Shown: positions 1 through 64,000 of the stretch, in pieces
Numbering within the stretch: position 1 is the first letter of the stretch
Layout: every line of letters begins with the position of its first letter
Notes under the pieces: generated by a model
Told to the model about the DNA's origin: nothing
Databases searched by the model: none
Seen by the model: only the letters and a program-made list of their open reading frames with translations
IMG/VR virus record: IMGVR_UViG_3300024980_000003
Span: 15-64,014 of that record
Origin: a virus
Taxonomy: Duplodnaviria; Caudoviricetes
Reading direction: 5' to 3' (one strand)
DNA length: 64,000 nt
Translations under genes and position numbers: made by a program

Positions 1-17
1 ACAACGCATTGATTTAA

Positions 18-66
18 TGGAGCCAATGGCGGGAGTCGAACCCGCGACCTACTGATTACGAATCAG
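18..66 (-). repeat. att core at the prophage/host junction: 3' half of tRNA-Thr(CGT), anticodon arm to CCA
   Basis: Minus strand CTGATTCGTAATCAGTAGGTCGCGGGTTCGACTCCCGCCATTGGCTCCA; no D-arm or 5' acceptor strand upstream. Confidence 0.9.
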
Positions 67-198
67 GACGGTTATTATTCTGGCCTGTTCTTGCTAGGAT
101 TTTAATGTGTCATCAAGTGCCTGTTTTACAGGGCTTGCAGCTTTTCGTCATTCCTTTCTGTTCCTTTTTGTGACGGTAATAATCTATTATATGTCACT

Positions 199-228
199 CC
201 CAAAGGCACTACGAAAGGCACTACGAAA
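199..228 (+). promoter_or_regulatory. Integrase arm-type binding sites (AAAGGCACTAC direct repeats)
   Basis: CCCAAAGGCACTACGAAAGGCACTACGAAA; the same tandem motif lies on the other att arm at 63763-63789. Confidence 0.75.
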
Positions 229-229
229 A

Positions 230-1426
230 ATGGCATTCACCGACAAGCAGATTAAAGGACTTAAACCCAAGGCAGCGCCCTATCGCCTTTTTGAAAAAGG
301 CCCCGACAAGGGGTTCGGCATCCAGGTAACAGCAAATGGCTCGGTATCGTTTTTCATCCAGTATGCCACAAACGGGAAGAAGCGATTTTATAACTTAGGA
401 CGCTATCCCTCGGTGACGCTTTATGATGCAAGGATAAAATGCCGGGAAATCAGGGCGATGATTGATAACGGCAGCGATCCGCAAGAACAACACCCCACGC
501 ACCGTTTTGGCGTGGTGCGCGACTTGTTTGACTACTATGTAAAAAAGATGCGCGACGATGGCAAGACTACGTGGGTTGATGTGCAAAATGGCCTGAATGC
601 CAACTGCCAAGATATTATGGCTATGCAAGCTAACAAGGTTGATCCTATCCATATTAGGAAAATCCTGCATACGATCATCAACAGAGGATCAGAGGTTCAG
701 GCAAACCGTATCAGGGCTTATTTGAACCGGGCGTTTAAGCTGGGCGTTTACCATGACAATGACCCGGCAAACCTATCGAGTTCAGTGATATTCCAACTCG
801 CTATGAATCCGGTGGAAGCGATACCCAAGAACACGAAAGCCGAAGCCGCCGGTGAGCGCAACCTGTCATTTGGCGAGATCAAGACGCTGTGGCATAGCAA
901 CGACATTGGCGAGCAGATGAGCATAGCCGCAAAGCTATTGTTGATTTACGGGTGCCGGATGATGGAGCTGTGCGGGGCCAAGAAAAACGAGTTTGATTTT
1001 GACGCGATGATCTGGACGATACCTTGGGAGCGCGTTAAAACCAGCAAGAAAAATAAGCGCCCTCACCTGTTGCCGATCACGCCGCTGGCAAAAACGCTAC
1101 TGGATCGGCAATTGCTCTATGCCTGGGACTCTGAGTATCTATTCCCCGGTCGGCATGACAATAGCAAACATATTCATCAAACCTCATTGAATCATGCCAT
1201 GAGGCGTGTATCCGGGCTTGATTCTTTCGATGTGAGAGCGTTACGTCGAACATGGAAAACCAGAACGGGCGAAGCTGGCATAGGTATTGAAGTCAGGAAT
1301 CTAATTCAGAACCATAGCCGAACGGATGTTAGCTCGGTGCATTATGACAAATGGAGTTATATCGCAGAAAAAAGGGCGGCTCTTGAGCGATGGGAGGCGC
1401 ATCTTATTGGAATGCTGAAGGATTAA
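230..1426 (+). CDS. int: Phage tyrosine integrase (P4-like, N-terminal arm-binding domain)
   Basis: Likely start MAFTDKQIKGLKPK; LGRYPSVTL arm domain; catalytic motifs YGCR, RALRRT, QNH, HYDKWSY; adjacent to tRNA att. Confidence 0.95.
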   Translation: MAFTDKQIKGLKPKAAPYRLFEKGPDKGFGIQVTANGSVSFFIQYATNGKKRFYNLGRYPSVTLYDARIKCREIRAMIDNGSDPQEQHPTHRFGVVRDLFDYYVKKMRDDGKTTWVDVQNGLNANCQDIMAMQANKVDPIHIRKILHTIINRGSEVQANRIRAYLNRAFKLGVYHDNDPANLSSSVIFQLAMNPVEAIPKNTKAEAAGERNLSFGEIKTLWHSNDIGEQMSIAAKLLLIYGCRMMELCGAKKNEFDFDAMIWTIPWERVKTSKKNKRPHLLPITPLAKTLLDRQLLYAWDSEYLFPGRHDNSKHIHQTSLNHAMRRVSGLDSFDVRALRRTWKTRTGEAGIGIEVRNLIQNHSRTDVSSVHYDKWSYIAEKRAALERWEAHLIGMLKD

Positions 1427-1493
1427 CAACCACCATCCAGCCGGATGATTTTAAACAGACTCGCGGCTTGTCCGATTGAGCGCATAGTTATAC
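1421..1493 (-). repeat. Degenerate/hybrid attC-like site 1
   Basis: Minus strand GTATAAC-TATGC-GCTCAAT-CGGAC is a canonical attC first half; the partner arm matches poorly; GATTAAC contains the int stop codon. Confidence 0.55.
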
Positions 1494-1503
1494 AGGGGTA
1501 AGA

Positions 1504-1770
1504 ATGATAACTGGGGTAGCTATTAGAAATGAAAATATGGTGATAAGCCTACCAAGACCGAATAGGCATTCAGATTGCTTTGCATACGCGCAAAGGATGG
1601 GAATTAATCTAAGCGAAAGCGAACTTGGAAAGAAAGCGGATCATCAGGGTTTTGTCACGCATACGGGCAAATTCCTAAACCGAGTTGAAGCGGCAAAATA
1701 TCTAAAACGAACAAAGCAAAAAACATTATTCCCAATTGGTGGAATAGCAATTAGCGAGGATTTGTGGTGA
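1504..1770 (+). CDS. Cassette ORF, small phage-type hypothetical protein
   Basis: 88 aa, RHSDC and QGFVTHTGKFLNRVEA motifs; bounded by GTTATAC and GCATAAC. Confidence 0.8.
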   Translation: MITGVAIRNENMVISLPRPNRHSDCFAYAQRMGINLSESELGKKADHQGFVTHTGKFLNRVEAAKYLKRTKQKTLFPIGGIAISEDLW

Positions 1771-1771
1771 T

Positions 1772-1868
1772 GCATAACGCCGTGTTAAGCGGAAAGCCGC
1801 CACACGGTTAATTTTAACGGCGCAAATGCGCTACATGGCGGCTTTTCCGCTTGAACTAAGAGTTATAC
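1772..1868 (-). repeat. attC-like site 2 (97 bp, complete)
   Basis: + strand GCATAAC-GCCGT-GTTAAGCGGAAAGCCGCCA...TGGCGGCTTTTCCGCTTGAAC-TAAGA-GTTATAC; perfect stem except one extra G and one extra T. Confidence 0.9.
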
Positions 1869-1879
1869 ATGGTGAAAAA

Positions 1880-2092
1880 ATGAACGAATGGCCTGGTGGT
1901 AAAAGACATGCAATGGATCAGGGAGAACACGAACGCTGGAATGATACGCATTATCCGGGAACGAGGCAGCTTTGTTGCAAGTGCGACGAACCGACCGGAC
2001 GTTGCGAAGAAGATTCTATCTATTCAGAAGACGGTGAGGATGGGCCGTTTTGTGAAGAGTGTTGGCGAGAGCATCCAGAATATGGTGTATAA
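1880..2092 (+). CDS. Cassette ORF, Cys-rich Zn-finger hypothetical protein
   Basis: CCKC...C...CEEC; flanks GTTATAC/GTATAAC are exact complements; the stop codon lies inside GTATAAC. Confidence 0.75.
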   Translation: MNEWPGGKRHAMDQGEHERWNDTHYPGTRQLCCKCDEPTGRCEEDSIYSEDGEDGPFCEECWREHPEYGV

Positions 2093-2123
2093 CGCCGAAT
2101 TAACGTTCGTCGGTACGAACTTT
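2087..2123 (-). repeat. attC-like half-site 3 (truncated)
   Basis: GTATAAC-GCCGA-ATTAAC...GGTACGAACTTT resembles the left part of site 4; no partner arm. Confidence 0.6.
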
Positions 2124-2358
2124 GCGGTGCGGGTTGACAGTAAAAAACGGAGTAGGCCAAAAACAGAACGAGGCAAAGTGTGGGTAAAATCAGCATCACA
2201 TCCGTTTTACGTTGGCATAAACGAGCGTGGCATATTTGAGACAAAAGAGGAGGCTGAACGCGCTAAAACAGAAACGTGGGAAATGATCGTAAATGTATGA
2301 CATAACAAACACATCTACTCGCGGCGACGTGGCTGACGGGGTATAATGGAGGGGCAAG

Positions 2359-2544
2359 ATGAGCACCGAAGAAGTTTTTGAAGAACTAGGGATAAGCGAG
2401 AAGGAGGCTCTGGAATATCTGAATCAATACACATTCGGCAGCAATGAGCTGACTGGGGCGGTCAGTATTGTGCGGTTCGCCGCGTGGTTTGCGTTTGAAT
2501 TGTGCAAAAATAACGAAACCAAAAAGGGTGTGCATAACGCCTAG
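2359..2544 (+). CDS. Cassette ORF, hypothetical protein
   Basis: 61 aa, GGAGG RBS, ends inside attC-like site 4. Confidence 0.7.
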   Translation: MSTEEVFEELGISEKEALEYLNQYTFGSNELTGAVSIVRFAAWFAFELCKNNETKKGVHNA

Positions 2545-2617
2545 TTAAGGCGTAGCGGCACGAACTTTAAACAACACCGCGATGCTGAACGGTGTCGCCT
2601 TGAATGACAGGCTATAT
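2532..2617 (-). repeat. attC-like site 4 (86 bp, one core mutated)
   Basis: GCATAAC-GCCTA-GTTAAGGCG...CGCCTTGAAT-GACAG-GCTATAT; the expected GTTATAT would complement ATATAAC at 2853. Confidence 0.8.
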
Positions 2618-2858
2618 GACACTAAAAATACTTGATATAAATGAACATGATTTGCATCTGGTCGGGCTAGAGTTAAACGCATGTCCATTTTGCGGAAGCA
2701 AAGCGTTTGCGACAGGCAGGTTTATCGAAACATCAGAGATATACCAGTATCGAGTCGCATGTATGAATCACCATTGCGGGGCAAGTGTCGCATATAATTC
2801 TCGTGATCGAAAAGATGCAGCAGATAACGCCATTAGAAATTGGCAAAAACGAATATAA
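2616..2858 (+). CDS. Cassette ORF, Lar-like restriction alleviation family protein
   Basis: LNACPFCGS...C...CGAS...AIRNWQKR pattern of the Lar_restr_allev family; stop in ATATAAC. Confidence 0.75.
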   Translation: MTLKILDINEHDLHLVGLELNACPFCGSKAFATGRFIETSEIYQYRVACMNHHCGASVAYNSRDRKDAADNAIRNWQKRI

Positions 2859-2908
2859 CGCCTGAATTCACCGGTCGCGCGGCGGTACGGTGGAATGAAA
2901 ATTTAAAA
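2853..2908 (-). repeat. Short degenerate attC-like site 5
   Basis: ATATAAC-GCCTGA-ATTCACCG...CGGTGGAAT (extra G)-GAAAA-TTTAAAA; right core decayed. Confidence 0.65.
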
Positions 2909-2923
2909 CTTTTGGAGAAAATA

Positions 2924-3259
2924 ATGGACTTTCAACGCTTGAGAAACCTGTCCAATGGACGATTGCACACCGAGATTGGCCACATCTACGAAGACCTGGA
3001 GACTATTACTGGCGAGCGCGGATTGATGACTCACATGCTTCCGAGAGCGGTAAGAGCGGTTAAGCCGTGGCTTCGCGAGCATGTAGCAGACCCACGTTTT
3101 TGGGATGGGGAATACGACACCGCGCACACCGGGGAGTACACATTGCCAGAGCCTACAGCAGAAGACAGGTTGGCGATGTTTGAGCGATATAAGGCGCAAC
3201 CGAACCCGCTGGAAGGTAAGGACGTGATTGCGGTGCAGGTGATGCACCTAACGCAATAA
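2924..3259 (+). CDS. Cassette ORF, hypothetical protein
   Basis: GGAG RBS, MDFQRLRNL start, ends inside site 6. Confidence 0.75.
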   Translation: MDFQRLRNLSNGRLHTEIGHIYEDLETITGERGLMTHMLPRAVRAVKPWLREHVADPRFWDGEYDTAHTGEYTLPEPTAEDRLAMFERYKAQPNPLEGKDVIAVQVMHLTQ

Positions 3260-3333
3260 TAACGGGACGCGGCGACGCGAATGAAATTTAACGAAAGATT
3301 AGGGCCGCGTTCCCGTTGATTTACGGGTTAGGC
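3246..3333 (-). repeat. attC-like site 6 (88 bp, complete)
   Basis: ACCTAAC-GCAAT-AATAACGGGACGCGGC...GCCGCGTTCCCGTTGATT-TACGG-GTTAGGC; extra T and G on the + strand. Confidence 0.9.
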
Positions 3334-3354
3334 TTAATACGGGAGAATAACATA

Positions 3355-3768
3355 ATGAGTTTTACAGATAACACAACAGGCAAATTTGAGTGGGGGACGC
3401 CACAAAGATTTTTTGATGAATTACACCGAGAATTTGGGTTTACGGTTGACGTTTGCGCTAATAAGGAGCTTGCAAAATGCCAAAAATACTACGACAAAGA
3501 AATGGACGGGCTGAAACAAGATTGGACGGGGGAGATTTGCTGGATGAACCCGCCCTATGGAGCCGCCATAGGTATGTGGCTCAAGAAAGCGGCCGAGAGC
3601 CGTGCGACTGTGGTTTGCCTTGTGCCATCGAGGACAGACAACAAGTGGTGGCACCAATGGGTAATGACGGCATCAGAGATCCGTTTCGTGAAAGGACGGC
3701 TACGGTTTCAGGGTGCAGGGGATGGAGCAAAATTTCCTTCAGCGATAGTAATTTTTAGAGGGGCATAA
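3355..3768 (+). CDS. Cassette ORF, phage DNA N6-adenine methyltransferase (Dam family)
   Basis: WGTPQ..FD.L..EFGFTVDVCA, WMNPPY, LVPSRTD..WW, EIRFVKGRLRF, FPSAIVIF; stop in GCATAAC. Confidence 0.9.
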   Translation: MSFTDNTTGKFEWGTPQRFFDELHREFGFTVDVCANKELAKCQKYYDKEMDGLKQDWTGEICWMNPPYGAAIGMWLKKAAESRATVVCLVPSRTDNKWWHQWVMTASEIRFVKGRLRFQGAGDGAKFPSAIVIFRGA

Positions 3769-3826
3769 CGCTGGCGTAACCGGCGCGTAGCGAAGCGGAG
3801 CGTCCGCGTTGACGCAAATGTTAGGC
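3763..3826 (-). repeat. attC-like site 7 (64 bp, complete)
   Basis: GCATAAC-GCTGG-CGTAACCGGCGC..GCGAAGC..GCGTCCGCGTTGACG-CAAAT-GTTAGGC; three unpaired bases, GAA loop. Confidence 0.9.
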
Positions 3827-3844
3827 CACGATTTTGGATGGAAA

Positions 3845-4051
3845 ATGAACGACTTTAATGACAACTACCCGAAGCAAAGAACAGGCAAAGAGTGCAAGAA
3901 AACGGATTGCGACAGGCATAAGGATTACGTTGCATGGCAATGCGGAACCGCTAGCCTTAATTTTTGCGTGGAATGCAAACATGCTCACGTTTCGCAGTAC
4001 AAGCGCAAGGGGCCTAACGCAATAATAACGGGACGCGGCGAAGCGTTATAA
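3845..4051 (+). CDS. Cassette ORF, Cys/His-rich hypothetical protein
   Basis: Flanks GTTAGGC (3820) and GCCTAAC (4012) are exact complements; the ORF reads into the next half-site. Confidence 0.65.
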   Translation: MNDFNDNYPKQRTGKECKKTDCDRHKDYVAWQCGTASLNFCVECKHAHVSQYKRKGPNAIITGRGEAL

Positions 4052-4052
4052 C
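4012..4052 (-). repeat. attC-like half-site 8 (copy of the left arm of site 6)
   Basis: CCTAACGCAATAATAACGGGACGCGGCGA is identical to 3247-3275, then breaks at GTTATAAC. Confidence 0.75.
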
Positions 4053-4121
4053 CACCACTTACGCGCAGTTCTCAGCAAATGCGCGTGTTTTCACGACATG
4101 ATTAATACAGGATGAAGTAGA

Positions 4122-4271
4122 ATGAACGAAGCAGAAAAGCTACGTGCGGCAATAAATACTATTGAATCGAGAGTAGTTGAGTTTTTGCTTGCCAGAATAT
4201 TTGGGAGAAAATTCTATTGCAACGATAGAACTTATGCTGAGTACAAAGGTAAAACATACCTGCTTAATTAA
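4122..4271 (+). CDS. Small hypothetical protein (49 aa, below the ORF-track cutoff)
   Basis: MNEAEKLRAAINT...KTYLLN; stop overlaps the 49-bp repeat. Confidence 0.55.
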   Translation: MNEAEKLRAAINTIESRVVEFLLARIFGRKFYCNDRTYAEYKGKTYLLN

Positions 4272-4313
4272 GCCAGTAATTCAGCCTCAATAGTCCGGCG
4301 CTTAGTCAAGCCA
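4265..4313 (+). repeat. 49-bp intergenic hairpin repeat, copy 1
   Basis: TAATTAAGCCAGTAATTCAGCCTCAA...GCGCTTAGTCAAGCCA; copy 2 lies 860 bp downstream. Confidence 0.85.
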
Positions 4314-4331
4314 CAACACACAAGGAACATA

Positions 4332-4598
4332 ATGAGTTTTTCAGAAGAAATAGTCTCAGCAGCAAGGCCAGCAAAAGGTTTTGATGTTGCGCCATACCGA
4401 GTAAAGAGTTTTCCCAAAGGCAACGGGTTAAGTTGTGTATGCAACGCTTACGGCTTTAATTGCACTACTTTTATTACGAAACCGGGGGCCGTCATGACGA
4501 CGCTTGATGATGCAACAGAGATTGCAAGACGATGGAACATGGGGAGCGGATTCCAAACCAGTATGCCGATTTTCACGACAATAGGAAAAACAGAATGA
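4332..4598 (+). CDS. Hypothetical protein
   Basis: AAGGA RBS; ATGA coupling to the next gene. Confidence 0.7.
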   Translation: MSFSEEIVSAARPAKGFDVAPYRVKSFPKGNGLSCVCNAYGFNCTTFITKPGAVMTTLDDATEIARRWNMGSGFQTSMPIFTTIGKTE

Positions 4599-4837
4599 CC
4601 TTACGCGATGAAATAATGAATTTGCCTTGTGATGATGATTGCTCGTTAATTTATATGATGGGTCATCATGAAGCCAGACATGCTGCCGCCGAGTTAGCAA
4701 TAAAGTACGACGCGGCGATGGCAGAAATTGAGCGCATTGCTGACAGGCTGGGGTCAGACAGAAACTATGAGCGCTGCATTGCCGTGGAAGATTTGCTTCA
4801 GGTGTTAGCTAATTTCGATCTTGGCGATGCAGGATAA
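4595..4837 (+). CDS. Hypothetical phage protein
   Basis: MTLRDEIMNL...GHHEARHAAAELA; translationally coupled. Confidence 0.7.
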   Translation: MTLRDEIMNLPCDDDCSLIYMMGHHEARHAAAELAIKYDAAMAEIERIADRLGSDRNYERCIAVEDLLQVLANFDLGDAG

Positions 4838-4840
4838 GAA

Positions 4841-5131
4841 ATGAAACCAGAAGATATTAAATACCCTAGAGATATATTTGCCGATTTAATTATAGGCAAT
4901 AGCCCGTATGCTTTTTATTTCTTTCAGTGGGTTCCATATCAAACCGATGCTAAACGATGGCGCTTAAAGCTATTTCATGACGTAAAGACATTTGATGGTA
5001 GAGAGGCATTTGGTATTTGGCCTAATGGAGGAAGTTGCGGCCCGTTTAAAGATGAGGAAGTGGAGTTTATACGGTTGAGCAAAGAGCAGTTTGGAAGCAC
5101 CTATCAAGACCCAAGAGATAAGGCTAATTAA
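4841..5131 (+). CDS. Hypothetical protein
   Basis: 96 aa; stop overlaps repeat copy 2. Confidence 0.7.
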   Translation: MKPEDIKYPRDIFADLIIGNSPYAFYFFQWVPYQTDAKRWRLKLFHDVKTFDGREAFGIWPNGGSCGPFKDEEVEFIRLSKEQFGSTYQDPRDKAN

Positions 5132-5173
5132 GCCAGTAACTCAGCCTCAACATTCCTGCGCTGAGTCAAGCCA
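5125..5173 (+). repeat. 49-bp intergenic hairpin repeat, copy 2
   Basis: TAATTAAGCCAGTAACTCAGCCTCAA...GCGCTGAGTCAAGCCA with ACTCAGC/GCTGAGT stem. Confidence 0.85.
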
Positions 5174-5193
5174 GCCAGCACAATATATAAAAG

Positions 5194-5227
5194 CAAAAGC
5201 CCATATCAAGTAAAGACTATGGGCTTA
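5194..5227. terminator. Hairpin between convergent early and lysis transcripts
   Basis: AAGCCCATA...TATGGGCTT with an upstream A-run (U-tract on the minus strand). Confidence 0.55.
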
Positions 5228-5319
5228 AAATTGACACTATGACTGATTGCAATCTCAGTATCATAGCGGCCTCATAAGAGGACTTAAAGCCTGATGCTTA
5301 TGCAGAGCAGGAAGGACAA

Positions 5320-5781
5320 TTAATCATACTGATCTAATCCGTATTGCCGTATTAAGTTTTTCAGTAAAGCAGCATAAGCCGGGTCGGTTGCATAGCCAGC
5401 CTTGGCGATTGCCTCAGCAAATTCACACCCATTTTCACACAGGAATGCTGGCTTATAGCGTTTGTTATTACGCAAGAACAATGCGTGATCGGCAATGCTA
5501 TCGGCCAGTGTTGCGTATTTACGAAAAGGAGCATTAACTTTGGTCTTAACGCCCTTGAAGTATTCCGTTGTCGGCATGAGTACCGAGTCGCCTTTCCATC
5601 TGGAATCAGCCTTAACGCCAAACAGGTTGCAAGCGTTCTTGGTAAGGGCCGATCTACCCCATCCAGATTCAAGTATTGCCTGAGCTATGGTTACGCTGGC
5701 CGGAACCGAATGCGCTTTGTGAGAGGCTTGAGCACCTGGTATCAGTGAGTTTAAAAATGCTGTGTTGCTTGGATTAACCAT
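5320..5781 (-). CDS. Endolysin, GH73 glucosaminidase (FlgJ-like)
   Basis: AQAILESGWG, NLFGVKA, TTEY, FRKY, GYATDPAY motifs. Confidence 0.93.
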   Translation of the reverse strand: MVNPSNTAFLNSLIPGAQASHKAHSVPASVTIAQAILESGWGRSALTKNACNLFGVKADSRWKGDSVLMPTTEYFKGVKTKVNAPFRKYATLADSIADHALFLRNNKRYKPAFLCENGCEFAEAIAKAGYATDPAYAALLKNLIRQYGLDQYD

Positions 5782-5989
5782 AATCGACCATATCAATAAT
5801 GCTTATCTTCTCAGCTCTTGTCATACCTTCCGTTTTTCTAGCATTGCAGCAGACAGCGCATGAGCATGTTTTTGGCGTATTAATAGCCATGCCGTGATAC
5901 TTAGGCTCACTGGTTAAATCCCTGCCATAATGAAAACGCCTGTTCTTTTTAAGGCGCTCACGGTGATGAAATTTTAATGCGCGACCCAC
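5774..5989 (-). CDS. Small basic Cys-rich hypothetical protein
   Basis: TPKTCSCAVCCNAR; overlaps neighbouring genes. Confidence 0.65.
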   Translation of the reverse strand: MGRALKFHHRERLKKNRRFHYGRDLTSEPKYHGMAINTPKTCSCAVCCNARKTEGMTRAEKISIIDMVDYG

Positions 5990-6237
5990 TATTTCCCCAA
6001 TGATCTAATAGCCGCTTTCAATATTGCTTTTCTGTTAATCAACTGAAAGACAAAGTTCGTTATATAAGTCAGTATGCCCAAGCAAACGCCGAACGCCCCT
6101 GCGTGGTGATCGAGTACCGCCAGCCAGTCTGATACCACAAGTCCTCCGCTGATTGAATACGCTAAGTATTGACACAAGCGCACGATGTACGCGGTTATCG
6201 GTTCTAAATGATCGTGAATACTTAGCGCCATGTTCAA
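5989..6237 (-). CDS. Putative holin
   Basis: Two hydrophobic segments and a basic C-terminus, upstream of the endolysin. Confidence 0.55.
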   Translation of the reverse strand: MNMALSIHDHLEPITAYIVRLCQYLAYSISGGLVVSDWLAVLDHHAGAFGVCLGILTYITNFVFQLINRKAILKAAIRSLGK

Positions 6238-6506
6238 TCCCTTGCGACTTGGTTTTTAAGCCACACTACCCCAAGCTCTAATAGCATTCGGATAACCGAT
6301 TCCGCTATAGGCTCAATCAAGTCCTCGAAGATGATTTCCAGATCAGCTAAAACCTTGTGCCGCTTGTCGGCTCCGGTGGCATCCGGCATGTCGGCATTGG
6401 CTAATTCAATGCGGTTCTTGATGCGTTCAAATAAATCGGCCTTGCCAATCAGCATGACGAACGTAGTTATGGCGGTCTGGATAATGGATTGAGTTAGGTT
6501 ATTCAT
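6234..6506 (-). CDS. Lysis-region hypothetical protein
   Basis: ATGADKRHKV motif; coupled to neighbours. Confidence 0.65.
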   Translation of the reverse strand: MNNLTQSIIQTAITTFVMLIGKADLFERIKNRIELANADMPDATGADKRHKVLADLEIIFEDLIEPIAESVIRMLLELGVVWLKNQVARD

Positions 6507-6627
6507 CGCATGAGATTCCGAGCATCACGCCGTCAGCTCGTGTTTGAGCGGTTGAGACAACGGGTGATAGGGTTGGGTGACAGGACGCGCACCCCGACAG
6601 CAAGGCCAGGATGAGCATGGATTTCAT
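6499..6627 (-). CDS. Small lipoprotein (42 aa), spanin candidate
   Basis: MKSMLILALLSG-C lipobox; coupled at both ends; absent from the ORF track. Confidence 0.65.
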   Translation of the reverse strand: MKSMLILALLSGCASCHPTLSPVVSTAQTRADGVMLGISCDE

Positions 6628-6827
6628 TACTTGTTAAAGCCGTCGATTTTTTGCGCGGGCGTCGCTTCCGGGATAAACACCGCAATGCCGCCAGCAACCA
6701 AGGTCAATACGCCCATCCAGTTGTCGAGTTGCACTTGAGGCACTTGGAAGATTCCGGCCAGGAACATGATAACGCGATAGTTAGCGGGTTCTTTGAGCCG
6801 CTCGAAGAGATAGATTAACTTACCCAT
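6627..6827 (-). CDS. Small membrane protein (holin-like)
   Basis: ERLKEP..Y followed by two hydrophobic helices; first gene of the lysis operon. Confidence 0.6.
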   Translation of the reverse strand: MGKLIYLFERLKEPANYRVIMFLAGIFQVPQVQLDNWMGVLTLVAGGIAVFIPEATPAQKIDGFNK

Positions 6828-6975
6828 GTAGTGTGTCTCCCGACAGTCTTGAGTTTGAATTATTCTAACACAAACAGACAGCAGATTTAAGCGAAACTTG
6901 CAATAGGTTTATGGATGAATGCGACCGCCCAGTGAAGTGCGTACGCTTTTCTTAGCACGAAACGCGAGGGCCGAT

Positions 6976-7134
6976 TTAATCAGCGTCCGCTTTCTGCTCT
7001 TGATCTTCTTTAACCTTCACTTTCATGGAGTCTTTAATGTATTCGGATAATGTAATTTTTTTAGAGTCGGCAATTTCTTTCATGGATTCCTTTAGCCATG
7101 CCGGGACAACTAAATATAATCTTTCTGATTTCAT
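6976..7134 (-). CDS. Ribbon-helix-helix (CopG-like) DNA-binding protein
   Basis: MKSERLYLVVPAWLKESMKEIADSKKITLSEYIK fits the RHH pattern. Confidence 0.75.
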   Translation of the reverse strand: MKSERLYLVVPAWLKESMKEIADSKKITLSEYIKDSMKVKVKEDQEQKADAD

Positions 7135-7183
7135 GCGTATAACCTTGCGTATGATTAATATTGATGTATAATTATACGCATGA
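7131..7183. promoter_or_regulatory. Divergent promoter/operator between RHH gene and tnpB
   Basis: 12-bp inverted repeat TCATGCGTATAA/TTATACGCATGA covers both start codons; TTGCGT-16-TATAAT ends 7 nt before the tnpB ATG. Confidence 0.7.
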
Positions 7184-8313
7184 TGATACAAAAATCCTAT
7201 AAATTCAAGTTCTACCCAAATGCTGCGCAAGCCGAACAGCTGCAAAAAGAATTCGGCTGTGCGCGGTGGACATGGAATCGTGGATTGATTGAACGGGATT
7301 ATGCGTATTCTCAATGGGGCGTTAGCCTGGGTTCTTTGCATGACATTGGAAAGAATATAAATCAGTACAAGAAGAATGATTATCCTTGGCTAAGTGATGC
7401 AACATCGAGCGTTATTCAGCAAAAGCTAATCGACCAAGATAAAGCGTTTAATAATTTCTTTAAAGGTCGGGCAGGTTTTCCAAAGTTCAAAAAGAAAAGC
7501 CATGCTCAAAGCATCCGCTATACGCTTGACCAGCGACAGGTTTTAAACAATTACCGGTCTGGTGAATTGTTAAAGCTGCCAAAATTGGGCGAATTAAAGA
7601 TTAAATGGTCACAAGTCCCAGGCGGCATACCCAAGATGGTCACGGTATCGAAGTCGGCAAGCGGATGTTATTTCGTCAGCTTCATGTGTGAGGTCGAGCA
7701 AGACTTAAAACCGATGACCGGCAAGGTGATCGGTATTGATGTTGGTATCAAGGATGTGGTCGTAACCAGTGACGGCTTTTATTCAGGCGCGCCCAGGTTT
7801 ACCTATAAGTACGCACGGCAATTGAAGAAAGCGCAACGGGTTTTAAGCCGTAAGAAAAAAGGCAGTAATGGATTTAAGAAGCAACGGATTGTGGTAGCAA
7901 AGATTCACGAAAAGATTGCAAACAGTAGAAAAGATTTTTTGCACAAAGTGACAACCAAGCTTGTGTCTGAAAATGATATTTTGTTTTTGGAAGATTTAAA
8001 CGTTTCCGGGATGCTCAAGAATCGTAAGCTATCAAAAGCGGTTGCGGATGTGGGCATTTTTGAACTCAATAGGCAAATCGAGTACAAATCTCAGTGGTAC
8101 GGCAAGCAGGTTGTTAAAATCAGCCGTTGGGAGCCTACGACGAAGAAGTGTAGTTCATGCGGGAATATTCGCATTATGAAATTATCGCAACGTACTTATG
8201 AGTGCGAATGTGGTTTAGTAATGTGCCGCGATCTTAACGCAGCGCATAATATTAAGGCGGCGGGGAACGTCGTTATGAGTGGAGCCGTACACCAAATTGA
8301 TAAAGCCGCATGA
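7180..8313 (+). CDS. tnpB: TnpB RNA-guided endonuclease (IS200/IS605 OrfB), no tnpA
   Basis: YKFKFYPN, FGCARWTWN, GIDVG, LEDL, CSSC/CECG, RDLNAA: intact RuvC D-E-D. Confidence 0.95.
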   Translation: MMIQKSYKFKFYPNAAQAEQLQKEFGCARWTWNRGLIERDYAYSQWGVSLGSLHDIGKNINQYKKNDYPWLSDATSSVIQQKLIDQDKAFNNFFKGRAGFPKFKKKSHAQSIRYTLDQRQVLNNYRSGELLKLPKLGELKIKWSQVPGGIPKMVTVSKSASGCYFVSFMCEVEQDLKPMTGKVIGIDVGIKDVVVTSDGFYSGAPRFTYKYARQLKKAQRVLSRKKKGSNGFKKQRIVVAKIHEKIANSRKDFLHKVTTKLVSENDILFLEDLNVSGMLKNRKLSKAVADVGIFELNRQIEYKSQWYGKQVVKISRWEPTTKKCSSCGNIRIMKLSQRTYECECGLVMCRDLNAAHNIKAAGNVVMSGAVHQIDKAA

Positions 8314-8486
8314 GAATGATGCTTGTATCAAACGGCCGTGAAACTCGACCTGCTCTAACTGATAGCTTTCGCCTGGAGCGAGGCGGTCAGCTTGTAAGCG
8401 GATTCCAAAGGTTTTGAAGCCTATTTATTTAACGGGTGGTTTTGTGTAATCTATTATGCTCCCAAAAAATACCCAGAAGAACAATC

Positions 8487-9392
8487 ATGGATAAAAATAC
8501 GCTTGCCACAATCACTGGCGACATACAACCTACAGCCTGGTCTGCGTCTGCATTAAAGAAAATGCCGCTTGATGAACTGATTAAAAAATATGTGTTGGTT
8601 GAGCATACGCAATGGTACATGAAATGTATGTTGCTTTACGCTATGAGATTTATATTAAAGTCGAATCAAGAATACGGTAAGGTCTGCCAGCAATTACGCG
8701 AGGACGGCATTTGCCATGAGGATCAAGGGACGATGAACCGTTACGTAAACTCAGGGATTTATCTTGAGAAGATGAAAATATCCGACCTTACTAAAGTCGG
8801 GTTCAAAAAACAGTTTGTCTATGACTTAGCGGCTCCAATCAATGCAGATATTTCAGAGTCCGTCACTCATGAACTTCGGCAGATACCAATCGAAGATAGG
8901 CGCAAGCTAACAATCGAAGCAGTTCGAGAAATGATAAGAAAGGCTAAACAGAAACTCAATCCAGCACTTGAGTACGACAGCGTGGTGGCAACTATTGAAA
9001 AAATGCGTGATGACGATCCGGCGCATTATCATGAAGGTGCTATTGATCTTATTAAGCAGTATGCCGAAGAAAGCAAGCAAAATATTTCTCAGATTGAATC
9101 TGAATTGATTGATCGCGGCATAGTCGTGCCAGAACCAGCCCAAGCCCAGCAAGCGGTCTCACGCCTGATGCAGTCCATACTTGATGAAGAACCGGACACC
9201 GTCAAGCCCATGACGCGGCGCAGAGAGCTTATATTAGAATTGTCTAATATGGATAATGGCGCCGTATCGGATGATGATATTCTGGAAGATTACGCACTAC
9301 TGGACAAGAGCTATCGGCGCACGTTGTTGAAGCTGGCAGAGCTGCATAATAATAGAAAAAACATCATTCAAGATGCTATCTATAAGAAATGA
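8487..9392 (+). CDS. Hypothetical protein (~300 aa)
   Basis: Long open frame; no recognised motif. Confidence 0.75.
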   Translation: MDKNTLATITGDIQPTAWSASALKKMPLDELIKKYVLVEHTQWYMKCMLLYAMRFILKSNQEYGKVCQQLREDGICHEDQGTMNRYVNSGIYLEKMKISDLTKVGFKKQFVYDLAAPINADISESVTHELRQIPIEDRRKLTIEAVREMIRKAKQKLNPALEYDSVVATIEKMRDDDPAHYHEGAIDLIKQYAEESKQNISQIESELIDRGIVVPEPAQAQQAVSRLMQSILDEEPDTVKPMTRRRELILELSNMDNGAVSDDDILEDYALLDKSYRRTLLKLAELHNNRKNIIQDAIYKK

Positions 9393-9394
9393 TG

Positions 9395-9403
9395 TGTTAT
9401 AAT
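9395..9403 (+). promoter_or_regulatory. Extended -10 promoter for the ncRNA cluster
   Basis: TGtTATAAT lies 6 nt before the first structured element. Confidence 0.6.
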
Positions 9404-9409
9404 TACCAC

Positions 9410-9573
9410 CTGTGCAGCGGCGTGGAAGTTACTGGGAATGCTCGGTGACAACGTAGACACGCAGGTTGGGCTGGGGAAACCGTAAGTGAAAGGCTTACGC
9501 GATTGCCGATGGTAAGACGATACACGCCAGCCGACAAATCGGATAGTCGAGAGTAACGTATCGACCTGCACAG
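9410..9573 (+). ncRNA. tRNA-shaped structured RNA A
   Basis: Closing stem CTGTGCAG/CTGCACAG, GCGTG/CACGC arm, terminal GTCGA-GAGTAACGTA-TCGAC arm. Confidence 0.6.
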
Positions 9574-9701
9574 TTTCATTCTTATGAGTGCCAACAAAAG
9601 ATACTTTCAATACTCAAACTTCGCTATCAACATTGAGTGGTAGGGAATCACAAAGCTCCTAACTTAGTGGGAGTCTTGGGTAATAGACTAAGTGGTATCT
9701 T

Positions 9702-9832
9702 TTGTTGGTGAAATGCGTAGTTGCGATACGCTAGATTTTAAGTTGACTTTGAGACAACGCTAAGAGACTCACTGTCGTAAAGATTCTTGATATTGAACAA
9801 AAAAAGCAGGGATCGCATCCTGTCACCAACAA
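9702..9832 (+). ncRNA. tRNA-shaped structured RNA B
   Basis: TTGTTGGTG/CACCAACAA stem; GCGTA-GTTGCGA-TACGC arm; GCAGGGATCGCATCCTGT arm. Confidence 0.7.
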
Positions 9833-9911
9833 CCCACACGCATGGCGATTGAGTACCGATAACAAGCCCTATCATGGAAATGTTATGAAACGTCATACAG
9901 TCGCCAGCCGT

Positions 9912-10013
9912 GTTGGTGTAATGCGTAGGCGAGACGCAATGAGTGTAGTCGTGATGCATGTAAATGCTCCAGCTTTAATAGCGACAATGCCGGGATCGCA
10001 TCCGGCCACCAAC
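9912..10013 (+). ncRNA. tRNA-shaped structured RNA C (paralogue of B)
   Basis: GTTGGTG/CACCAAC stem; TGCGT-AGGCGAG-ACGCA arm; GCCGG-GATCGCAT-CCGGC arm. Confidence 0.7.
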
Positions 10014-10026
10014 TTCAAATCAATCT

Positions 10027-10063
10027 AAGCCTAAGCGCCTATCTCGGTGCTTGGGCTTTGTTG
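10027..10063 (+). terminator. Intrinsic terminator ending the ncRNA cluster
   Basis: AAGCCTAAGCGCC-TATCTC-GGTGCTTGGGCTT-TGTTG. Confidence 0.7.
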
Positions 10064-10095
10064 TCCGCGAATCATTGATAGCAGTGGGTAAGGAA

Positions 10096-10290
10096 ATGGA
10101 AGAAATGAAAGACAAGTTAATTGCATCTGGAGTTAAAAGCATAAATAGATATGGTTATCCCGGATGCAACAAAGACAACATACTTACCGATCAGATTTAC
10201 AAAGCTTTCTTTGCTTCGATGCTAAAGGATAATAAAGGCTTTGGCGCTGATAAGGCGATAGATGAATTGCTGTCCGCATTAGAATCGTAA
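10096..10290 (+). CDS. Hypothetical protein
   Basis: AAGGA RBS; flanked by the direct repeat TTGGGCTTTGTTG. Confidence 0.7.
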   Translation: MEEMKDKLIASGVKSINRYGYPGCNKDNILTDQIYKAFFASMLKDNKGFGADKAIDELLSALES

Positions 10291-10338
10291 GCTCAATTGG
10301 GCTTTGTTGCGTCTAAATAACAACCTCATAGGAATCTC

Positions 10339-10575
10339 ATGGCATCGAACCTTATAAATACAGAAGCACTCGAAAAACATTTGATGGCATCTTTAAACCA
10401 AGCCATGACCGAAGCGGCAGAGCCAATCATTCAGCAAGCGGTAAAAGATGCTGAGGCCGCGATAAGGAAACGTCTTGGCGTTATGTTTGTCGGTATGCTT
10501 AATCATTCGTTTGATATACAGCGTGATGGACAGGACTTACGCATTTTAATTCGCCATGATGACAGGCGACAATAA
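10339..10575 (+). CDS. Hypothetical protein
   Basis: AGGA RBS, 78 aa. Confidence 0.7.
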   Translation: MASNLINTEALEKHLMASLNQAMTEAAEPIIQQAVKDAEAAIRKRLGVMFVGMLNHSFDIQRDGQDLRILIRHDDRRQ

Positions 10576-10644
10576 CCTATTGACTTATACCGCCCGTTAG
10601 TTCACCCTAGATACTCATTTAAAATAACAACAAGAAGGTGAATC

Positions 10645-10881
10645 ATGAAATTACTAATCGCAGCGGTATTATTTTGCACATCATCCCTAGCACTGGCTTG
10701 GACAGATGCGGAATTCGCCCAGGAGCTACAACAAATGCAGCAACGCGCACAGCAGAACGAGGCGAGAATCCAGCAATGGAACGCAGAAGATCGGCTGAAT
10801 CAGCAGCAGCAACAGATTCAGCAGTTACAACAACAGCAAGTGCAGCCGCAACGGTATCGGAAAGAAAATCCGTTGCGGTAA
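10645..10881 (+). CDS. Secreted Gln-rich coiled-coil protein
   Basis: Sec signal peptide MKLLIAAVLFCTSSLALA; AAGGTG RBS. Confidence 0.75.
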   Translation: MKLLIAAVLFCTSSLALAWTDAEFAQELQQMQQRAQQNEARIQQWNAEDRLNQQQQQIQQLQQQQVQPQRYRKENPLR

Positions 10882-10920
10882 TCAGAATAAGGTGCTATTT
10901 AAATAATTCACCATAGAGCC

Positions 10921-12180
10921 ATGACAAAAACGATACGAAAAGCCTTTAAATTTAGGTTAAAAATTACACCTGAAACCGATGAAAAATTAAATAATTTCGT
11001 TGGTGGATGTCGCTTTGTCTGGAACAAGTCGTTGGCTCTGAATCTGGATAGATTAAACAACAAAGAGCCTATTTTGTGGTATCAGGAGCTTAATTTTTGG
11101 GCAACAATTTGGAAGCAGTCTAATGAATACGGTTTTCTAAGCACTGTTCCTTCTCAGGCACTACAGCAAAAACTAAAAGACCTGGATAAAGCGTTCAGTG
11201 ATTGCTTTGATAAGAATCAGCCATTAAAGCGTTGCCCTGTATTCAAGAAAAAAGGACTATCCGATAGCATACGATTCCCTCAAGGCTTTAAGATCGATCA
11301 AGAAAATAGTCAGATTTTCCTGCCCAAAATAGGCTTTGTGAAATATCGCAATAGCCGCAAGGTAATTGTAGAGCCTAAGAATATCACTGTAAGCCGCAAA
11401 GGTAAGCACTGGTACGCTTCTATTCAGGTTGAGTACGACAAAATAGATATGCCTCATAAATCAACGTCAATCGTTGGTATTGATATGGGCGTTAAGCAGT
11501 TCTCTACTCTATCTGACGGCACTATATACCAGCCATTAAATAGTTTTAAAGGTAAAGCTGAAAAGTTAGCCAAGCTTCAACGAAAGCTAAAAAACAAAAA
11601 GAAATTCTCAAGTAATTGGAAAAAAGTAAAAACAAAAATAACAAAGTGCCATGAAGAAATAGCCAACGCTCGAAAAGATTACCTTCACAAAGTATCAACT
11701 GAAATCTGCGAAAACCAAGCCGTGATAGTCGTTGAAGATTTGAAGGTAAAGAATATGAGCAAGTCGGCAAAAGGCAACCATGAAAAGCATGGAAAAAACG
11801 TTGCTCAAAAATCAGGATTGAACAAGTCAATTCTCGATCAAGGGTGGGGCATGTTTTTTCAAATGCTGGACTATAAGCAAGCCTGGAATGGTGGCATGGT
11901 TCTCAAAGTGCCTGCGCACCATACAAGTCAAACTTGCCCATGTTGCCAGCATGTAGCCAAAGAAAACAGACTCACACAAGCTGACTTTGTTTGTGTCGAT
12001 TGCGGCTACAGCAATAACGCCGATATAGTTGGAGCATTGAATGTATTAAGCCGGGGACACCGGCAGTTAGCCTGCCTAGCGAGTGGTGAAGTAATACCAC
12101 CGGCAACAGGAACCAGTGGTAAGCGGCGACGCAAGATCACTTCTGAGAAATCAGGAATCACCATTCCTTTAGGGCGGTGA
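10921..12180 (+). CDS. tnpB: TnpB of an IS605/IS1341-type element, no tnpA
   Basis: AFKFRL, GIDMG, VVEDL, KSGLNKSILDQGWG, TSQTCPCC, CVDC, NADIVGA: intact RuvC. Confidence 0.95.
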   Translation: MTKTIRKAFKFRLKITPETDEKLNNFVGGCRFVWNKSLALNLDRLNNKEPILWYQELNFWATIWKQSNEYGFLSTVPSQALQQKLKDLDKAFSDCFDKNQPLKRCPVFKKKGLSDSIRFPQGFKIDQENSQIFLPKIGFVKYRNSRKVIVEPKNITVSRKGKHWYASIQVEYDKIDMPHKSTSIVGIDMGVKQFSTLSDGTIYQPLNSFKGKAEKLAKLQRKLKNKKKFSSNWKKVKTKITKCHEEIANARKDYLHKVSTEICENQAVIVVEDLKVKNMSKSAKGNHEKHGKNVAQKSGLNKSILDQGWGMFFQMLDYKQAWNGGMVLKVPAHHTSQTCPCCQHVAKENRLTQADFVCVDCGYSNNADIVGALNVLSRGHRQLACLASGEVIPPATGTSGKRRRKITSEKSGITIPLGR

Positions 12181-12189
12181 GGATGTCAA
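12154..12189 (+). mobile_element. IS200/IS605 right end (omegaRNA 3' scaffold) ending in TCAA
   Basis: GGAATCACCATTCCTTTAGGGCGGTGAGGATGTCAA: subterminal hairpin plus TCAA; predicted guide starts at 12190. Confidence 0.8.
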
Positions 12190-12230
12190 TATCAATCACC
12201 CTGCAAAACCCATAGAGACAAGGAACACGA

Positions 12231-12401
12231 ATGACCAATAAAACAGATGGCAACTATTTCCTTACCATGCTAATGGTTTGCGTAGCTCCACCTGTTCTGT
12301 TCCTGCAATGGCTATTCCTTGGTGATAAGTTCGGTCATGGAAAAGCCATTGTCTTTGTGGTGACTATGTTCCTGTTCGGGTCGGCCTTCTTCTTTAATTA
12401 A
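12231..12401 (+). CDS. Small two-TM membrane protein (56 aa, not in the ORF track)
   Basis: AAGGA RBS; two hydrophobic helices; convergent with the giant gene. Confidence 0.65.
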   Translation: MTNKTDGNYFLTMLMVCVAPPVLFLQWLFLGDKFGHGKAIVFVVTMFLFGSAFFFN

Positions 12402-15400
12402 TTGAAGTAAGGGTGCGACCTTTCCACCGCCATGCGTGACACTTCGTTAGATCGTTGCATCAGTGCGTTAATCCTATCGCGCTTATCAGTAGCACTTAGA
12501 TTGCTGCGGTAAATTACATCCACCTGCGCCCTGAGTCTGCTCAACTGCTTGCCGGAAGCTTCCAGTTGACGGCGCTTGCTCAACTTGTCGGCATTATCGG
12601 TCATTAGCTCGTTGGCCTTGTCGATATTGCCTTCTTTCTTGTACGCGTTAATCGTCTTATGGATTTGATTGACTTCGTTCAGCATATCGTAAAACTCAGT
12701 ACCGTATTTGGTGTGCAGCGTGGGACGCTCCTGATAGAACGCTTTCACGACCGGCAAACTGTCAATCCTCATCGCTGGCTGATCCGGCATCCCCGATAAC
12801 TGCCTAACCATCATATCCGATGCGCCCAAGGCGTACATGCCTAATGCGCCAAGATAGCCATGCAGTAAATGCTCCAGACGTTTGGGCGATGCACCTAATG
12901 CTTCCGGCAAGGACGCGCTTAACGCTCGCATGGTTTCGCTAGTGTATTCGTTATAACGTGCGCTCGGCAATTTGCCTTCGTCGGCCATGCCTTCAATCGC
13001 CCTGCCGGTAAACATATCCTTGTTGGAGTACAGTTCGATGAACGGTTTGAATAGCTGCGGTACTGGATTGAAAGCCAAGGTATCGCTTGCGCCATGCCCC
13101 ATGCGTTCGGCGTAAGTTTTCAAACTGTCTTTGCCGATCAACGCTCTCGCTGAACGCTCAGGAACAGTGCCAAAGATCAAGCCTAACTCGAACGGTTTAG
13201 GTATCCTAAAGTGTTGATTTCCAAAGAAGAAATGCCAGTAGGTGTCTTGATCCCACGGTTCCAAAGCTTCGTAATCATCGTTATCCGAATTGAGTGCCAG
13301 CAATGCCAAAGAGAACATGGCAATCGATAAGCCTTTCGCCAGAATCATTTTCCGCGCTTCCTTGGTCTGACCTGCTTTCGCCAATCGATACAGGCCAACC
13401 AATCGGGCATTGAAGAACGGCAGCATGTCACTCATGGCCCGGATCAGCGTAAACGATCCCTGCATCGAAAAGTCCATCAGGTCTTTGGCTTCAAACAGGT
13501 ATTTGGCTTTTTCTGCCCCCGCGCGTTTAGCGTTTTCAAGAATCGCTTCACGGCTGGCGTTTTCAATCGCATCGCCCACGGACCGGTACATTTCCCAATA
13601 CTTCTTCGGGGTGTCGAGAATGGAATCTTTAAAGCCTTGAACGTCCTTAATGCCGCGCCTTCTCAGTGCCGCATCCATCGACTCCCTGGCCGCATCCGGG
13701 TTGCTGTAGTTGCCATAGCCGCCCTGGAATGACGCCCCGGCAAACATCATATCGACATAGCCACCTTCTTCGTTGAAAGACTTAATCGCCCCATGAATCG
13801 AGTCAACACCGAGCTTAAAGCCTTTTTCTTCGGCAATCGTCCAGGAGTGCATGGCGTCACGGATAAAGTTTCTGGCCATGAACGTCGGGTCGGCGGTCAC
13901 AGCACCGGTCAGCAAATGCTTCATGTAGCGCATTGGCTTGAAGATGCCGCCGAACGGGATTTGATTTACGGCCGTCAATGAAGTCAGCAGCATGGCATCG
14001 TTGACTTTGTAGTATTCCGACTTACCATCACGCATAACCCTAACCACATCGGGATCAGTCGGCGCTTGCATGGCCCACATCTTGGCAATACCACTCGTCA
14101 AATCAGACGGCATGGCCTCGACGATTTCTTTCGGCAAGCCCGATTCCAGCATCAGTTTTTTAACCTGCTCCTTGGGGATCAGTGCCGCCTTTAATTCAAC
14201 TCTCTGGATAGCCTCGACAAAGCGCGAGCCTTCCAGATTATTCAGCGTTTTGTTCAAGGCGTCGTTCTTCATCGACGCATCGATCAAATGCGCCCAATTC
14301 TGCATCATGTTGCCGAGTGGGTCGCTCATCGGGTTATCGCCGCCTTTCAGCATTTTGATACCGGAGGTTTGGTGGGTCAGTCCACCCTTACCGCTTGGGC
14401 CTGATTTCTTGCCTTCGATCAGCCGGTAAAACGGGATATAGTCGGCGCTCTCGAACAGCTTACGCGCTTCCGCATCCACCAGTCCGGCCTCTTGCGCCAA
14501 GTCCAGCACCGAGCTATTCATGGCGGCGATGTCATCAGCCACACCTTGATAGTCGTCTTGTTCCAATTTCAGCAAGGCATCGATTTCGTCACGACTGAAA
14601 TTGTTCTCTTTGCCTTCCTTAAACAATCGGTCTGCTCTGCGCCCGACCATCCAGGCAGTGAAGTTTTCCAAGTCATCCTTGACCGGCTGCAATAGCTCGG
14701 CAAACGACTTGCTGCCGTCTTTTTTCTGGATAATGCCGCCCTCCCATTTCGGCGCACCATGCAACAGCAACGCTTGCATCGTTGAGCTTGAGCCGGTTGA
14801 TAGTCTTGCACTGATATAGCCTGATACCGAATGCGCCACATCGCCGAGGATTTCTTTCTCTGCGCGCTTAATGCCGATGAACTTATCGAATATGCCCTGC
14901 TCCAGTTGCGGCTTCATTTCATCCCATTTCTGCCGGATGGCTTGAACATTAGCTTTCAGCCCGAGACTGATAATGTCGGTGATGGCTTGAGATAGCGTTT
15001 TCTTCGGGCCGAGTCCGGCCTTGCGTTTAGCTTCTTTGATAACATCGCTATCGACAGCCCTACTATACTTCACTCCGGTTTTATCGCCGCCCTTGGCTTC
15101 ATAGTCATAGGCATCACCATACCAGCGTTCGGTTTTGGGACGGTTTTTATTCTTGGCGTCTTTGCTCAGTCCTACTTTGTCGCCGCCGTAGTTCTCGTAA
15201 TCGTAAGCGTTGCCTTGCCATTTGTCGGCGTTTCTCGGTGCAGGAATATGATTCATTTCCTTGCCATTGAATAGCACAATCACATCACTGTCTTGAATGT
15301 CTGCGGTGGCGCTTGGTGGCGTGGATTTGCGTTGCTCGGCGGTTAGTTCTTGTCGGGCTTGTGTGTTTCTTGACTCAACCTCTCCAGCTAGTCTTTTGTA

Positions 15401-18400
15401 TTGCTCATGTGCCGTTAATGTGTTTTCTCTGGATAAGATGTTGCGCCGATCTTGCTCAAGATCAATATATTCTTGGTTCTCTGGGAATTCACTTAACTTA
15501 TCTAGCAATTCAAAATAACTTTCGGTCTGATCATTTGGCACATCATCCCAATTTAACGCTCTGCCTCTAGGCGTGTCTTTGCCATAGGTATCCTTTATTT
15601 TGATAAAGTCACGATTCTTCTTCCTGACCAGATTACCAAACTCAGGATTAGCGTCCATTAAGCCGAGTATCTTTTTATCGAGCGGCCTTCTTAGCTCATC
15701 GGTAATGTCTTTGTCTCTGAACTGGCTAGGACTTCCGCCAGTTGCAAAGCCTTCAATGCGCTGAATGCCATGCTGTATTTCATGGAGCAATACGGACATC
15801 ATATTTTCTTTGCCGAAACTGCCCTCGTTCAAATGAATCAGCTTATCAGTGGCGCTGTAATTTCCTTCGGCCCCCAAGTCTTTAGTAATCAATACCCCGA
15901 TTTTGCCGAGTTCTGGATACGCTTCAAACAGTTTCGGATGGTCGATAAAATCACTCAGCCTGTGCAAGCGTTTGCCATTCAGCGCCCAATCATGAAAGCT
16001 GTCGCCCCATGACGCATCGCTATCATCGATTTCAAAGCGCCACTTGCCGTCTACGCCTTTAAACCAGCCTGTTTCCTGCCGTACCGTTTCAGGATTATCT
16101 CCTGCTTCGATGCGTTGCTGTGCGCTGGATAGCTGGTAGGTGTCGGCAGTCTTGGCGTTTTGTCCGGCAAAGCTTTTGAGTATGCCGTTGCCCGTACCAG
16201 TGCCATTAACCTTTGCTCCGTATTTCGATAGCGCCGTTAAATCAGCTGGCGTGAGTGACTTGATAAATCCAAGGTCAAGGCCATTCCTCACCAAAAACGC
16301 CCGAATCGTTGCCACTAAATCGGCAAAGGTCTTTTTCAACAGGCCGGTGAAGGAGTCGGGATTCTGCGACCAGAGGGATACCATGTAAGCGCGGAATTCC
16401 GAAGCTTGATCTTTGACCGGCGTTTCTGCGGCCATTACGCGCTTGTAGGCTGCGAGTTCTATCGCGCTGCCAATACCTTTAGCGGCTCGGTCAAAACTGC
16501 GCTGTAGCTGTGCTTCAAAGCGGTCTATGGCGGCTTTGACTAGCGGGTCTTTGGATTCTGAGCGGTGAAGAAGCTCGTGACTAAGAACGGACGACAGGTT
16601 GTTCTTGTTGAGCATATCCGAAACCAAATAAAGCTGATCTCGTTTCTCATCGTATAGGGCCTCTACGCCAGACATGTTGCTAGACTTCTTGATTTCTCCT
16701 GAATTAAAGTCTATATTTATTGCTGACGCTAATGGTGTGGCTTTAGACTTCGTGTCGAGCAAGGCATTATGACCTGCGGCTATGCCATTAGTCGTCTTTC
16801 TATTTGAATAAAAAGTGATAATAGACTCTTTATTTCCTTTTGCCGATACAACAACTTTAAATCTAACCCCACCTGAATTAAGCGTATAAATATGCTTTTG
16901 TCCTGCAATATCAAGTTTGCCATCACGAACTACTTTGCCTAGATCAAGAATCTCATTTGCTGTTATATAGCCTTTTTTACCGCTAAAATGATCGAGTAAG
17001 ATATGCGTCTTACCAAATCTCTCATGCCCTTGTGATAAATTAACAAATTCCTTTACATGCTCAAGGTCGCTTTTTCTGATCTCTGAGCGAATTTTTGTAT
17101 CAGTGATAACATCATAAATACCTTTCTGTTCTTTAGATAGACTTGATGTTGAGCCTATTTCTTTTATAAACCCATCAATTAAAGAAGCTATTTTGGCTTG
17201 CGTATATTTTGTTGGCTTAATCCTTGACTCTAACGCAATTCCACGCTCTTGCAGATGCTTGGGCAAATCCTCAACCGTTTGCACGATATTCAAAATCCCC
17301 GCATCCACCAGCTTATTCACGCGCTTAGGCAATAGCTTCTTGATGTCGGCTACGGTGCTGCCGGTGGTGGGTTGGGATTTGCTGGCTTTAATGTCCTGTT
17401 TCCAATCAATGCCCTTTCTTTCAAGAAGTCGCCTTGCTGCCTGAGTTGCATCATTATCAGGATGTCCATTGGCCGTGGCAATCGTAGCTTCTCTGGTGGT
17501 TGGCGGCCTTATCTTTCCGTTTGCCACCTTATCTGCATATTCTTTTCGCAGTTCACCCCTACGTATTATTAGTTCGTGATCTTTCTTGGCTTGAGCTTGA
17601 ACCTGTCTTCTGTGCGTATTAGGACTTTTACGGTTAGAACTCATGTGTAACGCGGCGTCGCCAATATCCTGTCTGGATGCACCATTTGACGCTAGATATT
17701 CTTCCTCTGTCATTACAGGAATATCACCCTGCTTCTCACCAGTCACCTTGGCTAGGCTTGGTTGGGATGGTTCGGAAGTAACCGCCGATGGTGCGCTTCG
17801 TTCGAGTGGCGTCAGCGGTGTTGTTTGTTCGCTTATCCTTTCTTCCCCTTCGCCCGATACATCGGATTCAGCATCGCCGCCTGTTGCTGGCGTTTCATCT
17901 CGGCCTGTATTTGCTCGTCGGTTTGGTAGTACTGTGCTGGCTTTTGGGGATTGGGTTTGGTCATTTGCTTGTTGCCTTGGTCTTGCATATATTACTGATT
18001 GATCGTCTTTCGATGTGGCAATAACATCATTTCCACTTACCTTTAACGCTCTCGTTAAAGAAGCGAATCCAGCCGATGACAAGCCGCTAGGGAATGTTAG
18101 CTTTACAGTGCCTTCTTTATCCGGCGTGGAAATAGCGTGGATTCCGTATTCATCAAGAATCGCCTTGCCAACTTCGTGCGCTTCGACCGATTTATCTCTA
18201 ACAATTAGCCTGTTTGAGCTATAATTATCAGCAACACGGCCCTCATCGGTATTGCTTATTTTTGCAATATTGCTTGAGGGTTCTTTTTTTGTGAGCACAT
18301 CAGAATCTTGTACAGAATCCGCTTGATTAAAGTCAACGCCCCTTACCCTGTCAGCGCCAAATCTGCCTCTTGCCCATCCAGTTATATCTTTAATGGTATC

Positions 18401-21157
18401 GCGCTTTGAATTGATTTCGTTTATTTCGGATGGAGTAAAGCCTTTGCTGGCTAAATTATCGCCAGCTGCCACTTTCGGCGCATGACCAAACCCACCCTCT
18501 ACCGGCACCACATGATGCGTGGCTTCGCTGATGTTGGGATAGCCTTTGCTCTTTAAGGCAACCTCGGCTGATTTTGCCGTCTTGAAGGGTTTGTTTTGGT
18601 TGCTTAGGGTTGGTTTTAATTCCCCTTCAATGCTTTCACCCAGTCCTCCGAGTAGTCTGGATGAAGTATTTGTACGCTGCATCGCGTTTTGCGATTGTGT
18701 AGCCTCGCCATTTGCAGTCTTTGTTTTTTGTTGGGTCTTGTTTTCTTGGACATTTGCTTTAGCCGATGTTTCCGTCTTGAAGGGTTGGTTTTGGTTGCTG
18801 AGTGTGGCTACATTTGCGTTATCCGCACCTGGTGTAAGTTGTCCTTTATTTTGCTGAACTGTATTTTTCTGAACTTGTGCCGCTGGTTCTGCTCCGCTCG
18901 CCAATGCAGGATTTGATTGACGATCATTGGGAATCTGTATTTGTTCACTCGTAGGTTTAACCGTCGCTTTGTCAGATTCTGCGCTCGGCGTTTGTGTCGA
19001 TATAGCTTCATTTTTTATATCCTGTTTAATCGGCGCTGCATCTTCATCGGATGGGGTGCTTAGGGTTGGTTTAGCATTACCTCTGACTGAATCAATTACT
19101 TTCTGAGCAACGCTATTTTTGCCATGTGTGCCGTATTCATCACCAAGCACTGACTGAGAAAACACATAGGCAATATAATCATCCTTGGTCATGCCTTGCG
19201 GTATTCTTGCATCTTCACTATTAGCAAAAGATTCAATGCGTTTAATTTCGTCGCCCAGCTTTTCAACTGTTAAGTCGCCGTTAGTTAAGCGTTGAACTAA
19301 CTCGGCTGTTTTTCGTGCATTTTCTCTGTGCTGCTTAACGCGATTATTGCGCTTGCTTTCATTGATTGCGCCAATAGACATGGATTCGCTATTGGAATAA
19401 GGATGGTATCTATCGTCAAAATCGACAACATTCTTATTGTCTTTGTATTTCTTATTGGCGAATTCATCAGATTTAACCGTTTCTGATTCAGCGTGTTTTG
19501 TTAAGGCCGAGACAATGGCATCCGTTGACGCTTTTCTTTGCGCTGTTTCTTTCTCTGCGCCAGCAAACCAATCCTCATTGAATAAGTCTGTAGCGTCACC
19601 TAATTGACCAGCATTGCCGTTTCCTGCCTCGCCTGTAGCTGACACTCCATCAGCATTATCGTATTCTGTTGCGCCTCGATGATCTGCTGGGCGAATAGCA
19701 TCGCTTGCTGCCAGTCCTGTTGCGTTGGGTTTTCCTGTGTTGGGTATATCGGTTGTAACATTGTTATTCGTGTTCGGTTGAGTGGTCTTGGTTGATGGCG
19801 GTTGTTGTGCTTTGCGCTGTTCGGCTAGGCGTTGGTTGAGCAGGTCTTGCGGAGTTAATTCATTGCTTGCTGCTGTAGCTTCCAGATTATCCGCTTCGCC
19901 ATTAATGCCGACGCGTCCAGCATTGCCTCGTAATTTTTCTGTTGCATCATAAATAGGGTTATTTTCCTCGGGCTCGATAGCGATATTATATCCATCTAAA
20001 CCACCTTCGCCAGTAGCCAGAGTATCAGACGGTCTAAATGGCTGTTTCTGTTCATCTGATATAGATTCACTTGCGGATATTTCTTGTTGTAGCCCTGATC
20101 GTTCCCCATTGTTTCCCCTTATGTCATCGGTTGTTGGTGTTTGAATAACAGGCGCTTTCGCGGCGGCTTTGGATAATGGGCTAGAGACCGCATTGACACC
20201 ACCACCCATTAAGCTTCCCGCTAATGAGCCTTCGACAAAGTTTCTACCCATGCCTTGCGTTACGGGCTTATCTTCGGCCAAGTTTTGCAGACCTGTTTCA
20301 GCTATCGACTGCAAGCCTTCCTCAATCGGGCCTTCTTGTATCGCGCCGCCGATAACACGTCTAGCCAGCGATTGATTCACATCGCCCATACCAGCGCTGA
20401 CTCCGCCTGCCGCTATCGCATCAATATCAGCCAACGCAATATCATCTAAGCCAAATCGGTTAGCAATGCGATTGGTAATGCGATTGCTTTGATTGCCGAT
20501 TAATGCGCCCGAAAAGCCTGTGCCTGCCGCTGCTAATGCCGCTATCTGTGGGTCAACGCTCTCGTCAATGTTCGCCATTGACTGGCCGGCCATGATCGCA
20601 CCTTCACCGACATTACCGGCTAAGGCGGCACGTTTGGCTACTTCCGCCGCCGTTCCGGTTTTCGCTAAGGCATTAAGGCCCGTTGCAGTCCGTCCTAATG
20701 CGCCACCCGCATACATAGAGGGCAATGACTCGACAACGGTTCCCATGATAGCGCGTGGATTCGTAGCGTACGCCTTTGCAACATCCAGGGCATTCGTGTT
20801 GGGATCATCCCACACCTGATTGACATTCTGCCGCGCTTGCTGCATTGCCGGTGAATAAGCGTTATCTGCATCTTTAGCCCATTGGCTAGGCTTGAATCCA
20901 GTGGCGTTACCAATCGCATCGGTCGCCCTATCGAATGGCCGGTTAATCCCCAATAAGCTAGGCTGAATATCGGCCAGTCCTGTGATTGCGCCGGGGATCT
21001 GCATCACGCCCTTGCCAAGGCCGACTAAGGTATCGTTGATAATCCCCTTGTTGCCTTGGCCGGATTGCCCTGAAATAGGCTTAATGTCAGACAAATCAAT
21101 AGCGGCACTTTTATTGATCGGCTGAATATCCGATAAATCCATAAAATCATCTGACAT
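12398..21157 (-). CDS. Giant (2919 aa) polyvalent internal virion/ejection protein
   Basis: LPD23-like RQETGWFKGVDGKWRFEIDDS; zincin motifs HELLH and HEIQH; BECR-like GKTHILLDH...IITFY; LPD38-like YWHF..RIPKPFELG; last gene of the structural operon. Confidence 0.85.
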   Translation of the reverse strand: MSDDFMDLSDIQPINKSAAIDLSDIKPISGQSGQGNKGIINDTLVGLGKGVMQIPGAITGLADIQPSLLGINRPFDRATDAIGNATGFKPSQWAKDADNAYSPAMQQARQNVNQVWDDPNTNALDVAKAYATNPRAIMGTVVESLPSMYAGGALGRTATGLNALAKTGTAAEVAKRAALAGNVGEGAIMAGQSMANIDESVDPQIAALAAAGTGFSGALIGNQSNRITNRIANRFGLDDIALADIDAIAAGGVSAGMGDVNQSLARRVIGGAIQEGPIEEGLQSIAETGLQNLAEDKPVTQGMGRNFVEGSLAGSLMGGGVNAVSSPLSKAAAKAPVIQTPTTDDIRGNNGERSGLQQEISASESISDEQKQPFRPSDTLATGEGGLDGYNIAIEPEENNPIYDATEKLRGNAGRVGINGEADNLEATAASNELTPQDLLNQRLAEQRKAQQPPSTKTTQPNTNNNVTTDIPNTGKPNATGLAASDAIRPADHRGATEYDNADGVSATGEAGNGNAGQLGDATDLFNEDWFAGAEKETAQRKASTDAIVSALTKHAESETVKSDEFANKKYKDNKNVVDFDDRYHPYSNSESMSIGAINESKRNNRVKQHRENARKTAELVQRLTNGDLTVEKLGDEIKRIESFANSEDARIPQGMTKDDYIAYVFSQSVLGDEYGTHGKNSVAQKVIDSVRGNAKPTLSTPSDEDAAPIKQDIKNEAISTQTPSAESDKATVKPTSEQIQIPNDRQSNPALASGAEPAAQVQKNTVQQNKGQLTPGADNANVATLSNQNQPFKTETSAKANVQENKTQQKTKTANGEATQSQNAMQRTNTSSRLLGGLGESIEGELKPTLSNQNKPFKTAKSAEVALKSKGYPNISEATHHVVPVEGGFGHAPKVAAGDNLASKGFTPSEINEINSKRDTIKDITGWARGRFGADRVRGVDFNQADSVQDSDVLTKKEPSSNIAKISNTDEGRVADNYSSNRLIVRDKSVEAHEVGKAILDEYGIHAISTPDKEGTVKLTFPSGLSSAGFASLTRALKVSGNDVIATSKDDQSVIYARPRQQANDQTQSPKASTVLPNRRANTGRDETPATGGDAESDVSGEGEERISEQTTPLTPLERSAPSAVTSEPSQPSLAKVTGEKQGDIPVMTEEEYLASNGASRQDIGDAALHMSSNRKSPNTHRRQVQAQAKKDHELIIRRGELRKEYADKVANGKIRPPTTREATIATANGHPDNDATQAARRLLERKGIDWKQDIKASKSQPTTGSTVADIKKLLPKRVNKLVDAGILNIVQTVEDLPKHLQERGIALESRIKPTKYTQAKIASLIDGFIKEIGSTSSLSKEQKGIYDVITDTKIRSEIRKSDLEHVKEFVNLSQGHERFGKTHILLDHFSGKKGYITANEILDLGKVVRDGKLDIAGQKHIYTLNSGGVRFKVVVSAKGNKESIITFYSNRKTTNGIAAGHNALLDTKSKATPLASAINIDFNSGEIKKSSNMSGVEALYDEKRDQLYLVSDMLNKNNLSSVLSHELLHRSESKDPLVKAAIDRFEAQLQRSFDRAAKGIGSAIELAAYKRVMAAETPVKDQASEFRAYMVSLWSQNPDSFTGLLKKTFADLVATIRAFLVRNGLDLGFIKSLTPADLTALSKYGAKVNGTGTGNGILKSFAGQNAKTADTYQLSSAQQRIEAGDNPETVRQETGWFKGVDGKWRFEIDDSDASWGDSFHDWALNGKRLHRLSDFIDHPKLFEAYPELGKIGVLITKDLGAEGNYSATDKLIHLNEGSFGKENMMSVLLHEIQHGIQRIEGFATGGSPSQFRDKDITDELRRPLDKKILGLMDANPEFGNLVRKKNRDFIKIKDTYGKDTPRGRALNWDDVPNDQTESYFELLDKLSEFPENQEYIDLEQDRRNILSRENTLTAHEQYKRLAGEVESRNTQARQELTAEQRKSTPPSATADIQDSDVIVLFNGKEMNHIPAPRNADKWQGNAYDYENYGGDKVGLSKDAKNKNRPKTERWYGDAYDYEAKGGDKTGVKYSRAVDSDVIKEAKRKAGLGPKKTLSQAITDIISLGLKANVQAIRQKWDEMKPQLEQGIFDKFIGIKRAEKEILGDVAHSVSGYISARLSTGSSSTMQALLLHGAPKWEGGIIQKKDGSKSFAELLQPVKDDLENFTAWMVGRRADRLFKEGKENNFSRDEIDALLKLEQDDYQGVADDIAAMNSSVLDLAQEAGLVDAEARKLFESADYIPFYRLIEGKKSGPSGKGGLTHQTSGIKMLKGGDNPMSDPLGNMMQNWAHLIDASMKNDALNKTLNNLEGSRFVEAIQRVELKAALIPKEQVKKLMLESGLPKEIVEAMPSDLTSGIAKMWAMQAPTDPDVVRVMRDGKSEYYKVNDAMLLTSLTAVNQIPFGGIFKPMRYMKHLLTGAVTADPTFMARNFIRDAMHSWTIAEEKGFKLGVDSIHGAIKSFNEEGGYVDMMFAGASFQGGYGNYSNPDAARESMDAALRRRGIKDVQGFKDSILDTPKKYWEMYRSVGDAIENASREAILENAKRAGAEKAKYLFEAKDLMDFSMQGSFTLIRAMSDMLPFFNARLVGLYRLAKAGQTKEARKMILAKGLSIAMFSLALLALNSDNDDYEALEPWDQDTYWHFFFGNQHFRIPKPFELGLIFGTVPERSARALIGKDSLKTYAERMGHGASDTLAFNPVPQLFKPFIELYSNKDMFTGRAIEGMADEGKLPSARYNEYTSETMRALSASLPEALGASPKRLEHLLHGYLGALGMYALGASDMMVRQLSGMPDQPAMRIDSLPVVKAFYQERPTLHTKYGTEFYDMLNEVNQIHKTINAYKKEGNIDKANELMTDNADKLSKRRQLEASGKQLSRLRAQVDVIYRSNLSATDKRDRINALMQRSNEVSRMAVERSHPYFN

Positions 21158-21165
21158 GGTAATCC

Positions 21166-23286
21166 TTATTGCTTGTTTTGTTTGGCTGAGGCGAGTGCGT
21201 TCTTGCCTTCCGGTGTTGCCAGCCAGGCTTTTATTCTGGCTCTGGCTGATTCATCAAATTGGTCTGGGTTGCTATCAAATTGAAGCGCTAAGTCGGTATT
21301 GGTAGAGACACGTTTTGCCTGTTGAACGGCTTCTTCATCAGTGAACCGGCCGGTTTTCTTATTCAAGACTCGCGCTGTCTCTCCGGTCACAGTTCCCATT
21401 GGGTCATATTGTTTCTCATTGATAGCTGCAAAGTTGTCTTGATTGAGTTTGTCATACGCCAGTTTATTTGCTGCCGCTGCCGTACCGGTTGCTGCGTCAC
21501 GATCCAGCGCATCTTTACGGATGTTTTCGTTCAGCGTATCTCTGGCTAACTGATTCTCAGCGGCATAATTGTTTTGCGCCGGTAATTGAGCATTACCACG
21601 CTGATCGCCATAATCACGAGCTTGCTGCAATAATGGTGCGTTTCTAGCTGCCTCATTGACTCCGCTATTTACTGAATCCCAATATGCTTTTGATTCATAC
21701 GGACTTGCCGCCAGAAACGCCCCGCCATTATCATTGCTTTGCGCGTATGCGCCTAAGCTTGGTGCTTTAGTCGCACTATTGCCATTCAATGCCTCAGCAC
21801 TTGGATTAGCGCCTAAATTGATACCACCCGGCCCGTAGATATTGGTGTCTCGGGTATGTTCTATCGGCTGATCGTTATAGTAAGGCGCACCGTTTTTATA
21901 GCCCTGCAAAGTACGCACACCTGCACCCGCAGGATTGGCTTTATTAATCGCGTTAATGTCGTCGGCTGGTGGCGTTATTGTACCAGATTTCGTTAAGGCT
22001 TGCGGCTGATTTACTGTAGCGTTATGCGTCATATCGTATACTTTGCCGCCGATGTAGCTACCTAAGCCAGCCAAACTGTTATCTTGACTACCCTGATTGT
22101 CAACAGGCTTCGGCTCAATTCGCATGGCGTTAGGGTTGACCTTGCTTGCATTACTAACGGCGGCTAACGGGGATAGTGCGGCATTGCCAACGCCTTTAAT
22201 CTTATTGGCAAGGTCTTTGATTACGGGAATGCCATTATCAACATATTGAGGTTCAACTAATCCACCCCCTGCATAGCCTTTCACCGCAGGAAACATAGCT
22301 TGCATTTTGGATTTCAGTTCGGGATGCTGGTATTCGTAATTGTTCACCAAGTCATGCGCGGCATTGCCAACTGTACCGGCATCAACGGCATTCGCGGCTA
22401 ATGGTCTTGGCATTGCGCCTAAGCCTTTCATCATAGGCTGAGCGTTGGGCATTGATACCGATGAATCCGGCAGGTTTCGGCCAAAGCCTGGGCGCATTGC
22501 GTTAGCTGGATTAGGTTCTGCGAATACCCGATCACGTAAACTCTGGCCAGTTGGTGCTGATTCCGCTACCGGATTCGGCGGCATGCCTAAGCGTCCACGC
22601 AAATCAGGGGCTTGCGGATTACCCGCTACGTTGCCGGTTAATGCACGATCCCGCAAACTCGGCATGGGCGCTGCTTCGGGTCTTGGTGGTAATCCCACTC
22701 TGCCACGTAAATCCGTCGCTCCGGGATTGCCGGGGACATTGCCGCTTAATGCCCGTTCACGCAAGCTAGGTTCTTCGTCGGTGACAAAACCGCCGTCCCG
22801 ATAGCCTTTCACGCCTAACCCCGCCTCACCTTCGGCTTGTTCGTTATCCGGCCTAGCCTCGGCGCTTTCATTGTCAATCAGCTTGTTTACAAAGTCCTTT
22901 CCCCAATACGCGACCGCTTCTTTCGACAAGTGAAATTCGCCGTTCGAGACGTTGGCATCGACTTGTGGCTGTGCGTCTTGTGCTTTCGGTGCGGCGGCTT
23001 CCAGTTTATTCAGGAAGTCAATGCCTAACGCATCTACCTTGTCTTTTGGGATGATTGCGCTATCAACCGGCAACTTGGCTGGAATGCTGTCGCTGGTGCC
23101 GGTGCCGGGGCCTTTGATAATGCCGCCTTCCGCATAGTGTTGTCGTCCGGGCTTCTTTGGCTGGCTCGGCAATCCCAATTGCGGCACAAAGGTTTCAAAG
23201 CTATTAATGCCTTTCGCCAGCCCTAGTGTTTGCTCGTTGAGCTGTTGCGCCAGATTGTGTTGTTGTAGTTTTTGACCTAATGACAT
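21166..23286 (-). CDS. Putative ejection/internal virion protein
   Basis: Start MSLGQKLQ with AAGGA RBS; GPGTGTSDSIPA..SNGEF motif; Pro/Gly/Ala-rich repeats. Confidence 0.75.
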   Translation of the reverse strand: MSLGQKLQQHNLAQQLNEQTLGLAKGINSFETFVPQLGLPSQPKKPGRQHYAEGGIIKGPGTGTSDSIPAKLPVDSAIIPKDKVDALGIDFLNKLEAAAPKAQDAQPQVDANVSNGEFHLSKEAVAYWGKDFVNKLIDNESAEARPDNEQAEGEAGLGVKGYRDGGFVTDEEPSLRERALSGNVPGNPGATDLRGRVGLPPRPEAAPMPSLRDRALTGNVAGNPQAPDLRGRLGMPPNPVAESAPTGQSLRDRVFAEPNPANAMRPGFGRNLPDSSVSMPNAQPMMKGLGAMPRPLAANAVDAGTVGNAAHDLVNNYEYQHPELKSKMQAMFPAVKGYAGGGLVEPQYVDNGIPVIKDLANKIKGVGNAALSPLAAVSNASKVNPNAMRIEPKPVDNQGSQDNSLAGLGSYIGGKVYDMTHNATVNQPQALTKSGTITPPADDINAINKANPAGAGVRTLQGYKNGAPYYNDQPIEHTRDTNIYGPGGINLGANPSAEALNGNSATKAPSLGAYAQSNDNGGAFLAASPYESKAYWDSVNSGVNEAARNAPLLQQARDYGDQRGNAQLPAQNNYAAENQLARDTLNENIRKDALDRDAATGTAAAANKLAYDKLNQDNFAAINEKQYDPMGTVTGETARVLNKKTGRFTDEEAVQQAKRVSTNTDLALQFDSNPDQFDESARARIKAWLATPEGKNALASAKQNKQ

Positions 23287-23296
23287 AGGAAAATCC

Positions 23297-24481
23297 TTAT
23301 ACGGAAATAATGGTAGGCGTTGCGTTGAGGTACGACGAAGAACCGGAAATGTGCGCCCCGACACTGACGCCGGAAGTGATACCAGCGGCCACTTGTGCGA
23401 GTAGTTGCGCTTCGGCTTTCTGGCCTTCAATCAGCAATTCTTTTTGGGCAATCAAGGTCGCAATGTTGGCTTTCGCCACTTCAATGGTTAAGTCGGCTTG
23501 CTTGGCTGAATAGTCGATCTCGGCTTTCTGGACGGCAATCTGCGCCTCAATGCGCTTGCCTTCGGCTTCGATCAGGGTTTGATAGACATTGGCATCGGCT
23601 TGGTAAAGCTTGATCTTGCCTTCGGCATAGGCAACTCCGGCATCGACTAAGCTTTTGAATACATCGACATTGAGCCTGTTGACTTCGGCCAGCAGTTCAA
23701 CGCGTTTGGCTTCGGCTTCGACGGCCAGTTGCAAGAAGGCATTGTGGGCATTGTTTAGCGCAATCTCTAAAGTCGCCGCTTGCTGAATGGCAAACTGCAA
23801 ATTCTTCTGTTCCAAATCGGCCTGAGCCACCGCGATATTGCGCGATTCGGTAATATCCGCTTCGGCTAATTGCTCGTTAGCTTGATAAATCGCTTCGACC
23901 TGATCGCCTTGCGGCAAGCTCCAGCCGGAACGGGCAAAGCTGCGGTTAATCGCGTCAATCGTGCCTTGTGCCGTGGCTCGGGTGCGTTCTCTGCCTCTAT
24001 CCCATATTTGCTGCTCAATAACAGGATTCAGGCCCGTCTGCCGGAAATTGTTAATCAGCCCATCCAGAATCCTAACCAAGTCATCGAGCAACGTGGACGA
24101 GTATTCCGATTGCGTCGGGAAGTTGGCGTTAATCTCGGTGATGACCGGCAACGCGGGACGGTTGAAATCAATATCGGTCGGCTTAACCGGCGCATCCCCG
24201 CTGATGATGAAATCCTCGACCTGCGAGAAGTCCGATAGCGGCGGCAATTCGGCATCGGTAATCTGCGGGATATTTGCCAGTTTCGCCAGTTCGTTGTTCA
24301 ACGCCTCCAACTTGATCGGCAGTTCATCGAGCAACTGGTTGCGGTGCGCTATCGCCTCATCGACGGTGTTTTCGGTAAAGGTCTTGATCCCGCTAGAGTC
24401 GGGATACCAATAGGAATCTTCTAAGCCGAGTCCCGGTTCGGGGAAGTCAGACTTAATAGGGGGGACTTGTATGATACTCAT
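23297..24481 (-). CDS. Coiled-coil virion structural protein
   Basis: Helical A/E/Q-rich C-terminal half; late-gene hairpin motif upstream. Confidence 0.75.
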   Translation of the reverse strand: MSIIQVPPIKSDFPEPGLGLEDSYWYPDSSGIKTFTENTVDEAIAHRNQLLDELPIKLEALNNELAKLANIPQITDAELPPLSDFSQVEDFIISGDAPVKPTDIDFNRPALPVITEINANFPTQSEYSSTLLDDLVRILDGLINNFRQTGLNPVIEQQIWDRGRERTRATAQGTIDAINRSFARSGWSLPQGDQVEAIYQANEQLAEADITESRNIAVAQADLEQKNLQFAIQQAATLEIALNNAHNAFLQLAVEAEAKRVELLAEVNRLNVDVFKSLVDAGVAYAEGKIKLYQADANVYQTLIEAEGKRIEAQIAVQKAEIDYSAKQADLTIEVAKANIATLIAQKELLIEGQKAEAQLLAQVAAGITSGVSVGAHISGSSSYLNATPTIISV

Positions 24482-24530
24482 GGGGTGTCCTTTAGGATCA
24501 TAGCGTCATCACGACGCGAATTTATTTAGC

Positions 24531-24740
24531 TCACCACTTATCGAGTGGGCATTTTGATTTTATCAGCACATTGGCGGCTATCTTGAACTTCACGAGACAG
24601 CCGCACTGTTGGCATTGCTTAATGCCTGCGACTTCGCCCAACTGCTCGCAGTCCAGGCAGATAGCCAGTGCGTTCGCCATAAACGCCTTACCTTCTGCAA
24701 TCAGCGCGTGAGGCTTGTCATCGCAAGTTTTACAGGTCAA
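24531..24740 (-). CDS. Small Cys-rich protein (DUF6171-like)
   Basis: ICLDC...CQQCGC...KCPLDKW. Confidence 0.7.
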   Translation of the reverse strand: MTCKTCDDKPHALIAEGKAFMANALAICLDCEQLGEVAGIKQCQQCGCLVKFKIAANVLIKSKCPLDKW

Positions 24741-26364
24741 CGGCTTTCACCAACTCTGACAACAGCGTAAACTCGCCCACTTTGATACTCAGATCAACAC
24801 CGGCGGTTGTTTTAACCGGAATCTCCGTAGTCTGGTAATACTGGCCGCTACTGTCCTTGATCAACAGCCATACTTTGACATGGCCGGTGTTGTTCCAAAC
24901 CCTGACGTTATGCACCCCATCTTCAACTTCGCAGGGAATGCCGAAGCGCTTTTGCATGGCGTAGGTGTTCTTGTCTGTGCTAATAACATTCGCTCGGCTA
25001 TTCGCCGTCATGTTATACGAATGGTAAATCCGGCAATCGTCAACAACCACGCCGCTCAAGCCGACATCGGTGTATTGCGTGTCAGAAGAATTGGCTCGGG
25101 CGGCATATTTAGACAGAACCGAATCTTCGTAGCCGTACTGATCGCCGGTGGAGGACGGAATCATGAACAGGCCGAACTCGCCGTTGCCTTGCCGGGTATC
25201 GGTAAACACGATATTGCTGCCGTCGATATAAAACCCCGAATAACTGATAAAGCCGTTATTATCCACCCGCTTGTTGATCGCCTGAATACGGGTATTGTAA
25301 AAATCAAACTCAAAGTAGGTTTTGGTCGATTCCTGGAAAGGCGCATAATTTGCAAAGGACAGGTTGTAGCCTTCCTCAGATGCAGCATTGGCGGTTGCTA
25401 CAAAATTGTCCCGATTAGCATTCCAGTTGTCAAAGTTCATTTGCCCTGTGGTGACGCCGCCCGGATAGTTATACTCGGAACCGGCATCCCTTGCACACTG
25501 GTCAGGGAAAAATGGAGCTACCACTTGACTATGACCACCGCCATAATGGGAGGCTAAGCCTTCATACGTATAGCCAAAGTCTTTGGTGTAGGGGACGGCA
25601 CCGATCGCCAAATAATTGACAGCCCCAAGCAGCGTACAACTACAAGGAATCGTTTCTTCCTCCCACGTCACATCGGTGCCGTAATCCGCATCCACGCCGC
25701 ACGTGCCTGAACTATAGGTATAGCTGGTCACATACGTCCAGCCCGGATTCAGCGTTGGCCTAAATTCAGTCACCGCCTCGGTTGACCAGGTAATCGGCCC
25801 TAATCCAGTCACCGTGTGCGTATACACTCGGGTTTGTACGCATACCTGCTGAAATTTCACATTAGGGTCGTAATCGCCGTTGACGTAGCTATATAAATCC
25901 ACGTAGAACGCATTATTGTGGATGAAGCCTGGAAAGTCGTTGCCATTGTTCTCGGCAATCACTTCGCCGTTGTACTTGGTTAGAGTCTTGCCGGATGGCG
26001 TTGTCAGTGAAACTTCGTAATAGTCCTGTGCAATACTATCATCAATGAAGTCTTGCACGATATAGCCGATGCACTTAGGAATGCTGTCCGTAGACGCAAC
26101 CGCCAGCGCTGTCACATCCACGCCGATCTCGTCAATATCAGCCAGCCCATACTGATTAGACCGCGCATACAGCTTAACCTGATCTTCCAGCGTCTTGCGG
26201 GTAATGCCGTCCTTAATGCCGCCTAGCTGCATCTTGCGCTTCAATTCTCCGAGCAGTAATCGCGCTTTGGCTTCATACGTCGCGCACAGGTTAGGATCTC
26301 CCAGAAAGTTCCGCAGTACCGGGCCGAGTTCCAAACCGCCGATGTGCTTGCCGTTGAAAAACAC
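24730..26364 (-). CDS. Virion-associated hypothetical protein (beta-rich)
   Basis: 544 aa, coupled within the structural operon. Confidence 0.75.
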   Translation of the reverse strand: MFFNGKHIGGLELGPVLRNFLGDPNLCATYEAKARLLLGELKRKMQLGGIKDGITRKTLEDQVKLYARSNQYGLADIDEIGVDVTALAVASTDSIPKCIGYIVQDFIDDSIAQDYYEVSLTTPSGKTLTKYNGEVIAENNGNDFPGFIHNNAFYVDLYSYVNGDYDPNVKFQQVCVQTRVYTHTVTGLGPITWSTEAVTEFRPTLNPGWTYVTSYTYSSGTCGVDADYGTDVTWEEETIPCSCTLLGAVNYLAIGAVPYTKDFGYTYEGLASHYGGGHSQVVAPFFPDQCARDAGSEYNYPGGVTTGQMNFDNWNANRDNFVATANAASEEGYNLSFANYAPFQESTKTYFEFDFYNTRIQAINKRVDNNGFISYSGFYIDGSNIVFTDTRQGNGEFGLFMIPSSTGDQYGYEDSVLSKYAARANSSDTQYTDVGLSGVVVDDCRIYHSYNMTANSRANVISTDKNTYAMQKRFGIPCEVEDGVHNVRVWNNTGHVKVWLLIKDSSGQYYQTTEIPVKTTAGVDLSIKVGEFTLLSELVKAVDL

Positions 26365-27338
26365 TAGATTTTCCTGGTCAGCTTTTCCACATTAAGAACA
26401 AGGTCATCGACCACCGCCGAGCTGCCCGCGACATTCTCCAGCTTGAATTTCCAATATTTCCCCTTGCAGCCTCGGCCTAAATTCGCCTTGCTGGTTTTCA
26501 TTTGCGTGGTCGCCGCTATCGTGTACGGATTAGCGCCGGTTGTTTCGTCAGTCACCGTAAGTTTAAGTTTGCCGCCTTTTACCCCAAGCCACGCATCCGG
26601 TATGCGCTTTAAGTAATGGTCGCCAAAGTCCAGCCGTCCGGTTTCGATGAAGGCGTTTATAGCCGTGCCATTATCAGTTGCACCAGAAAGCGTGTGTATG
26701 CCGGTGCTATCAGCCCCAAGGCTATTTGACAGGCTATTAAAGCCATAATTCTCAAACTTACTGACAGCAAAAGTGTTGAGATTAATCGCATAGCCATAGA
26801 ACACCTCATTGGCAAGGAAATCATACGTGGCATCCAGATAGCCCGTAGCCGCCGTGTACGCATTGAAATCGTAAGACGCATCCAGATAGCCGATGGACGG
26901 CGTATAAGCCAGCAGATCATAACTGACATCGATATAGCCGGTCTTTTGCTGATAGGCTTGCAGGTCGTAAGTGGCATCGAGATAGCCGACTTTCCGGCTG
27001 TACGCCAGCAGGTCATAGCTGGCATCCAGATAGCCTGTTTGCTCCGCGTAGCAGTTCAGGTCATAGCTGCCGTTGACATAGCCGACTGCTTCCGTATAGG
27101 CCAATAGGTCATAACTGGCATCGACATAGCCGGTTTGTTCGGAGTAGGCTAACAGGTCGTAACTGGCATTCAGATAGCCGACCAGCGCCGTACGTACCGG
27201 CAGAGCAAACGCTACAGACGGCGATACCGGATAGCTCAGGGTCTTGACGAACTGCCCGTTGCCAATCGGTCGCATCACGACGACCGGGGCTTTAAGTTCC
27301 CTGCGCCGCCTGATCCAGTTGCCGCCGTTACGGAACAT
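26364..27338 (-). CDS. Tail-associated protein with eight 16-aa repeats
   Basis: GYLDASYDLLAYxxxx x8 (about 26808-27179). Confidence 0.8.
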   Translation of the reverse strand: MFRNGGNWIRRRRELKAPVVVMRPIGNGQFVKTLSYPVSPSVAFALPVRTALVGYLNASYDLLAYSEQTGYVDASYDLLAYTEAVGYVNGSYDLNCYAEQTGYLDASYDLLAYSRKVGYLDATYDLQAYQQKTGYIDVSYDLLAYTPSIGYLDASYDFNAYTAATGYLDATYDFLANEVFYGYAINLNTFAVSKFENYGFNSLSNSLGADSTGIHTLSGATDNGTAINAFIETGRLDFGDHYLKRIPDAWLGVKGGKLKLTVTDETTGANPYTIAATTQMKTSKANLGRGCKGKYWKFKLENVAGSSAVVDDLVLNVEKLTRKI

Positions 27339-27778
27339 TACAGTTCTTCGAGTGTCGCGCTAATGATGCTGATAGCTGAGTTCGTGCCAGCGCCGGTATT
27401 CCACAGCACCAGCTCGCTACTGACCGGGATATACAGACCTTCCGGCCATGACCAGTAGATCATCGAACCGATAGTGGCCGGAAAGGTGACACCCTCCACA
27501 AATGCGGTTGGCACGGTAGGGGCTGCCGACCATGCCGTGGCAATGCGTGACGTTCCTGCCGCGCCGCCGAGCACGGTATTGAGTGGCGCTACACCACTGG
27601 TTTGCGTTCCCGCCGCTGCGGCTATCCCTAATGAAAACTCGGAATCCGTGGCGCTGCCGATGACAATCTTGAGTTCAGTCAGTTTGACCGCATTGGTCGC
27701 ATTGGTTAATAGCCCCCAGCAAGGCGTATTGGTTGCCGCCCCGGCCGCTGTTCTTGCCCGATATTGAAATTTAGCCAT
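27338..27778 (-). CDS. Virion structural protein
   Basis: A/T/G-rich, 146 aa, in operon. Confidence 0.75.
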   Translation of the reverse strand: MAKFQYRARTAAGAATNTPCWGLLTNATNAVKLTELKIVIGSATDSEFSLGIAAAAGTQTSGVAPLNTVLGGAAGTSRIATAWSAAPTVPTAFVEGVTFPATIGSMIYWSWPEGLYIPVSSELVLWNTGAGTNSAISIISATLEEL

Positions 27779-27787
27779 GATGATCCC

Positions 27788-28603
27788 TTAAATCTTTACG
27801 TTGAAGCCAAGACTAAAGCCATTTGCCAGCGTCTCGGTGAATGAATTGGCCGGAACTTCGCGTTTGATCCAGATCGCTTTACAGTAGGTCGTGCCAGCGG
27901 TTGAACTGAGATTGAACGCCGTCAATGGTGCTGCCGAAGTCGGTGATGAGAAGGTCACGCCAGCCGGTGCGCCGGTTTCTGAGCCGGTATCAGCCGGGTA
28001 ATCGGTGCCTGATACGCCTGCGCCGGTGCTGGGAACTTGCGTGGCAAGGCCGATGCTGATGGTGTCCAGTCCCGGTGTGTTCGAGGCAATGAACAGTTCA
28101 ATATCCACCTTGTCGTCCGTGGTCGCTACGGTGCCGGTGTTCTTGATAAAGATGCAGCGGTATTCAGTCAGCCCTGCCAGTGATTGCGCCTTGCTGACGT
28201 TATCGAAGATTTTCAGCGATTGCGCGGTAATCGCTACCGTATCGGTAGCGCTGGCAGACGGCAACGAGGATGCAACCACGGTCACATGCAACACACCGCC
28301 ATTATTTAGGCCTTGCAGCGCATAGGTGCCGCTGGTCGAGACATTAACGGCGGTGCCGGTCTGTCCTCCGTAGGGAGTCCAACTGAGGGTTTTTGTTGTA
28401 GACGAATAGGTATAGCTTAAGGTGCCATTACCGAGCGAGTTGCCAGAAGCATCCCCTAACGTCACGCCGAGAATGGGCGTGGTAGCGGTAGCGAGTTGCG
28501 ACAGGATTTTGGTTGATGAGATTGCGCCTCCTGTAGAGGCACTGGCTGTACTATTGCCAGCGCCCCCAGAGAGGTAAAATGCGAGTTCACTTAAGTTACT
28601 CAT
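27788..28603 (-). CDS. Virion structural protein
   Basis: FDNVS...TEYRCIFIKN...IWIKR; S/T/G-rich; hairpin motif upstream. Confidence 0.8.
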   Translation of the reverse strand: MSNLSELAFYLSGGAGNSTASASTGGAISSTKILSQLATATTPILGVTLGDASGNSLGNGTLSYTYSSTTKTLSWTPYGGQTGTAVNVSTSGTYALQGLNNGGVLHVTVVASSLPSASATDTVAITAQSLKIFDNVSKAQSLAGLTEYRCIFIKNTGTVATTDDKVDIELFIASNTPGLDTISIGLATQVPSTGAGVSGTDYPADTGSETGAPAGVTFSSPTSAAPLTAFNLSSTAGTTYCKAIWIKREVPANSFTETLANGFSLGFNVKI

Positions 28604-28671
28604 TGGTTGCCTTCTATGAGGATCGTGGCGTCATCACGACGCGGTTGCGCTAGTGCGCGGTTGTTACTGCT

Positions 28672-29001
28672 TTAATCGTTGTTGTTAATCAATACGCCTT
28701 TATAGCCAACTGATTCGACGGAATAGTAATCGGTTCCCCATCCACCCGTTTCATATTCTCCATAATTACCGGCTTTAATATCGGCATCGATGATTTGGAA
28801 CGCTTCCTCTTCGCTATGCGCCATAGTAAAGAAACTGAATTGACCGTGACCTTGCGGAATGAATCCGTAAAGTTTCAGCTCTTTTTCTTCATGCTGCTCT
28901 GATGGTTCATAGCCATGCTCGATAAACTTATCCCTTAATTCATCCGTAGACATTGAATCAATGCGCTCTATCGCTTGTTTGGCTAAGTCTTGGATGTTCA
29001 T
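28672..29001 (-). CDS. Acidic hypothetical protein inserted in the structural operon
   Basis: 109 aa; composition unlike neighbours. Confidence 0.65.
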   Translation of the reverse strand: MNIQDLAKQAIERIDSMSTDELRDKFIEHGYEPSEQHEEKELKLYGFIPQGHGQFSFFTMAHSEEEAFQIIDADIKAGNYGEYETGGWGTDYYSVESVGYKGVLINNND

Positions 29002-29242
29002 TATGCTTTATGCCCGTAGCAATCGCCATTTCCAAGACCGAAAGCGAACCCCAAGCCGCAAGAAATAGTTAGCTGTCAATCGTAAAACCCATGCTGCGTA
29101 TCTGCGTTCTACCCTAAGCTGATGACCGCAATCACAGCAACCGGCAGGATAAGCGGGTTCATTATGGAGGGAGCAATCGCTTAGATGCTCGTCACTGGTT
29201 GAATTGGCTGTTGCCATAAAACACTCCTTGGAATTTAAGCAA

Positions 29243-30460
29243 TTATAACACACCACGCAAAGTTTCTGCGGCAATATACTCGGCATTAGCCAGCGTGTTA
29301 GCGGTTGCCTCTTTCCCGACGAAGATTAGGTAATCTGTTCCGTCCTGCTGTAGTATAGTTTGCGAACCTTCTTTAAAAAACTCAATTGCCACATCTTTGT
29401 AGCTGATTTCGACTACGCCTTCCGGCGAGCATTGCAGCCAGCCCCGATCCGACATCACGTAAGCCACCTTGCCGTCAGGATGGTAGACTTCCGAGCCTTT
29501 AACGGTCGCGCAGTCTTGCAGCTCTTCGTAAATCGCCGGACCGTCGCCGTCAATGTTGGTGATCCGTCCAAATTTGTTTTGTGTACCGATATAGAGCACG
29601 TTCGGGCAGGATATGATTGTTTGCACGGTGCTGTCCAGCCGGAAGTATTGGCCTTTGTGTTGCAAGCCGTAATTGTGCAAGTCTGTCCAGTACACTTTAT
29701 CGCCGACTGCGTAGTAAAGCCTGCCGTAATGGGCTTTGATTATTGATACAGGTTTAGGCGTGAACGCAAATTGCGTGGACAGCGGCACGGTGCAAATGCG
29801 ATTGGTCAGGGTGATCTGGTCAATGTCAGCCGAGAACTCGCCGTAAAGGTACAACTCTTTACCGTTGACTGAGCTGATATAGATAGCCACACCAGTACAA
29901 TATGAAGGCGGAATGGGGAAGTTGTTCAGGTAAATGCCGCCGCCCTCAGGAACCGTGACGCGCTTACTGTTGCCGGTGCCGCCTTCCTGCCCGTCCGAAC
30001 CAAGATAAGTGATGGCTATCCGATAATCACCTGCGAACAGTCCACCCACCGATACCGCTGTTGCATCCGGTTGCCTTGGTGGTCGTGCCGTACCCCACTC
30101 ATAACTTACACCCCCAACAATCTTGCCAGAAGATAGCTCATTAGCCCAATAGACAGTATCAGCAATTTGAGTATAGAAGCACCGAGAACTTCCGATAGCA
30201 CTTTGTAGAACTGTCGCGGTATCGTCATCATTCAGCCTCTTTAAATCGCCGTCCTCAACAAATAGCGTTATATCATCGGTGGCATGAATCCACTTGCAAT
30301 CGCCCGAGTAGCGCAAGGTTTTGCCGGGTCGCGGAAACAATACCGTGCCGTCGTCTTGAAATAACACGTTCACGGCATTGAATAGCTTACCTTCCGGCAA
30401 CGCGGTATCTTTGGCCCGGTTATTGAAGCCCTGAAACTTGGGAAGATTTACATCAGTCAT
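29243..30460 (-). CDS. Putative tail tube/nozzle-like structural protein
   Basis: FQGFNN...NAVNV N-terminus; beta-rich; position in operon. Confidence 0.65.
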   Translation of the reverse strand: MTDVNLPKFQGFNNRAKDTALPEGKLFNAVNVLFQDDGTVLFPRPGKTLRYSGDCKWIHATDDITLFVEDGDLKRLNDDDTATVLQSAIGSSRCFYTQIADTVYWANELSSGKIVGGVSYEWGTARPPRQPDATAVSVGGLFAGDYRIAITYLGSDGQEGGTGNSKRVTVPEGGGIYLNNFPIPPSYCTGVAIYISSVNGKELYLYGEFSADIDQITLTNRICTVPLSTQFAFTPKPVSIIKAHYGRLYYAVGDKVYWTDLHNYGLQHKGQYFRLDSTVQTIISCPNVLYIGTQNKFGRITNIDGDGPAIYEELQDCATVKGSEVYHPDGKVAYVMSDRGWLQCSPEGVVEISYKDVAIEFFKEGSQTILQQDGTDYLIFVGKEATANTLANAEYIAAETLRGVL

Positions 30461-30708
30461 CGTGGGTACACTATGCCGATAACGGCATTATTTTTAGGCC
30501 AAGATACAGTCTTGCCTGGGTTTTTATCCATCAGCAGTTTAAGCTCAACGCGAGCTTGAGAATCCAACACCTCTACTGCTACCTTGTTGTTTACCCAAGG
30601 CTCGTAAAAATTGGTATTGGCCTTATCCACAATAGAATCAGGGAAGCCGTCAATGTACGGGTAAGGCTGGCCGATGCTGTCCCAGTTTTGATAAGATGAC
30701 TGACTCAT
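30457..30708 (-). CDS. Hypothetical protein
   Basis: Coupled ORF. Confidence 0.6.
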   Translation of the reverse strand: MSQSSYQNWDSIGQPYPYIDGFPDSIVDKANTNFYEPWVNNKVAVEVLDSQARVELKLLMDKNPGKTVSWPKNNAVIGIVYPR

Positions 30709-30711
30709 TAT

Positions 30712-31227
30712 CTAATCTCCAATTTTAACTTTGAGCAATAGTTCTACTTTCTCTGTGTTCGATTTTGTTGCCAGTACATTAATTTCAAATTCACCCGCGG
30801 CAATAGCCGCATCCGGCAATGCGTCGATCATAAACTGACACGAGGTGCCGGTGTTGCTGGTTGATGACACGGTTACGCCATGAGTGCAGGTATAAGCGAC
30901 TGATGAAATAGATTCAGTCGCCGGCATCAGAGTATCCAGCATTCCCTCCCACGTTAAACCTAATGCGCCGTCTGTAGACTCCTCCCCCGGCACATAGCTT
31001 AATGTCGGCGCTGTTGCTCCGCTTTTGCCCGGATTCTTAACCCGATAAATAAGGCCGGTATAGACAGGCGGCACCATAATGTCGTAATTATCATCATCGT
31101 ATTTGCGATAGACCTTATTAGCTTCCCACGGATCGGCACGGAAGATAATGCCCATCAACCTTTTTGAGTTGGGTTTGTGATTGCCAGCTATTCGATAGCC
31201 GCCCGTTTGTAGCGCGTCATAAAGCAT
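30712..31227 (-). CDS. Virion-associated hypothetical protein
   Basis: WEANKVY...DGALGLTWE, reminiscent of short carbohydrate-binding modules. Confidence 0.7.
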   Translation of the reverse strand: MLYDALQTGGYRIAGNHKPNSKRLMGIIFRADPWEANKVYRKYDDDNYDIMVPPVYTGLIYRVKNPGKSGATAPTLSYVPGEESTDGALGLTWEGMLDTLMPATESISSVAYTCTHGVTVSSTSNTGTSCQFMIDALPDAAIAAGEFEINVLATKSNTEKVELLLKVKIGD

Positions 31228-31263
31228 TAGCGTTTCCTAATGGATGATGGTGTTAGGTTGGTG

Positions 31264-32994
31264 TTATACGATGATTTTACCATATTGCGCTTCAACAATC
31301 AGGCTATTGGGCTGCGAACAGGCGATAATGGTATTGCTTTGCTTCTCGACAATAACCCATTCCACGGAAGTCCGATCAGCGGTTAGTGCAACATTGCCTA
31401 TTGACAAGGTGACTGCTCTACCAGCCAAGGTTAAATCGATATTGACGCCGACTGCGCCCTGACTAAAATCAAGGTTCTGCCCGGATAATAGCCGCTGGAT
31501 TTCAGGGATCAATGTGCCGGTATTAAGCGTAATGCTCTGACCGGTCAACGACTTGTCCAATGACGGCACTAGAGAACCGGCAACAATTGATAAACTCTGC
31601 CCATTCAAGGTTAGCGTCACATCGTTGTTGATAACGGTCAGCGTTCCGGTTTCAGCGGTAATGGTTTGCCCGGACAGGATCGCGCTAATGATTGGCGATA
31701 ACGAGCCTTGCTGAATGCTGATTTCAGCACCCGGCACATTAACCGCTGTTGTCGGTGCTAAATTGCCGCCACTTGCATTTTGAGATAGGCCGGATAATGC
31801 AATACTTAATCCACTGGATAAGCTGCCCAATGCCGATGAAGATACCAATCCCGACAAAGCAAGCTGCAAGACGGGCAGTAAATCACCTAAAGCTATTACG
31901 GCTTGCTGGCCCGTTAGCGTAATTGAGCTTGATGGGCTAAGCGAACCGATTGCACTACCTACCTGTAATCCGGTTAGTGTCAGCGATATATCGTTAATCC
32001 CTGCCGTGACTTCGCCTGCTGATAGCGTCAGAGATAGCCCAGACAGGGCAAGTTCGTTGCTCGGCGCTAACGACCCTCCAGCCGCTGACAATGCAGCACC
32101 GATGAGCGCAATGACTTGTTCAGGCGATACCGAACCCGATGAAGCAGTCACCGATTGACCTGTCAACGCATTGCTTAGGGATGGCGATACCGACCCTTTA
32201 GAGCAGGATGCGCTTAATCCAGACAGCGACAAACTAACATCACTACTTATGCTGATCCATTTCCTAGATCGAAGCGGATACCAGAGTTCAAACCGAGTTC
32301 CTGGGTCATTGATCGCGGCAATTTGCTCAGGCGTTAAAGCTACATTCCAAATGGCCGCCTCGCCCAGTTTTGAGTCGGTAAATAGAGAATTAGATGATCT
32401 GCTGAAACAACCCAGCGCCGTGTTTGTTAATGCCGATGGATAGGCATTGCTCCCTGTATTAGATACTGCGTTGCTACCGTTCAAATAGACGGTTCTCAGC
32501 ACATCAGATGTATAGACATTGATCGCATTCGACCATTGTCCGACGCTACAGGTTGCTGTTGTCTCGGCAATATTGGCAAAGTCAGTGTCGGTAATTTGCG
32601 CCCTGATTGTGCCACCGGACATTAACACGATATACCAATACTTACCATTATTACTTGAATTTCCACACCCCATTAAGCCGCTTGTGGTTAATGTCGTCGG
32701 GTTAAACCAGATGGACGCTGAAAACGGGTAGGATGTAACAGGGGGAGCCGTTGTAGTTAGATACTGACTTGAAGCCGCTGCTAAATCAATAACCGGCTCA
32801 CCGTACTTTCCAGCACTCATTTTCCCGGAAGTTCCCGGTTGCATGTGCGCGTTACCGCATAAATCTGGAACAAAATTAGCGGTGGATGCTCCGCCCATCG
32901 GCCACCAGTTGACTAATCCTTGCGCCTGAATGCAGTCTTTATTGAGCGCAAATGGGCCGACAGGCGGCTTTGATTTATCCCAACGACGATGCAT
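31264..32994 (-). CDS. LamG/concanavalin-like domain plus ~20-aa repeat stalk (fibre/adhesin)
   Basis: FSASIWF, VYLNG, AIWNVALTPEQI LamG motifs; LxGxxxxxxxGxLxP repeats. Confidence 0.8.
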   Translation of the reverse strand: MHRRWDKSKPPVGPFALNKDCIQAQGLVNWWPMGGASTANFVPDLCGNAHMQPGTSGKMSAGKYGEPVIDLAAASSQYLTTTAPPVTSYPFSASIWFNPTTLTTSGLMGCGNSSNNGKYWYIVLMSGGTIRAQITDTDFANIAETTATCSVGQWSNAINVYTSDVLRTVYLNGSNAVSNTGSNAYPSALTNTALGCFSRSSNSLFTDSKLGEAAIWNVALTPEQIAAINDPGTRFELWYPLRSRKWISISSDVSLSLSGLSASCSKGSVSPSLSNALTGQSVTASSGSVSPEQVIALIGAALSAAGGSLAPSNELALSGLSLTLSAGEVTAGINDISLTLTGLQVGSAIGSLSPSSSITLTGQQAVIALGDLLPVLQLALSGLVSSSALGSLSSGLSIALSGLSQNASGGNLAPTTAVNVPGAEISIQQGSLSPIISAILSGQTITAETGTLTVINNDVTLTLNGQSLSIVAGSLVPSLDKSLTGQSITLNTGTLIPEIQRLLSGQNLDFSQGAVGVNIDLTLAGRAVTLSIGNVALTADRTSVEWVIVEKQSNTIIACSQPNSLIVEAQYGKIIV

Positions 32995-32995
32995 A

Positions 32996-33499
32996 TTAGG
33001 TACCTAAGTCGTTGACAGTAGATTCCTTCAGTATGGTATCGGTATCGTTCGTGTTCGCGGTAGTTTGTCCTGACACATTGCGAAACAGAACCTTATGCTT
33101 CCAAGGCGGACGCGGCACTTCCTTAGGAATGCTCTGCATTACATCCGGCGCACCCGCATGAGCCGTCCCCGCGTCCCAGGTAAAAATGAAGTCAGGCGCC
33201 CAGGCCGGGTAAACGGTCGTGCTGCCATCCGAAGATGCGCCGATGGTCGGGTAAGTGCCACTATTGCCTTCATCGACAATAAACCAGCATTGAGCTATGG
33301 TCGCATTGGCCGTTGGATTGCCGCCAAACTTGGCACTCAACTTATACCCTGACATCAATTCCGGCCCTGCGGCGGTCGGGGTTATTTCAGGCCCCAGCCT
33401 GCATGTAGAGGTTGCCAGATTGCGTAGACCTGTAGTCGCAACGCCATCGATAACGGTCGCTAAAGAGCCGATGGCCGCTCTGGTGAATGTCGTTGTCAT
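32996..33499 (-). CDS. Virion structural protein
   Basis: 167 aa, coupled. Confidence 0.7.
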   Translation of the reverse strand: MTTTFTRAAIGSLATVIDGVATTGLRNLATSTCRLGPEITPTAAGPELMSGYKLSAKFGGNPTANATIAQCWFIVDEGNSGTYPTIGASSDGSTTVYPAWAPDFIFTWDAGTAHAGAPDVMQSIPKEVPRPPWKHKVLFRNVSGQTTANTNDTDTILKESTVNDLGT

Positions 33500-33500
33500 G

Positions 33501-33956
33501 TTACGCTAATCTCAAAAGACCCGTCGTTGCATCATTGGTGGGCATGGTTAAGGTAAAGTTCCCCGCCGTCACCGTAGTTGATCCGTACGTGTAAACCGCA
33601 ACCGCCTTATCGCTTTGGGTTGAGTTATACAGCAGTACCGCATCCACTGCGCCGCCAGTGGTCAGTGTCGTCCAGGCAAAAGACGCGCTCGGTGTCCAGT
33701 AAGCGGTGGTGCCTGTTGCGGCGGGAGCATTGGCATTCGTGACTGTCACTCCTCCTGCGGTATAACTCGCATCCGATACTTCGCCGGTGACAGAATAGGC
33801 GGTAGTGGCTGCGCCCAATGATGCAGTCGTGTAGAACAACGCCGCCTTGAAGGTGTCTTTGGTGGTTGCGCCTCTGACAACGGTAGTTCCGAACGCATGA
33901 ATGCCGTTTAGCAGTTCGGTCTTGAATGATGTAGCAATCGCTGCACTATTTGACAT
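33501..33956 (-). CDS. Virion structural protein
   Basis: SFKTELL.G.H.F...FKAALF...GEV....YTAGG pattern; hairpin motif upstream. Confidence 0.8.
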   Translation of the reverse strand: MSNSAAIATSFKTELLNGIHAFGTTVVRGATTKDTFKAALFYTTASLGAATTAYSVTGEVSDASYTAGGVTVTNANAPAATGTTAYWTPSASFAWTTLTTGGAVDAVLLYNSTQSDKAVAVYTYGSTTVTAGNFTLTMPTNDATTGLLRLA

Positions 33957-34009
33957 GTTATTGATCCTTATAAGAAAGTGGCGTCATCACGACGCGAAAA
34001 TGAATTGGG

Positions 34010-34277
34010 TTAGCCTATGACGCCTTGCTCTGCGCCAAGTTCCGGCCCTTTGAATAGACACACATGGCAGCTTTCTTTCGCCAGCTCGCCAGTGTCTTTA
34101 AAGTGGTAGCGCTCGATAAAGGTCATCGTGCCGGTTTTGTTAATATCCAGCGTCAAACTGCCGTCTGATGTTTTCAGTACGCCTTCGCAAACGATCTGAT
34201 CCTGCCATTCCTGCGAGTAGGTCAGTTCTGATTCCGGCACATTGCCGCGAGTTGTCCAGATTAAGGGTGCTGTCATG
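34010..34277 (-). CDS. Hypothetical protein
   Basis: Likely start MTAPLIWTTRGN with AGGA RBS. Confidence 0.65.
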
Positions 34278-34363
34278 AGTTTTCCTGTTGTTGAATAAGG
34301 GCCATTTATTGACTCGGGAAAATGAAGGAAACCCAAGCTGGGAAATGGCGAAAATTGTAGGGG

Positions 34364-35020
34364 TTAAAAATAAGCTTTATTGCGGTGCGGCCTGTTGGAA
34401 TACTCCTTGCGGCGGCTGGTCGCTTTCGGCCTGTTGCCAAAGTAATCCGTAAACTGTTTTTCGTAATAGGTCGCCTTGATCGGGTTGAACATATCCGCAT
34501 CCTGAATGCTATAGGCCCGATACAGCACCCAATCGACCAAGTGCCGATGGTGTGTGCGATTCATTTCCGGCGCTTGTCCTGTACTAACCAGTTCATCGGG
34601 AATGCGGTAGGTTTCCAGCTTGAGCGTAAAGGCCGCATCAGGCTGTGGGTACAGCTCCAGCGTGGTATCGTAGTGCAGGTAATGCGTCGGCGTGCCGGTT
34701 TGCTCACGCCAATCATTGCTAACCCTGTCCAGTTCAATGCGGTCTGTAGCGGTCAGTCGCGTGGTAGCTCCGGCGCTATCGACCAGTGACACATAAGGCA
34801 GCGCATAAATGCTGTCATCCAATATATAAACCGACTTTCCCGAAGTGACGCTGACAGTGCAAAACGCACTGGTTTTGTCGAATATCAGGTTCGCCCTAAT
34901 ACACGCCTCCTCAATCGCTTCATTCAGGTACATAAGGAACTTCGGTACCGACAGGAAATTGGCTTGCGCATCGTCATCGAACTGACTGCGATACAGTGTT
35001 TCCAGTTCGCTAACGCGCAT
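34364..35020 (-). CDS. Head-tail adaptor/tail tubular A-like protein
   Basis: YLNEA, GTPTHY, LYPQPD, HRHLVDWVLYRAY; downstream of the capsid genes. Confidence 0.75.
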   Translation of the reverse strand: MRVSELETLYRSQFDDDAQANFLSVPKFLMYLNEAIEEACIRANLIFDKTSAFCTVSVTSGKSVYILDDSIYALPYVSLVDSAGATTRLTATDRIELDRVSNDWREQTGTPTHYLHYDTTLELYPQPDAAFTLKLETYRIPDELVSTGQAPEMNRTHHRHLVDWVLYRAYSIQDADMFNPIKATYYEKQFTDYFGNRPKATSRRKEYSNRPHRNKAYF

Positions 35021-35385
35021 TACAGCAATCCGAACTGTTCAATCAAGCGTGTCACTTCGGCCCGTTGGCTTTCGGTGCTTTTACGCTTATCCAATTTGAA
35101 ACCATTAAAATGCGTGGCAGCAAATTCAATCAATGCGTCGCTATCCATATTTGCTACCGCATCAACGGTGTCCTGAATATCTTCTTCGGGCTGATCTTTA
35201 ACTTCAATCTCAACCGGCTTGGCTTTCTTGTCGTCGCTTTTAACGAACTGGTCGGGATGGCGCAGGAACTTGACTGCCCATTCTTCAGGAACCGCTTTGG
35301 TTTCGCCTTGCTGAAAGACGATCTTCGAGCCGTAGCAACCGTCCACATACGTGTCACGCTTGCCGATATAGGTAATTGCAATCAT
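35020..35385 (-). CDS. Head-associated hypothetical protein
   Basis: Likely start MIAITYIG with AAGGA RBS. Confidence 0.7.
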   Translation of the reverse strand: MIAITYIGKRDTYVDGCYGSKIVFQQGETKAVPEEWAVKFLRHPDQFVKSDDKKAKPVEIEVKDQPEEDIQDTVDAVANMDSDALIEFAATHFNGFKLDKRKSTESQRAEVTRLIEQFGLL

Positions 35386-35455
35386 AACTATCCTTTGCTT
35401 GAACAATTCCCCGCCAGGCTTGCGCGATAACGGGGAGTTGCCAGGAGGTTAAAGG

Positions 35456-35941
35456 TTAAGCGGGTACGCCTTTCCAGATGCCGTCCACGACCACATCCAA
35501 ACGACCTACGGCGGCATGGTTAGCCCCGGCAATGGTCAAGGTCAGGTAGGCGTCTTTCGGCAAGGTCACCGGAGCCACGGCCAGGTTAGCGGCTGCGGTT
35601 CGGCCTTGCGCGGCGGTGTCTAGGGCTGCATCGAAGTAATCCGCGTCTTGCGGTACTGCGGTACTGTCCACACCGTCCACATAAGCAAAACCAATATCCG
35701 CCGTCGTTGCCGCCGTGAACGCGTCAGAGACAATGGACAAGCAGCCATGCAGTTGCAAGCCCGCCGGTAAAATGCCGATTCTCACTACATCAGCCACCGC
35801 TACCGCAGTCGTCTGGTCGGAATCCACGAACACGCCCGAGGCATTGGTTGCGAACGTATACACGCCTTTCCAGGCATTGCCGTACGGCGCGGTGCTGAAC
35901 GTGTCCAGCTTGTTGATTTTTTTCTTTGTTACATTAGCCAT
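35456..35941 (-). CDS. Putative capsid decoration/cement protein
   Basis: Beta-rich 161 aa directly after the major capsid gene. Confidence 0.65.
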   Translation of the reverse strand: MANVTKKKINKLDTFSTAPYGNAWKGVYTFATNASGVFVDSDQTTAVAVADVVRIGILPAGLQLHGCLSIVSDAFTAATTADIGFAYVDGVDSTAVPQDADYFDAALDTAAQGRTAAANLAVAPVTLPKDAYLTLTIAGANHAAVGRLDVVVDGIWKGVPA

Positions 35942-35943
35942 GA

Positions 35944-37221
35944 TTAAACTCCAGCAATTTTGACCGCCGAATCGATGGCGATCACGCCATTATCGGTGTA
36001 TTGGCTTTGGGTTCCGTGATCGATCAGGAAGCGGATTTTACTCATACCGTTCATCATGCCGATCAACACTTCCAGCTTGTCGCCGTGATCCAGTTCTTTT
36101 TCAGACCAGAAGAACGGGTTGCCGGTTTTGTTGTTCATGCCGAACGCAGAGGCCAGGGCTTGACCGCCTAACAGGATTGAACGATCCACCGCATAGCTAG
36201 TACCGAACGCCGCTGGCACTAAGTCAGTCGATGTTTCTGTTTCAGTGGTGTAGCTTGCGCAGTAACGCAACGAGTCACCGGCATAGAAGCGGATTGGTTT
36301 CGGCATTTTGACGATCAAGATGCCCATCCACAATCCCGCTTCGCCCATGAATAACGGGTTCTGTCCGGCCATTTGCGCTCTGGACATGGCGTTGGCTTGC
36401 AAGGTGCGGAAGTTGGTAGACTGCACGAATGAGGTATAGTTCTCGCTTGATACCAGCAATACTCGCAATGGAGAATCATTACCCATCTTGTCGCCGTCAA
36501 AGATGACCGGCGCAGGAGGCAATGGCATCGAGTCGAGCACTGTGCGGATACCATCCACGACATCCGAGTTCAATACGTCGGTAGTGGCGATGCTGATTTC
36601 GTTAGCGGCGGCGGCAATATGTTCAATACCGGAGCCGGTAGACATGTAGTGACGGTTCTTGGTGGGCGCTTTCACCGAGTTTACGCAGATTTTCGCAAAA
36701 TCGGCATCTGATGCCAGCGGTACTGCCCACTCGATGTTGTCGTGGAAACCACGCGCACCAGCCATGTGAACCAGGGCTAACTGATCCTGCAAGCGGTTCA
36801 TGTACGCTTCGCCCAAGTTACGGGCCAATGAGCGCAACTGCCACTTGGTGCGTTGTTGGGTCATCGCGTCACCGGCTGAGATCGGCTTACGAGTCTGGTT
36901 GATGCGGAGCTTGTCTTGCGAGAACGATAACGCTTCGCCCAAGCCTTCCGCATTTTCGCCGCCCATGATCGGCTTGCCGCCTAAATGGTTGACCAAATCA
37001 AAGCGCACTTCATCGCCAGCGGTCTTTTGCAAATCTTTACAAACGACAATCGGGTAATTGCTGCTGGACTGGACTCTGAGATTATTTTCAGCATCCGCCT
37101 GAGTAGGCAGCTTGCCGGTTAAACGGTTTAGCGTGGTATTGCGCTGCATCGATGCAGCAAACAAACCAGCCGATTGAATATGAATGGCCTGATCGCCACC
37201 ATAAGGGATATTCGTTGCCAT
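35944..37221 (-). CDS. Major capsid protein, N4-gp56/DUF4043 family
   Basis: DLQKTAGDEVRFDL, MGGENAEG, QNPLF.GE.G, DRSILLGGQALA, E.LDHGD, D.GVIAID. Confidence 0.9.
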   Translation of the reverse strand: MATNIPYGGDQAIHIQSAGLFAASMQRNTTLNRLTGKLPTQADAENNLRVQSSSNYPIVVCKDLQKTAGDEVRFDLVNHLGGKPIMGGENAEGLGEALSFSQDKLRINQTRKPISAGDAMTQQRTKWQLRSLARNLGEAYMNRLQDQLALVHMAGARGFHDNIEWAVPLASDADFAKICVNSVKAPTKNRHYMSTGSGIEHIAAAANEISIATTDVLNSDVVDGIRTVLDSMPLPPAPVIFDGDKMGNDSPLRVLLVSSENYTSFVQSTNFRTLQANAMSRAQMAGQNPLFMGEAGLWMGILIVKMPKPIRFYAGDSLRYCASYTTETETSTDLVPAAFGTSYAVDRSILLGGQALASAFGMNNKTGNPFFWSEKELDHGDKLEVLIGMMNGMSKIRFLIDHGTQSQYTDNGVIAIDSAVKIAGV

Positions 37222-37225
37222 ATAA

Positions 37226-37434
37226 GGTTTCCTTCGGCGGCTCAATGCCGCTCATCTACGGGATTTAGCGCGTCATCTCGACGAGCGTTTTCTTTGGGGT
37301 TCCTTCGGCGGCACAAGACCGCCCATTTACAGGATTTAGCGCGTCATCTCGACGAGCGTTTTCTTTGGGGTTCCTTCGGCGGCACAAGACCGCCCATTTA
37401 CAGGATTTAGCGCGTCATCTCGACGAGCGTTTTC
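37226..37434 (-). repeat. Three tandem 71-bp copies of the capsid gene leader
   Basis: GGATTTAGCGCGTCATCTCGACGAGCGTTTTC at 37261, 37332 and 37403. Confidence 0.95.
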
Positions 37435-37437
37435 GGT

Positions 37438-38397
37438 TTAAACTACACGCGACATCAGTTTTTGAATTTCTTCCGGCGATTTGTTGGCAAACAACGACTC
37501 CAATTGTCTCGGGGTCATGGTCAACATCGCTTCGCTTACGTCCGTTGTCCCTGCCGTGCCTGCCGGAATGTCCGAGAGGCTGTTAGGCGTGGGCTTTTTG
37601 ACATTCGCTAAAACTTCTTTCGCTTTATCTTTGGCATTGGCTTCGGGTTCTGCCTCGACCTTTGCCGGGTTCGCATCTTTATAGGCAGAAATTAACTCTA
37701 CAACCTGAGCCGCGTTGCCTCGATCAAGCACCGTGTTGTACTGATCTCTGACAAATGACGGATGGCTATTAATCCACGCTTCCAGTTTCGGGTCGCTCAC
37801 GACCTGCTGCCAGTCGGCATGGGCATTAGCAATAGCATTAAAGTGCTTGTCTTGGGCGCTTTCCTGAACAATTTTCTGAACCGGTTGAATCTGTTCATTG
37901 ATTTGCTGCTGGAATGCTGCCAAACCTTGCTTAATGCCGTCATCAATCATGCGTTGGATAAAGGGCTTCATATCTTCGGCGACTTCGGGGAAATCCCCTT
38001 GGTACGCTTCCAGTACCGCTTCTTGAGCTTTGGTATCGCCAGTGCCCGCATCATCGACTTTGGCCGCTTGCAGTGCCGCTATCAATTCCGCTTGCTGTGC
38101 CGCGAACTGCTCCCATTGAGAAGCTTTCTGCTCCAGTTGCGCCGCTTTATCTCGGGCATCCACTAACTCCTGATAGGGAATGGTGTGTTTGCCGTCTTTC
38201 GCTAGTAACTCAGGTTCGGGGTCTTTTATTGCTTCCTGTCCAGGCTCAGGCGTTGCGCTGGTTTCCTCGTCGGCTGCTGCCGGGTCGGTATCGCCTTGAT
38301 CGTCAATCGTGCCGCCATTTACAACGGAGTCTTTCTGATCGTCAGTGAGTTGATAAAATTCGTCCGGGTTTGCTGCAAAATAATCTGCGTCTTTCAT
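37438..38397 (-). CDS. Capsid scaffolding protein
   Basis: Acidic helical protein with AKDGKHTIPY and PNSLSDIP motifs, directly upstream of the capsid gene. Confidence 0.8.
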   Translation of the reverse strand: MKDADYFAANPDEFYQLTDDQKDSVVNGGTIDDQGDTDPAAADEETSATPEPGQEAIKDPEPELLAKDGKHTIPYQELVDARDKAAQLEQKASQWEQFAAQQAELIAALQAAKVDDAGTGDTKAQEAVLEAYQGDFPEVAEDMKPFIQRMIDDGIKQGLAAFQQQINEQIQPVQKIVQESAQDKHFNAIANAHADWQQVVSDPKLEAWINSHPSFVRDQYNTVLDRGNAAQVVELISAYKDANPAKVEAEPEANAKDKAKEVLANVKKPTPNSLSDIPAGTAGTTDVSEAMLTMTPRQLESLFANKSPEEIQKLMSRVV

Positions 38398-38527
38398 TCG
38401 TTGTTGCTCCAATGCTATCCCGTAGACGGGCTAACCTGCCGTATCGTCGCAGTCACGTTATTGGATAGGGGTATTATACATCAAATGTTGATAATGAATA
38501 AAATATTTACTCATTGTCAACTGTCAA

Positions 38528-39220
38528 TTAATAGTCGCCGAGTAAAATCCAAGTGACAGTAATCGTGCCGCTCAGAGTTTGTGTTGCATCAGCATCGACA
38601 TCAGTGGTGGTCGCATAAGCCGTATTGATATACAAGTCTTTGGCGGTGCTGGTGCCGTCGAATTGAGCTGAGGCCGCCAGCGCTGCCCCGACTGCCGTTC
38701 CTGCGACATTGACGGTTGCCGATGACGTGAACGCGGTAGACGGCAGCAAATCCGCCATGGTGCTGTTTAGCGTGGTGCTGGATGCGGTCGCCGTACCTAA
38801 CGCTAATGCGCCGGTTGAGCTTGCGTTTAACGTGCTGGCCAGTGCGCTGGTGGTTTTTTGCGCGATGGACGCGGTAACACCCAACACCAGGATTCTACCA
38901 GCAGGGAAGTCATACAGCTTCGTGCCTTGGTATTCGGTGCCATTGACCACGGTTTGCGCCAAGTCAGTCAATGTGAATACAGTCTGATGCACAACACCAT
39001 CAAACGTGTCGACTGCACTGAGCGTCGCTAACGCGGCCACGCCGGAAGTCAATGCTCCGCTTCGGCCTAATACCGTGAATACGTCAGTATGGTCGTTGTA
39101 ATACTGGATCAATGACTCATCAACATCATCAACCATTCCGGCTGTCCAGTTGTCTTTGGCCGGTACTTCGCCAACCCGTTTCGGGTGCGTCGCTGTTTGT
39201 AAAGCTTTAACTATGTACAT
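38528..39220 (-). CDS. Virion-associated protein (T/A-rich)
   Basis: 230 aa; KLYDFPAGRILVLG. Confidence 0.75.
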   Translation of the reverse strand: MYIVKALQTATHPKRVGEVPAKDNWTAGMVDDVDESLIQYYNDHTDVFTVLGRSGALTSGVAALATLSAVDTFDGVVHQTVFTLTDLAQTVVNGTEYQGTKLYDFPAGRILVLGVTASIAQKTTSALASTLNASSTGALALGTATASSTTLNSTMADLLPSTAFTSSATVNVAGTAVGAALAASAQFDGTSTAKDLYINTAYATTTDVDADATQTLSGTITVTWILLGDY

Positions 39221-39228
39221 AGCTATCC

Positions 39229-39801
39229 TTATTGAGTTACGTAGAGATTGAATGTGCCGTTAGTGTGACTATTGACATCCACCCGAACGGCACGAACGGG
39301 AGTGGTGTAGAGATGTTCAGTATTGGCGGTCTTTCCTGCTTCGGCAGTGAACGCGACCGCTCCGGCATTGGCTTCGTCATAAGTATGCTGAATGTCAAAG
39401 TTGATGGTGCCGCCAATGGAGACTGCGGCAGTAGCGGGAGCCGTGTGCATATCCACCCAAGGCGTTTGCGCGGTAGCGGCCCAACCAATGTCGAAGGTAT
39501 CAGCGCCAATCGTCGCTGATGGAGTGGCCGAAGTCAGTGAATAGAACGCGAAGGTACTGGTGACGGTGGCTGATACGCCTGGAGCGGCCAGCGTTTCGGT
39601 CAGTGCTTCGCCATTAGGTCCAACACCAAGCAAGGTAATGGTCTTGGCGCTATGGTCGGTGGCGGCATCATTGCGAATGGTCACATGATGCGCCAGTCCG
39701 TCCCCGGCTTTAGCGGTGGCAATCGTCCAGCTTGCGCCGGTAACATTACTGGCGTGTCCGGTCAGACTGGCTGCGGCGACGGTGTAAGATTGTTTATAGT
39801 T
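39229..39801 (-). CDS. Virion-associated protein (T/A-rich)
   Basis: About 190 aa with AAGGA RBS. Confidence 0.7.
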   Translation of the reverse strand, partial: NYKQSYTVAAASLTGHASNVTGASWTIATAKAGDGLAHHVTIRNDAATDHSAKTITLLGVGPNGEALTETLAAPGVSATVTSTFAFYSLTSATPSATIGADTFDIGWAATAQTPWVDMHTAPATAAVSIGGTINFDIQHTYDEANAGAVAFTAEAGKTANTEHLYTTPVRAVRVDVNSHTNGTFNLYVTQ

Positions 39802-40190
39802 CACTGTAGTGTTCCTTTAGTTAGATGGTTTGGCGATGCCAAAGATTCGTTGTTTCTACCGGCCTGATAAATTAAATTGCATAAATCAATCAATTCGTCC
39901 TCATCAAATTGATAAAACCTTGCTGGTTTTTTATTGTTTAAGAAGTAAAATGGCTTGTCATTCTTAGCAATCTTTACTTTGTCAAGCAACTCATTGATCA
40001 GGAGTATCGTTATTTCCGTCTTTCCATCTAATGGGAAAAGAAAGAAAGGCAATATGTTTGCTAACTCGTTCCAGTGAAAAAACGATGGTGTTTTCTCGTT
40101 TTTGTTAATTTGTATCATCTTAACTATATGCTTTGCGGCATATAACATCTCGCTTTCACTAATAGTTATATCTTTTTCGTTATCGATCAC
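39801..40190 (-). CDS. AT-rich hypothetical protein (moron-like)
   Basis: Visibly lower GC than flanking genes; coupled to the portal gene. Confidence 0.6.
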   Translation of the reverse strand: MIDNEKDITISESEMLYAAKHIVKMIQINKNEKTPSFFHWNELANILPFFLFPLDGKTEITILLINELLDKVKIAKNDKPFYFLNNKKPARFYQFDEDELIDLCNLIYQAGRNNESLASPNHLTKGTLQ

Positions 40191-42370
40191 TGCGTCGCTC
40201 CTAAATTGTCGGTGATTCTTTGTGTCTCAATGCCGCCATTAGCGCCCAGGCTCGGGGATTCGGGCAGAGCTGGCGTCATAGGGTTAGTGTTTGTCGGCTG
40301 TGTGGGTACTGCAATTTGTTCAGGTTGCGGAAAGTTCGGGTCAACGCCACCGGGATTCGGGGGCTGATAACCGGCATTCATCATAATGGCATCGGCAATC
40401 GGCGCAATGGTCGGCATTGATGCTACTTGAGCGCCGCCTTGCATCGCCGCATACTGCGCTTCGGTCATAGTCTTGACGGCATTGGCCTCGATCTGCTTAA
40501 TCTGTGCATCACTCATCATCTGCTTGATTTCCAGTTCCTTCATCTTGCGCTGCATTTCTTGCGCTTCCGGCGAAGGCTGCGCGTCAGCGTCCTTAATCGC
40601 CTTGATAATCGCGTCTTTGTCCGGCACATCCATTAGACTCAGCATGTGCGGCATCATGATGCGCTGGTATTCCTGTGGCGAAGCTTTATAAGCCTCGCTC
40701 AATGAGGCTAATTGCTGGTTGCGGTAACTGGACGTACTCGGCACATCATCCAGAACCACTTTCAGCATAGTGCGCTCAACGTCATTAGTCAGGTATTGAA
40801 TGCCGCTGTCGTCAGTAATCGGGCGGTTCAGTGTGACAACCCGGTCCTCTTTCAGTGCGCCGCCGTCAATCAGAACATCCTCTTGCTTGCCAATCGAATC
40901 CTGAACGATCATTGATAACAGCAAATCACCGACTTGAGCGCGGGACTCCCTGAAATTGTCATCAATGTTTGCCAATGACTGCTGCGACTGCTCAACCTGC
41001 GAGTTGAACTGTACGCCCGAGGTAGCACTGTTATTGTTGCCCTGGAACTCATCACTAATGCCGCCGACTTTGGTGATCGCGTTTCGGGCATCGTTGAGCA
41101 TCTTGTACTGCTGCTCGTTCAGCTCGAAGTTTCGATCCACTTTAAACGTCGCACCCGGTTGCGCCATATGTGCGGCATCCAACACAATGTCTGCATCGGG
41201 CCTAGCTATCTCCTGCCTAAAATGCTCATCGTCTCCCAATACTGCGCCTTCGGTGCGAGTCGTAACCGTGGCCGCCAAACCCCAACGAATCTTGCTGATC
41301 GAGGCATTGATATTGTCCTGCATGTACATCATGCCGCGAATCCGGCCAAACGGTACGCCGGTCCTGTCCTCGCGATGCCCCCAAAACGGCACATAAGGAA
41401 AATGCTTGTGCCGGTACGGTGACAGTTCATCACGGAGCTTATGAGGCCCAGCGAACCAGGCTTGATGCACTCGACTGATGGTTGCGTACTGCGGCTGAAT
41501 GCCTTGGCTGATCGCCAGCATATGCATCGGGTCGTCCTGATCCAGTTCGACCACGCGGCCATCCTGCATTTTCAGCACTAAAGCCTGTTCCCAGGTGCGA
41601 TACCAGACTTCAAACAGCCGGATTTTTCGGTGTTCCACATCACGCCATTGCTGTTCTTCAATCGACCAGCCGCGCTCGTCGTTCTGCGCTTTGTACAGTC
41701 CGGTTGATTGACCACCATCGAGCATGAACGCATCCATGCCATTCCAGCCCGATACCGATTGCTCGATAATATCGGCCTGGTCAGCAAACATCAATTTGGC
41801 AATGTCTTTATCAACCCACTTCATGCGAATCAAATACCGCGCATCGGACAGCATCGGGCATTTTGCCAACCAATCCCACCAGACTTCGTTACGATGCACA
41901 AACTGGCAGCGATACGGGTACTTGAACGGGTCGGATTCCCGCGATACTTCCACCCATCCTAAGCCAACCGATACCTGAGACTCGTAAGCATCTGAACAGG
42001 AACGGTCTGCCCGACTCTTGCGCTCAGCCTGGTTCAATTTGTAATTGTATGCGTCCGCGACTTCCTGTCCGTCTTTGTCGCCATCCGGCACGACTCGCCA
42101 ATCCGTGCGCTTTTTCGCTTCTGCGCCCAAGATAGACTCAATCGCCAAGCCTATTAGCGGCTCAACCGCAGGCGGCAAGCCAATCAGCGCCATTTTCTGC
42201 AAAATGTCCGAGTCGAGCTGGTTGCCGTCCTTGTAATCCATCTCCTTGTCGGCTTGCGCTCTCCAGGCTGGCTGATTCAATAGCTCATGGAAGAAGCCGG
42301 TAAACTGCTCCAGCGTCAATCCGTCCGACTCAATCGCGTCACTGGTATCGCGTTCCGCATCAATAAACAT
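40187..42370 (-). CDS. Portal protein (P22-like)
   Basis: W...ADKEMDY.DG.Q, GLGWVEV, LSDARY, FPYVPFWG, QDNIN, TSGV; follows the terminase. Confidence 0.9.
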   Translation of the reverse strand: MFIDAERDTSDAIESDGLTLEQFTGFFHELLNQPAWRAQADKEMDYKDGNQLDSDILQKMALIGLPPAVEPLIGLAIESILGAEAKKRTDWRVVPDGDKDGQEVADAYNYKLNQAERKSRADRSCSDAYESQVSVGLGWVEVSRESDPFKYPYRCQFVHRNEVWWDWLAKCPMLSDARYLIRMKWVDKDIAKLMFADQADIIEQSVSGWNGMDAFMLDGGQSTGLYKAQNDERGWSIEEQQWRDVEHRKIRLFEVWYRTWEQALVLKMQDGRVVELDQDDPMHMLAISQGIQPQYATISRVHQAWFAGPHKLRDELSPYRHKHFPYVPFWGHREDRTGVPFGRIRGMMYMQDNINASISKIRWGLAATVTTRTEGAVLGDDEHFRQEIARPDADIVLDAAHMAQPGATFKVDRNFELNEQQYKMLNDARNAITKVGGISDEFQGNNNSATSGVQFNSQVEQSQQSLANIDDNFRESRAQVGDLLLSMIVQDSIGKQEDVLIDGGALKEDRVVTLNRPITDDSGIQYLTNDVERTMLKVVLDDVPSTSSYRNQQLASLSEAYKASPQEYQRIMMPHMLSLMDVPDKDAIIKAIKDADAQPSPEAQEMQRKMKELEIKQMMSDAQIKQIEANAVKTMTEAQYAAMQGGAQVASMPTIAPIADAIMMNAGYQPPNPGGVDPNFPQPEQIAVPTQPTNTNPMTPALPESPSLGANGGIETQRITDNLGATQ

Positions 42371-42406
42371 GTAGTGTGTCCTACGTCATCACGACGATGG
42401 TTAAAA

Positions 42407-43618
42407 TTATAGCCGCCAGTTTGCCGCTGAGCGTGGCTTGTGTTCTCGCTTGGTTGACTTAAACCGCCTTGCGCTTTCACAGGCATAGCGCAACGAGTCG
42501 ATTACATGGTTGTTTTTATCTTCAAGAATGTTCGTCACCTTATCGGTCGTCTTGTCGATCTTGTAGCTGTAAGTTGACAATTCATCAATGGTATGAGCGC
42601 AACGAGGATGAACGACAATATCGAAGGACTGCAAAAAAGTAATGCCTTCTTCCACTGATCCAGGGCCTTTAATCGCCGCCGCCATTTTCGGGAAACCATG
42701 CTGCTGCATGTACGAGATTGTTTCCGGTCTGGCGCTATCCGCTATTATAAACCATTTATTAGCTTCCGGTATCGTACTAAACAACTCCGGCAGGTTGACG
42801 ATTTCACAGCCCACCAGATACGCTTCATAATCGATATACAGCCGGTTGCCGTCGATATGAGAACGTACCAACGCGCTCGGGTCATTGGAAAAGCCCCAAT
42901 CCGCACCGAAGTTGAAACAGGTTCCGGGCTTGGACTCGAATTCTTCAATCGTCCAATTCCTGAATACACGCGCTTCCGAGTTTTGCTGATACTTGCCCAG
43001 CCAGATATGGGCGTACTTGTCAGGGTCGCGGCGTTTGTCGTACTCCATTTCTTCGCGGAGTACATCGGGAAACCACGGGTTATCAACATAGTTCGCTTCA
43101 ACTACTATCGCATCAGGCGGCGTTGATTCTCCACGCAACAGCATATCAATAGGGTCGGTGTCTTTGCAGGGGTTCCAGCTAAACCATAGCTCACTGCCGG
43201 GCTTTCGGATGGTCGGCCTGAGCAAGTCCAAACTGCGCTGACTCACGCTTTGCGCTTCTTCCACCCAGGCAATATCATAACCTTCCAGTGACTTGATACT
43301 GTCGGCGGTATGGTTCTGCATCCCGGCAAAGATGATCTGGCCGCCGTTCTTGCATTTGATGATGGATTCTTGCACCTCAAACAAATGTCCAACGCTCATT
43401 TGCTCGATCTTGGTTTCAAGTAGCTTCTTGACTGACTGGTTTAATGACTTCTGGATTTCCCGAACGCAGACCGCATCGGTCTTAGCCATGACCATGCGTT
43501 CAATCAGCATTTCCGCCATGAACCAGCTCTTGCCGCTACCACGACCACCATAAACACCTTTATAGCGGCTCGGGTACAGTAATGGCTCGTAAACAGCAGG
43601 GGTTTGTATTTCCATCAA
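42407..43618 (-). CDS. terL: Terminase large subunit, PBSX family
   Basis: YGGRGSGKS, VREIQKS, WVEEAQ, GADWGF..DP, NHVIDSLRYA. Confidence 0.95.
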   Translation of the reverse strand: MMEIQTPAVYEPLLYPSRYKGVYGGRGSGKSWFMAEMLIERMVMAKTDAVCVREIQKSLNQSVKKLLETKIEQMSVGHLFEVQESIIKCKNGGQIIFAGMQNHTADSIKSLEGYDIAWVEEAQSVSQRSLDLLRPTIRKPGSELWFSWNPCKDTDPIDMLLRGESTPPDAIVVEANYVDNPWFPDVLREEMEYDKRRDPDKYAHIWLGKYQQNSEARVFRNWTIEEFESKPGTCFNFGADWGFSNDPSALVRSHIDGNRLYIDYEAYLVGCEIVNLPELFSTIPEANKWFIIADSARPETISYMQQHGFPKMAAAIKGPGSVEEGITFLQSFDIVVHPRCAHTIDELSTYSYKIDKTTDKVTNILEDKNNHVIDSLRYACESARRFKSTKREHKPRSAANWRL

Positions 43619-44094
43619 GGCTTGACGATAACCCGGCGTATTTCGTTGATTTGGGTATTAACCTGAACAGCGGTATCAGGCGTCTTACCCAGTACCGCCT
43701 CACGACCTTTATTAATCGTTTCCGCTCTGGCTCGAAAGTCGTTCTGGTTTTCGCAGGGTTCTGCCATTGCTTGCTTGACGTTGGTTATTGCTGCATTGTT
43801 GAAAAACAGAATATGTTTTGTGCGCTCGTCAACCAGTTCATTGTGGATTGTCAACGCCTGTTGATTTAGCGTTGATTTTGCCTCTTCAAGCCGCACCGCG
43901 TCTAGCAATAGCTGTTGTTTTTCACCACCTTTAATCCAGCCTTCTGCTTTAGCTTTTCGGCTAATCGCAGCCTTGTCGATAGTGGTTCTTTCATTGATCT
44001 GAGATAGCGATAAACCGGCCTCGAAATACTCCTTAGCATCAGTCCACTGTTTATCAGTAATCTTGATGTTTGCCAAACTAATGTCTCCCGACAA
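43615..44094 (-). CDS. terS: Terminase small subunit
   Basis: N-terminal HTH (ISRKAKAEGW); ATGA-coupled to terL. Confidence 0.75.
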   Translation of the reverse strand: MSGDISLANIKITDKQWTDAKEYFEAGLSLSQINERTTIDKAAISRKAKAEGWIKGGEKQQLLLDAVRLEEAKSTLNQQALTIHNELVDERTKHILFFNNAAITNVKQAMAEPCENQNDFRARAETINKGREAVLGKTPDTAVQVNTQINEIRRVIVKP

Positions 44095-44235
44095 TATTCG
44101 TATATTCTTATGTACTTATATTGTAACACAACCCCAATTCGGATATAAAACTTTAGCGCCAATACTAAAAATAATTGTGTACAACACAATATATTTGTGT
44201 ATAATAAGACCCAGTTCAGCGATAACGCGAACATA

Positions 44236-44532
44236 ATTAAACTGGGGAATGATGTCATGAGCACTTATAAAATTGATTCACACTGTTTAGGCGATTTGAA
44301 TGAAACACAAATGGAACAATACGCACAATATTGTTCTGACGTTGCCAATGCTGCCGGGCTAGATATAGAATTTGAAATTGATTATAGGAACGGCGGGGAC
44401 AGAGGGGACGGAGTGGAATCGCAACTATATCAATATGTGTGGGAAAATTGCGATTATTGGACAGACAATAATGAATTGAAGGAGCGTGAAATTAAAAAAG
44501 CAGCGGACTATTTTAGAAATGACTCCATCTGA
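44236..44532 (+). CDS. AT-rich acidic hypothetical protein (moron)
   Basis: Antisense to the late operon; TATAAT upstream near 44200; start approximate. Confidence 0.65.
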   Translation: MKLGNDVMSTYKIDSHCLGDLNETQMEQYAQYCSDVANAAGLDIEFEIDYRNGGDRGDGVESQLYQYVWENCDYWTDNNELKEREIKKAADYFRNDSI

Positions 44533-44535
44533 GCA

Positions 44536-44916
44536 ATGCAAAGGAGCAAGAAAATGAAAATAGAAATTTTAAACAAAATTGGCAACAAAAAATTAATTGC
44601 TGCTTTTGAAGCGAGTGACATGCAAGTTTTCGGAAAAATCGCAAGCAAACTCTACGCCAAAGCAAGAATCGTACAAGATAAGAAAGAGTTTTTACTTGCA
44701 GAATGCATTAAGTATTCAAGAAATGAAGACACTTCTATCGAAACAGCAATGGAAAAGTTCAATAACATGAATGCTCAAGAAATCGGCTTAAAAGCAAGAA
44801 ACTACATCCAGGCGTCTGAAAAATATTTAACTGAAACTGATCCGTTGCGTAAATACGATATGAAAGAAACAGCATATGAAAACGCCTATGAAAACGCATT
44901 TAGAGCTAATTCATGA
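44536..44916 (+). CDS. AT-rich hypothetical protein (moron)
   Basis: 126 aa; an internal AAGGAG RBS suggests a slightly later start. Confidence 0.7.
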   Translation: MQRSKKMKIEILNKIGNKKLIAAFEASDMQVFGKIASKLYAKARIVQDKKEFLLAECIKYSRNEDTSIETAMEKFNNMNAQEIGLKARNYIQASEKYLTETDPLRKYDMKETAYENAYENAFRANS

Positions 44917-45083
44917 CACCTTCAGAACAATGTAAAAAGGCGGGGTTAGACAGCCTCGCCGAGTTCGTCAGGATCAGCGGTGAATCCGAGCAAAATATTT
45001 TAAACTGGCACAAAAAAAGGCCGCTCAGATTCAAACTCTTATTAGCTGGATGCGTGAACGAAAAGAGAAATAACTCTAAATAA
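44913..45083 (+). CDS. Small HTH DNA-binding protein (56 aa, not in the ORF track)
   Basis: MTPSEQCKKAGLDSLAEFVRISGESEQNILNW; ATGA-coupled; followed by a hairpin at 45089-45124. Confidence 0.7.
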   Translation: MTPSEQCKKAGLDSLAEFVRISGESEQNILNWHKKRPLRFKLLLAGCVNEKRNNSK

Positions 45084-45235
45084 TCATCGTCCACGCAATC
45101 CGCGTTAAAGCAAATTGCGTGGACGCCTATTTTTCAATAGCCAGTCCAAATAGGCAATAATAGCCAACTCACCATGACCGGTTATATCATTGCCTTTGCA
45201 GTACCAAAGTCCGTATTGTTTTTTAAGCTTGGGTT

Positions 45236-45814
45236 TCACCGAATGCCTTTACTCGCTGTCACTTCGGTTTGATGGTTGTACTGCCCTACTACAGCGTAGC
45301 TCTTATCTTCCGGCACTTCTGTTACCATCACGAACTTCATCTGCCCGCACTTCTGCCCCGGCGTTAATGCTAGATAACCATGCTCTGAGTCGTTCTTGAA
45401 TTCCATCGTCAACTTGCTGTTATGCCAACCACAATCACAAAATCCGGCCAGTTGATGCGCCCAAAAGTTTCTGGCCTGGCTGCTCTTGAGTACGTATTCT
45501 GCGGTGATATTGTTCGGCAGGTTGAAAGTCTCAACGGTTTCAGCTAACGCCACTTGGCCCGGCTTTAATACCAGCATTTCACCGTCTTTCAACTCAACCA
45601 ACTCAAGGCTGATGTTTTGCTTATTGGCTAAATCAGTGAATAGCTCAATCGCCTTGGTGTCCTTTGTCACAATCCAAGGCTGAGGCTTTTCGATGTAAAA
45701 CCGATTGCCTAGCGTGACTTCGATACTAGCTGGATTAATGTTTTCCAATGGCGCATCAATAACGCCGTTCGCTACCAATTCAGCTAATTCGGTATGGCTT
45801 AATAAACCTCTCAT
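45236..45814 (-). CDS. dcd: dCTP deaminase / trimeric dUTPase family
   Basis: INPASIEVTLG, LAETVE, LKSSQAR, AGFCDCGW, YNHQ. Confidence 0.88.
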   Translation of the reverse strand: MRGLLSHTELAELVANGVIDAPLENINPASIEVTLGNRFYIEKPQPWIVTKDTKAIELFTDLANKQNISLELVELKDGEMLVLKPGQVALAETVETFNLPNNITAEYVLKSSQARNFWAHQLAGFCDCGWHNSKLTMEFKNDSEHGYLALTPGQKCGQMKFVMVTEVPEDKSYAVVGQYNHQTEVTASKGIR

Positions 45815-45827
45815 TCTTCATTTTTCC

Positions 45828-47036
45828 TTACATTGTTGTGCTTTTATCAAGCATTTTTGGATTAACTACGTGCCTGGCTACTTCGCCATACTCTTTATGC
45901 AGGATGATTGCCTTCATATCACGACCTGTCCGATAGCCCAGATTAGCCGCATACGCATCAGCCGGAGCCAATACCCTGAATGACTCGCAGCGTACCCCGT
46001 TAAAGTCTTTTACGCTGTCATGGTGAATATGGCCTGTCCACCAATATCTAAATTCAGTCTCGCCCCAATCACTCGCGCGATCTGATGCCATTATCATTGG
46101 CAATTTGTCATGCTTTACCTTATCACCGTGATGAGTTCCCACCAGGCACTTGCCGAACCGCCAATAATGGTAATGGCTGGGGCTTCGGTCTATGGTTATC
46201 CTTGACTCATTTTCATAGATATTATGCAGGCACTCGGTTAAAAATATCGATGAAGATGGATCGTGATTGCCAATCTCAATAATCACATGCACATATTCAT
46301 GCTTTTCAAGCGCTTTAGCTATCATGTAACGCACTGTCTTTATTGCCGCCCTGACCATCTTAGGGAATCTGCCGTCCGCATCCAGCAAATGCTTGTGAGC
46401 TGGAGTGACCGCTTCCCAAGAATCGTAGTGCATAAAATCGCCTAGCAGCGCAATCAGTGCTGTTTGACAGTTGGGCGACGACTCCACCAGATGATCGATT
46501 GAACCCATCAGCAAGCGAGTACCGATAGCAATGTCGTAATCTTCGCCGGTTTCAGGCATCCAACTTAGCATCCCAAAATGGTGATCCCCGACTGGATAAC
46601 AGGCCGCCAAATTAGCGTCCACAACCTCTGGCTTGGGTATCGGCTTAATCCTTGGTAACTCAGCCGCCATAGCTTCCAAAGCTTCCTTGAATATCTCCGC
46701 CTGCCTTTCACTATCCGCCGTCGATTTAATCCACTGAATCTTAGCCTCGCCGGTGGTCATGTCGTACAGCGTTGATGCGCCTTTCAACTTAAAACCATCC
46801 GGCACCGGATGCACCAGGTTATGCTTTGGCGAATAACCCATAGTGGCCGCCTTAAACTGCACCGCCTGCACCGCGCTGGAGATAGTCGATTTGTTGATGC
46901 CCAGCTTTTTCGCTGCGGCTCTCTGACTGCCCTCAGAGGCTATCGCCGCTAATATCTCTTTCTGTCGTTCGGTTGCGTAATCGCTGAGGTTAATGTCAAC
47001 GGGCTTTATCTCTCTTACTGCGTTGTTGTTAGCCAT
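45828..47036 (-). CDS. HTH plus calcineurin-like metallophosphoesterase
   Basis: DHHFG, LGDFMH, GNHD, HHGD, GHIHH motifs; N-terminal HTH. Confidence 0.85.
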   Translation of the reverse strand: MANNNAVREIKPVDINLSDYATERQKEILAAIASEGSQRAAAKKLGINKSTISSAVQAVQFKAATMGYSPKHNLVHPVPDGFKLKGASTLYDMTTGEAKIQWIKSTADSERQAEIFKEALEAMAAELPRIKPIPKPEVVDANLAACYPVGDHHFGMLSWMPETGEDYDIAIGTRLLMGSIDHLVESSPNCQTALIALLGDFMHYDSWEAVTPAHKHLLDADGRFPKMVRAAIKTVRYMIAKALEKHEYVHVIIEIGNHDPSSSIFLTECLHNIYENESRITIDRSPSHYHYWRFGKCLVGTHHGDKVKHDKLPMIMASDRASDWGETEFRYWWTGHIHHDSVKDFNGVRCESFRVLAPADAYAANLGYRTGRDMKAIILHKEYGEVARHVVNPKMLDKSTTM

Positions 47037-47071
47037 GCCTAGCCTGATTTTTTAGATTGGTGCAGATTGAG

Positions 47072-47314
47072 TTAGGTTTTAACTGTATCAACCGGATAGC
47101 GTAATTCCAGAATTAACTGTAACTCGTGAATCGCTTTTTCAATATCAACCCTACCCTTCCCAGTGGGCTTATCATGCCTTGTCGCTCTTTTTACAATACA
47201 ACCCTCAAGGAATGCCAGCTTGTTGGCTTCAATAAATTCTATCGGCTGAATCTTACAATCTTTGTAGTGTGAGCCGCCGATTTGAACATTTAACGCTGAT
47301 TCTTGCTTTTGCAT
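47072..47314 (-). CDS. DUF3310 family (T7 gp1.7 nucleotide kinase-like)
   Basis: QIGGSHYK..IQPIEFI..N...F.EG.IVK...R...K.G..DIEKA. Confidence 0.85.
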   Translation of the reverse strand: MQKQESALNVQIGGSHYKDCKIQPIEFIEANKLAFLEGCIVKRATRHDKPTGKGRVDIEKAIHELQLILELRYPVDTVKT

Positions 47315-47561
47315 AATTCATCTATCCAGATTGTTACCAGTGCGCCGATACAGATACCGACCATTATTAGCAGCATGTTTTCCATCTAGTCCCCATTAAA
47401 TGCCTGACTTCTGGCATCATCTTCATCAATCCCGTTGGCGCATTTAATCGCTACCCGCTCAAGAAAGTCTTGCTCTTTCTCATAATAAATAGGCAAGCAG
47501 TTCTCGTTGCATCTGGCTCGATACCAGCCTGAATCGTTGTCGTAGGGTTCTTGGTTATTGC

Positions 47562-47921
47562 TCATTTCAAATACTCTAAAATTGTTTCTCTTGCACTATC
47601 CCAACCATGACACACATCAACACGATAATTCTGCTCTTGCAGGTCAGCATGCCATTGCTTTTGCTCAGGGCTAACAGTGCCGCCTTTTTGCCGCTTCATT
47701 TCAATAAACAGTCCGTTGTAACCACCCTTGGCTACCGGCATGAATAAATCGGGAACACCTTTTTTAACGCCTTCGGCCTTGAGCTTTGTTGCTACCGCGA
47801 TATGACGATGACCGCCATTAGGTATGGCAAATAACAGTTTCAGTTCCGGTATTGTCTTGGCTTGGGCTTTAGACCATCGAATTAATGCTGATTGCTCTTG
47901 ATGCTCTAGGTCTTTAATCAT
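47562..47921 (-). CDS. VRR-NUC domain nuclease
   Basis: EHQEQ, FAIPNGG, GVKKGVPDL, FIEMK, SPEQ..W. Confidence 0.9.
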   Translation of the reverse strand: MIKDLEHQEQSALIRWSKAQAKTIPELKLLFAIPNGGHRHIAVATKLKAEGVKKGVPDLFMPVAKGGYNGLFIEMKRQKGGTVSPEQKQWHADLQEQNYRVDVCHGWDSARETILEYLK

Positions 47922-48105
47922 ACTCTTTTGACCAGTCATCACGACACTCAGGTCCACAAAACCGGCGCTCAATCCCTGTAGGTTCTTCGCACCATAAGCA
48001 ATGGCCGCTTGGGTTTGATGTATTTATCGGCTTACTTGATACAGCCTGAATACGCATCTGCAATAGCCGCGATTCGACCTCATCCGATCTATCTGCTTCA
48101 TCCAT
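47914..48105 (-). CDS. Small Zn-finger protein (DksA/TraR-like N-terminus)
   Basis: MDEADR...CLWCEEP...RRFCGPECRDDW. Confidence 0.75.
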   Translation of the reverse strand: MDEADRSDEVESRLLQMRIQAVSSKPINTSNPSGHCLWCEEPTGIERRFCGPECRDDWSKEYD

Positions 48106-48220
48106 TATTAATTCCTTTCCATAGCAGCTTTGCTCCGAGATAGAGCGCTGAGGCTGCTATGCCGATAACCCCGATAACGAGTATCAGGGCGTTGGTGATT
48201 TTAGATAATAACCACATAAA

Positions 48221-48637
48221 TTAAAAGGGAATGTCGTCATCGAAGTTGTCTTGCGCTGGCGCTTGCGGTCTTGCTGCCTGTTGCTGCGGTTTTTGTGCTG
48301 GCTCGGCCTGTGAGCCTGAGTCATTGCGCTTACCGACGAGATCAATAATATTGGCATTCAGCTCTAAACTGGTTTTAGTAGAACCGTCTTGCGCTCGGTA
48401 TTCGCTTTGAGTTAATTCGCCTGAAATGAACACCTGCTGGCCTTTCTTCAAGAAATCCTGCAACTGACCTTCCGCTCTCTTACCCCATACCGCCACTCTA
48501 ATCCATAAAGTCTGTTGCTTCTCCCCAAAGCCGATATTGTTGGCTACGGTCACGTTTAAAACCGCTTGACCTGATGGTAAATAACGGACTTCCGCATCAC
48601 GGCCGACAGTGCCGGTAAAACTAAATACGTTCGACAT
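48221..48637 (-). CDS. ssb: Single-stranded DNA-binding protein
   Basis: GRDAEVRY..G, VWGKRAE, LKKGQQV, acidic DDDIPF tail. Confidence 0.95.
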   Translation of the reverse strand: MSNVFSFTGTVGRDAEVRYLPSGQAVLNVTVANNIGFGEKQQTLWIRVAVWGKRAEGQLQDFLKKGQQVFISGELTQSEYRAQDGSTKTSLELNANIIDLVGKRNDSGSQAEPAQKPQQQAARPQAPAQDNFDDDIPF

Positions 48638-48659
48638 ACTTAACTCCTGTTTAAATTAA

Positions 48660-48995
48660 TTACAATTCCTGCTCGAGCCACTCTATTTCCGCAATAGCTT
48701 GGCGATGCGTCTTGTTGCACAGCTCGACAATACGATTTGCCGCATACTGCTCTGCTGTTTCTGAATTGATGTATTTATCGTAGAACTGCCATGCTTTTTC
48801 TACGTCCAGTTCAAATCCCACTTCATCATGCTCATGCACCTTGCCGCCCAGCTTCACAATATCAGCCAGCATATAGCAGAATGTTTCTTGCGATTCGCAC
48901 AGGTACATCAAAAAAATAATATCTTCTCGGCCTTTGATGGTGATTTCTGGAACTTCGCCCTTGAGAATGGCTAACTGCCTTGAAATTCTGCTCAT
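48660..48995 (-). CDS. Hypothetical protein
   Basis: 111 aa with AGGA RBS. Confidence 0.7.
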   Translation of the reverse strand: MSRISRQLAILKGEVPEITIKGREDIIFLMYLCESQETFCYMLADIVKLGGKVHEHDEVGFELDVEKAWQFYDKYINSETAEQYAANRIVELCNKTHRQAIAEIEWLEQEL

Positions 48996-49072
48996 AGTTT
49001 TTCCTTTTTTTTGTAGGTGTTAATTATACTACTTTCTTTATAAAAATTAGTGATTTATTTACGTATTTTTAC

Positions 49073-49315
49073 CTATTTTCCGTTAGGGAATAGCCGTATA
49101 AATTCAGCCGTCATCCGGTCGATTTCAGCTCTAGTGGCCTTTGTCAGTGCTGAGTAAACCTTTTTGGCTTTACCACTGTTCTCAGCCCTACGTTTGGCGA
49201 ATATCGCCTTGTATTTGCCTCCCGTCTCATGCGCGATACCGGCATCCAGTAAATCGCTATGCAGCATCTTTAGTTGCTCGGCCGTCATGCAAGTTAGATA
49301 ATTTTGTAAGCTCAT
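49073..49315 (-). CDS. Hypothetical protein
   Basis: ATGA-coupled. Confidence 0.65.
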   Translation of the reverse strand: MSLQNYLTCMTAEQLKMLHSDLLDAGIAHETGGKYKAIFAKRRAENSGKAKKVYSALTKATRAEIDRMTAEFIRLFPNGK

Positions 49316-49560
49316 TTTCCTAGTAACTCGATTGTTCTTGCTAAAAGATGCAATTCAGAACCGTAAATGTTCTCGAACTGCTGCTTTGACATGTGAATTG
49401 AAAAATCCCCTTGGTGATGCTCTCTGCATAAAGGGATTGTCAAGAAGTCGTCTTTTATGCGCTCTGCTCTAATGTGATGCACATTGGCTGGTTGCTGGCA
49501 TATCAGACACCCAAGCGAAGCAACCTTTCCCATGTGACGCTTTGCTGCCGCTTTACTCAT
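49312..49560 (-). CDS. Ref/DUF968-like HNH-fold protein
   Basis: LGCLIC...HHIR...IPLCREHH...FE..YGSE. Confidence 0.8.
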   Translation of the reverse strand: MSKAAAKRHMGKVASLGCLICQQPANVHHIRAERIKDDFLTIPLCREHHQGDFSIHMSKQQFENIYGSELHLLARTIELLGK

Positions 49561-50015
49561 ACAAACCTCAACATTTCATTAACAACCCGATCAAGGTCAT
49601 TCTTTGTGTAATTGGTTAAAACCTTTTGCAATACCACATCGGCAACCTTGCTATACACCGATTCAAATTCATCCTGCTCCATGCTGGCGAAGCTCATTGA
49701 TTTAGCTTCATATCGCACGTCGCCTTTGATGTTGACTACCGGATAGCCGAACCCTGACATAATCAATAAATCCTTTCTGAATCTTTCCTTGTTTTTCTCT
49801 ATCTGTATGCCCTTGTATTCATTAACCGGCATTTCCCATGCATCAAAAGCCACATCAAGCATTTTGAAAAACTTGCGGTGAAATGCCAGATTTCTTGGCT
49901 TGGTTATCTCGGCCTTGAATTCATCGTTAGGCTTCATTGCATCCATTGCCTCGACGCTGTTCTGATCTACCGGCACAAAGGAGTTATAGAGTTTTCGCAA
50001 ATATAATGTAGCCAT
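49557..50015 (-). CDS. DUF1367 / NinB-like protein
   Basis: PRNLAFHRKFF, KSMSFASMEQDEFESVY. Confidence 0.8.
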   Translation of the reverse strand: MATLYLRKLYNSFVPVDQNSVEAMDAMKPNDEFKAEITKPRNLAFHRKFFKMLDVAFDAWEMPVNEYKGIQIEKNKERFRKDLLIMSGFGYPVVNIKGDVRYEAKSMSFASMEQDEFESVYSKVADVVLQKVLTNYTKNDLDRVVNEMLRFV

Positions 50016-50055
50016 TAAACCCTCTGCCCATTACGTCTTGCGATAGCATTGTATT

Positions 50056-50793
50056 TCAAAATAGAAATCCTCTTGATTGCATAAAATCAACAGGATGCTT
50101 GGCGGATTTTTGAAGATTGCATTTTTTTCTTAGAAGCTGAATATTGTCATCAGTATTAGTGCCACCTAGCTTTAGCGGCATAATATGATCCATGTGATAG
50201 TCCTCGCCTAACGGCAAATTGCAGCATGGGCATTTTCCACGTTGTAATTTAAATAGTTTTTCAGCTAGTCCTAGTGATAATCTACCTCCAGAAGATTTAA
50301 CAAGCGCCCTTCGATTATGTCTATATATTGTGCATTTTTCTGGATTATTTTTTGCCCACTCCTTAGCTAGTAAGGCTTTCTTTTCTTTATTTTTAGATGA
50401 CCACAGCTTGCAATTTTCATATGTTTTTTCTTTATTTTTTGCATACCAAATATTTTGTGTTAATTTTATTGCATCTTTGTTGTTTTTATAATAAGCCTTG
50501 CGATACTCAATTATTTTTTCCTTATTGTTTTTTACCCATGACTTGCTAGATTCAAGCGACTTTTCTTTATTATTTGCATAATATAATTTTTTCTTTTCTT
50601 TTATTTCTTTTATATTAGCTTCCCTATATGCTTTGTCATTTGATGCTTTTTTTTCCCTATTAGCTTCTCTATAGGCTTTGTCAACTTCTGCCTTTCTAAC
50701 TTTATTTGCGGCTCTATATTCAGCCGCCTTGTCTTTATTTTTTGCGCGATATGCCGCATCTACAAGTTTTTTTTCTTCTTTAGTCTGTGCCAT
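50056..50793 (-). CDS. HNH homing-type endonuclease with Lys-rich repeats
   Basis: YREANKEK-type repeats; CPCC, HMDHIMPL..GG.N..DNIQLL..CN..K. Confidence 0.9.
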   Translation of the reverse strand: MAQTKEEKKLVDAAYRAKNKDKAAEYRAANKVRKAEVDKAYREANREKKASNDKAYREANIKEIKEKKKLYYANNKEKSLESSKSWVKNNKEKIIEYRKAYYKNNKDAIKLTQNIWYAKNKEKTYENCKLWSSKNKEKKALLAKEWAKNNPEKCTIYRHNRRALVKSSGGRLSLGLAEKLFKLQRGKCPCCNLPLGEDYHMDHIMPLKLGGTNTDDNIQLLRKKCNLQKSAKHPVDFMQSRGFLF

Positions 50794-50833
50794 TTCGATA
50801 CCCATTGAATAGTTGGGTTAAGAATACATTAGG

Positions 50834-50891
50834 GTGTGAGGAAACAAGGTATTCAAGCTTGCTTGTCGGGTTCGATGCCCTATCCTCACAC
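50834..50891 (-). ncRNA. C4-like antisense RNA upstream of the HNH gene
   Basis: GTGTGAGGA/TCCTCACAC stem with two inner hairpins; loop TTGAATAC is complementary to downstream GTATTC and TATTCAA; TATAAT just upstream. Confidence 0.6.
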
Positions 50892-51355
50892 GCTTATTAT
50901 ACTATTTATTTATAAATACTTTTGTTTTAACTGCCACTTATTAATTCACCCATTATGTCTACGCGCTCCATTACGCAACGCTATGCAATTTAGAATCTGT
51001 TCTGTCTGTACGCTATGCCCCACCCCTCTCGCTGGCTCAACGATGATCCGGCTATTCGGGTTCGTGTTGCGCGGCCTTGGCTTGAGTTGCAGGTTTCTCG
51101 CTCTAATGTCGGCTGCTGTTGTGTGTTTCATAAATGGATAGTTCCAGAGATTCAAGGGATCGATAAAATTCCAATGACCATTATTCACTTCATAATCCTA
51201 CTGATAACGAACAGCCACAACAAGCAGCCGATAACGTAGATGATCGAAGCATCACTCATGACCATCGCTCCATATCAACCAGCCCAGCCCCACAATAGCC
51301 ACCGCACAACCGGCAATCGCCCTGGCGAGATAGGCGTGGTTTTGTATTAGCTCAA

Positions 51356-52966
51356 TCATGCGGCCTCCAGCATAATCGAAGTATCCAGTTTAAGTTTTTC
51401 GCAGGCCGCCAAATGTGACTCCATCAGCTGCTCATCGGTGGGTTTGTCATAATATCGGGTTTTTGGCATCACCATAGCGCGAGTGACCTTTTCGGCATCT
51501 TCAAACTGTTTCCAAAACGCCTTGGAAGCTTGAGCATCATCCGCCGGCAACCATTGACGCTCTTTGCCGACTAACCGATTCAACCGATCGATGACAACTT
51601 TATTGGTTGGGAAAAAATGTATAGTCCCTACGCCAGGGTAATAGCGTACATCAAAGTAATCAGTTGACAGCCGCTCGCCCTTAGATAGCTGTGTAAGCGC
51701 CGTTGAATCCTCGAACAGGTCATAAAGAGAAACCAAGCAATTTGCTTTCCCGTCTAACATCGCGAAGGTTTTATCAAAATCCGCTAGTTTTTGTTTTGCC
51801 TCCCAGCTTAAAAATCCATAAGAACGGACATTCGGCAAAATAAACCGCGTCATTTGCACCCTGAATGCCTGTTCCTTGTGCCGGCTGTTTGATTTCCATC
51901 CGCGGTAATACGCTCTATTCTCTGGGATGTATTTAGTTATTTCATCAAAACAGTCCAATAACATTTGCATATTCATGTCGGTTTGACTATTGACCAGGCC
52001 CAGCAGAAAGCCGCGTATGTTTGACTCAGTAAAACTGAGCTGGGAAACCGCTTCAAAATCGGCATGCAGTTTTTGATACGCTTTTGATGATAAATACTTA
52101 CTGAACTCGGTCGAGTTTAAAACGTTCGACCAGGCTTTCTTTTTTAGTGAGTTATAACTACCGTTAAAACGCTCCTGTAGCTCGCCAGCCACAACCTCAA
52201 CGTCTTTAGGTTGATTGATCGCCTGTCCTAGTAATCGGCTGTAATAATTGGCCTCCTCCTGCGCCAATTCAGCGGCTCTTAACGACGCTACAGCGGCATT
52301 GAATACGGCAATGGCATTACTGATTGAACTGCCCTTGATGGCTAATTCCTGTTTGGCTTCGCGCTCTATGCCAACCGGACTCTCTACGTGCAGTCCATGT
52401 GTGAAATTGTGCTTGAGGTCGGCTTTTTTCTCGATCCAAATTAGCGCAACCTCCACATTGGTTTTGCGTTGCGTGTCCGGGTCCATGAACGCCTGATCGA
52501 TAAACTCAACTGCGCCGCCGCTCGCCTCAATTATATTAATCAATCGCTTTCTTTGCGCTGAATATGGATTCTTGACAGTTTCGGCATTAACGATGCTGAC
52601 CAACTCGCCATCGACCAGCAAATCCCAGGCCTTTAACGTATGCTCCGCTCCGGCATTAAAGGGCGGATTCATGATGATATGGCTATACAGCGCGGCTCCA
52701 TCAAATTGCATAAAGTCGCCATCGATCACCCGCAATTTTTTGTCGCGTAAAATTGCTTGATTGCTCAAGTCGATTTCAATGCAGTCAATCCGTTCCGGGG
52801 TGCGGCTATAGTGTCCTGTGATAAACGGTGCCACTAGATCGCCTCGACCGGCTGATGGGTCAAGGATTCGGACAATGTTTTTATTTTTGAATTTGCCCTT
52901 GGCCCTAATAGCAAGGCTAATGGGCGTTGGGTAAAATTGGTTATCTTTCATTATATCATCCCCCAA
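51356..52966 (-). CDS. N6-adenine class I SAM methyltransferase fused to a DUF4942-like domain
   Basis: QFYPTP, ILDPSAGRG, IIMNPPF, GWKSN, YFDVRYY.G.GTIHF. Confidence 0.85.
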   Translation of the reverse strand: MGDDIMKDNQFYPTPISLAIRAKGKFKNKNIVRILDPSAGRGDLVAPFITGHYSRTPERIDCIEIDLSNQAILRDKKLRVIDGDFMQFDGAALYSHIIMNPPFNAGAEHTLKAWDLLVDGELVSIVNAETVKNPYSAQRKRLINIIEASGGAVEFIDQAFMDPDTQRKTNVEVALIWIEKKADLKHNFTHGLHVESPVGIEREAKQELAIKGSSISNAIAVFNAAVASLRAAELAQEEANYYSRLLGQAINQPKDVEVVAGELQERFNGSYNSLKKKAWSNVLNSTEFSKYLSSKAYQKLHADFEAVSQLSFTESNIRGFLLGLVNSQTDMNMQMLLDCFDEITKYIPENRAYYRGWKSNSRHKEQAFRVQMTRFILPNVRSYGFLSWEAKQKLADFDKTFAMLDGKANCLVSLYDLFEDSTALTQLSKGERLSTDYFDVRYYPGVGTIHFFPTNKVVIDRLNRLVGKERQWLPADDAQASKAFWKQFEDAEKVTRAMVMPKTRYYDKPTDEQLMESHLAACEKLKLDTSIMLEAA

Positions 52967-53108
52967 TACTCAGGCTTCATCGTCCTGACGGTTGTTGTGC
53001 TGCGGTTATCGTTTATCGCCGCATCCTGCCGGGTACGGTGCGCTATGCGTTTTTCCAGTGGATCAAACCAGCCCATGATGAATCTTGTGATTAAAATTGT
53101 GTCCATGA

Positions 53109-53915
53109 TTAACGCCTCCCCCGGTAGCTTTCCCAATCAAACTTAACCCAAGTTCCGTTTTCTTTGAGACGGTCAAAACTGCGCTCTGTGATGAATTCAG
53201 AAAAACCCTTAGTACCAAGATTGGTTAACAGTATCGTCGGCTTCATATCGCGGTAACGGCGGTTGATAATGTCAAACAGCAATACTTGTTCGTTTTCTGT
53301 ACCGTTTTGTACGCCAACCTCATCAATCACTAGCAAATCGATTGATCCAAGCAAGTTCAGTACGTCTGTTTCCGATTGCTCCGATCCTTTGCGCCAAGTG
53401 TCTCGAACCATACGTACCGCATCCAGCGCATTAATGTACATAGCGGTATAGGACGGCATAATGGATTGAGCAATCGCCAAGGCCAAATGGGTTTTGCCGG
53501 TTCCGGCCTTGCCCGAGAAAATCAGCGAGGTTCCTTCTTTGGCATGGTCGGTAAAGTTCTTAGCGAAAGATTCAGCAATAGCGAAAGCGTTTTCCTGTCC
53601 GGCGTTTGACGCAATAAAGTTATCAAAGCTGCGTTCACGAAAGCGCAGCGGAATACCGGCTTGATTCAATCGGTGTTCAATGCGCTTTTGTTTTTTCTGA
53701 GACTCGATTTCCAGCCTGATCTTTTCATCTTCTTCGGCCCTGATCTTTCCGCACGTCTGACAGCCTGACCAGATGATCTTGTTTTCAAAAAACAGATGGC
53801 CGTTTTCGATATAGGGGCCATGTTTTTCGCAAGTTGACGGCCGGGTTAATTGGTCGCCAATGCTCATGGCGCTGGTGTCGATTATTTTTTTCAAACTAGA
53901 AACTGCCATCTTCAT
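53109..53915 (-). CDS. DnaC/IstB-like helicase loader
   Basis: GKAGTGKTHLA, LLVIDEVG, IINRRY, PTILLTN. Confidence 0.92.
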   Translation of the reverse strand: MKMAVSSLKKIIDTSAMSIGDQLTRPSTCEKHGPYIENGHLFFENKIIWSGCQTCGKIRAEEDEKIRLEIESQKKQKRIEHRLNQAGIPLRFRERSFDNFIASNAGQENAFAIAESFAKNFTDHAKEGTSLIFSGKAGTGKTHLALAIAQSIMPSYTAMYINALDAVRMVRDTWRKGSEQSETDVLNLLGSIDLLVIDEVGVQNGTENEQVLLFDIINRRYRDMKPTILLTNLGTKGFSEFITERSFDRLKENGTWVKFDWESYRGRR

Positions 53916-54666
53916 TCACCCCTTCGTTGTAGTCGATGCCAGCAAGTGACATTCTTGATTGCTTAGGTTTGTTTTGTTGAGCAGGTCGGTTGGCGTACCA
54001 ATCAGCATTAAATCCCTGCCAGTTTCTTTCGATTGATATGCGAACAGCTTCCTCAATTAAAATTCCAGCCTTGTCAGCTTCGCGCTGAAAACCATTCATT
54101 GCAGTTTTAGTGATAGCGGCTTTTTTCCCCTTCCTGAACACTACAAAATCTTGAGCAAGTTCGCCATCAATTCCGTACTCAAGCAGTAACAAAAAGTCAG
54201 CGCCAAGTTTTCTATTATTATTTACTGGTGGTTGCTTTACTGGTGGTTCTAATGGTGTTTCATGTTCAGGGGTTGAACTTATCGGGTTCAAGGGTTGAAC
54301 TTTTCGCAGTTCAAGGGTTGAACTTATCGTTGATGCATGAATCTTTCGTAACTCTTTGATTATTTCGATAAGTTCACGGTCTGAATTTATCGGTAGTTCA
54401 CTCCTTAGACTTATCGTATAAGTGTTTACCGTTTTTCCCTTGCCTATCTCACTGTGAGATTCAACTTTTAATATCCCAACGCCCTTTAAAATCTTTAGGC
54501 ATTTGCTCAAAGTCGCCTTTGCCATTCCTGTTTTTTGCGCCAAAGTGTTGTAGCCAGGATAAGCAAAACCTTCGTTATTGGCGCAATCGGAAATAGCCAG
54601 CAATACGATCTTCTCCGCTGAATTTAACGGCATATCCCAAGCTTCATTCATATATTTAATAGACAT
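53896..54666 (-). CDS. Replication initiator (lambda O-like, N-terminal wHTH)
   Basis: KIVLLAISD.AN.EG.AYP; WQGFNADW; internal iterons. Confidence 0.88.
   Translation of the reverse strand: MSIKYMNEAWDMPLNSAEKIVLLAISDCANNEGFAYPGYNTLAQKTGMAKATLSKCLKILKGVGILKVESHSEIGKGKTVNTYTISLRSELPINSDRELIEIIKELRKIHASTISSTLELRKVQPLNPISSTPEHETPLEPPVKQPPVNNNRKLGADFLLLLEYGIDGELAQDFVVFRKGKKAAITKTAMNGFQREADKAGILIEEAVRISIERNWQGFNADWYANRPAQQNKPKQSRMSLAGIDYNEGVNEDGSF
54264..54325. repeat. Replication origin iterons
   Basis: GTTCA(A/G)GGGTTGAACTT at 54264, 54286 and 54309; weaker copy at 54372. Confidence 0.8.
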
Positions 54667-54767
54667 AGTTGTACATTTCTTTCATAATTGACCCGCGTTG
54701 ATAAAAAGCCCTGGTAATCTTTGGTCGGATTCAGGGCTTTTTTGTTTTAAAAAATCCGCTTTACTGC

Positions 54768-55007
54768 TTATTTAATTACTCTCAAAAATACCGGCTTTTT
54801 AGCATCGGTTTCTTTTTCGTAATGACCCTGAAAAATATCTTCGCCATAGCTGTCAAACACAAAATGACGGATATTCCATAGAATGGTGTCTTGCGCTATT
54901 ATTTGATCCTGCATGGAATTAATAAGGTCTAACTGGCTCTTGATAGTCTCAAGTAAATAAACTTGGTTCTCCCTTAGCTCAGTTAATTCTTTTTCAATTT
55001 TATCCAT
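54768..55007 (-). CDS. Coiled-coil hypothetical protein
   Basis: GGAG RBS, MDKIEKEL start. Confidence 0.7.
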   Translation of the reverse strand: MDKIEKELTELRENQVYLLETIKSQLDLINSMQDQIIAQDTILWNIRHFVFDSYGEDIFQGHYEKETDAKKPVFLRVIK

Positions 55008-55038
55008 TTCGTTACTCCGATAACCCGACAATAAATGA

Positions 55039-55089
55039 GCGTAGCAACATGGTCGGAGACATGCGTTCGGCTGGCCTGCCTAGCTACGC
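55039..55089 (-). ncRNA. C4-like antisense RNA
   Basis: GCGTAGC/GCTACGC stem; CTAGG-loop-CCGAA; loop TCTCCGAC is complementary to downstream GTCGG and TCGGAG (RBS). Confidence 0.6.
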
Positions 55090-55306
55090 AACAACTGGTT
55101 TAAATAACTTGCACTTTCTCTTGGCCGTTCCGCCGTAAAACAAGCCATACTCAGGCGCATTGCCTCTCACTATTCTGGCCCTGCGAATATCAGAATCACT
55201 GGGCCGTTTAGCCAGTCCAGCCTCGTAGGATTCGCACCGGCCAATACCGTGACCAAAGCCGATTGTGTCTTTAGTGAAAGAAGCGCAATCACGGCAACAG
55301 ACCTGA

Positions 55307-55717
55307 TTAATGCGCCGATTCCTTGCCCATCAGCGCCAATAAAGCATCAACATCAGCTTGTGTATTCAATGGCACCGTAAACGCCTGAAACACGGCCATA
55401 TCGCGGCTAATTTCCAGCATCTTGCGGGTATCTTGCAGAAAATCACGCGCGGCATACACCAACGCACACTCCCGGCACTCGTCTTTGAACCCTGCGCCCG
55501 TTGTGGACACCATGACTTCATGCGCGTTACCCATCGCCGTTATCTCGTACAACTCGCCCCAGGCGGTCTTGATGCAACTAGCAATCGCCAGTGTTAGCTT
55601 GCCGTTCATTTTCAGGACGCACTCAACGCGCTCCCCGTTTCTTATTCTTGTTAGCAGAAAATCATAGTCGCTGTCTTGGTCAGGGTGCTGGTCTATCCAC
55701 TGTTGAGCTGAATTCAT
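55307..55717 (-). CDS. Hypothetical protein
   Basis: 136 aa in the pR operon. Confidence 0.7.
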   Translation of the reverse strand: MNSAQQWIDQHPDQDSDYDFLLTRIRNGERVECVLKMNGKLTLAIASCIKTAWGELYEITAMGNAHEVMVSTTGAGFKDECRECALVYAARDFLQDTRKMLEISRDMAVFQAFTVPLNTQADVDALLALMGKESAH

Positions 55718-55775
55718 TATTTTTATATCCGCCGGTAGGTATTTCTACCTAAGTAAATTTGCGTAAGACTATGAT

Positions 55776-55970
55776 CTATATATTATTTATATTGATCTGT
55801 AACGCTTCGATCATTATTCTGGTCTCAGCTTCTTTTTCTTCAATGTCTTTAACCACGAGATTAAACATGTACTCAGACGGCGTGACCCCGGCGACATTGG
55901 CAAGATTAAACACCTTGCGCTTGACTTCTTCGGGGCCGGTGAATGAGAAAACAGCATCTTTTTTAGCCAT
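55776..55970 (-). CDS. Small RHH/CII-position regulator
   Basis: MAKKDAVFSF...LANVAGVTPSEYM; follows cro. Confidence 0.6.
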   Translation of the reverse strand: MAKKDAVFSFTGPEEVKRKVFNLANVAGVTPSEYMFNLVVKDIEEKEAETRIMIEALQININNI

Positions 55971-56207
55971 TTTTTGGAGTCCTACAATGAAACATGTCAG
56001 TGAATACATACTGGAAATAACCCAGCTCCAAACCCTCTTGCAATCGCGCTTAAACGAGCAGGAGGCGTTAATCTCAACGATCACTGCCAATCCTGACAGC
56101 ATCAGCACATTAGCGTCCATGCCGAAGCTGGAGGCCGATCTGTGCGTATCTCAAGCACTTAGCGGCAGGATTAATAAGGTCATCCATGCAGCTAACTCCC
56201 ATCGGTG

Positions 56208-56231
56208 AAAAAAGCCCTGTGTTACCAGGGC
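56208..56231 (-). terminator. tR1-like terminator after cro
   Basis: Minus strand GCCCTG-GTAACA-CAGGGC-TTTTTT. Confidence 0.75.
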
Positions 56232-56252
56232 GAACAGGAGGAATGAAAATTG

Positions 56253-56450
56253 TTAATCGGTTGGATAGATTTCCTCAAACAAATCGCCGGGCCTTACGCC
56301 TTCTTTCATGGCGACTACGTTTATATGGTCAGGAGACATTGGTTTTTTACCATTAATCCAATCGGACACGGTTGCTTGAGATACACCAATGCTCTCGGCC
56401 ATTGCCTTTTGTGTGCTATATCGGCTGTAAATTTCGTGGAGTATTTTCAT
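56253..56450 (-). CDS. cro: Cro-like HTH repressor
   Basis: TQKAMAESIGVSQATVSDW; divergent from cI. Confidence 0.88.
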   Translation of the reverse strand: MKILHEIYSRYSTQKAMAESIGVSQATVSDWINGKKPMSPDHINVVAMKEGVRPGDLFEEIYPTD

Positions 56451-56461
56451 GAGACACATTA

Positions 56462-56498
56462 TAGCCGATAGCGAAACATTAGCAATAGTTAATAGCGA
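56462..56498. promoter_or_regulatory. OR operators
   Basis: TAGCCGATAGCGA and TAGTTAATAGCGA; the first is the exact reverse complement of the site at 57808. Confidence 0.75.
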
Positions 56499-56523
56499 AT
56501 TAAATTTAGCACATAATAAGCCT

Positions 56524-57249
56524 ATGAAATACCCAGATTATGCGAGAAGGTTCAGGCTGCTATGTGCCGAGTCGGAAGCACCTAAAGTACAAAAGGAACT
56601 CGCTAAATGGCTGGGATACTCTCAGGCGACCATTAGCGACTGGCTGAATGGCGAAAAACTACCGTCAATGGACACAGCTCTCAAGCTTGCTGAAAAATTT
56701 GATTGCTGCGTTGAGTATCTTTTAACGGGAAAAGGAGATAAATATAAGCCTGTTCACAAAACAAATAGCTTTCCGGTGCATAATATCGCCTCCCATAAAA
56801 CAAAAAGAGGCGATATAAACAATGTCGAGGAAATTGAATCAAAGAAAGGGAAGGTTCCGTTGATAGGCTGGACGCAAGCCGGGGCCTGGGCAGAGGCCGT
56901 TGACTTATACGAGGTAGGCGACGCAGAGGCTTGGTATGATTGTCCTGTCCCGCATGGAAAAAGAACCTTCATATTAAAAGTAATTAATGACTCAATGACA
57001 TCACCGTACCCTGGACAAAAGAGCTATCCAGAGGGGACGATGATTTTCATTGATCCCGATAAAGAGGTTGTCAATGGCAGCAAAGTGATTGCGAAAATTG
57101 TTGATAGCAACGAAGCCACCTTTAAAGTATACCGTGAAGATGCAGGGACTCGGTGGCTGTTTCCGCTGAATCCAGCCTATGATAAGATACAAGTCGCTGA
57201 CGGCATGGCTATTATCGGCGTATTGATCGGCTCATTCATGCCGGAATAA
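56524..57249 (+). CDS. cI: CI-like repressor with S24 autopeptidase
   Basis: HTH (SQATISDWLNG); Ala-Gly cleavage site QAG; DSM serine; ATFK lysine. Confidence 0.93.
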   Translation: MKYPDYARRFRLLCAESEAPKVQKELAKWLGYSQATISDWLNGEKLPSMDTALKLAEKFDCCVEYLLTGKGDKYKPVHKTNSFPVHNIASHKTKRGDINNVEEIESKKGKVPLIGWTQAGAWAEAVDLYEVGDAEAWYDCPVPHGKRTFILKVINDSMTSPYPGQKSYPEGTMIFIDPDKEVVNGSKVIAKIVDSNEATFKVYREDAGTRWLFPLNPAYDKIQVADGMAIIGVLIGSFMPE

Positions 57250-57267
57250 TAAAATAACTCCTCAGAT

Positions 57268-57292
57268 AAGCCCGTGTAATGCGGGCTTTTTT
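57268..57292 (+). terminator. Intrinsic terminator after cI
   Basis: AAGCCCG...CGGGCTTTTTT. Confidence 0.8.
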
Positions 57293-57761
57293 ATCCAATG
57301 AAAAAAAAGTCACCATAGTGTAGTTTTGCTGCATTTCTATATGCCAATGCAGCTTCTTCTTCTGTTTTAAAACTACCCAATCTTATCTGCTTCTTATTTA
57401 CATTAATTGTAGCCCTATATCGATTGCGCCTATTATCCTTGTGAACGCCTTTAAACTGTGACGTTTTTTGTTTGTGCTTAACGCAATTGAATAAGTTTTC
57501 ACTTCTTGTACACGCTCGCAAATTTTCCCTTCTATTGTCCAAGCCATTATGATTTATATGATCTACATCCAATACTGGATCGGCATTCATTATCATTCTG
57601 TGCATTCTTATACGCTTCCATTTTCCATCTACTTTGCAGCTTGTTAGTGCGTATTTATTGTTCCCTCCAATACTTACACGCCACTTATATTCCGATAAAA
57701 AATCAAAGTCAGCATCGTCTACTAATGCCACAAACCCACCATTAAGCTTAATCTCTCTCAC
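57291..57761 (-). CDS. HNH-AP2 homing endonuclease
   Basis: MHRMIM..VDHINHNGLDNRRENLR; SQFKGV..YRATI..LGSFKTEEEAALAY; probable GTG start. Confidence 0.9.
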   Translation of the reverse strand: MREIKLNGGFVALVDDADFDFLSEYKWRVSIGGNNKYALTSCKVDGKWKRIRMHRMIMNADPVLDVDHINHNGLDNRRENLRACTRSENLFNCVKHKQKTSQFKGVHKDNRRNRYRATINVNKKQIRLGSFKTEEEAALAYRNAAKLHYGDFFFIG

Positions 57762-57807
57762 AATTAACTTCTCTAATAACAATAAAAAAGTCATTGTAAC
57801 AAATAAT

Positions 57808-57848
57808 TCGCTATCGGCTATTGACATTTGTTCGCTATCAGCGATAAT
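57808..57848 (+). promoter_or_regulatory. pL-like promoter with OL operators
   Basis: TTGACA (57821)-16-GATAAT, overlapped by TCGCTATCGGCTA and TCGCTATCAGCGA. Confidence 0.8.
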
Positions 57849-58335
57849 AACCCAGACTTAAACGAAACACTATTTCCAAAGCCCTTCCAGCCGAAGGCCC
57901 GGTATCAATCCCGGCGAATGATTGGCAGCCCCCTGAAATACGGGACGTAGCGTGCAGAAAATAGCTCTTTTAAGACGCATTCACCGAGTGCTTCTCAAAA
58001 GATCAACCGATTTCAGCCTCCCCTGGAACTCAACCCGGTAGCAATGCCGGGTCTTTTTCGGATGGAAGCAATAAGAACACTTGCGGAACTATGTAGTGAT
58101 AAACCCGCAAATGATGACCGCCTGAAAGAAGGCAACTGATACCTAGCCAGTCGTCCAAAGGAGACTGAATAAACGGCCTTTGCAGTTTGCTTAACTTAAC
58201 CGTGACAGCATGAAATAAAAGCTAGGCATGACTAAGCCATTCCGGGTAAGTGAGTGGCAACAAGGATTGATACTAAAAGTGACAACGGTTCATGCGTCCG
58301 GAGCACAGACGTTGTTTAAATTAGCGTCAATCCTT

Positions 58336-58441
58336 GTTGGTGTAGCTCAGTGGTTAGAGCTGGGGGCGGCATGCCTAGTAGTCAATTAACTAGCGAACCC
58401 TGTAAGTAGACTCAGCGCCGGTTCAAGTCCGGCCACCAACA
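58336..58441 (+). ncRNA. tRNA-like RNA with canonical D and T arms but an expanded, non-canonical anticodon region
   Basis: GTTGGTG-TAGCTCAGTGGTTAGAGC-(~56 nt)-GCCGGTTCAAGTCCGGC-CACCAAC-A; no encoded CCA. Confidence 0.7.
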
Positions 58442-58575
58442 CTAATATGCCCAATCTTATCTGTTGCCGCACGGCTTGAAACATGCACGAAACAGAAAGC
58501 CCATGAGAATTGGGCAATCAATAACGCATAAATTAACAAACCAGTAGTTTTGCTGGTCTTGAGAGCGAGAAAATT

Positions 58576-58839
58576 ATGAATACATATACAGCACCAACGT
58601 ACCAGATGTACGGAGTTATGAATGCTCTAAAGGACGAGCTACGCAAGCACCTAAGGCCGGGCGAAATGCTGATATGGAGAGATGCATTCAGATGGATTAA
58701 TGATAGCGGCGTACTATCGAATCACTATGAATGCATGGAGCTGCCGCAGCTATGTGATGACTTTAACTATGATGTTGTGCATGACTTTCGGCATGTGGCG
58801 ATAGTGCGCCCAAAACAATCAAGAGAGGTGATGCTATGA
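58576..58839 (+). CDS. Hypothetical early protein
   Basis: First ORF of the pL operon. Confidence 0.7.
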   Translation: MNTYTAPTYQMYGVMNALKDELRKHLRPGEMLIWRDAFRWINDSGVLSNHYECMELPQLCDDFNYDVVHDFRHVAIVRPKQSREVML

Positions 58840-59120
58840 CAAAAAGACTAATCGGAATCGACCAGGCCGACAGAAGTTGGCTTTTAAACAACACAAGAAA
58901 AGTGGACCCGGCAGGAGTTGCGTATAACGTGGTGACGCTGATTGCGTTAATGGCAACGGTAGTAATCCTGTTCGCGGCATCCAGCGCAGTCAGCGCGAAA
59001 GAGCCGATGTGCTATGTAGTGGATCATGAGCAAGCGGAATTGGTAGTAAGTTCAGACATGGATGAATACCTTGGCAAGTATGGCAAGGGTCAACTGGTTG
59101 AATTAGGTGATTTGCAATGA
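58836..59120 (+). CDS. Membrane-anchored hypothetical protein
   Basis: One TM helix; GAGGTG RBS. Confidence 0.7.
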   Translation: MTKRLIGIDQADRSWLLNNTRKVDPAGVAYNVVTLIALMATVVILFAASSAVSAKEPMCYVVDHEQAELVVSSDMDEYLGKYGKGQLVELGDLQ

Positions 59121-59368
59121 GCGAGCAGCCCAACCAAGACGCATTGGACGGGGAACATCAATGTAATGACCCCGTTAATTGGGAAGCGTTACATGCCAAC
59201 AGCGAAACACTAAAATTGAACCGGAGCAAAGACCATGAGCAAGAAACAGTTTAAAGAGCAATGCGAAGAACTTGAAGCAATGGGGTATTCGTTGCTTGAG
59301 CTTGAGCCAGAATCAAAATATGCCCGTTACATGCTTAACGGGAATGTTAGAGTTATCGGGAGAAAGAA

Positions 59369-60205
59369 ATGACCAACATAGCGACAATCAAAAAAGAATC
59401 GCAAGTACCGGCGCTGGCTATCAGCGAGACTGAATTAATGGATGTATTGCGTAATTCTCTTTATCCAGGCGCACAAGATAACAGCATCAAGATGGTTATT
59501 GGTTACTGCAAAGCGTCTGGCCTTGATCCTATGCGTAAGCCGGTTCATATCGTGCCGATGTGGGATAGCAAATCAGGCTCCATGCGTGATGTGATTATGC
59601 CGGGGATCGGTAGTTATCGATCCGATGCCGCTAAATCAGGGCAATACGCTGGCGTTTCCGTTGCTGAGTTCGGGCCTGATATTACTGAAAACATTGGAGG
59701 CGTTGAAATCACTTACCCGCAATGGTGCCGAGTCATTGTCAAGCGTCAGATAGCTCATGGGCAAATAGCTGAGTTTGCGGCTACGGAACGCTGGAAAGAA
59801 AACTATGCGGTGCGCGGAGGAAAGGATAAATCAATTGCGCCTAATGCCATGTGGTCTAAGCGTCCTTATGCCCAGCTTGAAAAATGCGCCGAAGCGCAAG
59901 CACTCAGAAAAGCGTTTCCAGAAGTCGGTTCGCAACCCACTGCCGATGAAATGGAAGGAAAAGCATTTGACGATGGCGCAACCGTGATTGACGGCGCAAC
60001 CGGAGAAATTATCAACAAGCAGACAGTAAGACCGGCACTGGAATATTGCACCGCTGAAAAGTTTCAAGAGAACCAGGCCAAGTGGCGCAACCTGATCGAA
60101 TCCGGTAAAGAGACTGCGGATAACTTAATCATTAAACTCAAATCTAAAACCCTGTTCACCGATGAGCAGATGACGGAAATCAAATCTTGGGAAGCAGGAG
60201 AATAA
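59369..60205 (+). CDS. bet: Phage recombination protein Bet (RecT family)
   Basis: YCKASGLDP..KPVHIVP, GIGSYR, MWSKRPYAQLEKCAEAQALRKAFP, TADEM. Confidence 0.93.
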   Translation: MTNIATIKKESQVPALAISETELMDVLRNSLYPGAQDNSIKMVIGYCKASGLDPMRKPVHIVPMWDSKSGSMRDVIMPGIGSYRSDAAKSGQYAGVSVAEFGPDITENIGGVEITYPQWCRVIVKRQIAHGQIAEFAATERWKENYAVRGGKDKSIAPNAMWSKRPYAQLEKCAEAQALRKAFPEVGSQPTADEMEGKAFDDGATVIDGATGEIINKQTVRPALEYCTAEKFQENQAKWRNLIESGKETADNLIIKLKSKTLFTDEQMTEIKSWEAGE

Positions 60206-60207
60206 CC

Positions 60208-61899
60208 ATGCAAATACATGACTTAGAGCAAGGTTCGCACGAGTGGATTCAGTTCAGACGAAACCATGACGGCGCAAGCGAAATAGCCGCAGTAATTGGC
60301 ATTTCCAAAAACACCACTCGCAATGAACTGTTGCGACTCAAAAGCACTGGAATGGAAAAGGAATTTTCTGATTACGTGCAAAAATACGTGTTAGATAAAG
60401 GCCACGAAGTCGAAGCATTAGCAAGACCTATTGTCGAGTCAATGATTGGCGAAGAACTTTACCCTATAGTTGCATCTAAAGGTGGTCGTTTATCAGCTTC
60501 ATGCGACGGACTAACGCTGATGGGAGAGTTTGGCTGGGAAAACAAGCAGTATAACCAAGAATATTTTGATCTGGTTTCATCGGGTATTGTGCCAGAAGAA
60601 CACATACCACAAGTACAGCAATGCTTAATGGTAACAGGCGCAGAAAAGTGGTTTTTTACCGTATCTGACGGCACCCAAGAAAGAACCGCTGGCGTATGGG
60701 TTTATCCTGACCAAGATTGGTTTAATCGCATCGAATCAGCATGGAATCAGTTTCATAAAGACCTTGCTGATTATGTTCCGGTAGCCGTCATCGAGCCACC
60801 CAAAGCCGAAGCCATTAAAGACTTGCCAGCGGTAACAGTGCAAGTGCGCGGCGAACTAACACTGTGCAACATCCAAGATGTAACACCATTGTTTGATAAG
60901 TTTCTGGCCGAAGCTAAAACCAATTTGGTGACTGATGAAGATTTTGCCCAAGCCGAAGCCGAAGCAAAACTTGGCCGGGAAACCGCGAAACGCTGCAAGC
61001 TGACCGCCAAAGCCGTAGTCGATCAGATGCTATCCATCAGCGAAGTAACACGCACATTGGAAGAATATGCGGCCAAGTTTGACGCGCTGGCATTGAGGCA
61101 AGAAAAGGCGGTTAAGGAACAAAAAGAAACGCGCAAAGCGACGGCAAAGCTTGAGCGTGACAAAGCGTATGCCGAGCATATAGCGGTATTGAATGAAGAA
61201 ATTAAGCCTATCTATTTGGCATTAAGCACGACCGACAAGCCTGACTTTGTTGGCGTTATGAAAGGACAGCGTACTTTAGCCAGTATTTATAACAAGCTTG
61301 ATACCGAACTAGCTCGTGCCAAGATTGCGGCTGATGCCGTGGCTAAGTCAGTCAGATTGAATCTAAACCTAATTAATGGGCAGCCAATCTACAAGTTCTT
61401 ATTCAACGATATTCAGAATATTATTTATAAGGATTTTGATGATCTGAAATTGTTAGTTGATTCGCGCATTGAAGCGCATCAAAAAGCCGAAGCCGAAAAG
61501 CTGGAACAAGAGCGAGAACGCATTCGCCAAGAAGAACAAGCCAAGGCGAAACGCGAAGCTGAAGCCAAGTTACGCGCGGAACAGGCCGAAAAAGAGCGTA
61601 TTGAGCGCGAGGCTAAGCAAGCTTCGGCACTGGCTGAGCGTGAAAGGCTTGAGCGTGAAAATCAGGAAATGCTTGAGCTGGCGAAAAATAAAGCCGGCAC
61701 CGAAGAACCTACTGCTATTGCGCCAGCGAAACAAGCAGAAGTCGAGCATGTTGTTGAGCAGCTTATTGATAACGCAAAGCAAGTGCGCCCAACGGCAGAT
61801 GAATTACTTAAACTCATATCGTCTCATTATTCAGTGTCTATTGGTACCGCTATTGATTGGATTGTTGAGGCGGCTGAGTCAATTCAGGAGTCGGCTTAA
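60208..61899 (+). CDS. YqaJ-like exonuclease with long coiled-coil tail
   Basis: QGSHEW..FR, GASE, GHEVEALAR, SASCDGL, WENK, QVQQCLMV. Confidence 0.9.
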   Translation: MQIHDLEQGSHEWIQFRRNHDGASEIAAVIGISKNTTRNELLRLKSTGMEKEFSDYVQKYVLDKGHEVEALARPIVESMIGEELYPIVASKGGRLSASCDGLTLMGEFGWENKQYNQEYFDLVSSGIVPEEHIPQVQQCLMVTGAEKWFFTVSDGTQERTAGVWVYPDQDWFNRIESAWNQFHKDLADYVPVAVIEPPKAEAIKDLPAVTVQVRGELTLCNIQDVTPLFDKFLAEAKTNLVTDEDFAQAEAEAKLGRETAKRCKLTAKAVVDQMLSISEVTRTLEEYAAKFDALALRQEKAVKEQKETRKATAKLERDKAYAEHIAVLNEEIKPIYLALSTTDKPDFVGVMKGQRTLASIYNKLDTELARAKIAADAVAKSVRLNLNLINGQPIYKFLFNDIQNIIYKDFDDLKLLVDSRIEAHQKAEAEKLEQERERIRQEEQAKAKREAEAKLRAEQAEKERIEREAKQASALAERERLERENQEMLELAKNKAGTEEPTAIAPAKQAEVEHVVEQLIDNAKQVRPTADELLKLISSHYSVSIGTAIDWIVEAAESIQESA

Positions 61900-62085
61900 A
61901 TGAACCATAAGCCCCCTATCCTGAACTGGCAGCAAATCCGAGCCATTGTAGACGATCTCAAGCAAAACGCCGACCGCTACGAGAAGATCAGTAAGTTAAC
62001 GCCGTTGCAATTTTCGGCACTGTATCAGCGGAATCTGGAGTTTGGGATTCCGTTTGATGAACTGGTTGATGAGATTAAAAAATGA
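61900..62085 (+). CDS. Hypothetical protein
   Basis: Coupled small ORF. Confidence 0.65.
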   Translation: MNHKPPILNWQQIRAIVDDLKQNADRYEKISKLTPLQFSALYQRNLEFGIPFDELVDEIKK

Positions 62086-62291
62086 TTAGGTGTGCTTGCG
62101 GAGGGGGAACCAAGATAAGCAACACCCGAGACTATGGCATTAACTCAACACGCCGTCATCATCGGTGCGTTCAATGTGGAGTTGCGTTTTATACGATTGA
62201 ATCTATCGAGGACAACAACCTCTATCTGGAACTGGACAGACTGAGAGAAAAATTAAAACAGATAGGCGCTATAGCGCAAGGTGATTTATGA
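62082..62291 (+). CDS. NrdR/Ogr-like zinc-ribbon protein
   Basis: MIRCACG..TK..NTR...RRHHRCVQCG..FYTIE. Confidence 0.75.
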   Translation: MIRCACGGGTKISNTRDYGINSTRRHHRCVQCGVAFYTIESIEDNNLYLELDRLREKLKQIGAIAQGDL

Positions 62292-62656
62292 GCAGAGAAT
62301 TATTGAAACAGGCTCTTGATGTAATAGAGGGAGTATTTTATAGAAATGATACCTCTGATAGAAAGAGAGCCATTGCATTTGTTGAGAAAATAGAATTGCA
62401 TCTTGAAAAGCCTGAGCCTGAGCCAATATGTGCATCATGCAAGGCGATTGGAGCTGCTTACAGCATTGGCAATGAGCGGCAACCGCCCAAGCGAGAGCCG
62501 TTGAGAGGTGATGTTAATCGGTTAATTGAATTAGTTATCGAAGCGGGCGAAAACAGAAAGCATGGCGATTTTAAGTTAATGCACATCGATATTGGTGAGG
62601 CGATTGAAATTGCAACAGCACTAAAAGCCAATGGAATAGGAATTGATAATGAGTAA
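62288..62656 (+). CDS. Hypothetical phage early protein
   Basis: MSRELLKQALD...PEPEP...PPKREPL. Confidence 0.7.
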   Translation: MSRELLKQALDVIEGVFYRNDTSDRKRAIAFVEKIELHLEKPEPEPICASCKAIGAAYSIGNERQPPKREPLRGDVNRLIELVIEAGENRKHGDFKLMHIDIGEAIEIATALKANGIGIDNE

Positions 62657-63017
62657 GCATACTAAAGAACATTGGATTTGTGACAAATACAATAACGTCA
62701 ATGATTCTCAAGGCAGAACCATAAAAGTTCAAGGTTTTGCGTTAAGTAGCGGAGAAGAAGTAAAGGAAAACACTAGGAGAATCGTCGCTTGCGTTAATGC
62801 GTGTCGCGGCCTTGACACTAAAGACCTTGAAAAAAATGGACTGGTTTCAGCGGTTGGCAGTGAACTAATAAGGCTGGAAGCGATTAATGCGGAACTGGTT
62901 GAGGCGTTGAGCGATGTTATGCATCTTCTTGAGTATGGCGCATCAGTTCATGGTCTTGTTAGGCCGACAAAAGAAAAAGCACTGTCAGCCCTAGCCAAAG
63001 CCAAGGAGCAGAAATGA
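62649..63017 (+). CDS. Hypothetical phage early protein
   Basis: MSKHTKEHW...NTRRIVACVNAC.G...ALAKA. Confidence 0.75.
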   Translation: MSKHTKEHWICDKYNNVNDSQGRTIKVQGFALSSGEEVKENTRRIVACVNACRGLDTKDLEKNGLVSAVGSELIRLEAINAELVEALSDVMHLLEYGASVHGLVRPTKEKALSALAKAKEQK

Positions 63018-63232
63018 TTGATAGAGAAACAATCGAAAACGAAATAGACAATCTTCTAAACTCGTCATTTAACCGTAACGACATTTTAAAATTTGCCGAG
63101 CAAATGGCGGCACTATCTATGGCAGACGCGCTGGAAGAAGCCGCATTTATGGTATCTAAACTAGCGCCAAATTGGTCGCCCGAAACGATAGCAAAAGAAA
63201 TACGCGCAATGAAATATAAGGAATCGAAATGA
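63014..63232 (+). CDS. Hypothetical protein
   Basis: Coupled ORF. Confidence 0.65.
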   Translation: MIDRETIENEIDNLLNSSFNRNDILKFAEQMAALSMADALEEAAFMVSKLAPNWSPETIAKEIRAMKYKESK

Positions 63233-63558
63233 GTAACACAACACCAAGCTCTACCTGGAGTAAGAACGGCGAACCCGATCCACATGGCACCCGCTACGAC
63301 TGCGAACGCGCGATGCTGTGCAAAGGCGAATTGACTGATGACGAACTGGCAAACGCGCTTTATCGGTGCGACCACCGGACGAGCTTTGAAAGCATCGGAC
63401 TAATTACGGCGGCTAAGGATCGCATCAGGTGGCTGTCAAGAAAACTGGAAGGTCCAGATTTGACGAGCTACCGGAAAGGCGTAGAGGACCGGCAAGGGGG
63501 AATCAAAAGACCTTATCGAACAACTCCAATTCTGCAATATAATATCAGTCGAGGATAA
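63229..63558 (+). CDS. Hypothetical phage protein
   Basis: GEPDPHG.RY..ERA.L..G.LTDDELAN...AAKDRIRWLSR. Confidence 0.75.
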   Translation: MSNTTPSSTWSKNGEPDPHGTRYDCERAMLCKGELTDDELANALYRCDHRTSFESIGLITAAKDRIRWLSRKLEGPDLTSYRKGVEDRQGGIKRPYRTTPILQYNISRG

Positions 63559-63561
63559 TTT

Positions 63562-63759
63562 GTGATTGAAGAACAAAAAACAAAGCAAAAAGAATTTCTA
63601 CGCATATCTGATATGCTGGTTAAGATGGGCGGGATAACCCGCAAACAGTTTTGGATGCTACGCAAAAAAGGCCATGTGCCTGAACCAATCATTCCCGATC
63701 CGCCGATCTGGAGACTGAAAGATGTGGATGCGTTTTATGACAAGCGAGCCGGGTTATAA
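63562..63759 (+). CDS. xis: Excisionase (AlpA-like wHTH)
   Basis: FLRISDM...GITR..FW...K.G.VPEPI...WRL.DV; next to the att arm. Confidence 0.8.
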   Translation: MIEEQKTKQKEFLRISDMLVKMGGITRKQFWMLRKKGHVPEPIIPDPPIWRLKDVDAFYDKRAGL

Positions 63760-63762
63760 TTT

Positions 63763-63789
63763 CCCAAAGGCACTACGAAAGGCACTATC
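63763..63789 (+). promoter_or_regulatory. Integrase arm-type sites
   Basis: CCCAAAGGCACTACGAAAGGCACTATC. Confidence 0.75.
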
Positions 63790-63804
63790 ATTTTTGATGG
63801 GCAT

Positions 63805-63837
63805 AAAAAAAATCCTTGAGATTGAGTTCAAGGCTTT
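63805..63837 (-). terminator. Phage-supplied terminator downstream of the tRNA 3' fragment
   Basis: Minus strand CCTTGA-loop-TCAAGG followed by ATTTTTTT. Confidence 0.6.
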
Positions 63838-63845
63838 GATTTAAT

Positions 63846-64000
63846 TGGAGCCAATGACGGGAGTCGAACCCGTGACCTACTGATTACGAATCAGGACGGT
63901 TATTATTCTGGCCTGTTCTTGCTAGGATTTTAATGTGTCATCAAGTGCCTGTTTTACAGGGCTTGCAGCTTTTCGTCATTCCTTTCTGTTCCTTTTTGTG
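63846..64000 (-). repeat. attP-type junction: tRNA-Thr 3' half plus repeat of window positions 18-172
   Basis: Same sequence as 18-172 except two T-stem substitutions; phage sequence on both sides. Confidence 0.9.

What the first reader, a model, noticed from the sequence alone, without database searches (positions are those of the whole stretch)
1421..4052. Phage-borne integron-like attC cassette array directly behind the prophage integrase, with no IntI
Seen: eight intergenic elements separate single small ORFs. Three are complete (1772-1868, 3246-3333, 3763-3826), two have one decayed core (2532-2617, 2853-2908) and three are half or hybrid sites (1421-1493, 2087, 4012). Complete sites have the form NNNTAAC-5nt-L box-stem-variable loop-stem-L box with one extra base-5nt-GTTRNNN. 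The sequences differ but the fold is kept, with 2-3 unpaired bases at attC positions. Cores on either side of one ORF are complementary (GTTATAC/GTATAAC, GTTAGGC/GCCTAAC exactly; three more pairs differ by one base). Established: this is the architecture of integron attC sites, and such complementarity marks a cassette integrated from a circle. Inference: the phage keeps a shufflable accessory-gene array (a phage CALIN), probably worked in trans by a host IntI.
Basis: partly seen in the sequence, partly recalled or inferred. Interest (0 to 1): 0.92.

Follow-up and report, generated by a model that had tools for sequence, protein, structure and literature searches.

The report
Reverse-polarity integron cassette array in prophage
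A temperate phage keeps its small accessory genes, including two anti-restriction genes, as integron-type swappable cassettes without an integron integrase of its own, and every gene faces the opposite way to genes in bacterial integrons.

Summary
A covariance model that I built only from attC sites next to intI genes in bacterial genomes finds five matches in the 64-kb window. Four have E<0.01 and one has E 0.89. The three half sites are homologous to halves of the full sites. The record has no integron integrase, and the adjacent integrase is an ordinary phage integrase.

[quoted passage not shown] Its cargo includes Lar and Dam genes. Related phages from other metagenomes differ in cassette content, and all breakpoints lie inside attC sites. 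The same attC sequence types occur in complete chromosomal integrons that carry a bona fide IntI. This supports action of a host IntI in trans, which is inferred and not shown.

Phage CALINs are already published (Qi et al. 2023). The reversed polarity is not discussed in the text I searched. The attC top strand is antisense to all cassette genes here, in seven other mobile-element arrays, in the published phage MW202573, and in most other viral arrays I sampled.

This scan has noted reverse-polarity phage arrays before on other DNA: 47 notes in at least 41 genomes.

The parts
1..172 (.). attL. A 172-nt direct repeat of the window's last 172 nt (63829-64000), carrying the 3' part of a tRNA gene on the minus strand.
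   Evidence: blastn of the window's start against its end: 97% over 172 nt. ARAGORN finds no whole tRNA. The tRNA reading is mine, from the sequence.
230..1426 (+). Phage tyrosine integrase, not an integron integrase. Its TAA stop lies in the first core (GATTAA|C).
   Evidence: Pfam Arm-DNA-bind_3 and Phage_integrase. No TIGR02249 match.
1421..1493 (-). Site 1, a hybrid site. Its right half resembles that of site 2; its left half does not pair with it.
   Evidence: Repeat D2: 42 nt, 76% to 1838-1879. No attC fold and no R1 match. Homology to L002 ends exactly at 1493.
1504..1770 (+). Cassette ORF1, 88 aa, unknown function. Absent from relative L002.
   Evidence: ORF list. No Pfam hit. Weak phrog_839 hit. 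Not in L002.
1772..1868 (-). Site 2, a complete attC with its top strand on the minus strand.
   Evidence: R1 26.7 bits, E 2.6e-4. Fold z about -4. 80% identical to sites in chromosomal integrons L047 and L050.
1880..2092 (+). Cassette ORF2, 70 aa, Cys-rich. Its stop is the TAA of the next core. Absent from L002.
   Evidence: Sequence and ORFs. No family hit.
2087..2125 (-). Site 3, a half site: crossover-side core plus one L arm only.
   Evidence: Repeat D3: 39 nt, 74% to the left half of site 4. Homology to L002 resumes at 2089.
2127..2300 (+). ORF3, start uncertain, unknown function.
   Evidence: 93% identical protein in L002. No family hit.
2359..2544 (+). ORF4, 61 aa, unknown function. 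It reads through the core of site 4.
   Evidence: ORF list. 97% in L002.
2532..2617 (-). Site 4, an attC with one decayed core (GCTATAT on the plus strand).
   Evidence: R1 21.6 bits, E 5e-3.
2616..2858 (+). Lar-family restriction-alleviation protein. Its stop is the TAA of the next core.
   Evidence: Pfam PF14354, 1.7e-9. phrog_599.
2853..2908 (-). Site 5, a decayed attC with no far core.
   Evidence: R1 12.4 bits, E 0.89, with filters off only.
2924..3259 (+). DUF7736 protein, 111 aa.
   Evidence: Pfam PF24875, 1.1e-16.
3246..3333 (-). Site 6, a complete attC.
   Evidence: R1 31.2 bits, E 1.8e-5. 94% identical site in L053 and 77% in integron array L060.
3355..3768 (+). Dam-type DNA N6-adenine methyltransferase. 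Its stop is the TAA of the core of site 7.
   Evidence: Pfam PF05869, 1.1e-28. phrog_111, 3e-52. 52% homologue in the arrays of L044/L052.
3763..3826 (-). Site 7, an attC.
   Evidence: R1 26.5 bits, E 2.8e-4. The minimum-energy fold is not the attC fold.
3845..4051 (+). ORF8, 68 aa, Cys-rich. It reads through site 8 to the TAA at the array's end.
   Evidence: ORF list. No family hit.
4012..4052 (-). Site 8, a half site that copies the left half of site 6. The array's right boundary is at 4051|4052 (TAA|C).
   Evidence: Repeat D5: 33 nt, 97%. Homology to L002 resumes at 4048. A contig of run X4 joins 3246 to 4013.

Best explanation
[quoted passage not shown] It sits directly behind the integrase gene of a tRNA-integrated, P22-like temperate phage.

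Each unit has the order folded attC site, ribosome-binding site, small gene. The gene often ends at the TAA inside the next site's core.

The polarity is reversed. The strand that carries the genes is the attC bottom strand, which is the strand IntI recombines. The expected crossover (AA|C) therefore falls right behind a stop codon.

The most likely mechanism is that a host-encoded integron integrase, acting in trans, inserts, excises and exchanges these units. The phage can in this way shuffle accessory genes, here including the anti-restriction genes Lar and Dam.

Shown: site architecture, model support, absence of IntI, cassette-level differences between relatives that map to the sites, and the same site types in IntI-bearing integrons.

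Inferred: that IntI does the work, and that it still does.
For: Model and specificity.
- A model trained only on intI-linked attC sites hits 4 sites at E<0.01, plus a fifth at E 0.89.
- The same model gives 2 hits in 635 kb of other viral DNA.

Structure conservation.
- On 25 sites borne by mobile elements, 93.7% of cells pair.
- 9 of 16 pairs show changes on both sides.
- The covariation score is 0.388 against 0.147 in shuffles, with 0 of 500 shuffles as high. The L helix is 97.3% paired.
- That alignment was fitted to the model.

No integron integrase in the phage.
- No IntI in the record.
- The neighbouring integrase lacks the IntI family match, while the L047 enzyme scores 384 bits against a cut-off of 265.

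Same site types in integrons.
- Site types of the window recur in complete chromosomal integrons: L047, and L050 together with L060. In these, intI is divergent and an attI-like junction precedes arrays of 6 to 20 or more sites.

Variation between relatives.
- Relative L002 (integrase 94% identical) shares 2089-3319 at 97.7% but has other genes on both sides.
- Three of the four junctions are at cores (1493, 2089, 4048) and one is in the loop of site 6. None is inside a gene.
- A contig from another study's run lacks 3247-4012 precisely.

Polarity.
- In intI-linked arrays the L-box bulge is in the 5' half in 25 of 29 scanner hits, and ORFs lie on the attC top strand at 23 of 26 sites.
- In the window all Pfam-supported genes are on the plus strand and all sites on the minus strand.

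Published precedent.
- Qi et al. 2023 (PMC9892861, sections 3 and 3.4 read) found that 5 of 6 phage attC sites recombine with IntI1.
Against: - No recombination was observed. Everything rests on sequence.
- Only two sites (1772-1868 and 3246-3333) give the attC fold as the minimum-energy structure. Sites 7, 4 and 5 do not. Three of the eight sites are halves, so several units could not be excised now.
- The deletion joint 3246->4013 lies in a 26-33-nt direct repeat. One L002 junction lies in an attC loop. Both fit homologous recombination or slippage as well as IntI.
- The same attC type is flanked by unrelated genes on both sides in different phages, so no gene-attC linkage could be shown.
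- No cassette protein is shared between a phage array and a confirmed chromosomal integron.
- The host and its integron are unknown for this phage.
- R1 is my own model, not IntegronFinder's.
Confidence: 0.72

Rival explanations
1. The sites descend from attC sites but are now only repeated sequence. Cassette gain and loss would come from homologous recombination or replication slippage between the similar sites, for example through the phage's own recombination genes, with no integron integrase involved.
For: - The joint 3246->4013 sits in a 26-33-nt direct repeat.
- L002 has a hybrid site with its crossover in the loop.
- There are half and hybrid sites at 1421, 2087 and 4012.
- The same site type has different genes on both sides.
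- The phage encodes a YqaJ-like recombination exonuclease at 60187-61899.
Against: - The pairing geometry, the bulge position and the AAC/GTT cores are kept through compensatory changes across many site types and unrelated phages. That implies selection on the fold, not just on repeats.
- Three of four L002 junctions and the array ends lie at the cores.
- Cores flanking a gene match better than cores within a site. The odd pair GCTATAT/ATATAAC brackets Lar. GTTAGAC/GTCTAAC is a matched pair in L043.
Confidence: 0.2
2. The phage's own tyrosine integrase (230-1426), or another phage recombinase, recognises these hairpins and moves the units.
For: - The array starts in the integrase's stop codon.
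- A second, unrelated element (L053) also has an integrase followed directly by such an array.
Against: - Arrays in L038, L043 and L193, and the second array of L002, are not next to an integrase.
- The enzyme is an arm-binding phage integrase with no IntI family match.
- The same site types sit in classical integrons that have IntI.
Confidence: 0.04
3. The hairpins are only transcription terminators or regulatory stem-loops between genes.
For: They are intergenic and structured.
Against: - None is called as a terminator, and no T tract follows.
- The conserved cores, spacers and bulge match attC sites, not terminators.
Confidence: 0.03

Closest known systems
CALINs (clusters of attC sites lacking an integron integrase) in phage genomes: Qi, Rajabal, Ghaly, Tetu, Gillings 2023, Front Microbiol, PMC9892861 (abstract, sections 3 and 3.4 read; supplements closed)
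   Same: - Both are integrase-less attC arrays in phage genomes, with small ORFs and DNA methyltransferases as cargo.
- Action of bacterial IntI in trans is proposed, and shown for 5 of 6 of their sites.
- Their example MW202573 has the same reversed design when tested with my model: 4 hits at E<0.01, all on the minus strand, while all annotated CDS in 1-4707 are on the plus strand.
   Different: - This array is in another phage, directly behind the prophage integrase.
- It carries Lar as well as Dam.
- It has documented cassette-level variants in relatives.
- It shares site types with IntI-bearing chromosomal integrons.
- The paper's text does not discuss gene-versus-attC polarity. A search of it found 'opposite' 0 times, 'antisense' 0 times, and 'oriented' only for cassettes pointing the same way.
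- Their TJE1 is canonical by my model.
- P12002L gave no hit at E<=1.
- For PH101, only the first 50 kb was fetched and it was not searched.
Sedentary chromosomal integrons (IntI, attI, long arrays of similar attC sites)
   Same: - Same attC architecture, and partly the same sequence types: 77-80% identity to sites in L047, L050 and L060.
- Arrays of single-gene units.
   Different: - There is no intI, no attI and no Pc promoter in the phage.
- Genes lie on the bottom strand, whereas in the integron arrays most lie on the top strand: 23 of 26 sites, and L060 12 against 5, L045 8 against 1, L048 4 against 0.
- Reverse units do occur inside those integrons, for example the third and fourth cassettes from attI in L050.
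IntI-mediated cassette insertion at non-att genome sites (attG, 5'-GWT-3'): Loot et al., bioRxiv 10.1101/2022.09.11.507474 (passages read through 'find')
   Same: It offers a way to seed an array in a genome without attI. The array ends here read G|TT on the attC top strand: TAA|C at 1426|1427 and at 4051|4052 on the plus strand.
   Different: That work was done in E. coli chromosomes. Seeding of phage arrays by this route is my inference.

Membership tests
integron attC site | Inverted outer cores (R''/R') with conserved AAC ... GTT | tested here: met
   Sites 2, 6 and 7 have both cores, with 6/7 complementarity. Sites 4 and 5 have one decayed core.
integron attC site | Inner inverted repeats (L''/L') with an extrahelical base at a fixed distance from the core | tested here: met
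   The bulged base is at position 16 of the top strand, as in the intI-linked sites. A second bulge lies 7-9 nt further on. The same spacing is seen in the same site type inside integron L047.
integron attC site | Detected by a covariance model of attC sites | tested here: met
   My model R1 (12 intI-linked sites) gives 4 hits at E<0.01 and a fifth at E 0.89. IntegronFinder's own model could not be run.
integron attC site | Length within the known range, with a variable central loop | tested here: met
   Lengths are 56-97 nt. The loops differ between sites. The 'known range' itself is recalled, not taken from a call.
integron attC site | Recombined by an integron integrase as a folded bottom strand | not testable with these tools
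   This needs an attC x attI assay. The prediction is that the plus strand is the active one.
CALIN | Two or more attC sites close together | tested here: met
   Four significant sites lie within 2.1 kb.
CALIN | No integron integrase nearby | tested here: met
   No TIGR02249 match in the whole 64-kb record. The integrase at 230-1426 is not IntI.
complete integron | intI with attI and a cassette promoter next to the array | tested here: not met
   No intI. No promoter-like site in the array apart from one weak match at 2604-2632.
canonical integron cassette | Gene on the attC top strand, with the attC downstream of its gene | tested here: not met
   All five model hits are on the minus strand. 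Lar, DUF7736, Dam and the other ORFs are on the plus strand.

The most novel reading that the evidence does not exclude
Phages keep a cassette pool of their own with reversed design, and this window is one member of it.

The polarity would follow from the enzyme's target. G|TTA is the reverse complement of a TAA stop codon followed by C. In a tightly packed phage genome, the tolerated insertion points are therefore those right behind stop codons. That fixes the attC top strand antisense to the operon, and only cassettes with the gene on the bottom strand are expressed.

Such units, often carrying counter-defence genes, would move between unrelated phages. They would also move into chromosomal integrons, where they lie silent. 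They would mirror the defence cassettes held by bacterial integrons.
Probability: 0.35. Interest if true: 0.85.

Novelty: new variant of a known kind. Interest (0 to 1): 0.66.

Why it matters
Bacterial integrons are known as stores of anti-phage defence cassettes. This array suggests the mirror case. Phages would use the host's integron enzyme to swap counter-defence genes (Lar, Dam and other methyltransferases) as ready-made units.

The reversed polarity recurs in unrelated phages and in a published example where the paper's text does not comment on it. It points to a rule of how cassettes enter phage genomes.

The prediction is simple to test: the gene-sense strand of these sites should be the recombining one, with the crossover right behind the stop codon.

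Reverse units near attI in a chromosomal integron suggest traffic between phage and bacterial arrays.

Tried and rejected
- Phage database. A search of 50,697 phage records with 1-5200 found only a 66%-identity match to a methyltransferase gene. There is no close cultured relative.
- Integrase relatives. The integrase found one distant relative in the reference genomes (36%, a Grimontia marina contig). That genome has no IntI above the cut-off. The host could not be named.
- Atlas search. A search with the L047 IntI gave only 'Pseudomonadota' as the commonest phylum. This is a lead, not a placement.
- Shared cargo. I found none between phage arrays and confirmed chromosomal integrons.
- Promoter in the attC loops. 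The consensus scan found none, and my reading by eye found none.
- Coding strand by GC at codon positions. It gave 28 opposite, 3 same and 12 unclear in 11 viral loci. Its control on intI-linked arrays was uninformative (1 same, 3 opposite, 10 unclear of 14), so I do not rest the polarity claim on it. The ORF-length method has a working control: 23 of 26 same. On 15 viral loci it gave 23 opposite, 8 same and 16 ambiguous.
- Automatic count. It gave 3 'same' among 18 viral sites, in L043 and L044. On inspection these are overlapping antisense ORFs, and the family-supported or longer genes lie on the other strand.
- Loose motif scans. The first served as a specificity control.
- Sequencing runs. 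No RNA holder is listed, so nothing can be said about expression.
- Parts of the stretch without contig cover in runs X2-X5 are not evidence of absence.
- IntI near other arrays. No IntI homologue at E<=1e-20 was found in 236 held viral and phage loci (2.1 Mb). These are parts of contigs.
- Statistics. The cassette counts within one array are not independent, so the Fisher and binomial figures are indicative only.
- Supplements of Qi et al. were closed. Their tables of CALIN positions and strands could bear on the polarity claim.

Full report
WHAT THE WINDOW IS

The window is all but 14 bases of a 64,014-base virus record that CheckV rates complete.
- Its first 172 bases recur at its end with 97% identity.
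- They contain what I read as the 3' part of a tRNA gene on the minus strand. ARAGORN calls no whole tRNA.
- I take the repeats for attL and attR of an integrated prophage.
- A tyrosine integrase with an arm-binding domain lies at 230-1426.
- The rest encodes a P22-like portal, a large terminase, a capsid protein, a lysis enzyme and a YqaJ-like recombination nuclease.
- No integron integrase is present (TIGR02249).
- The integrase at 230-1426 does not match that family, while a true one found later scores 384 bits against a cut-off of 265.

CHECKING THE OBSERVATION

Between 1421 and 4052, eight short intergenic elements separate small plus-strand ORFs.

Pattern scan. A strict scan for the attC plan finds 1772-1868 and 3246-3333 and nothing else in the window. 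The plan was 7-nt cores ending AAC and starting GTT with at least 6/7 complementarity, 4-6-nt spacers, and an 8-bp inner stem with one bulge. Thirty shuffles gave a mean of 0.13 hits.

Folding. As single-stranded DNA these two sites fold into the full attC shape, with z about -4 and -2.5. The other sites do not reach that fold as their minimum-energy structure.

A model from real integrons. I did not rely on memory for what an attC site looks like.
- I searched 151 genomes for IntI; 53 were over the cut-off. That count includes two genomes flagged as unpublished, which I did not read.
- I fetched the array side of 12 intI genes, 11 of which I scanned.
- I collected sites there with the pattern scanner.
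- I aligned the 12 shortest sites and built covariance model R1, with the structure given by me.
- On the integron loci R1 finds 29 matches at E<=0.01.

R1 on the window, both strands.
- With the speed filters off, 2853-2908 is added at E 0.89.
- The only other matches in the 64 kb are two at E>4.
- As a control, 80 unrelated viral loci (635,446 bases) gave two matches, both in one locus.

Half sites. The three half sites get no model support. They are clear copies of halves of full sites (repeat families D1-D6).

POLARITY

In the intI-anchored orientation (intI pointing left, array to the right, top strand read):
- The inner-stem bulge lies in the 5' half in 25 of 29 scanner hits.
- ORFs lie on the same strand as the attC top strand at 23 of 26 model-supported sites.

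In the window:
- The bulged G and T lie in the 3' half on the plus strand.
- All five R1 matches are on the minus strand. For 3246-3333 the scores are 31.2 against 15.1 bits on the two strands.
- The genes with family support (Lar, DUF7736, Dam) and all the other ORFs are on the plus strand.

The gene strand is therefore the attC bottom strand. In integron biology that is the strand that folds and is cleaved (established knowledge, also stated in the passages read).

The expected crossover then lies at the left core on the plus strand (xxxTAA|C), not at G|TT of the right core. A unit runs from that C, through the attC body and the gene, to the next xxxTAA. Five of the nine ORFs, counting the integrase, use that TAA as their stop codon.

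RELATIVES

The integrase found one viral relative, L002. It is 94% identical and comes from a record with direct terminal repeats.

Junctions with L002:
- Homology runs up to window base 1493, the last base of site 1's right core.
- It resumes at 2089, inside the next left core. In between, the window has ORF1, site 2 and ORF2, while L002 has one unrelated ORF.
- The block 2089-3319 is 97.7% identical.
- L002 then diverges inside the loop of site 6 into a hybrid site and two other ORFs.
- The two genomes meet again at 4048, the TAA|C at the array's end.

L002 also has a second small array elsewhere (14410-15060), with copies of site 6's right half and of site 2 around other ORFs. At the matching place the window has a TnpB-type insertion.

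Contigs of four sequencing runs from four studies were laid on the stretch. The runs are labelled freshwater, freshwater sediment and groundwater metagenomes.
- One 7,581-base contig shows the L002-like left end and joins 3246 directly to 4013. It thus lacks site 6's body, Dam, site 7 and ORF8.
- That joint lies in a 26-33-base repeat, so it does not tell IntI from homologous recombination.

All content differences map to attC sites and none to the inside of a gene.

THE SAME SITE TYPES ELSEWHERE

A motif of site 2 found six further viral contigs with unrelated backbones (G+C 35-51%). Each has a small array and R1 matches on the strand opposite the genes. None of the five records tested has IntI.

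The same motif in metagenome contigs found 18 loci, with many R1 matches. Among them:
- L047 lies on a 163-kb contig. It carries a full IntI at 4765-5706 (45% identical to IntI of the reference integrons; TIGR02249 at 384 bits). An attI-like junction and an array on the canonical strand follow.
- L050 overlaps L060 and ends in an IntI N-terminus.
- These arrays contain sites 77-80% identical to window sites 2 and 6.
- L053 has a 94% identical copy of site 6, behind another integrase and a Lar-family gene.

In those arrays most cassettes are canonical: L060 12 same and 5 opposite, L045 8 and 1, L048 4 and 0, L047 2 and 3. The reverse units they do hold have the phage design. In L050 they are the third and fourth cassettes from attI.

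HOW GENERAL IS THE REVERSED POLARITY?

A looser motif brought in 79 further viral loci, and R1 gave 76 matches among them.
- For 15 loci with two or more matches, the ORF-length method gave 23 opposite, 8 same and 16 ambiguous.
- Flanking genes in several of these loci are phage genes: P22-like portal, terminase and coat in L193, and primases in L211 and L245.

Of the published phage CALINs of Qi et al.:
- MW202573 is reversed: four matches at E<0.01, all on the minus strand, with all annotated CDS in 1-4707 on the plus strand.
- TJE1 is canonical: one match at E 4e-4 and one at E 0.04, on the gene strand.
- P12002L gave nothing at E<=1.

Of 83 virus-borne sites, 74 have TAA in the crossover-side core. 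For 40 of them an open frame of 40 or more codons on the bottom strand ends at that TAA. This is above one in three, but the sites are not independent.

MECHANISM

I think it most likely (about 0.7) that a host integron integrase works these sites in trans.
- The architecture is that of its substrate.
- The same site types sit in arrays beside such an enzyme.
- Phage attC sites have been shown to recombine with IntI1 (Qi et al. 2023).

The main rival (about 0.2) is that the sites are now only repeats, and that homologous recombination between them produces the variants. The hybrid and half sites and the repeat-bounded deletion fit this. The maintained fold and bulge do not: on 25 sites, 93.7% of cells pair, 9 of 16 pairs change on both sides, and covariation exceeds all 500 shuffles, on an alignment fitted to the model.

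The phage's own integrase, and a role as mere terminators, are unlikely.

WHY REVERSED?

This is unexplained. My proposal is inference only. IntI's target G|TTA is the reverse complement of TAA followed by C, so in a packed phage genome harmless insertion points lie right behind TAA stops. That sets the top strand antisense to the operon.
- The array here begins in the integrase's stop codon.
- L002's second array begins at the stop of the upstream gene.
- L043's array begins at the stop of a 94-aa ORF.
- IntI-driven insertion outside att sites at GWT is documented (bioRxiv 10.1101/2022.09.11.507474, passages read).

NOVELTY

Phage CALINs are in print, with methyltransferase cargo and working sites (PMC9892861). 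Full-text searches and word searches within two papers found no discussion of reversed gene-attC polarity in phage arrays. The supplements were closed.

This scan has noted reverse-polarity phage arrays before: 47 notes in at least 41 genomes.

I file the finding as a new variant of a known kind.

Noticed in passing
window 4265-4313 and 5125-5173: Two copies of a roughly 49-nt element bracket a three-gene block just right of the array. Each overlaps the upstream stop codon and lacks attC cores. L002 has one copy that matches both.
   Followed up: no
window 7180-8313 and 10921-12180: Two TnpB genes (OrfB_IS605, Cas12f1-like TNB and HTH domains) with no TnpA nearby. Both lie in segments absent from relative L002. 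The second sits where L002 has its second attC array.
   Followed up: partly
L002 14410-15060: The close relative has a second small attC array behind a Gln-rich secreted-looking ORF. It starts at that ORF's TAA|C and ends in a minimal site made of two cores 4 nt apart.
   Followed up: partly
window sites 1, 2, 4 and 6; L002, L043 and L044 sites: Several sites share a loop motif on the gene strand (AAnTTTAAC), although the stems differ. No function is known, and the consensus scan sees no promoter there.
   Followed up: no
L050 1148-1606; L047 236-668: Chromosomal integrons with IntI hold reverse-polarity cassettes of the phage design. In L050 these are the third and fourth from attI. This could mean recent capture of phage-type units.
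   Followed up: partly
L053 3-3100: On a 74.5-kb contig, another integrase is followed directly by a reverse-polarity array. Its first gene is Lar-family, and it holds a 94% copy of window site 6. Host-like genes on the other strand follow.
   Followed up: partly
L297 (MW202573) 2069-3738: A published phage CALIN has all four significant model matches on the strand opposite its annotated genes, around a SAM-dependent methyltransferase.
   Followed up: yes
window 12398-21157 (minus strand): A single ORF of 2,919 aa. It was not examined.
   Followed up: no

What the first reader, a model, noticed from the sequence alone, without database searches (positions are those of the whole stretch)
1772..3826. 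All cassette ORFs are inverted relative to canonical attC polarity
Seen: the extra bases (G in the L box, T deeper in the stem) lie on the right arm of the + (coding) strand, e.g. GTTAAG vs CTTGAAC, AATAAC vs GTTGATT, CGTAAC vs GTTGACG. Established: in classical cassettes (aadA7, VCR) the coding strand has the extra C in the first arm (TAAC-N5-xxTCAA), and G/T are extrahelical on the non-coding bottom strand. Here the minus strand reads canonically (GTATAAC-TCTTA-GTTCAAG...), so the ORFs sit on the recombinogenic strand. Stop codons still fall within TAAC boxes (1424, 2090, 2856, 3766). Inference: a mirror-image cassette system. These genes would be silent from Pc if placed in a host integron but are expressed in the phage early direction. 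This may bear on the unsolved origin of cassettes.
Basis: partly seen in the sequence, partly recalled or inferred. Interest (0 to 1): 0.8.

Follow-up and report, generated by a model that had tools for sequence, protein, structure and literature searches.

The report
Back-to-front integron cassettes in a phage
A temperate phage, probably of the methane-oxidising bacterium Methylobacter, carries a row of integron-type swappable gene cassettes built the wrong way round, with each folding recombination site in front of its gene rather than behind it, which suggests that phages keep their own mirror-image cassette pool.

Summary
Five attC sites lie between small + strand genes: B 1772-1868, D 2532-2617, E 2853-2908, F 3246-3333 and G 3763-3826. 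The genes include Lar, DUF7736 and Dam.

[quoted passage not shown] That is the published mark of the recombinogenic bottom strand.
- **Independent model.** A covariance model built only from attCs next to true integron integrases in two Methylobacter genome bins calls all five on the + strand. Nothing else in the 64 kb scores.
- **Controls, same method.** Genes follow the bottom strand in 22 of 24 decided intervals in viral contigs. In seven integrase-linked chromosomal arrays, 20 of 29 have the classical opposite layout.
- **Module boundaries.** Blocks shared between phages begin at the 5' box of one site and end at the 5' box of the next, so the unit is [attC, then gene].
- **No phage enzyme.** The phage has no integron integrase, so a host enzyme is inferred.

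Not tested: recombination and expression. Phage attC clusters are already published; I did not find the reversed layout in the papers I searched. Earlier notes of this scan report the same layout in other phage genomes.

The parts
1..66 (-). 3' fragment of a tRNA gene; the anticodon reads as Thr by eye. It forms the left attachment-site core of the prophage.
   Evidence: Sequence. Bases 8-66 match three places in a Methylobacter genome bin at 95-96% identity. ARAGORN calls no whole tRNA because the window cuts it.
230..1426 (+). Phage (P4-type) tyrosine integrase, not an integron integrase. Its stop TAA lies in a TAAC box.
   Evidence: Pfam Arm-DNA-bind_3 and Phage_integrase, and PHROG 1. No match to TIGR02249 anywhere in the record; in NCBIfam it is far below the cut-offs.
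1421..1494 (+). Site A: a TAAC box and a GTTATAC box without a proper stem. It is a remnant or entry site, and a mosaic junction lies at its 3' box.
   Evidence: Fold; not found by the model. Junction 1493>2089 appears in L001 and in contigs of runs X3 and X4.
1504..1770 (+). ORF1, 88 aa, no family. Replaced by another gene in relatives.
1772..1868 (+). attC B, with the bottom strand on +.
   Evidence: Fold with G and T bulges on the 3' arm. Model: 44.1 bits on + against 23.7 on -. Near-identical sites occur in a Methylobacter integron (L050:1722-1817) and in viral contigs.
1880..2092 (+). ORF2, 70 aa, cysteine-rich. It travels together with attC B.
   Evidence: Window 1768-2013 matches L015 at 83% from the 5' box of B into ORF2, while the flanks differ.
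2086..2140 (+). Site C: a remnant with an intact 5' box and a broken stem. The block shared with L001 starts here.
   Evidence: shared block 2089-3319.
2082..2300 (+). ORF3 (start uncertain), followed by ORF4 at 2359-2544.
   Evidence: ORF list, codon score, conserved in L001.
2532..2617 (+). attC D, with the bottom strand on +. Its 3' box has one mismatch (GCT instead of GTT).
   Evidence: Model: 28.3 bits on +, no hit on -; sequence.
2604..2858 (+). Lar-like restriction-alleviation gene.
   Evidence: Pfam PF14354, E 1.9e-9; PHROG 599.
2853..2908 (+). attC E: short, with a degenerate 3' box. Bottom strand on +.
   Evidence: Model: 17.6 bits, E 0.024, on + only. G bulge seen by eye.
2924..3259 (+). 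DUF7736 gene.
   Evidence: Pfam PF24875, E 1.1e-16.
3246..3333 (+). attC F, the best site. Bottom strand on +.
   Evidence: Model: 59.3 bits on + against 28.0 on -; fold. A near-identical site occurs in a Methylobacter bin (L052:443-530).
3355..3768 (+). Dam-type DNA N6-adenine methyltransferase.
   Evidence: Pfam PF05869, E 1.1e-28; PHROG 111.
3763..3826 (+). attC G, with the bottom strand on +.
   Evidence: Model: 24.8 bits on +, no hit on -; fold.
3818..4051 (+). ORF8, cysteine-rich. It reads into site H.
   Evidence: a homologue occurs in L052.
4013..4112 (+). Site H: a hybrid. Its first 29 bases equal the 5' part of F and are joined to another site type. In run X4, 3246>4013 is joined, which removes F, Dam, G and ORF8.
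   Evidence: Sequence; joint 'skips 766, both 26'.
4122..5131 (+). Further small + strand genes (ORF9-12) separated by a different repeat (4262-4325 and 5123-5190). These also vary between relatives.
   Evidence: Not attC by the model.

Best explanation
This is an integrase-less cluster of genuine integron attC sites (a CALIN) in a temperate phage that probably infects Methylobacter. The sites belong to the same sequence and structure family as the attCs of chromosomal integrons in that bacterial family. They are turned round relative to the genes: the strand that folds into the recombinogenic bottom-strand hairpin is the coding strand. Each mobile unit is therefore [attC, ribosome-binding site, gene, stop], with the crossover triplet AA|C at or near the previous gene's stop codon.

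Inferred mechanism: a host integron integrase folds and cuts the + strand hairpins and swaps such units between phages and, now and then, into the host's integron. There they face the cassette promoter and stay silent. In the phage they are read in one direction with int, as an operon of accessory genes that includes a Lar-like restriction-alleviation gene, a Dam-type DNA methyltransferase and several small unknowns.

Shown: site structure, polarity, family membership, reversed gene orientation, and cassette-wise variation with boundaries at the sites.

Inferred: the enzyme, the strand actually cut, expression, and the benefit.
For: **1. Polarity rule.** Nivina 2016 (PMC5027507, passages read) states that extrahelical bases lie on the same arm as 5'-AAC-3' in the top strand and on the opposite arm in the bottom strand. 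Bouvier 2009 (PMC2727003, passages) states that G sits in L'' and that cleavage is in the bottom-strand R' box. On the window's + strand the AAC is in the 5' box and the G/T bulges are on the 3' arm. The + strand of all 5 sites is rich in purines (0.52-0.59), as published for bottom strands.

**2. Model R1.** It was built from 10 attCs that flank TIGR02249-positive integrases (L050 at 383 bits, G005:C79 at 473 bits, cut-off 265). It finds 5 sites, all on the + strand.

**3. Polarity control.** In 7 of 7 integrase-linked arrays the model's strand equals the intI coding strand, and the array lies at the 5' side of intI.

**4. Gene orientation by one codon-score method.**
- Viral contigs: 22 same strand as the bottom strand, 2 opposite, 7 unclear, of 31 intervals.
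- Genome-bin contigs found by the B-type pattern, without an integrase in the locus: 11 same, 0 opposite, 3 unclear.
- Integrase-linked arrays: 9 same (one of them an IS110 transposase), 20 opposite, 9 unclear.
- Other chromosomal arrays of the family: 6 same, 34 opposite, 10 unclear.
- Fisher test: p = 4e-6 and 2e-11.
- Vibrio-type arrays: 2 same, 8 opposite, 15 unclear.

**5. Pfam-named genes on the bottom strand.** Lar, DUF7736 and Dam in the window. Elsewhere a C5 methylase, two N6_N4 methylases, an ANT antirepressor and a RyR domain.

**6. Module boundaries.**
- L017 against L031: homology starts at the 5' box of a B-type site, runs through the site (94%) and a methylase gene, and stops 18 bases into the next site.
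- Window against L015: the same for B plus ORF2.
- Window against L001: the shared block starts at 2089.
- Run X4 joins 3246 to 4013 across F, Dam, G and ORF8.

**7. Covariation.** 90% of cells paired against 71.5% in shuffles; 15 of 22 pairs show compensatory change.

**8. No phage integron integrase.** None in the window's record or in 5 of 5 related viral records, two of them complete with terminal repeats.
Against: - No experiment shows that any integrase acts on these sites or which strand it cuts.
- Several junctions do not sit at the 5' box. Site A's junction is at its 3' box. The F site of L001 is a hybrid that changes inside the loop. The 3246>4013 joint lies in a 26-29-base direct repeat, so plain homologous recombination would explain it equally well.
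- The 5' box and its neighbourhood form the longest conserved stretch of these sites. Homologous exchange would therefore also tend to break there.
- D and E have degenerate 3' boxes, E scores only E 0.024, and A, C and H are remnants. Part of the array may be decaying.
- The orientation calls rest on a simple codon score with many 'unclear' intervals. The Pfam checks outside the window were made only on ORFs that the score had already chosen.
- The genome-bin contigs assigned to four different phyla or genera are probably phage contigs that were mis-binned, so they are not independent of the viral set.
- Host assignment rests on bin labels and a 59-base tRNA match.
Confidence: 0.65

Rival explanations
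1. The sites are real attC relatives, but in phages they are no longer integrase substrates. They act only as conserved repeats at which ordinary homologous or microhomology recombination shuffles genes, as with other boundary sequences of mosaic phages. On this view the shared polarity is inherited from one ancestral capture.
For: - Hybrid sites change inside the loop (L001 F', site H).
- The 3246>4013 joint lies within a 26-base repeat.
- A junction lies at the 3' box of site A.
- The phage records encode no integron integrase.
Against: - The hairpin with its bulges is kept by compensatory changes across 41 rows, which argues for selection on the fold rather than on a repeat.
- Reversed arrays occur in unrelated viral contigs and at different genome positions. 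For example, L049 has one among homologues of window genes at 43-50 kb.
- Five junctions sit at the 5' box, where the integrase would cut the + strand.
Confidence: 0.2
2. The hairpins serve the phage mainly at the RNA level, as stabilisers, processing sites or weak terminators between genes of one operon. That role, not recombination, would fix their orientation relative to the genes.
For: - Every site lies between a stop codon and the next ribosome-binding site on the transcribed strand.
- A review reports that attC sites have been proposed as weak terminators (PMC8876359, passages; also Qi 2023).
Against: - No T-run follows the stems, and the terminator scan finds no excess (8 found, 7.4 expected).
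- An RNA role does not explain conservation of the R boxes, the unpaired spacers and the G bulge, which are the integrase's recognition features.
- It also does not explain the cassette-wise gene turnover.
Confidence: 0.08
3. The array is a piece of a host chromosomal integron picked up by accident and now decaying. On this view the orientation relative to the genes has no meaning.
For: - Qi 2023 reports fragments of chromosomal integrons in Vibrio phages (outline and passages).
- Remnant sites A, C and H are present.
- A Methylobacter integron (L050) contains reversed cassettes with B-type and F-type sites.
Against: - Host arrays are mostly classical (20 of 29 and 34 of 40 decided intervals), while viral arrays are 22 of 24 reversed.
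- The genes are typical phage genes: methylases, Lar and an antirepressor.
- The arrays differ cassette by cassette between phages that are 92-98% identical on both sides.
Confidence: 0.07

Closest known systems
CALINs (clusters of attC sites lacking an integron integrase) in phage genomes; Qi, Rajabal, Ghaly, Tetu and Gillings 2023, PMC9892861
   Same: Several attC sites lie in a row in a phage without intI. DNA methyltransferase genes are among the cassettes, and dependence on a bacterial integrase is presumed (section 3.4 read).
   Different: That paper calls the one-direction layout 'most typical of bacterial arrays'. In the outline, the passages and section 3.4 that I read, it does not report genes lying on the attC bottom strand; I did not see the figures or supplements. 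Here the reversal is systematic and is shared by other viral contigs.
Chromosomal integrons of the host's bacterial family (record titles name Methylobacter), for example L050 and G005:C79
   Same: They share the same attC family. B-type and F-type sites are near-identical, and the model built on these integrons scores the phage sites at 18-59 bits.
   Different: They have an integron integrase, and most of their cassettes carry the gene on the top strand. The phage has neither feature.
Classical integron cassette (gene followed by its attC, expressed from Pc), as described in Bouvier 2009 and Nivina 2016
   Same: R boxes, L boxes, an extrahelical G/T, unpaired spacers, a variable loop, and stop codons overlapping a TAAC box.
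   Different: The gene sits on the other strand relative to the asymmetric features. The attC therefore precedes its gene, and in an integron the unit would face Pc.
Cassettes that carry their own promoter, such as toxin-antitoxin cassettes of large chromosomal integrons (the review PMC8876359 was seen; that some of these are oriented against the array is recalled, not checked)
   Same: These are cassettes whose expression does not depend on Pc.
   Different: The phage cassettes show no promoter of their own (scan). They start with a ribosome-binding site directly after the 3' box, as parts of one operon.

Membership tests
Integron attC site (59-base element) | Terminal inverted 7-base boxes RYYYAAC and GTTRRRY that pair (R box) | tested here: met
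   B, F and G have both boxes. D has one mismatch and E a degenerate 3' box. The AAC/GTT pairs are kept in 39-40 of 41 aligned rows.
Integron attC site (59-base element) | L box of about 3 pairs with an extrahelical G on one arm, usually a further extrahelical T, and unpaired spacers of 4-7 bases between the R and L boxes | tested here: met
   5 of 5 sites have the G bulge after a 3-pair L box. B and F also have a T bulge. Spacers are 5-6 bases.
Integron attC site (59-base element) | Structure conserved while sequence varies (compensatory changes); length 57-142 bases | tested here: met
   15 of 22 pairs show changes on both sides; 90% of cells are paired against 71.5% in shuffles (the alignment was fitted to the model). 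Site lengths are 56-97 bases; the length range is quoted from Bouvier 2009.
Integron attC site (59-base element) | Same family as sites that flank a true integron integrase | tested here: met
   Model R1, built from 10 integrase-linked sites, scores the window sites at 17.6-59.3 bits.
Integron attC site (59-base element) | Recombined by an integron integrase as a folded bottom strand | not testable with these tools
   This needs a conjugation or excision assay.
CALIN | Two or more attC sites on one strand less than 4 kb apart, with no integron integrase nearby | tested here: met
   Five sites lie within 2.1 kb, all on the + strand. There is no TIGR02249 match in the 64-kb record. The definition is from Cury 2016 and Qi 2023.
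Classical integron gene cassette | Gene on the attC top strand with its attC downstream, so that insertion at attI puts it under Pc | tested here: not met
   The genes are on the bottom strand, and the shared modules are [attC, then gene].
Complete integron | intI gene with an adjacent attI and Pc | tested here: not met
   No integron integrase is present. The only recombinase is a P4-type phage integrase.

The most novel reading that the evidence does not exclude
Phages of integron-bearing bacteria keep a separate, mirror-image pool of integron cassettes of the form [attC, then gene], which they trade by borrowing the host's integrase.

The reversal would do two things at once. First, it keeps phage accessory genes (here a Lar-like restriction-alleviation gene, a DNA methyltransferase and small unknowns) silent whenever they land in a host integron. 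Second, it places the recombinogenic strand on the coding strand. If genes run with the replication fork, that strand is the lagging-strand template, so phage arrays would shuffle fastest exactly when the phage replicates and the SOS response switches the integrase on. Host integrons would then also serve as silent stores of phage genes.
Probability: 0.35. Interest if true: 0.85.

Novelty: new variant of a known kind. Interest (0 to 1): 0.72.

Why it matters
Integrons are taught as one-way devices: strand choice by the integrase guarantees that a captured gene faces away from the promoter's back and is expressed.

A family of cassettes built the other way round, concentrated in phages and using the same attC family as the host's integron, would have three consequences:
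- The same recombination machinery would serve two gene pools with opposite reading directions.
- Phage and host could exchange genes through it without expressing each other's cargo.
- The strand on which an attC becomes attached to a gene would not be fixed, which bears on how cassettes arise.

It also gives a practical rule for annotation. In phage attC clusters, look for the gene downstream of the site on the bottom strand.

Tried and rejected
- **Public phage records.** blastn and megablast of the array and of 24 kb of the phage gave one weak unrelated hit and no hit.
- **Genome contig scan with the phage integrase.** No relative found.
- **Strict hand-written scanner.** It found only B and F in the window and gave 0-5 chance hits per strand in shuffles. 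I replaced it with the covariance model.
- **Longest-ORF rule for orientation.** Too ambiguous for small cassettes. I replaced it with a codon score.
- **PHROG and Pfam scans of the reversed cassettes of L050 and of the unnamed window ORFs.** Nothing informative.
- **Promoter and terminator scan of 1-7200.** No excess over shuffles, and no promoter in front of the cassettes.
- **RNA evidence.** No RNA holder listed among the sequencing runs, so expression could not be examined.
- **Linking a site type to one gene.** B-type and F-type sites stand in front of many different genes, so site type alone does not define a cassette. Only high-identity modules were informative.
- **Idea that attC polarity follows one genome-wide strand (replication or packaging).** Rejected. 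In L049 a second array is co-oriented with genes whose homologues lie on the window's - strand.
- **Idea that each cassette was flipped by top-strand insertion.** Rejected. That would give mixed attC polarity within an array, yet in every locus the best-scoring strand of each site is the same; the few opposite-strand hits are lower-scoring hits on the same sites.
- **Literature searches for the reversed layout.**, plus passages of eight papers, gave no description of it. Figures were not seen, no supplement list was opened, and subscription journals are not covered.
Full report
**What the window is**

The window is an IMG/VR virus record of 64 kb. It starts inside the 3' end of a tRNA gene. 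Bases 8-66 match three places in a Methylobacter genome bin at 95-96% identity. A P4-type phage integrase follows at 230-1426 (Pfam Arm-DNA-bind_3 and Phage_integrase, PHROG 1).

Next comes a run of small + strand genes up to 5131. From 5320 on, lysis and structural genes lie on the - strand. Among the small genes:
- a Lar-like restriction-alleviation gene at 2604-2858
- a DUF7736 gene at 2924-3259
- a Dam-type methyltransferase at 3355-3768

Of the 10 - strand ORFs of this stretch that I submitted, 0 match Pfam.

A relative, L001, has a 94% identical integrase and is a complete genome with terminal repeats. This confirms a free temperate phage of about 64 kb.

**The sites**

Between the genes lie imperfect hairpins with the anatomy of integron attC sites. 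Each has a 5' box ending in TAAC, a 5-6-base unpaired spacer, a 3-pair L box, a stem and a variable loop. The mirror image follows, ending in GTTA...

Single-strand DNA folds of B and F put a bulged G and a bulged T on the 3' arm of the + strand. On the - strand the bulges become C and A on the 5' arm. D, E and G show the same G bulge by eye. D and E have degenerate 3' boxes. A, C and H are remnants or hybrids.

Three other stops lie just outside the box.

**Which strand is the bottom strand**

Nivina et al. 2016 (PMC5027507, passages read) give the rule. [quoted passage not shown] They lie on the opposite arm in the recombinogenic bottom strand, which is cut within that AAC. Bouvier et al. 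2009 (PMC2727003, passages) say the same for the G of the L'' box. By this rule the + strand is the bottom strand. The + strand of all five sites is also purine-rich (0.52-0.59), as published for bottom strands.

To avoid relying on a rule alone, I looked for the same sites next to real integron integrases. A 24-letter pattern from site B found five genome-bin contigs. Two carry the label Methylobacter.

- L050 holds an integron integrase (TIGR02249, 383 bits, cut-off 265). An array of attCs lies at the 5' side of that gene. It includes a B-type site and two F-type sites.
- A second Methylobacter bin has an integrase at 473 bits with an array beside it.

I built model R1 from ten of these integrase-linked sites. 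They were oriented as the integrase's coding strand, which in the usual divergent layout is the bottom strand.

Searched over the whole window without filters, R1 gives these scores on the + strand:

| Site | + strand (bits) | - strand (bits) |
|---|---|---|
| F | 59.3 | 28.0 |
| B | 44.1 | 23.7 |
| D | 28.3 | none |
| G | 24.8 | none |
| E | 17.6 (E 0.024) | none |

The next hit anywhere in the 64 kb scores 12.3 bits (E 0.89).

Five further integrase-linked arrays came from the same bacterial family. Together with the first two, 7 of 7 have the model's strand equal to the integrase strand, and the array lies at the integrase's 5' side.

Cury 2016 notes that integrons with an inverted integrase exist. 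In both Methylobacter arrays, however, the integrase-proximal genes read away from intI. This fits the usual layout.

**Gene orientation compared**

I applied one codon-score rule, trained on the phage's long genes, to every interval between neighbouring model hits.

| Set | Same strand as bottom strand | Opposite (classical) | Unclear |
|---|---|---|---|
| Viral contigs, including the window (31 intervals) | 22 | 2 | 7 |
| Genome-bin contigs found by the B-type pattern, no integrase in the locus | 11 | 0 | 3 |
| Seven integrase-linked arrays | 9 | 20 | 9 |
| Other chromosomal arrays of the family | 6 | 34 | 10 |
| Vibrio-type arrays that matched my first pattern (longest-ORF rule) | 2 | 8 | 15 |

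Notes on these counts:
- One of the 9 'same' calls in the integrase-linked arrays is an IS110 transposase, not a cassette gene.
- Among the other chromosomal arrays, L076 repeats L052, and L084 and L085 look like the same array in two genomes.
- Viral against integrase-linked arrays gives Fisher p = 4e-6. Viral against the chromosomal arrays gives p = 2e-11.

So the method has no built-in bias towards the bottom strand. The host's own arrays are mostly classical, and the phage arrays are reversed.

Genes with Pfam names on the bottom strand in other viral arrays are a C5 methylase, two N6_N4 methylases, an ANT antirepressor and a RyR domain. These ORFs were chosen by the score before the scan, so this is not a blind test.

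**What the mobile unit is**

Relatives differ cassette by cassette.
- L001 and contigs of two other studies replace 1494-2088 (ORF1, B, ORF2) with a 207-base gene.
- One contig joins 3246 to 4013, which removes F, Dam, G and ORF8.
- Further swaps occur at 4103-4269 and at 4825-5772.

High-identity modules show where the units end.
- Between L017 and L031, homology begins at the 5' box of a B-type site. It runs through the site (94%) and a methylase gene, and ends 18 bases into the next site. That next site is of a different type in the two phages.
- Between the window and L015, the shared block is B plus ORF2, with unrelated genes upstream and different sites downstream.

The unit is therefore [attC, then gene]. 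This is what cleavage at AA|C of the + strand would produce, and it is the opposite of the classical [gene, then attC].

Against a purely integrase-driven picture:
- the junction at site A lies at its 3' box;
- the F site of L001 changes partner inside the loop;
- the 3246>4013 joint lies within a 26-29-base direct repeat, so homologous recombination would explain it as well.

**Is the fold under selection**

There are 41 aligned rows from the window and nine viral loci. Two of these rows are the weaker - strand hits of B and F.
- 90% of cells pair, against 71.5% in shuffles (0 of 500 shuffles reach the observed value).
- With the partner slid by 1-3 columns, 27-43% pair.
- 15 of 22 pairs show compensatory change.

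The alignment was fitted to the model, so these numbers lean towards it.

**Who does the cutting**

Neither the window's record nor 5 of 5 related viral records encode an integron integrase. The attC family is widespread in the host's family: 40 of 61 genomes sampled have hits. Both Methylobacter bins carry integron integrases. A host enzyme is the natural candidate, but this is inference.

One Methylobacter integron (L050) has classical cassettes next to intI. Further out it has several reversed cassettes with phage-type sites, whose genes face the integrase. This is what exchange with the phage pool would leave behind. No identical unit shared by phage and host was found.

**Comparison with what is known**

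attC clusters without an integrase in phages, methyltransferase cassettes among them, and their recombination by IntI1 were published by Qi et al. 2023. I read the outline, passages and section 3.4. That paper does not mention genes lying on the bottom strand.

Five full-text searches and passages of eight papers gave no description of the reversed layout. Figures were not seen, no supplement list was opened, and journals outside the library are not covered.

Earlier notes of this scan report the same reversed layout in at least five other phage genomes. They are unchecked AI notes, and I do not count them as evidence. They do mean the scan has seen this before on other DNA.

**Verdict**

The feature is a reversed-polarity attC cluster, a new variant of a known kind. 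Recombination, strand use and expression remain to be shown.

Noticed in passing
window 7180-8313 and 10921-12180 (+): Two IS605-family OrfB/TnpB genes (OrfB_IS605 plus the Cas12f1-like TNB domain) sit inside the phage. I did not see the first in L001: the part of L001 aligned ends at window 6910.
   Followed up: no
window 4262-4325 and 5123-5190: A second kind of intergenic repeat follows ORF9 and ORF12. It begins at the stop codon inside a TTAATTAAGCC motif and has a 7-pair stem. The model does not call it an attC. Gene swaps in other samples end exactly here (joints at 4265 and 4269).
   Followed up: partly
L001:13985-15060: The relative carries a phage tRNA-Met. Behind it lies a second small cluster: a truncated F-type site, a B-type site and a minimal 17-base 'box to box' junction (a 5' box directly joined to a 3' box). 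All are co-oriented with + strand genes. The window has no tRNA-Met.
   Followed up: partly
L049:5998-7748: In a related phage contig (binned as Ohtaekwangia, probably mis-binned) an attC array sits among homologues of window genes at 43-50 kb. It is again co-oriented with those genes. Polarity therefore follows gene direction and not one genome strand.
   Followed up: partly
L061:2417-3748 (-): An IS110-family transposase is inserted within the attC array of a Methylobacter chromosomal integron, on the bottom strand.
   Followed up: no
window 12398-21157 (-): A single open reading frame of 2919 codons. I did not examine it.
   Followed up: no
G005 (genome of L052), many contigs: The Methylobacter bin has attC-model hits on at least ten contigs besides its integron. 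It also has three copies of the phage's tRNA attachment core on one contig. This suggests several integrated elements with attC clusters.
   Followed up: no
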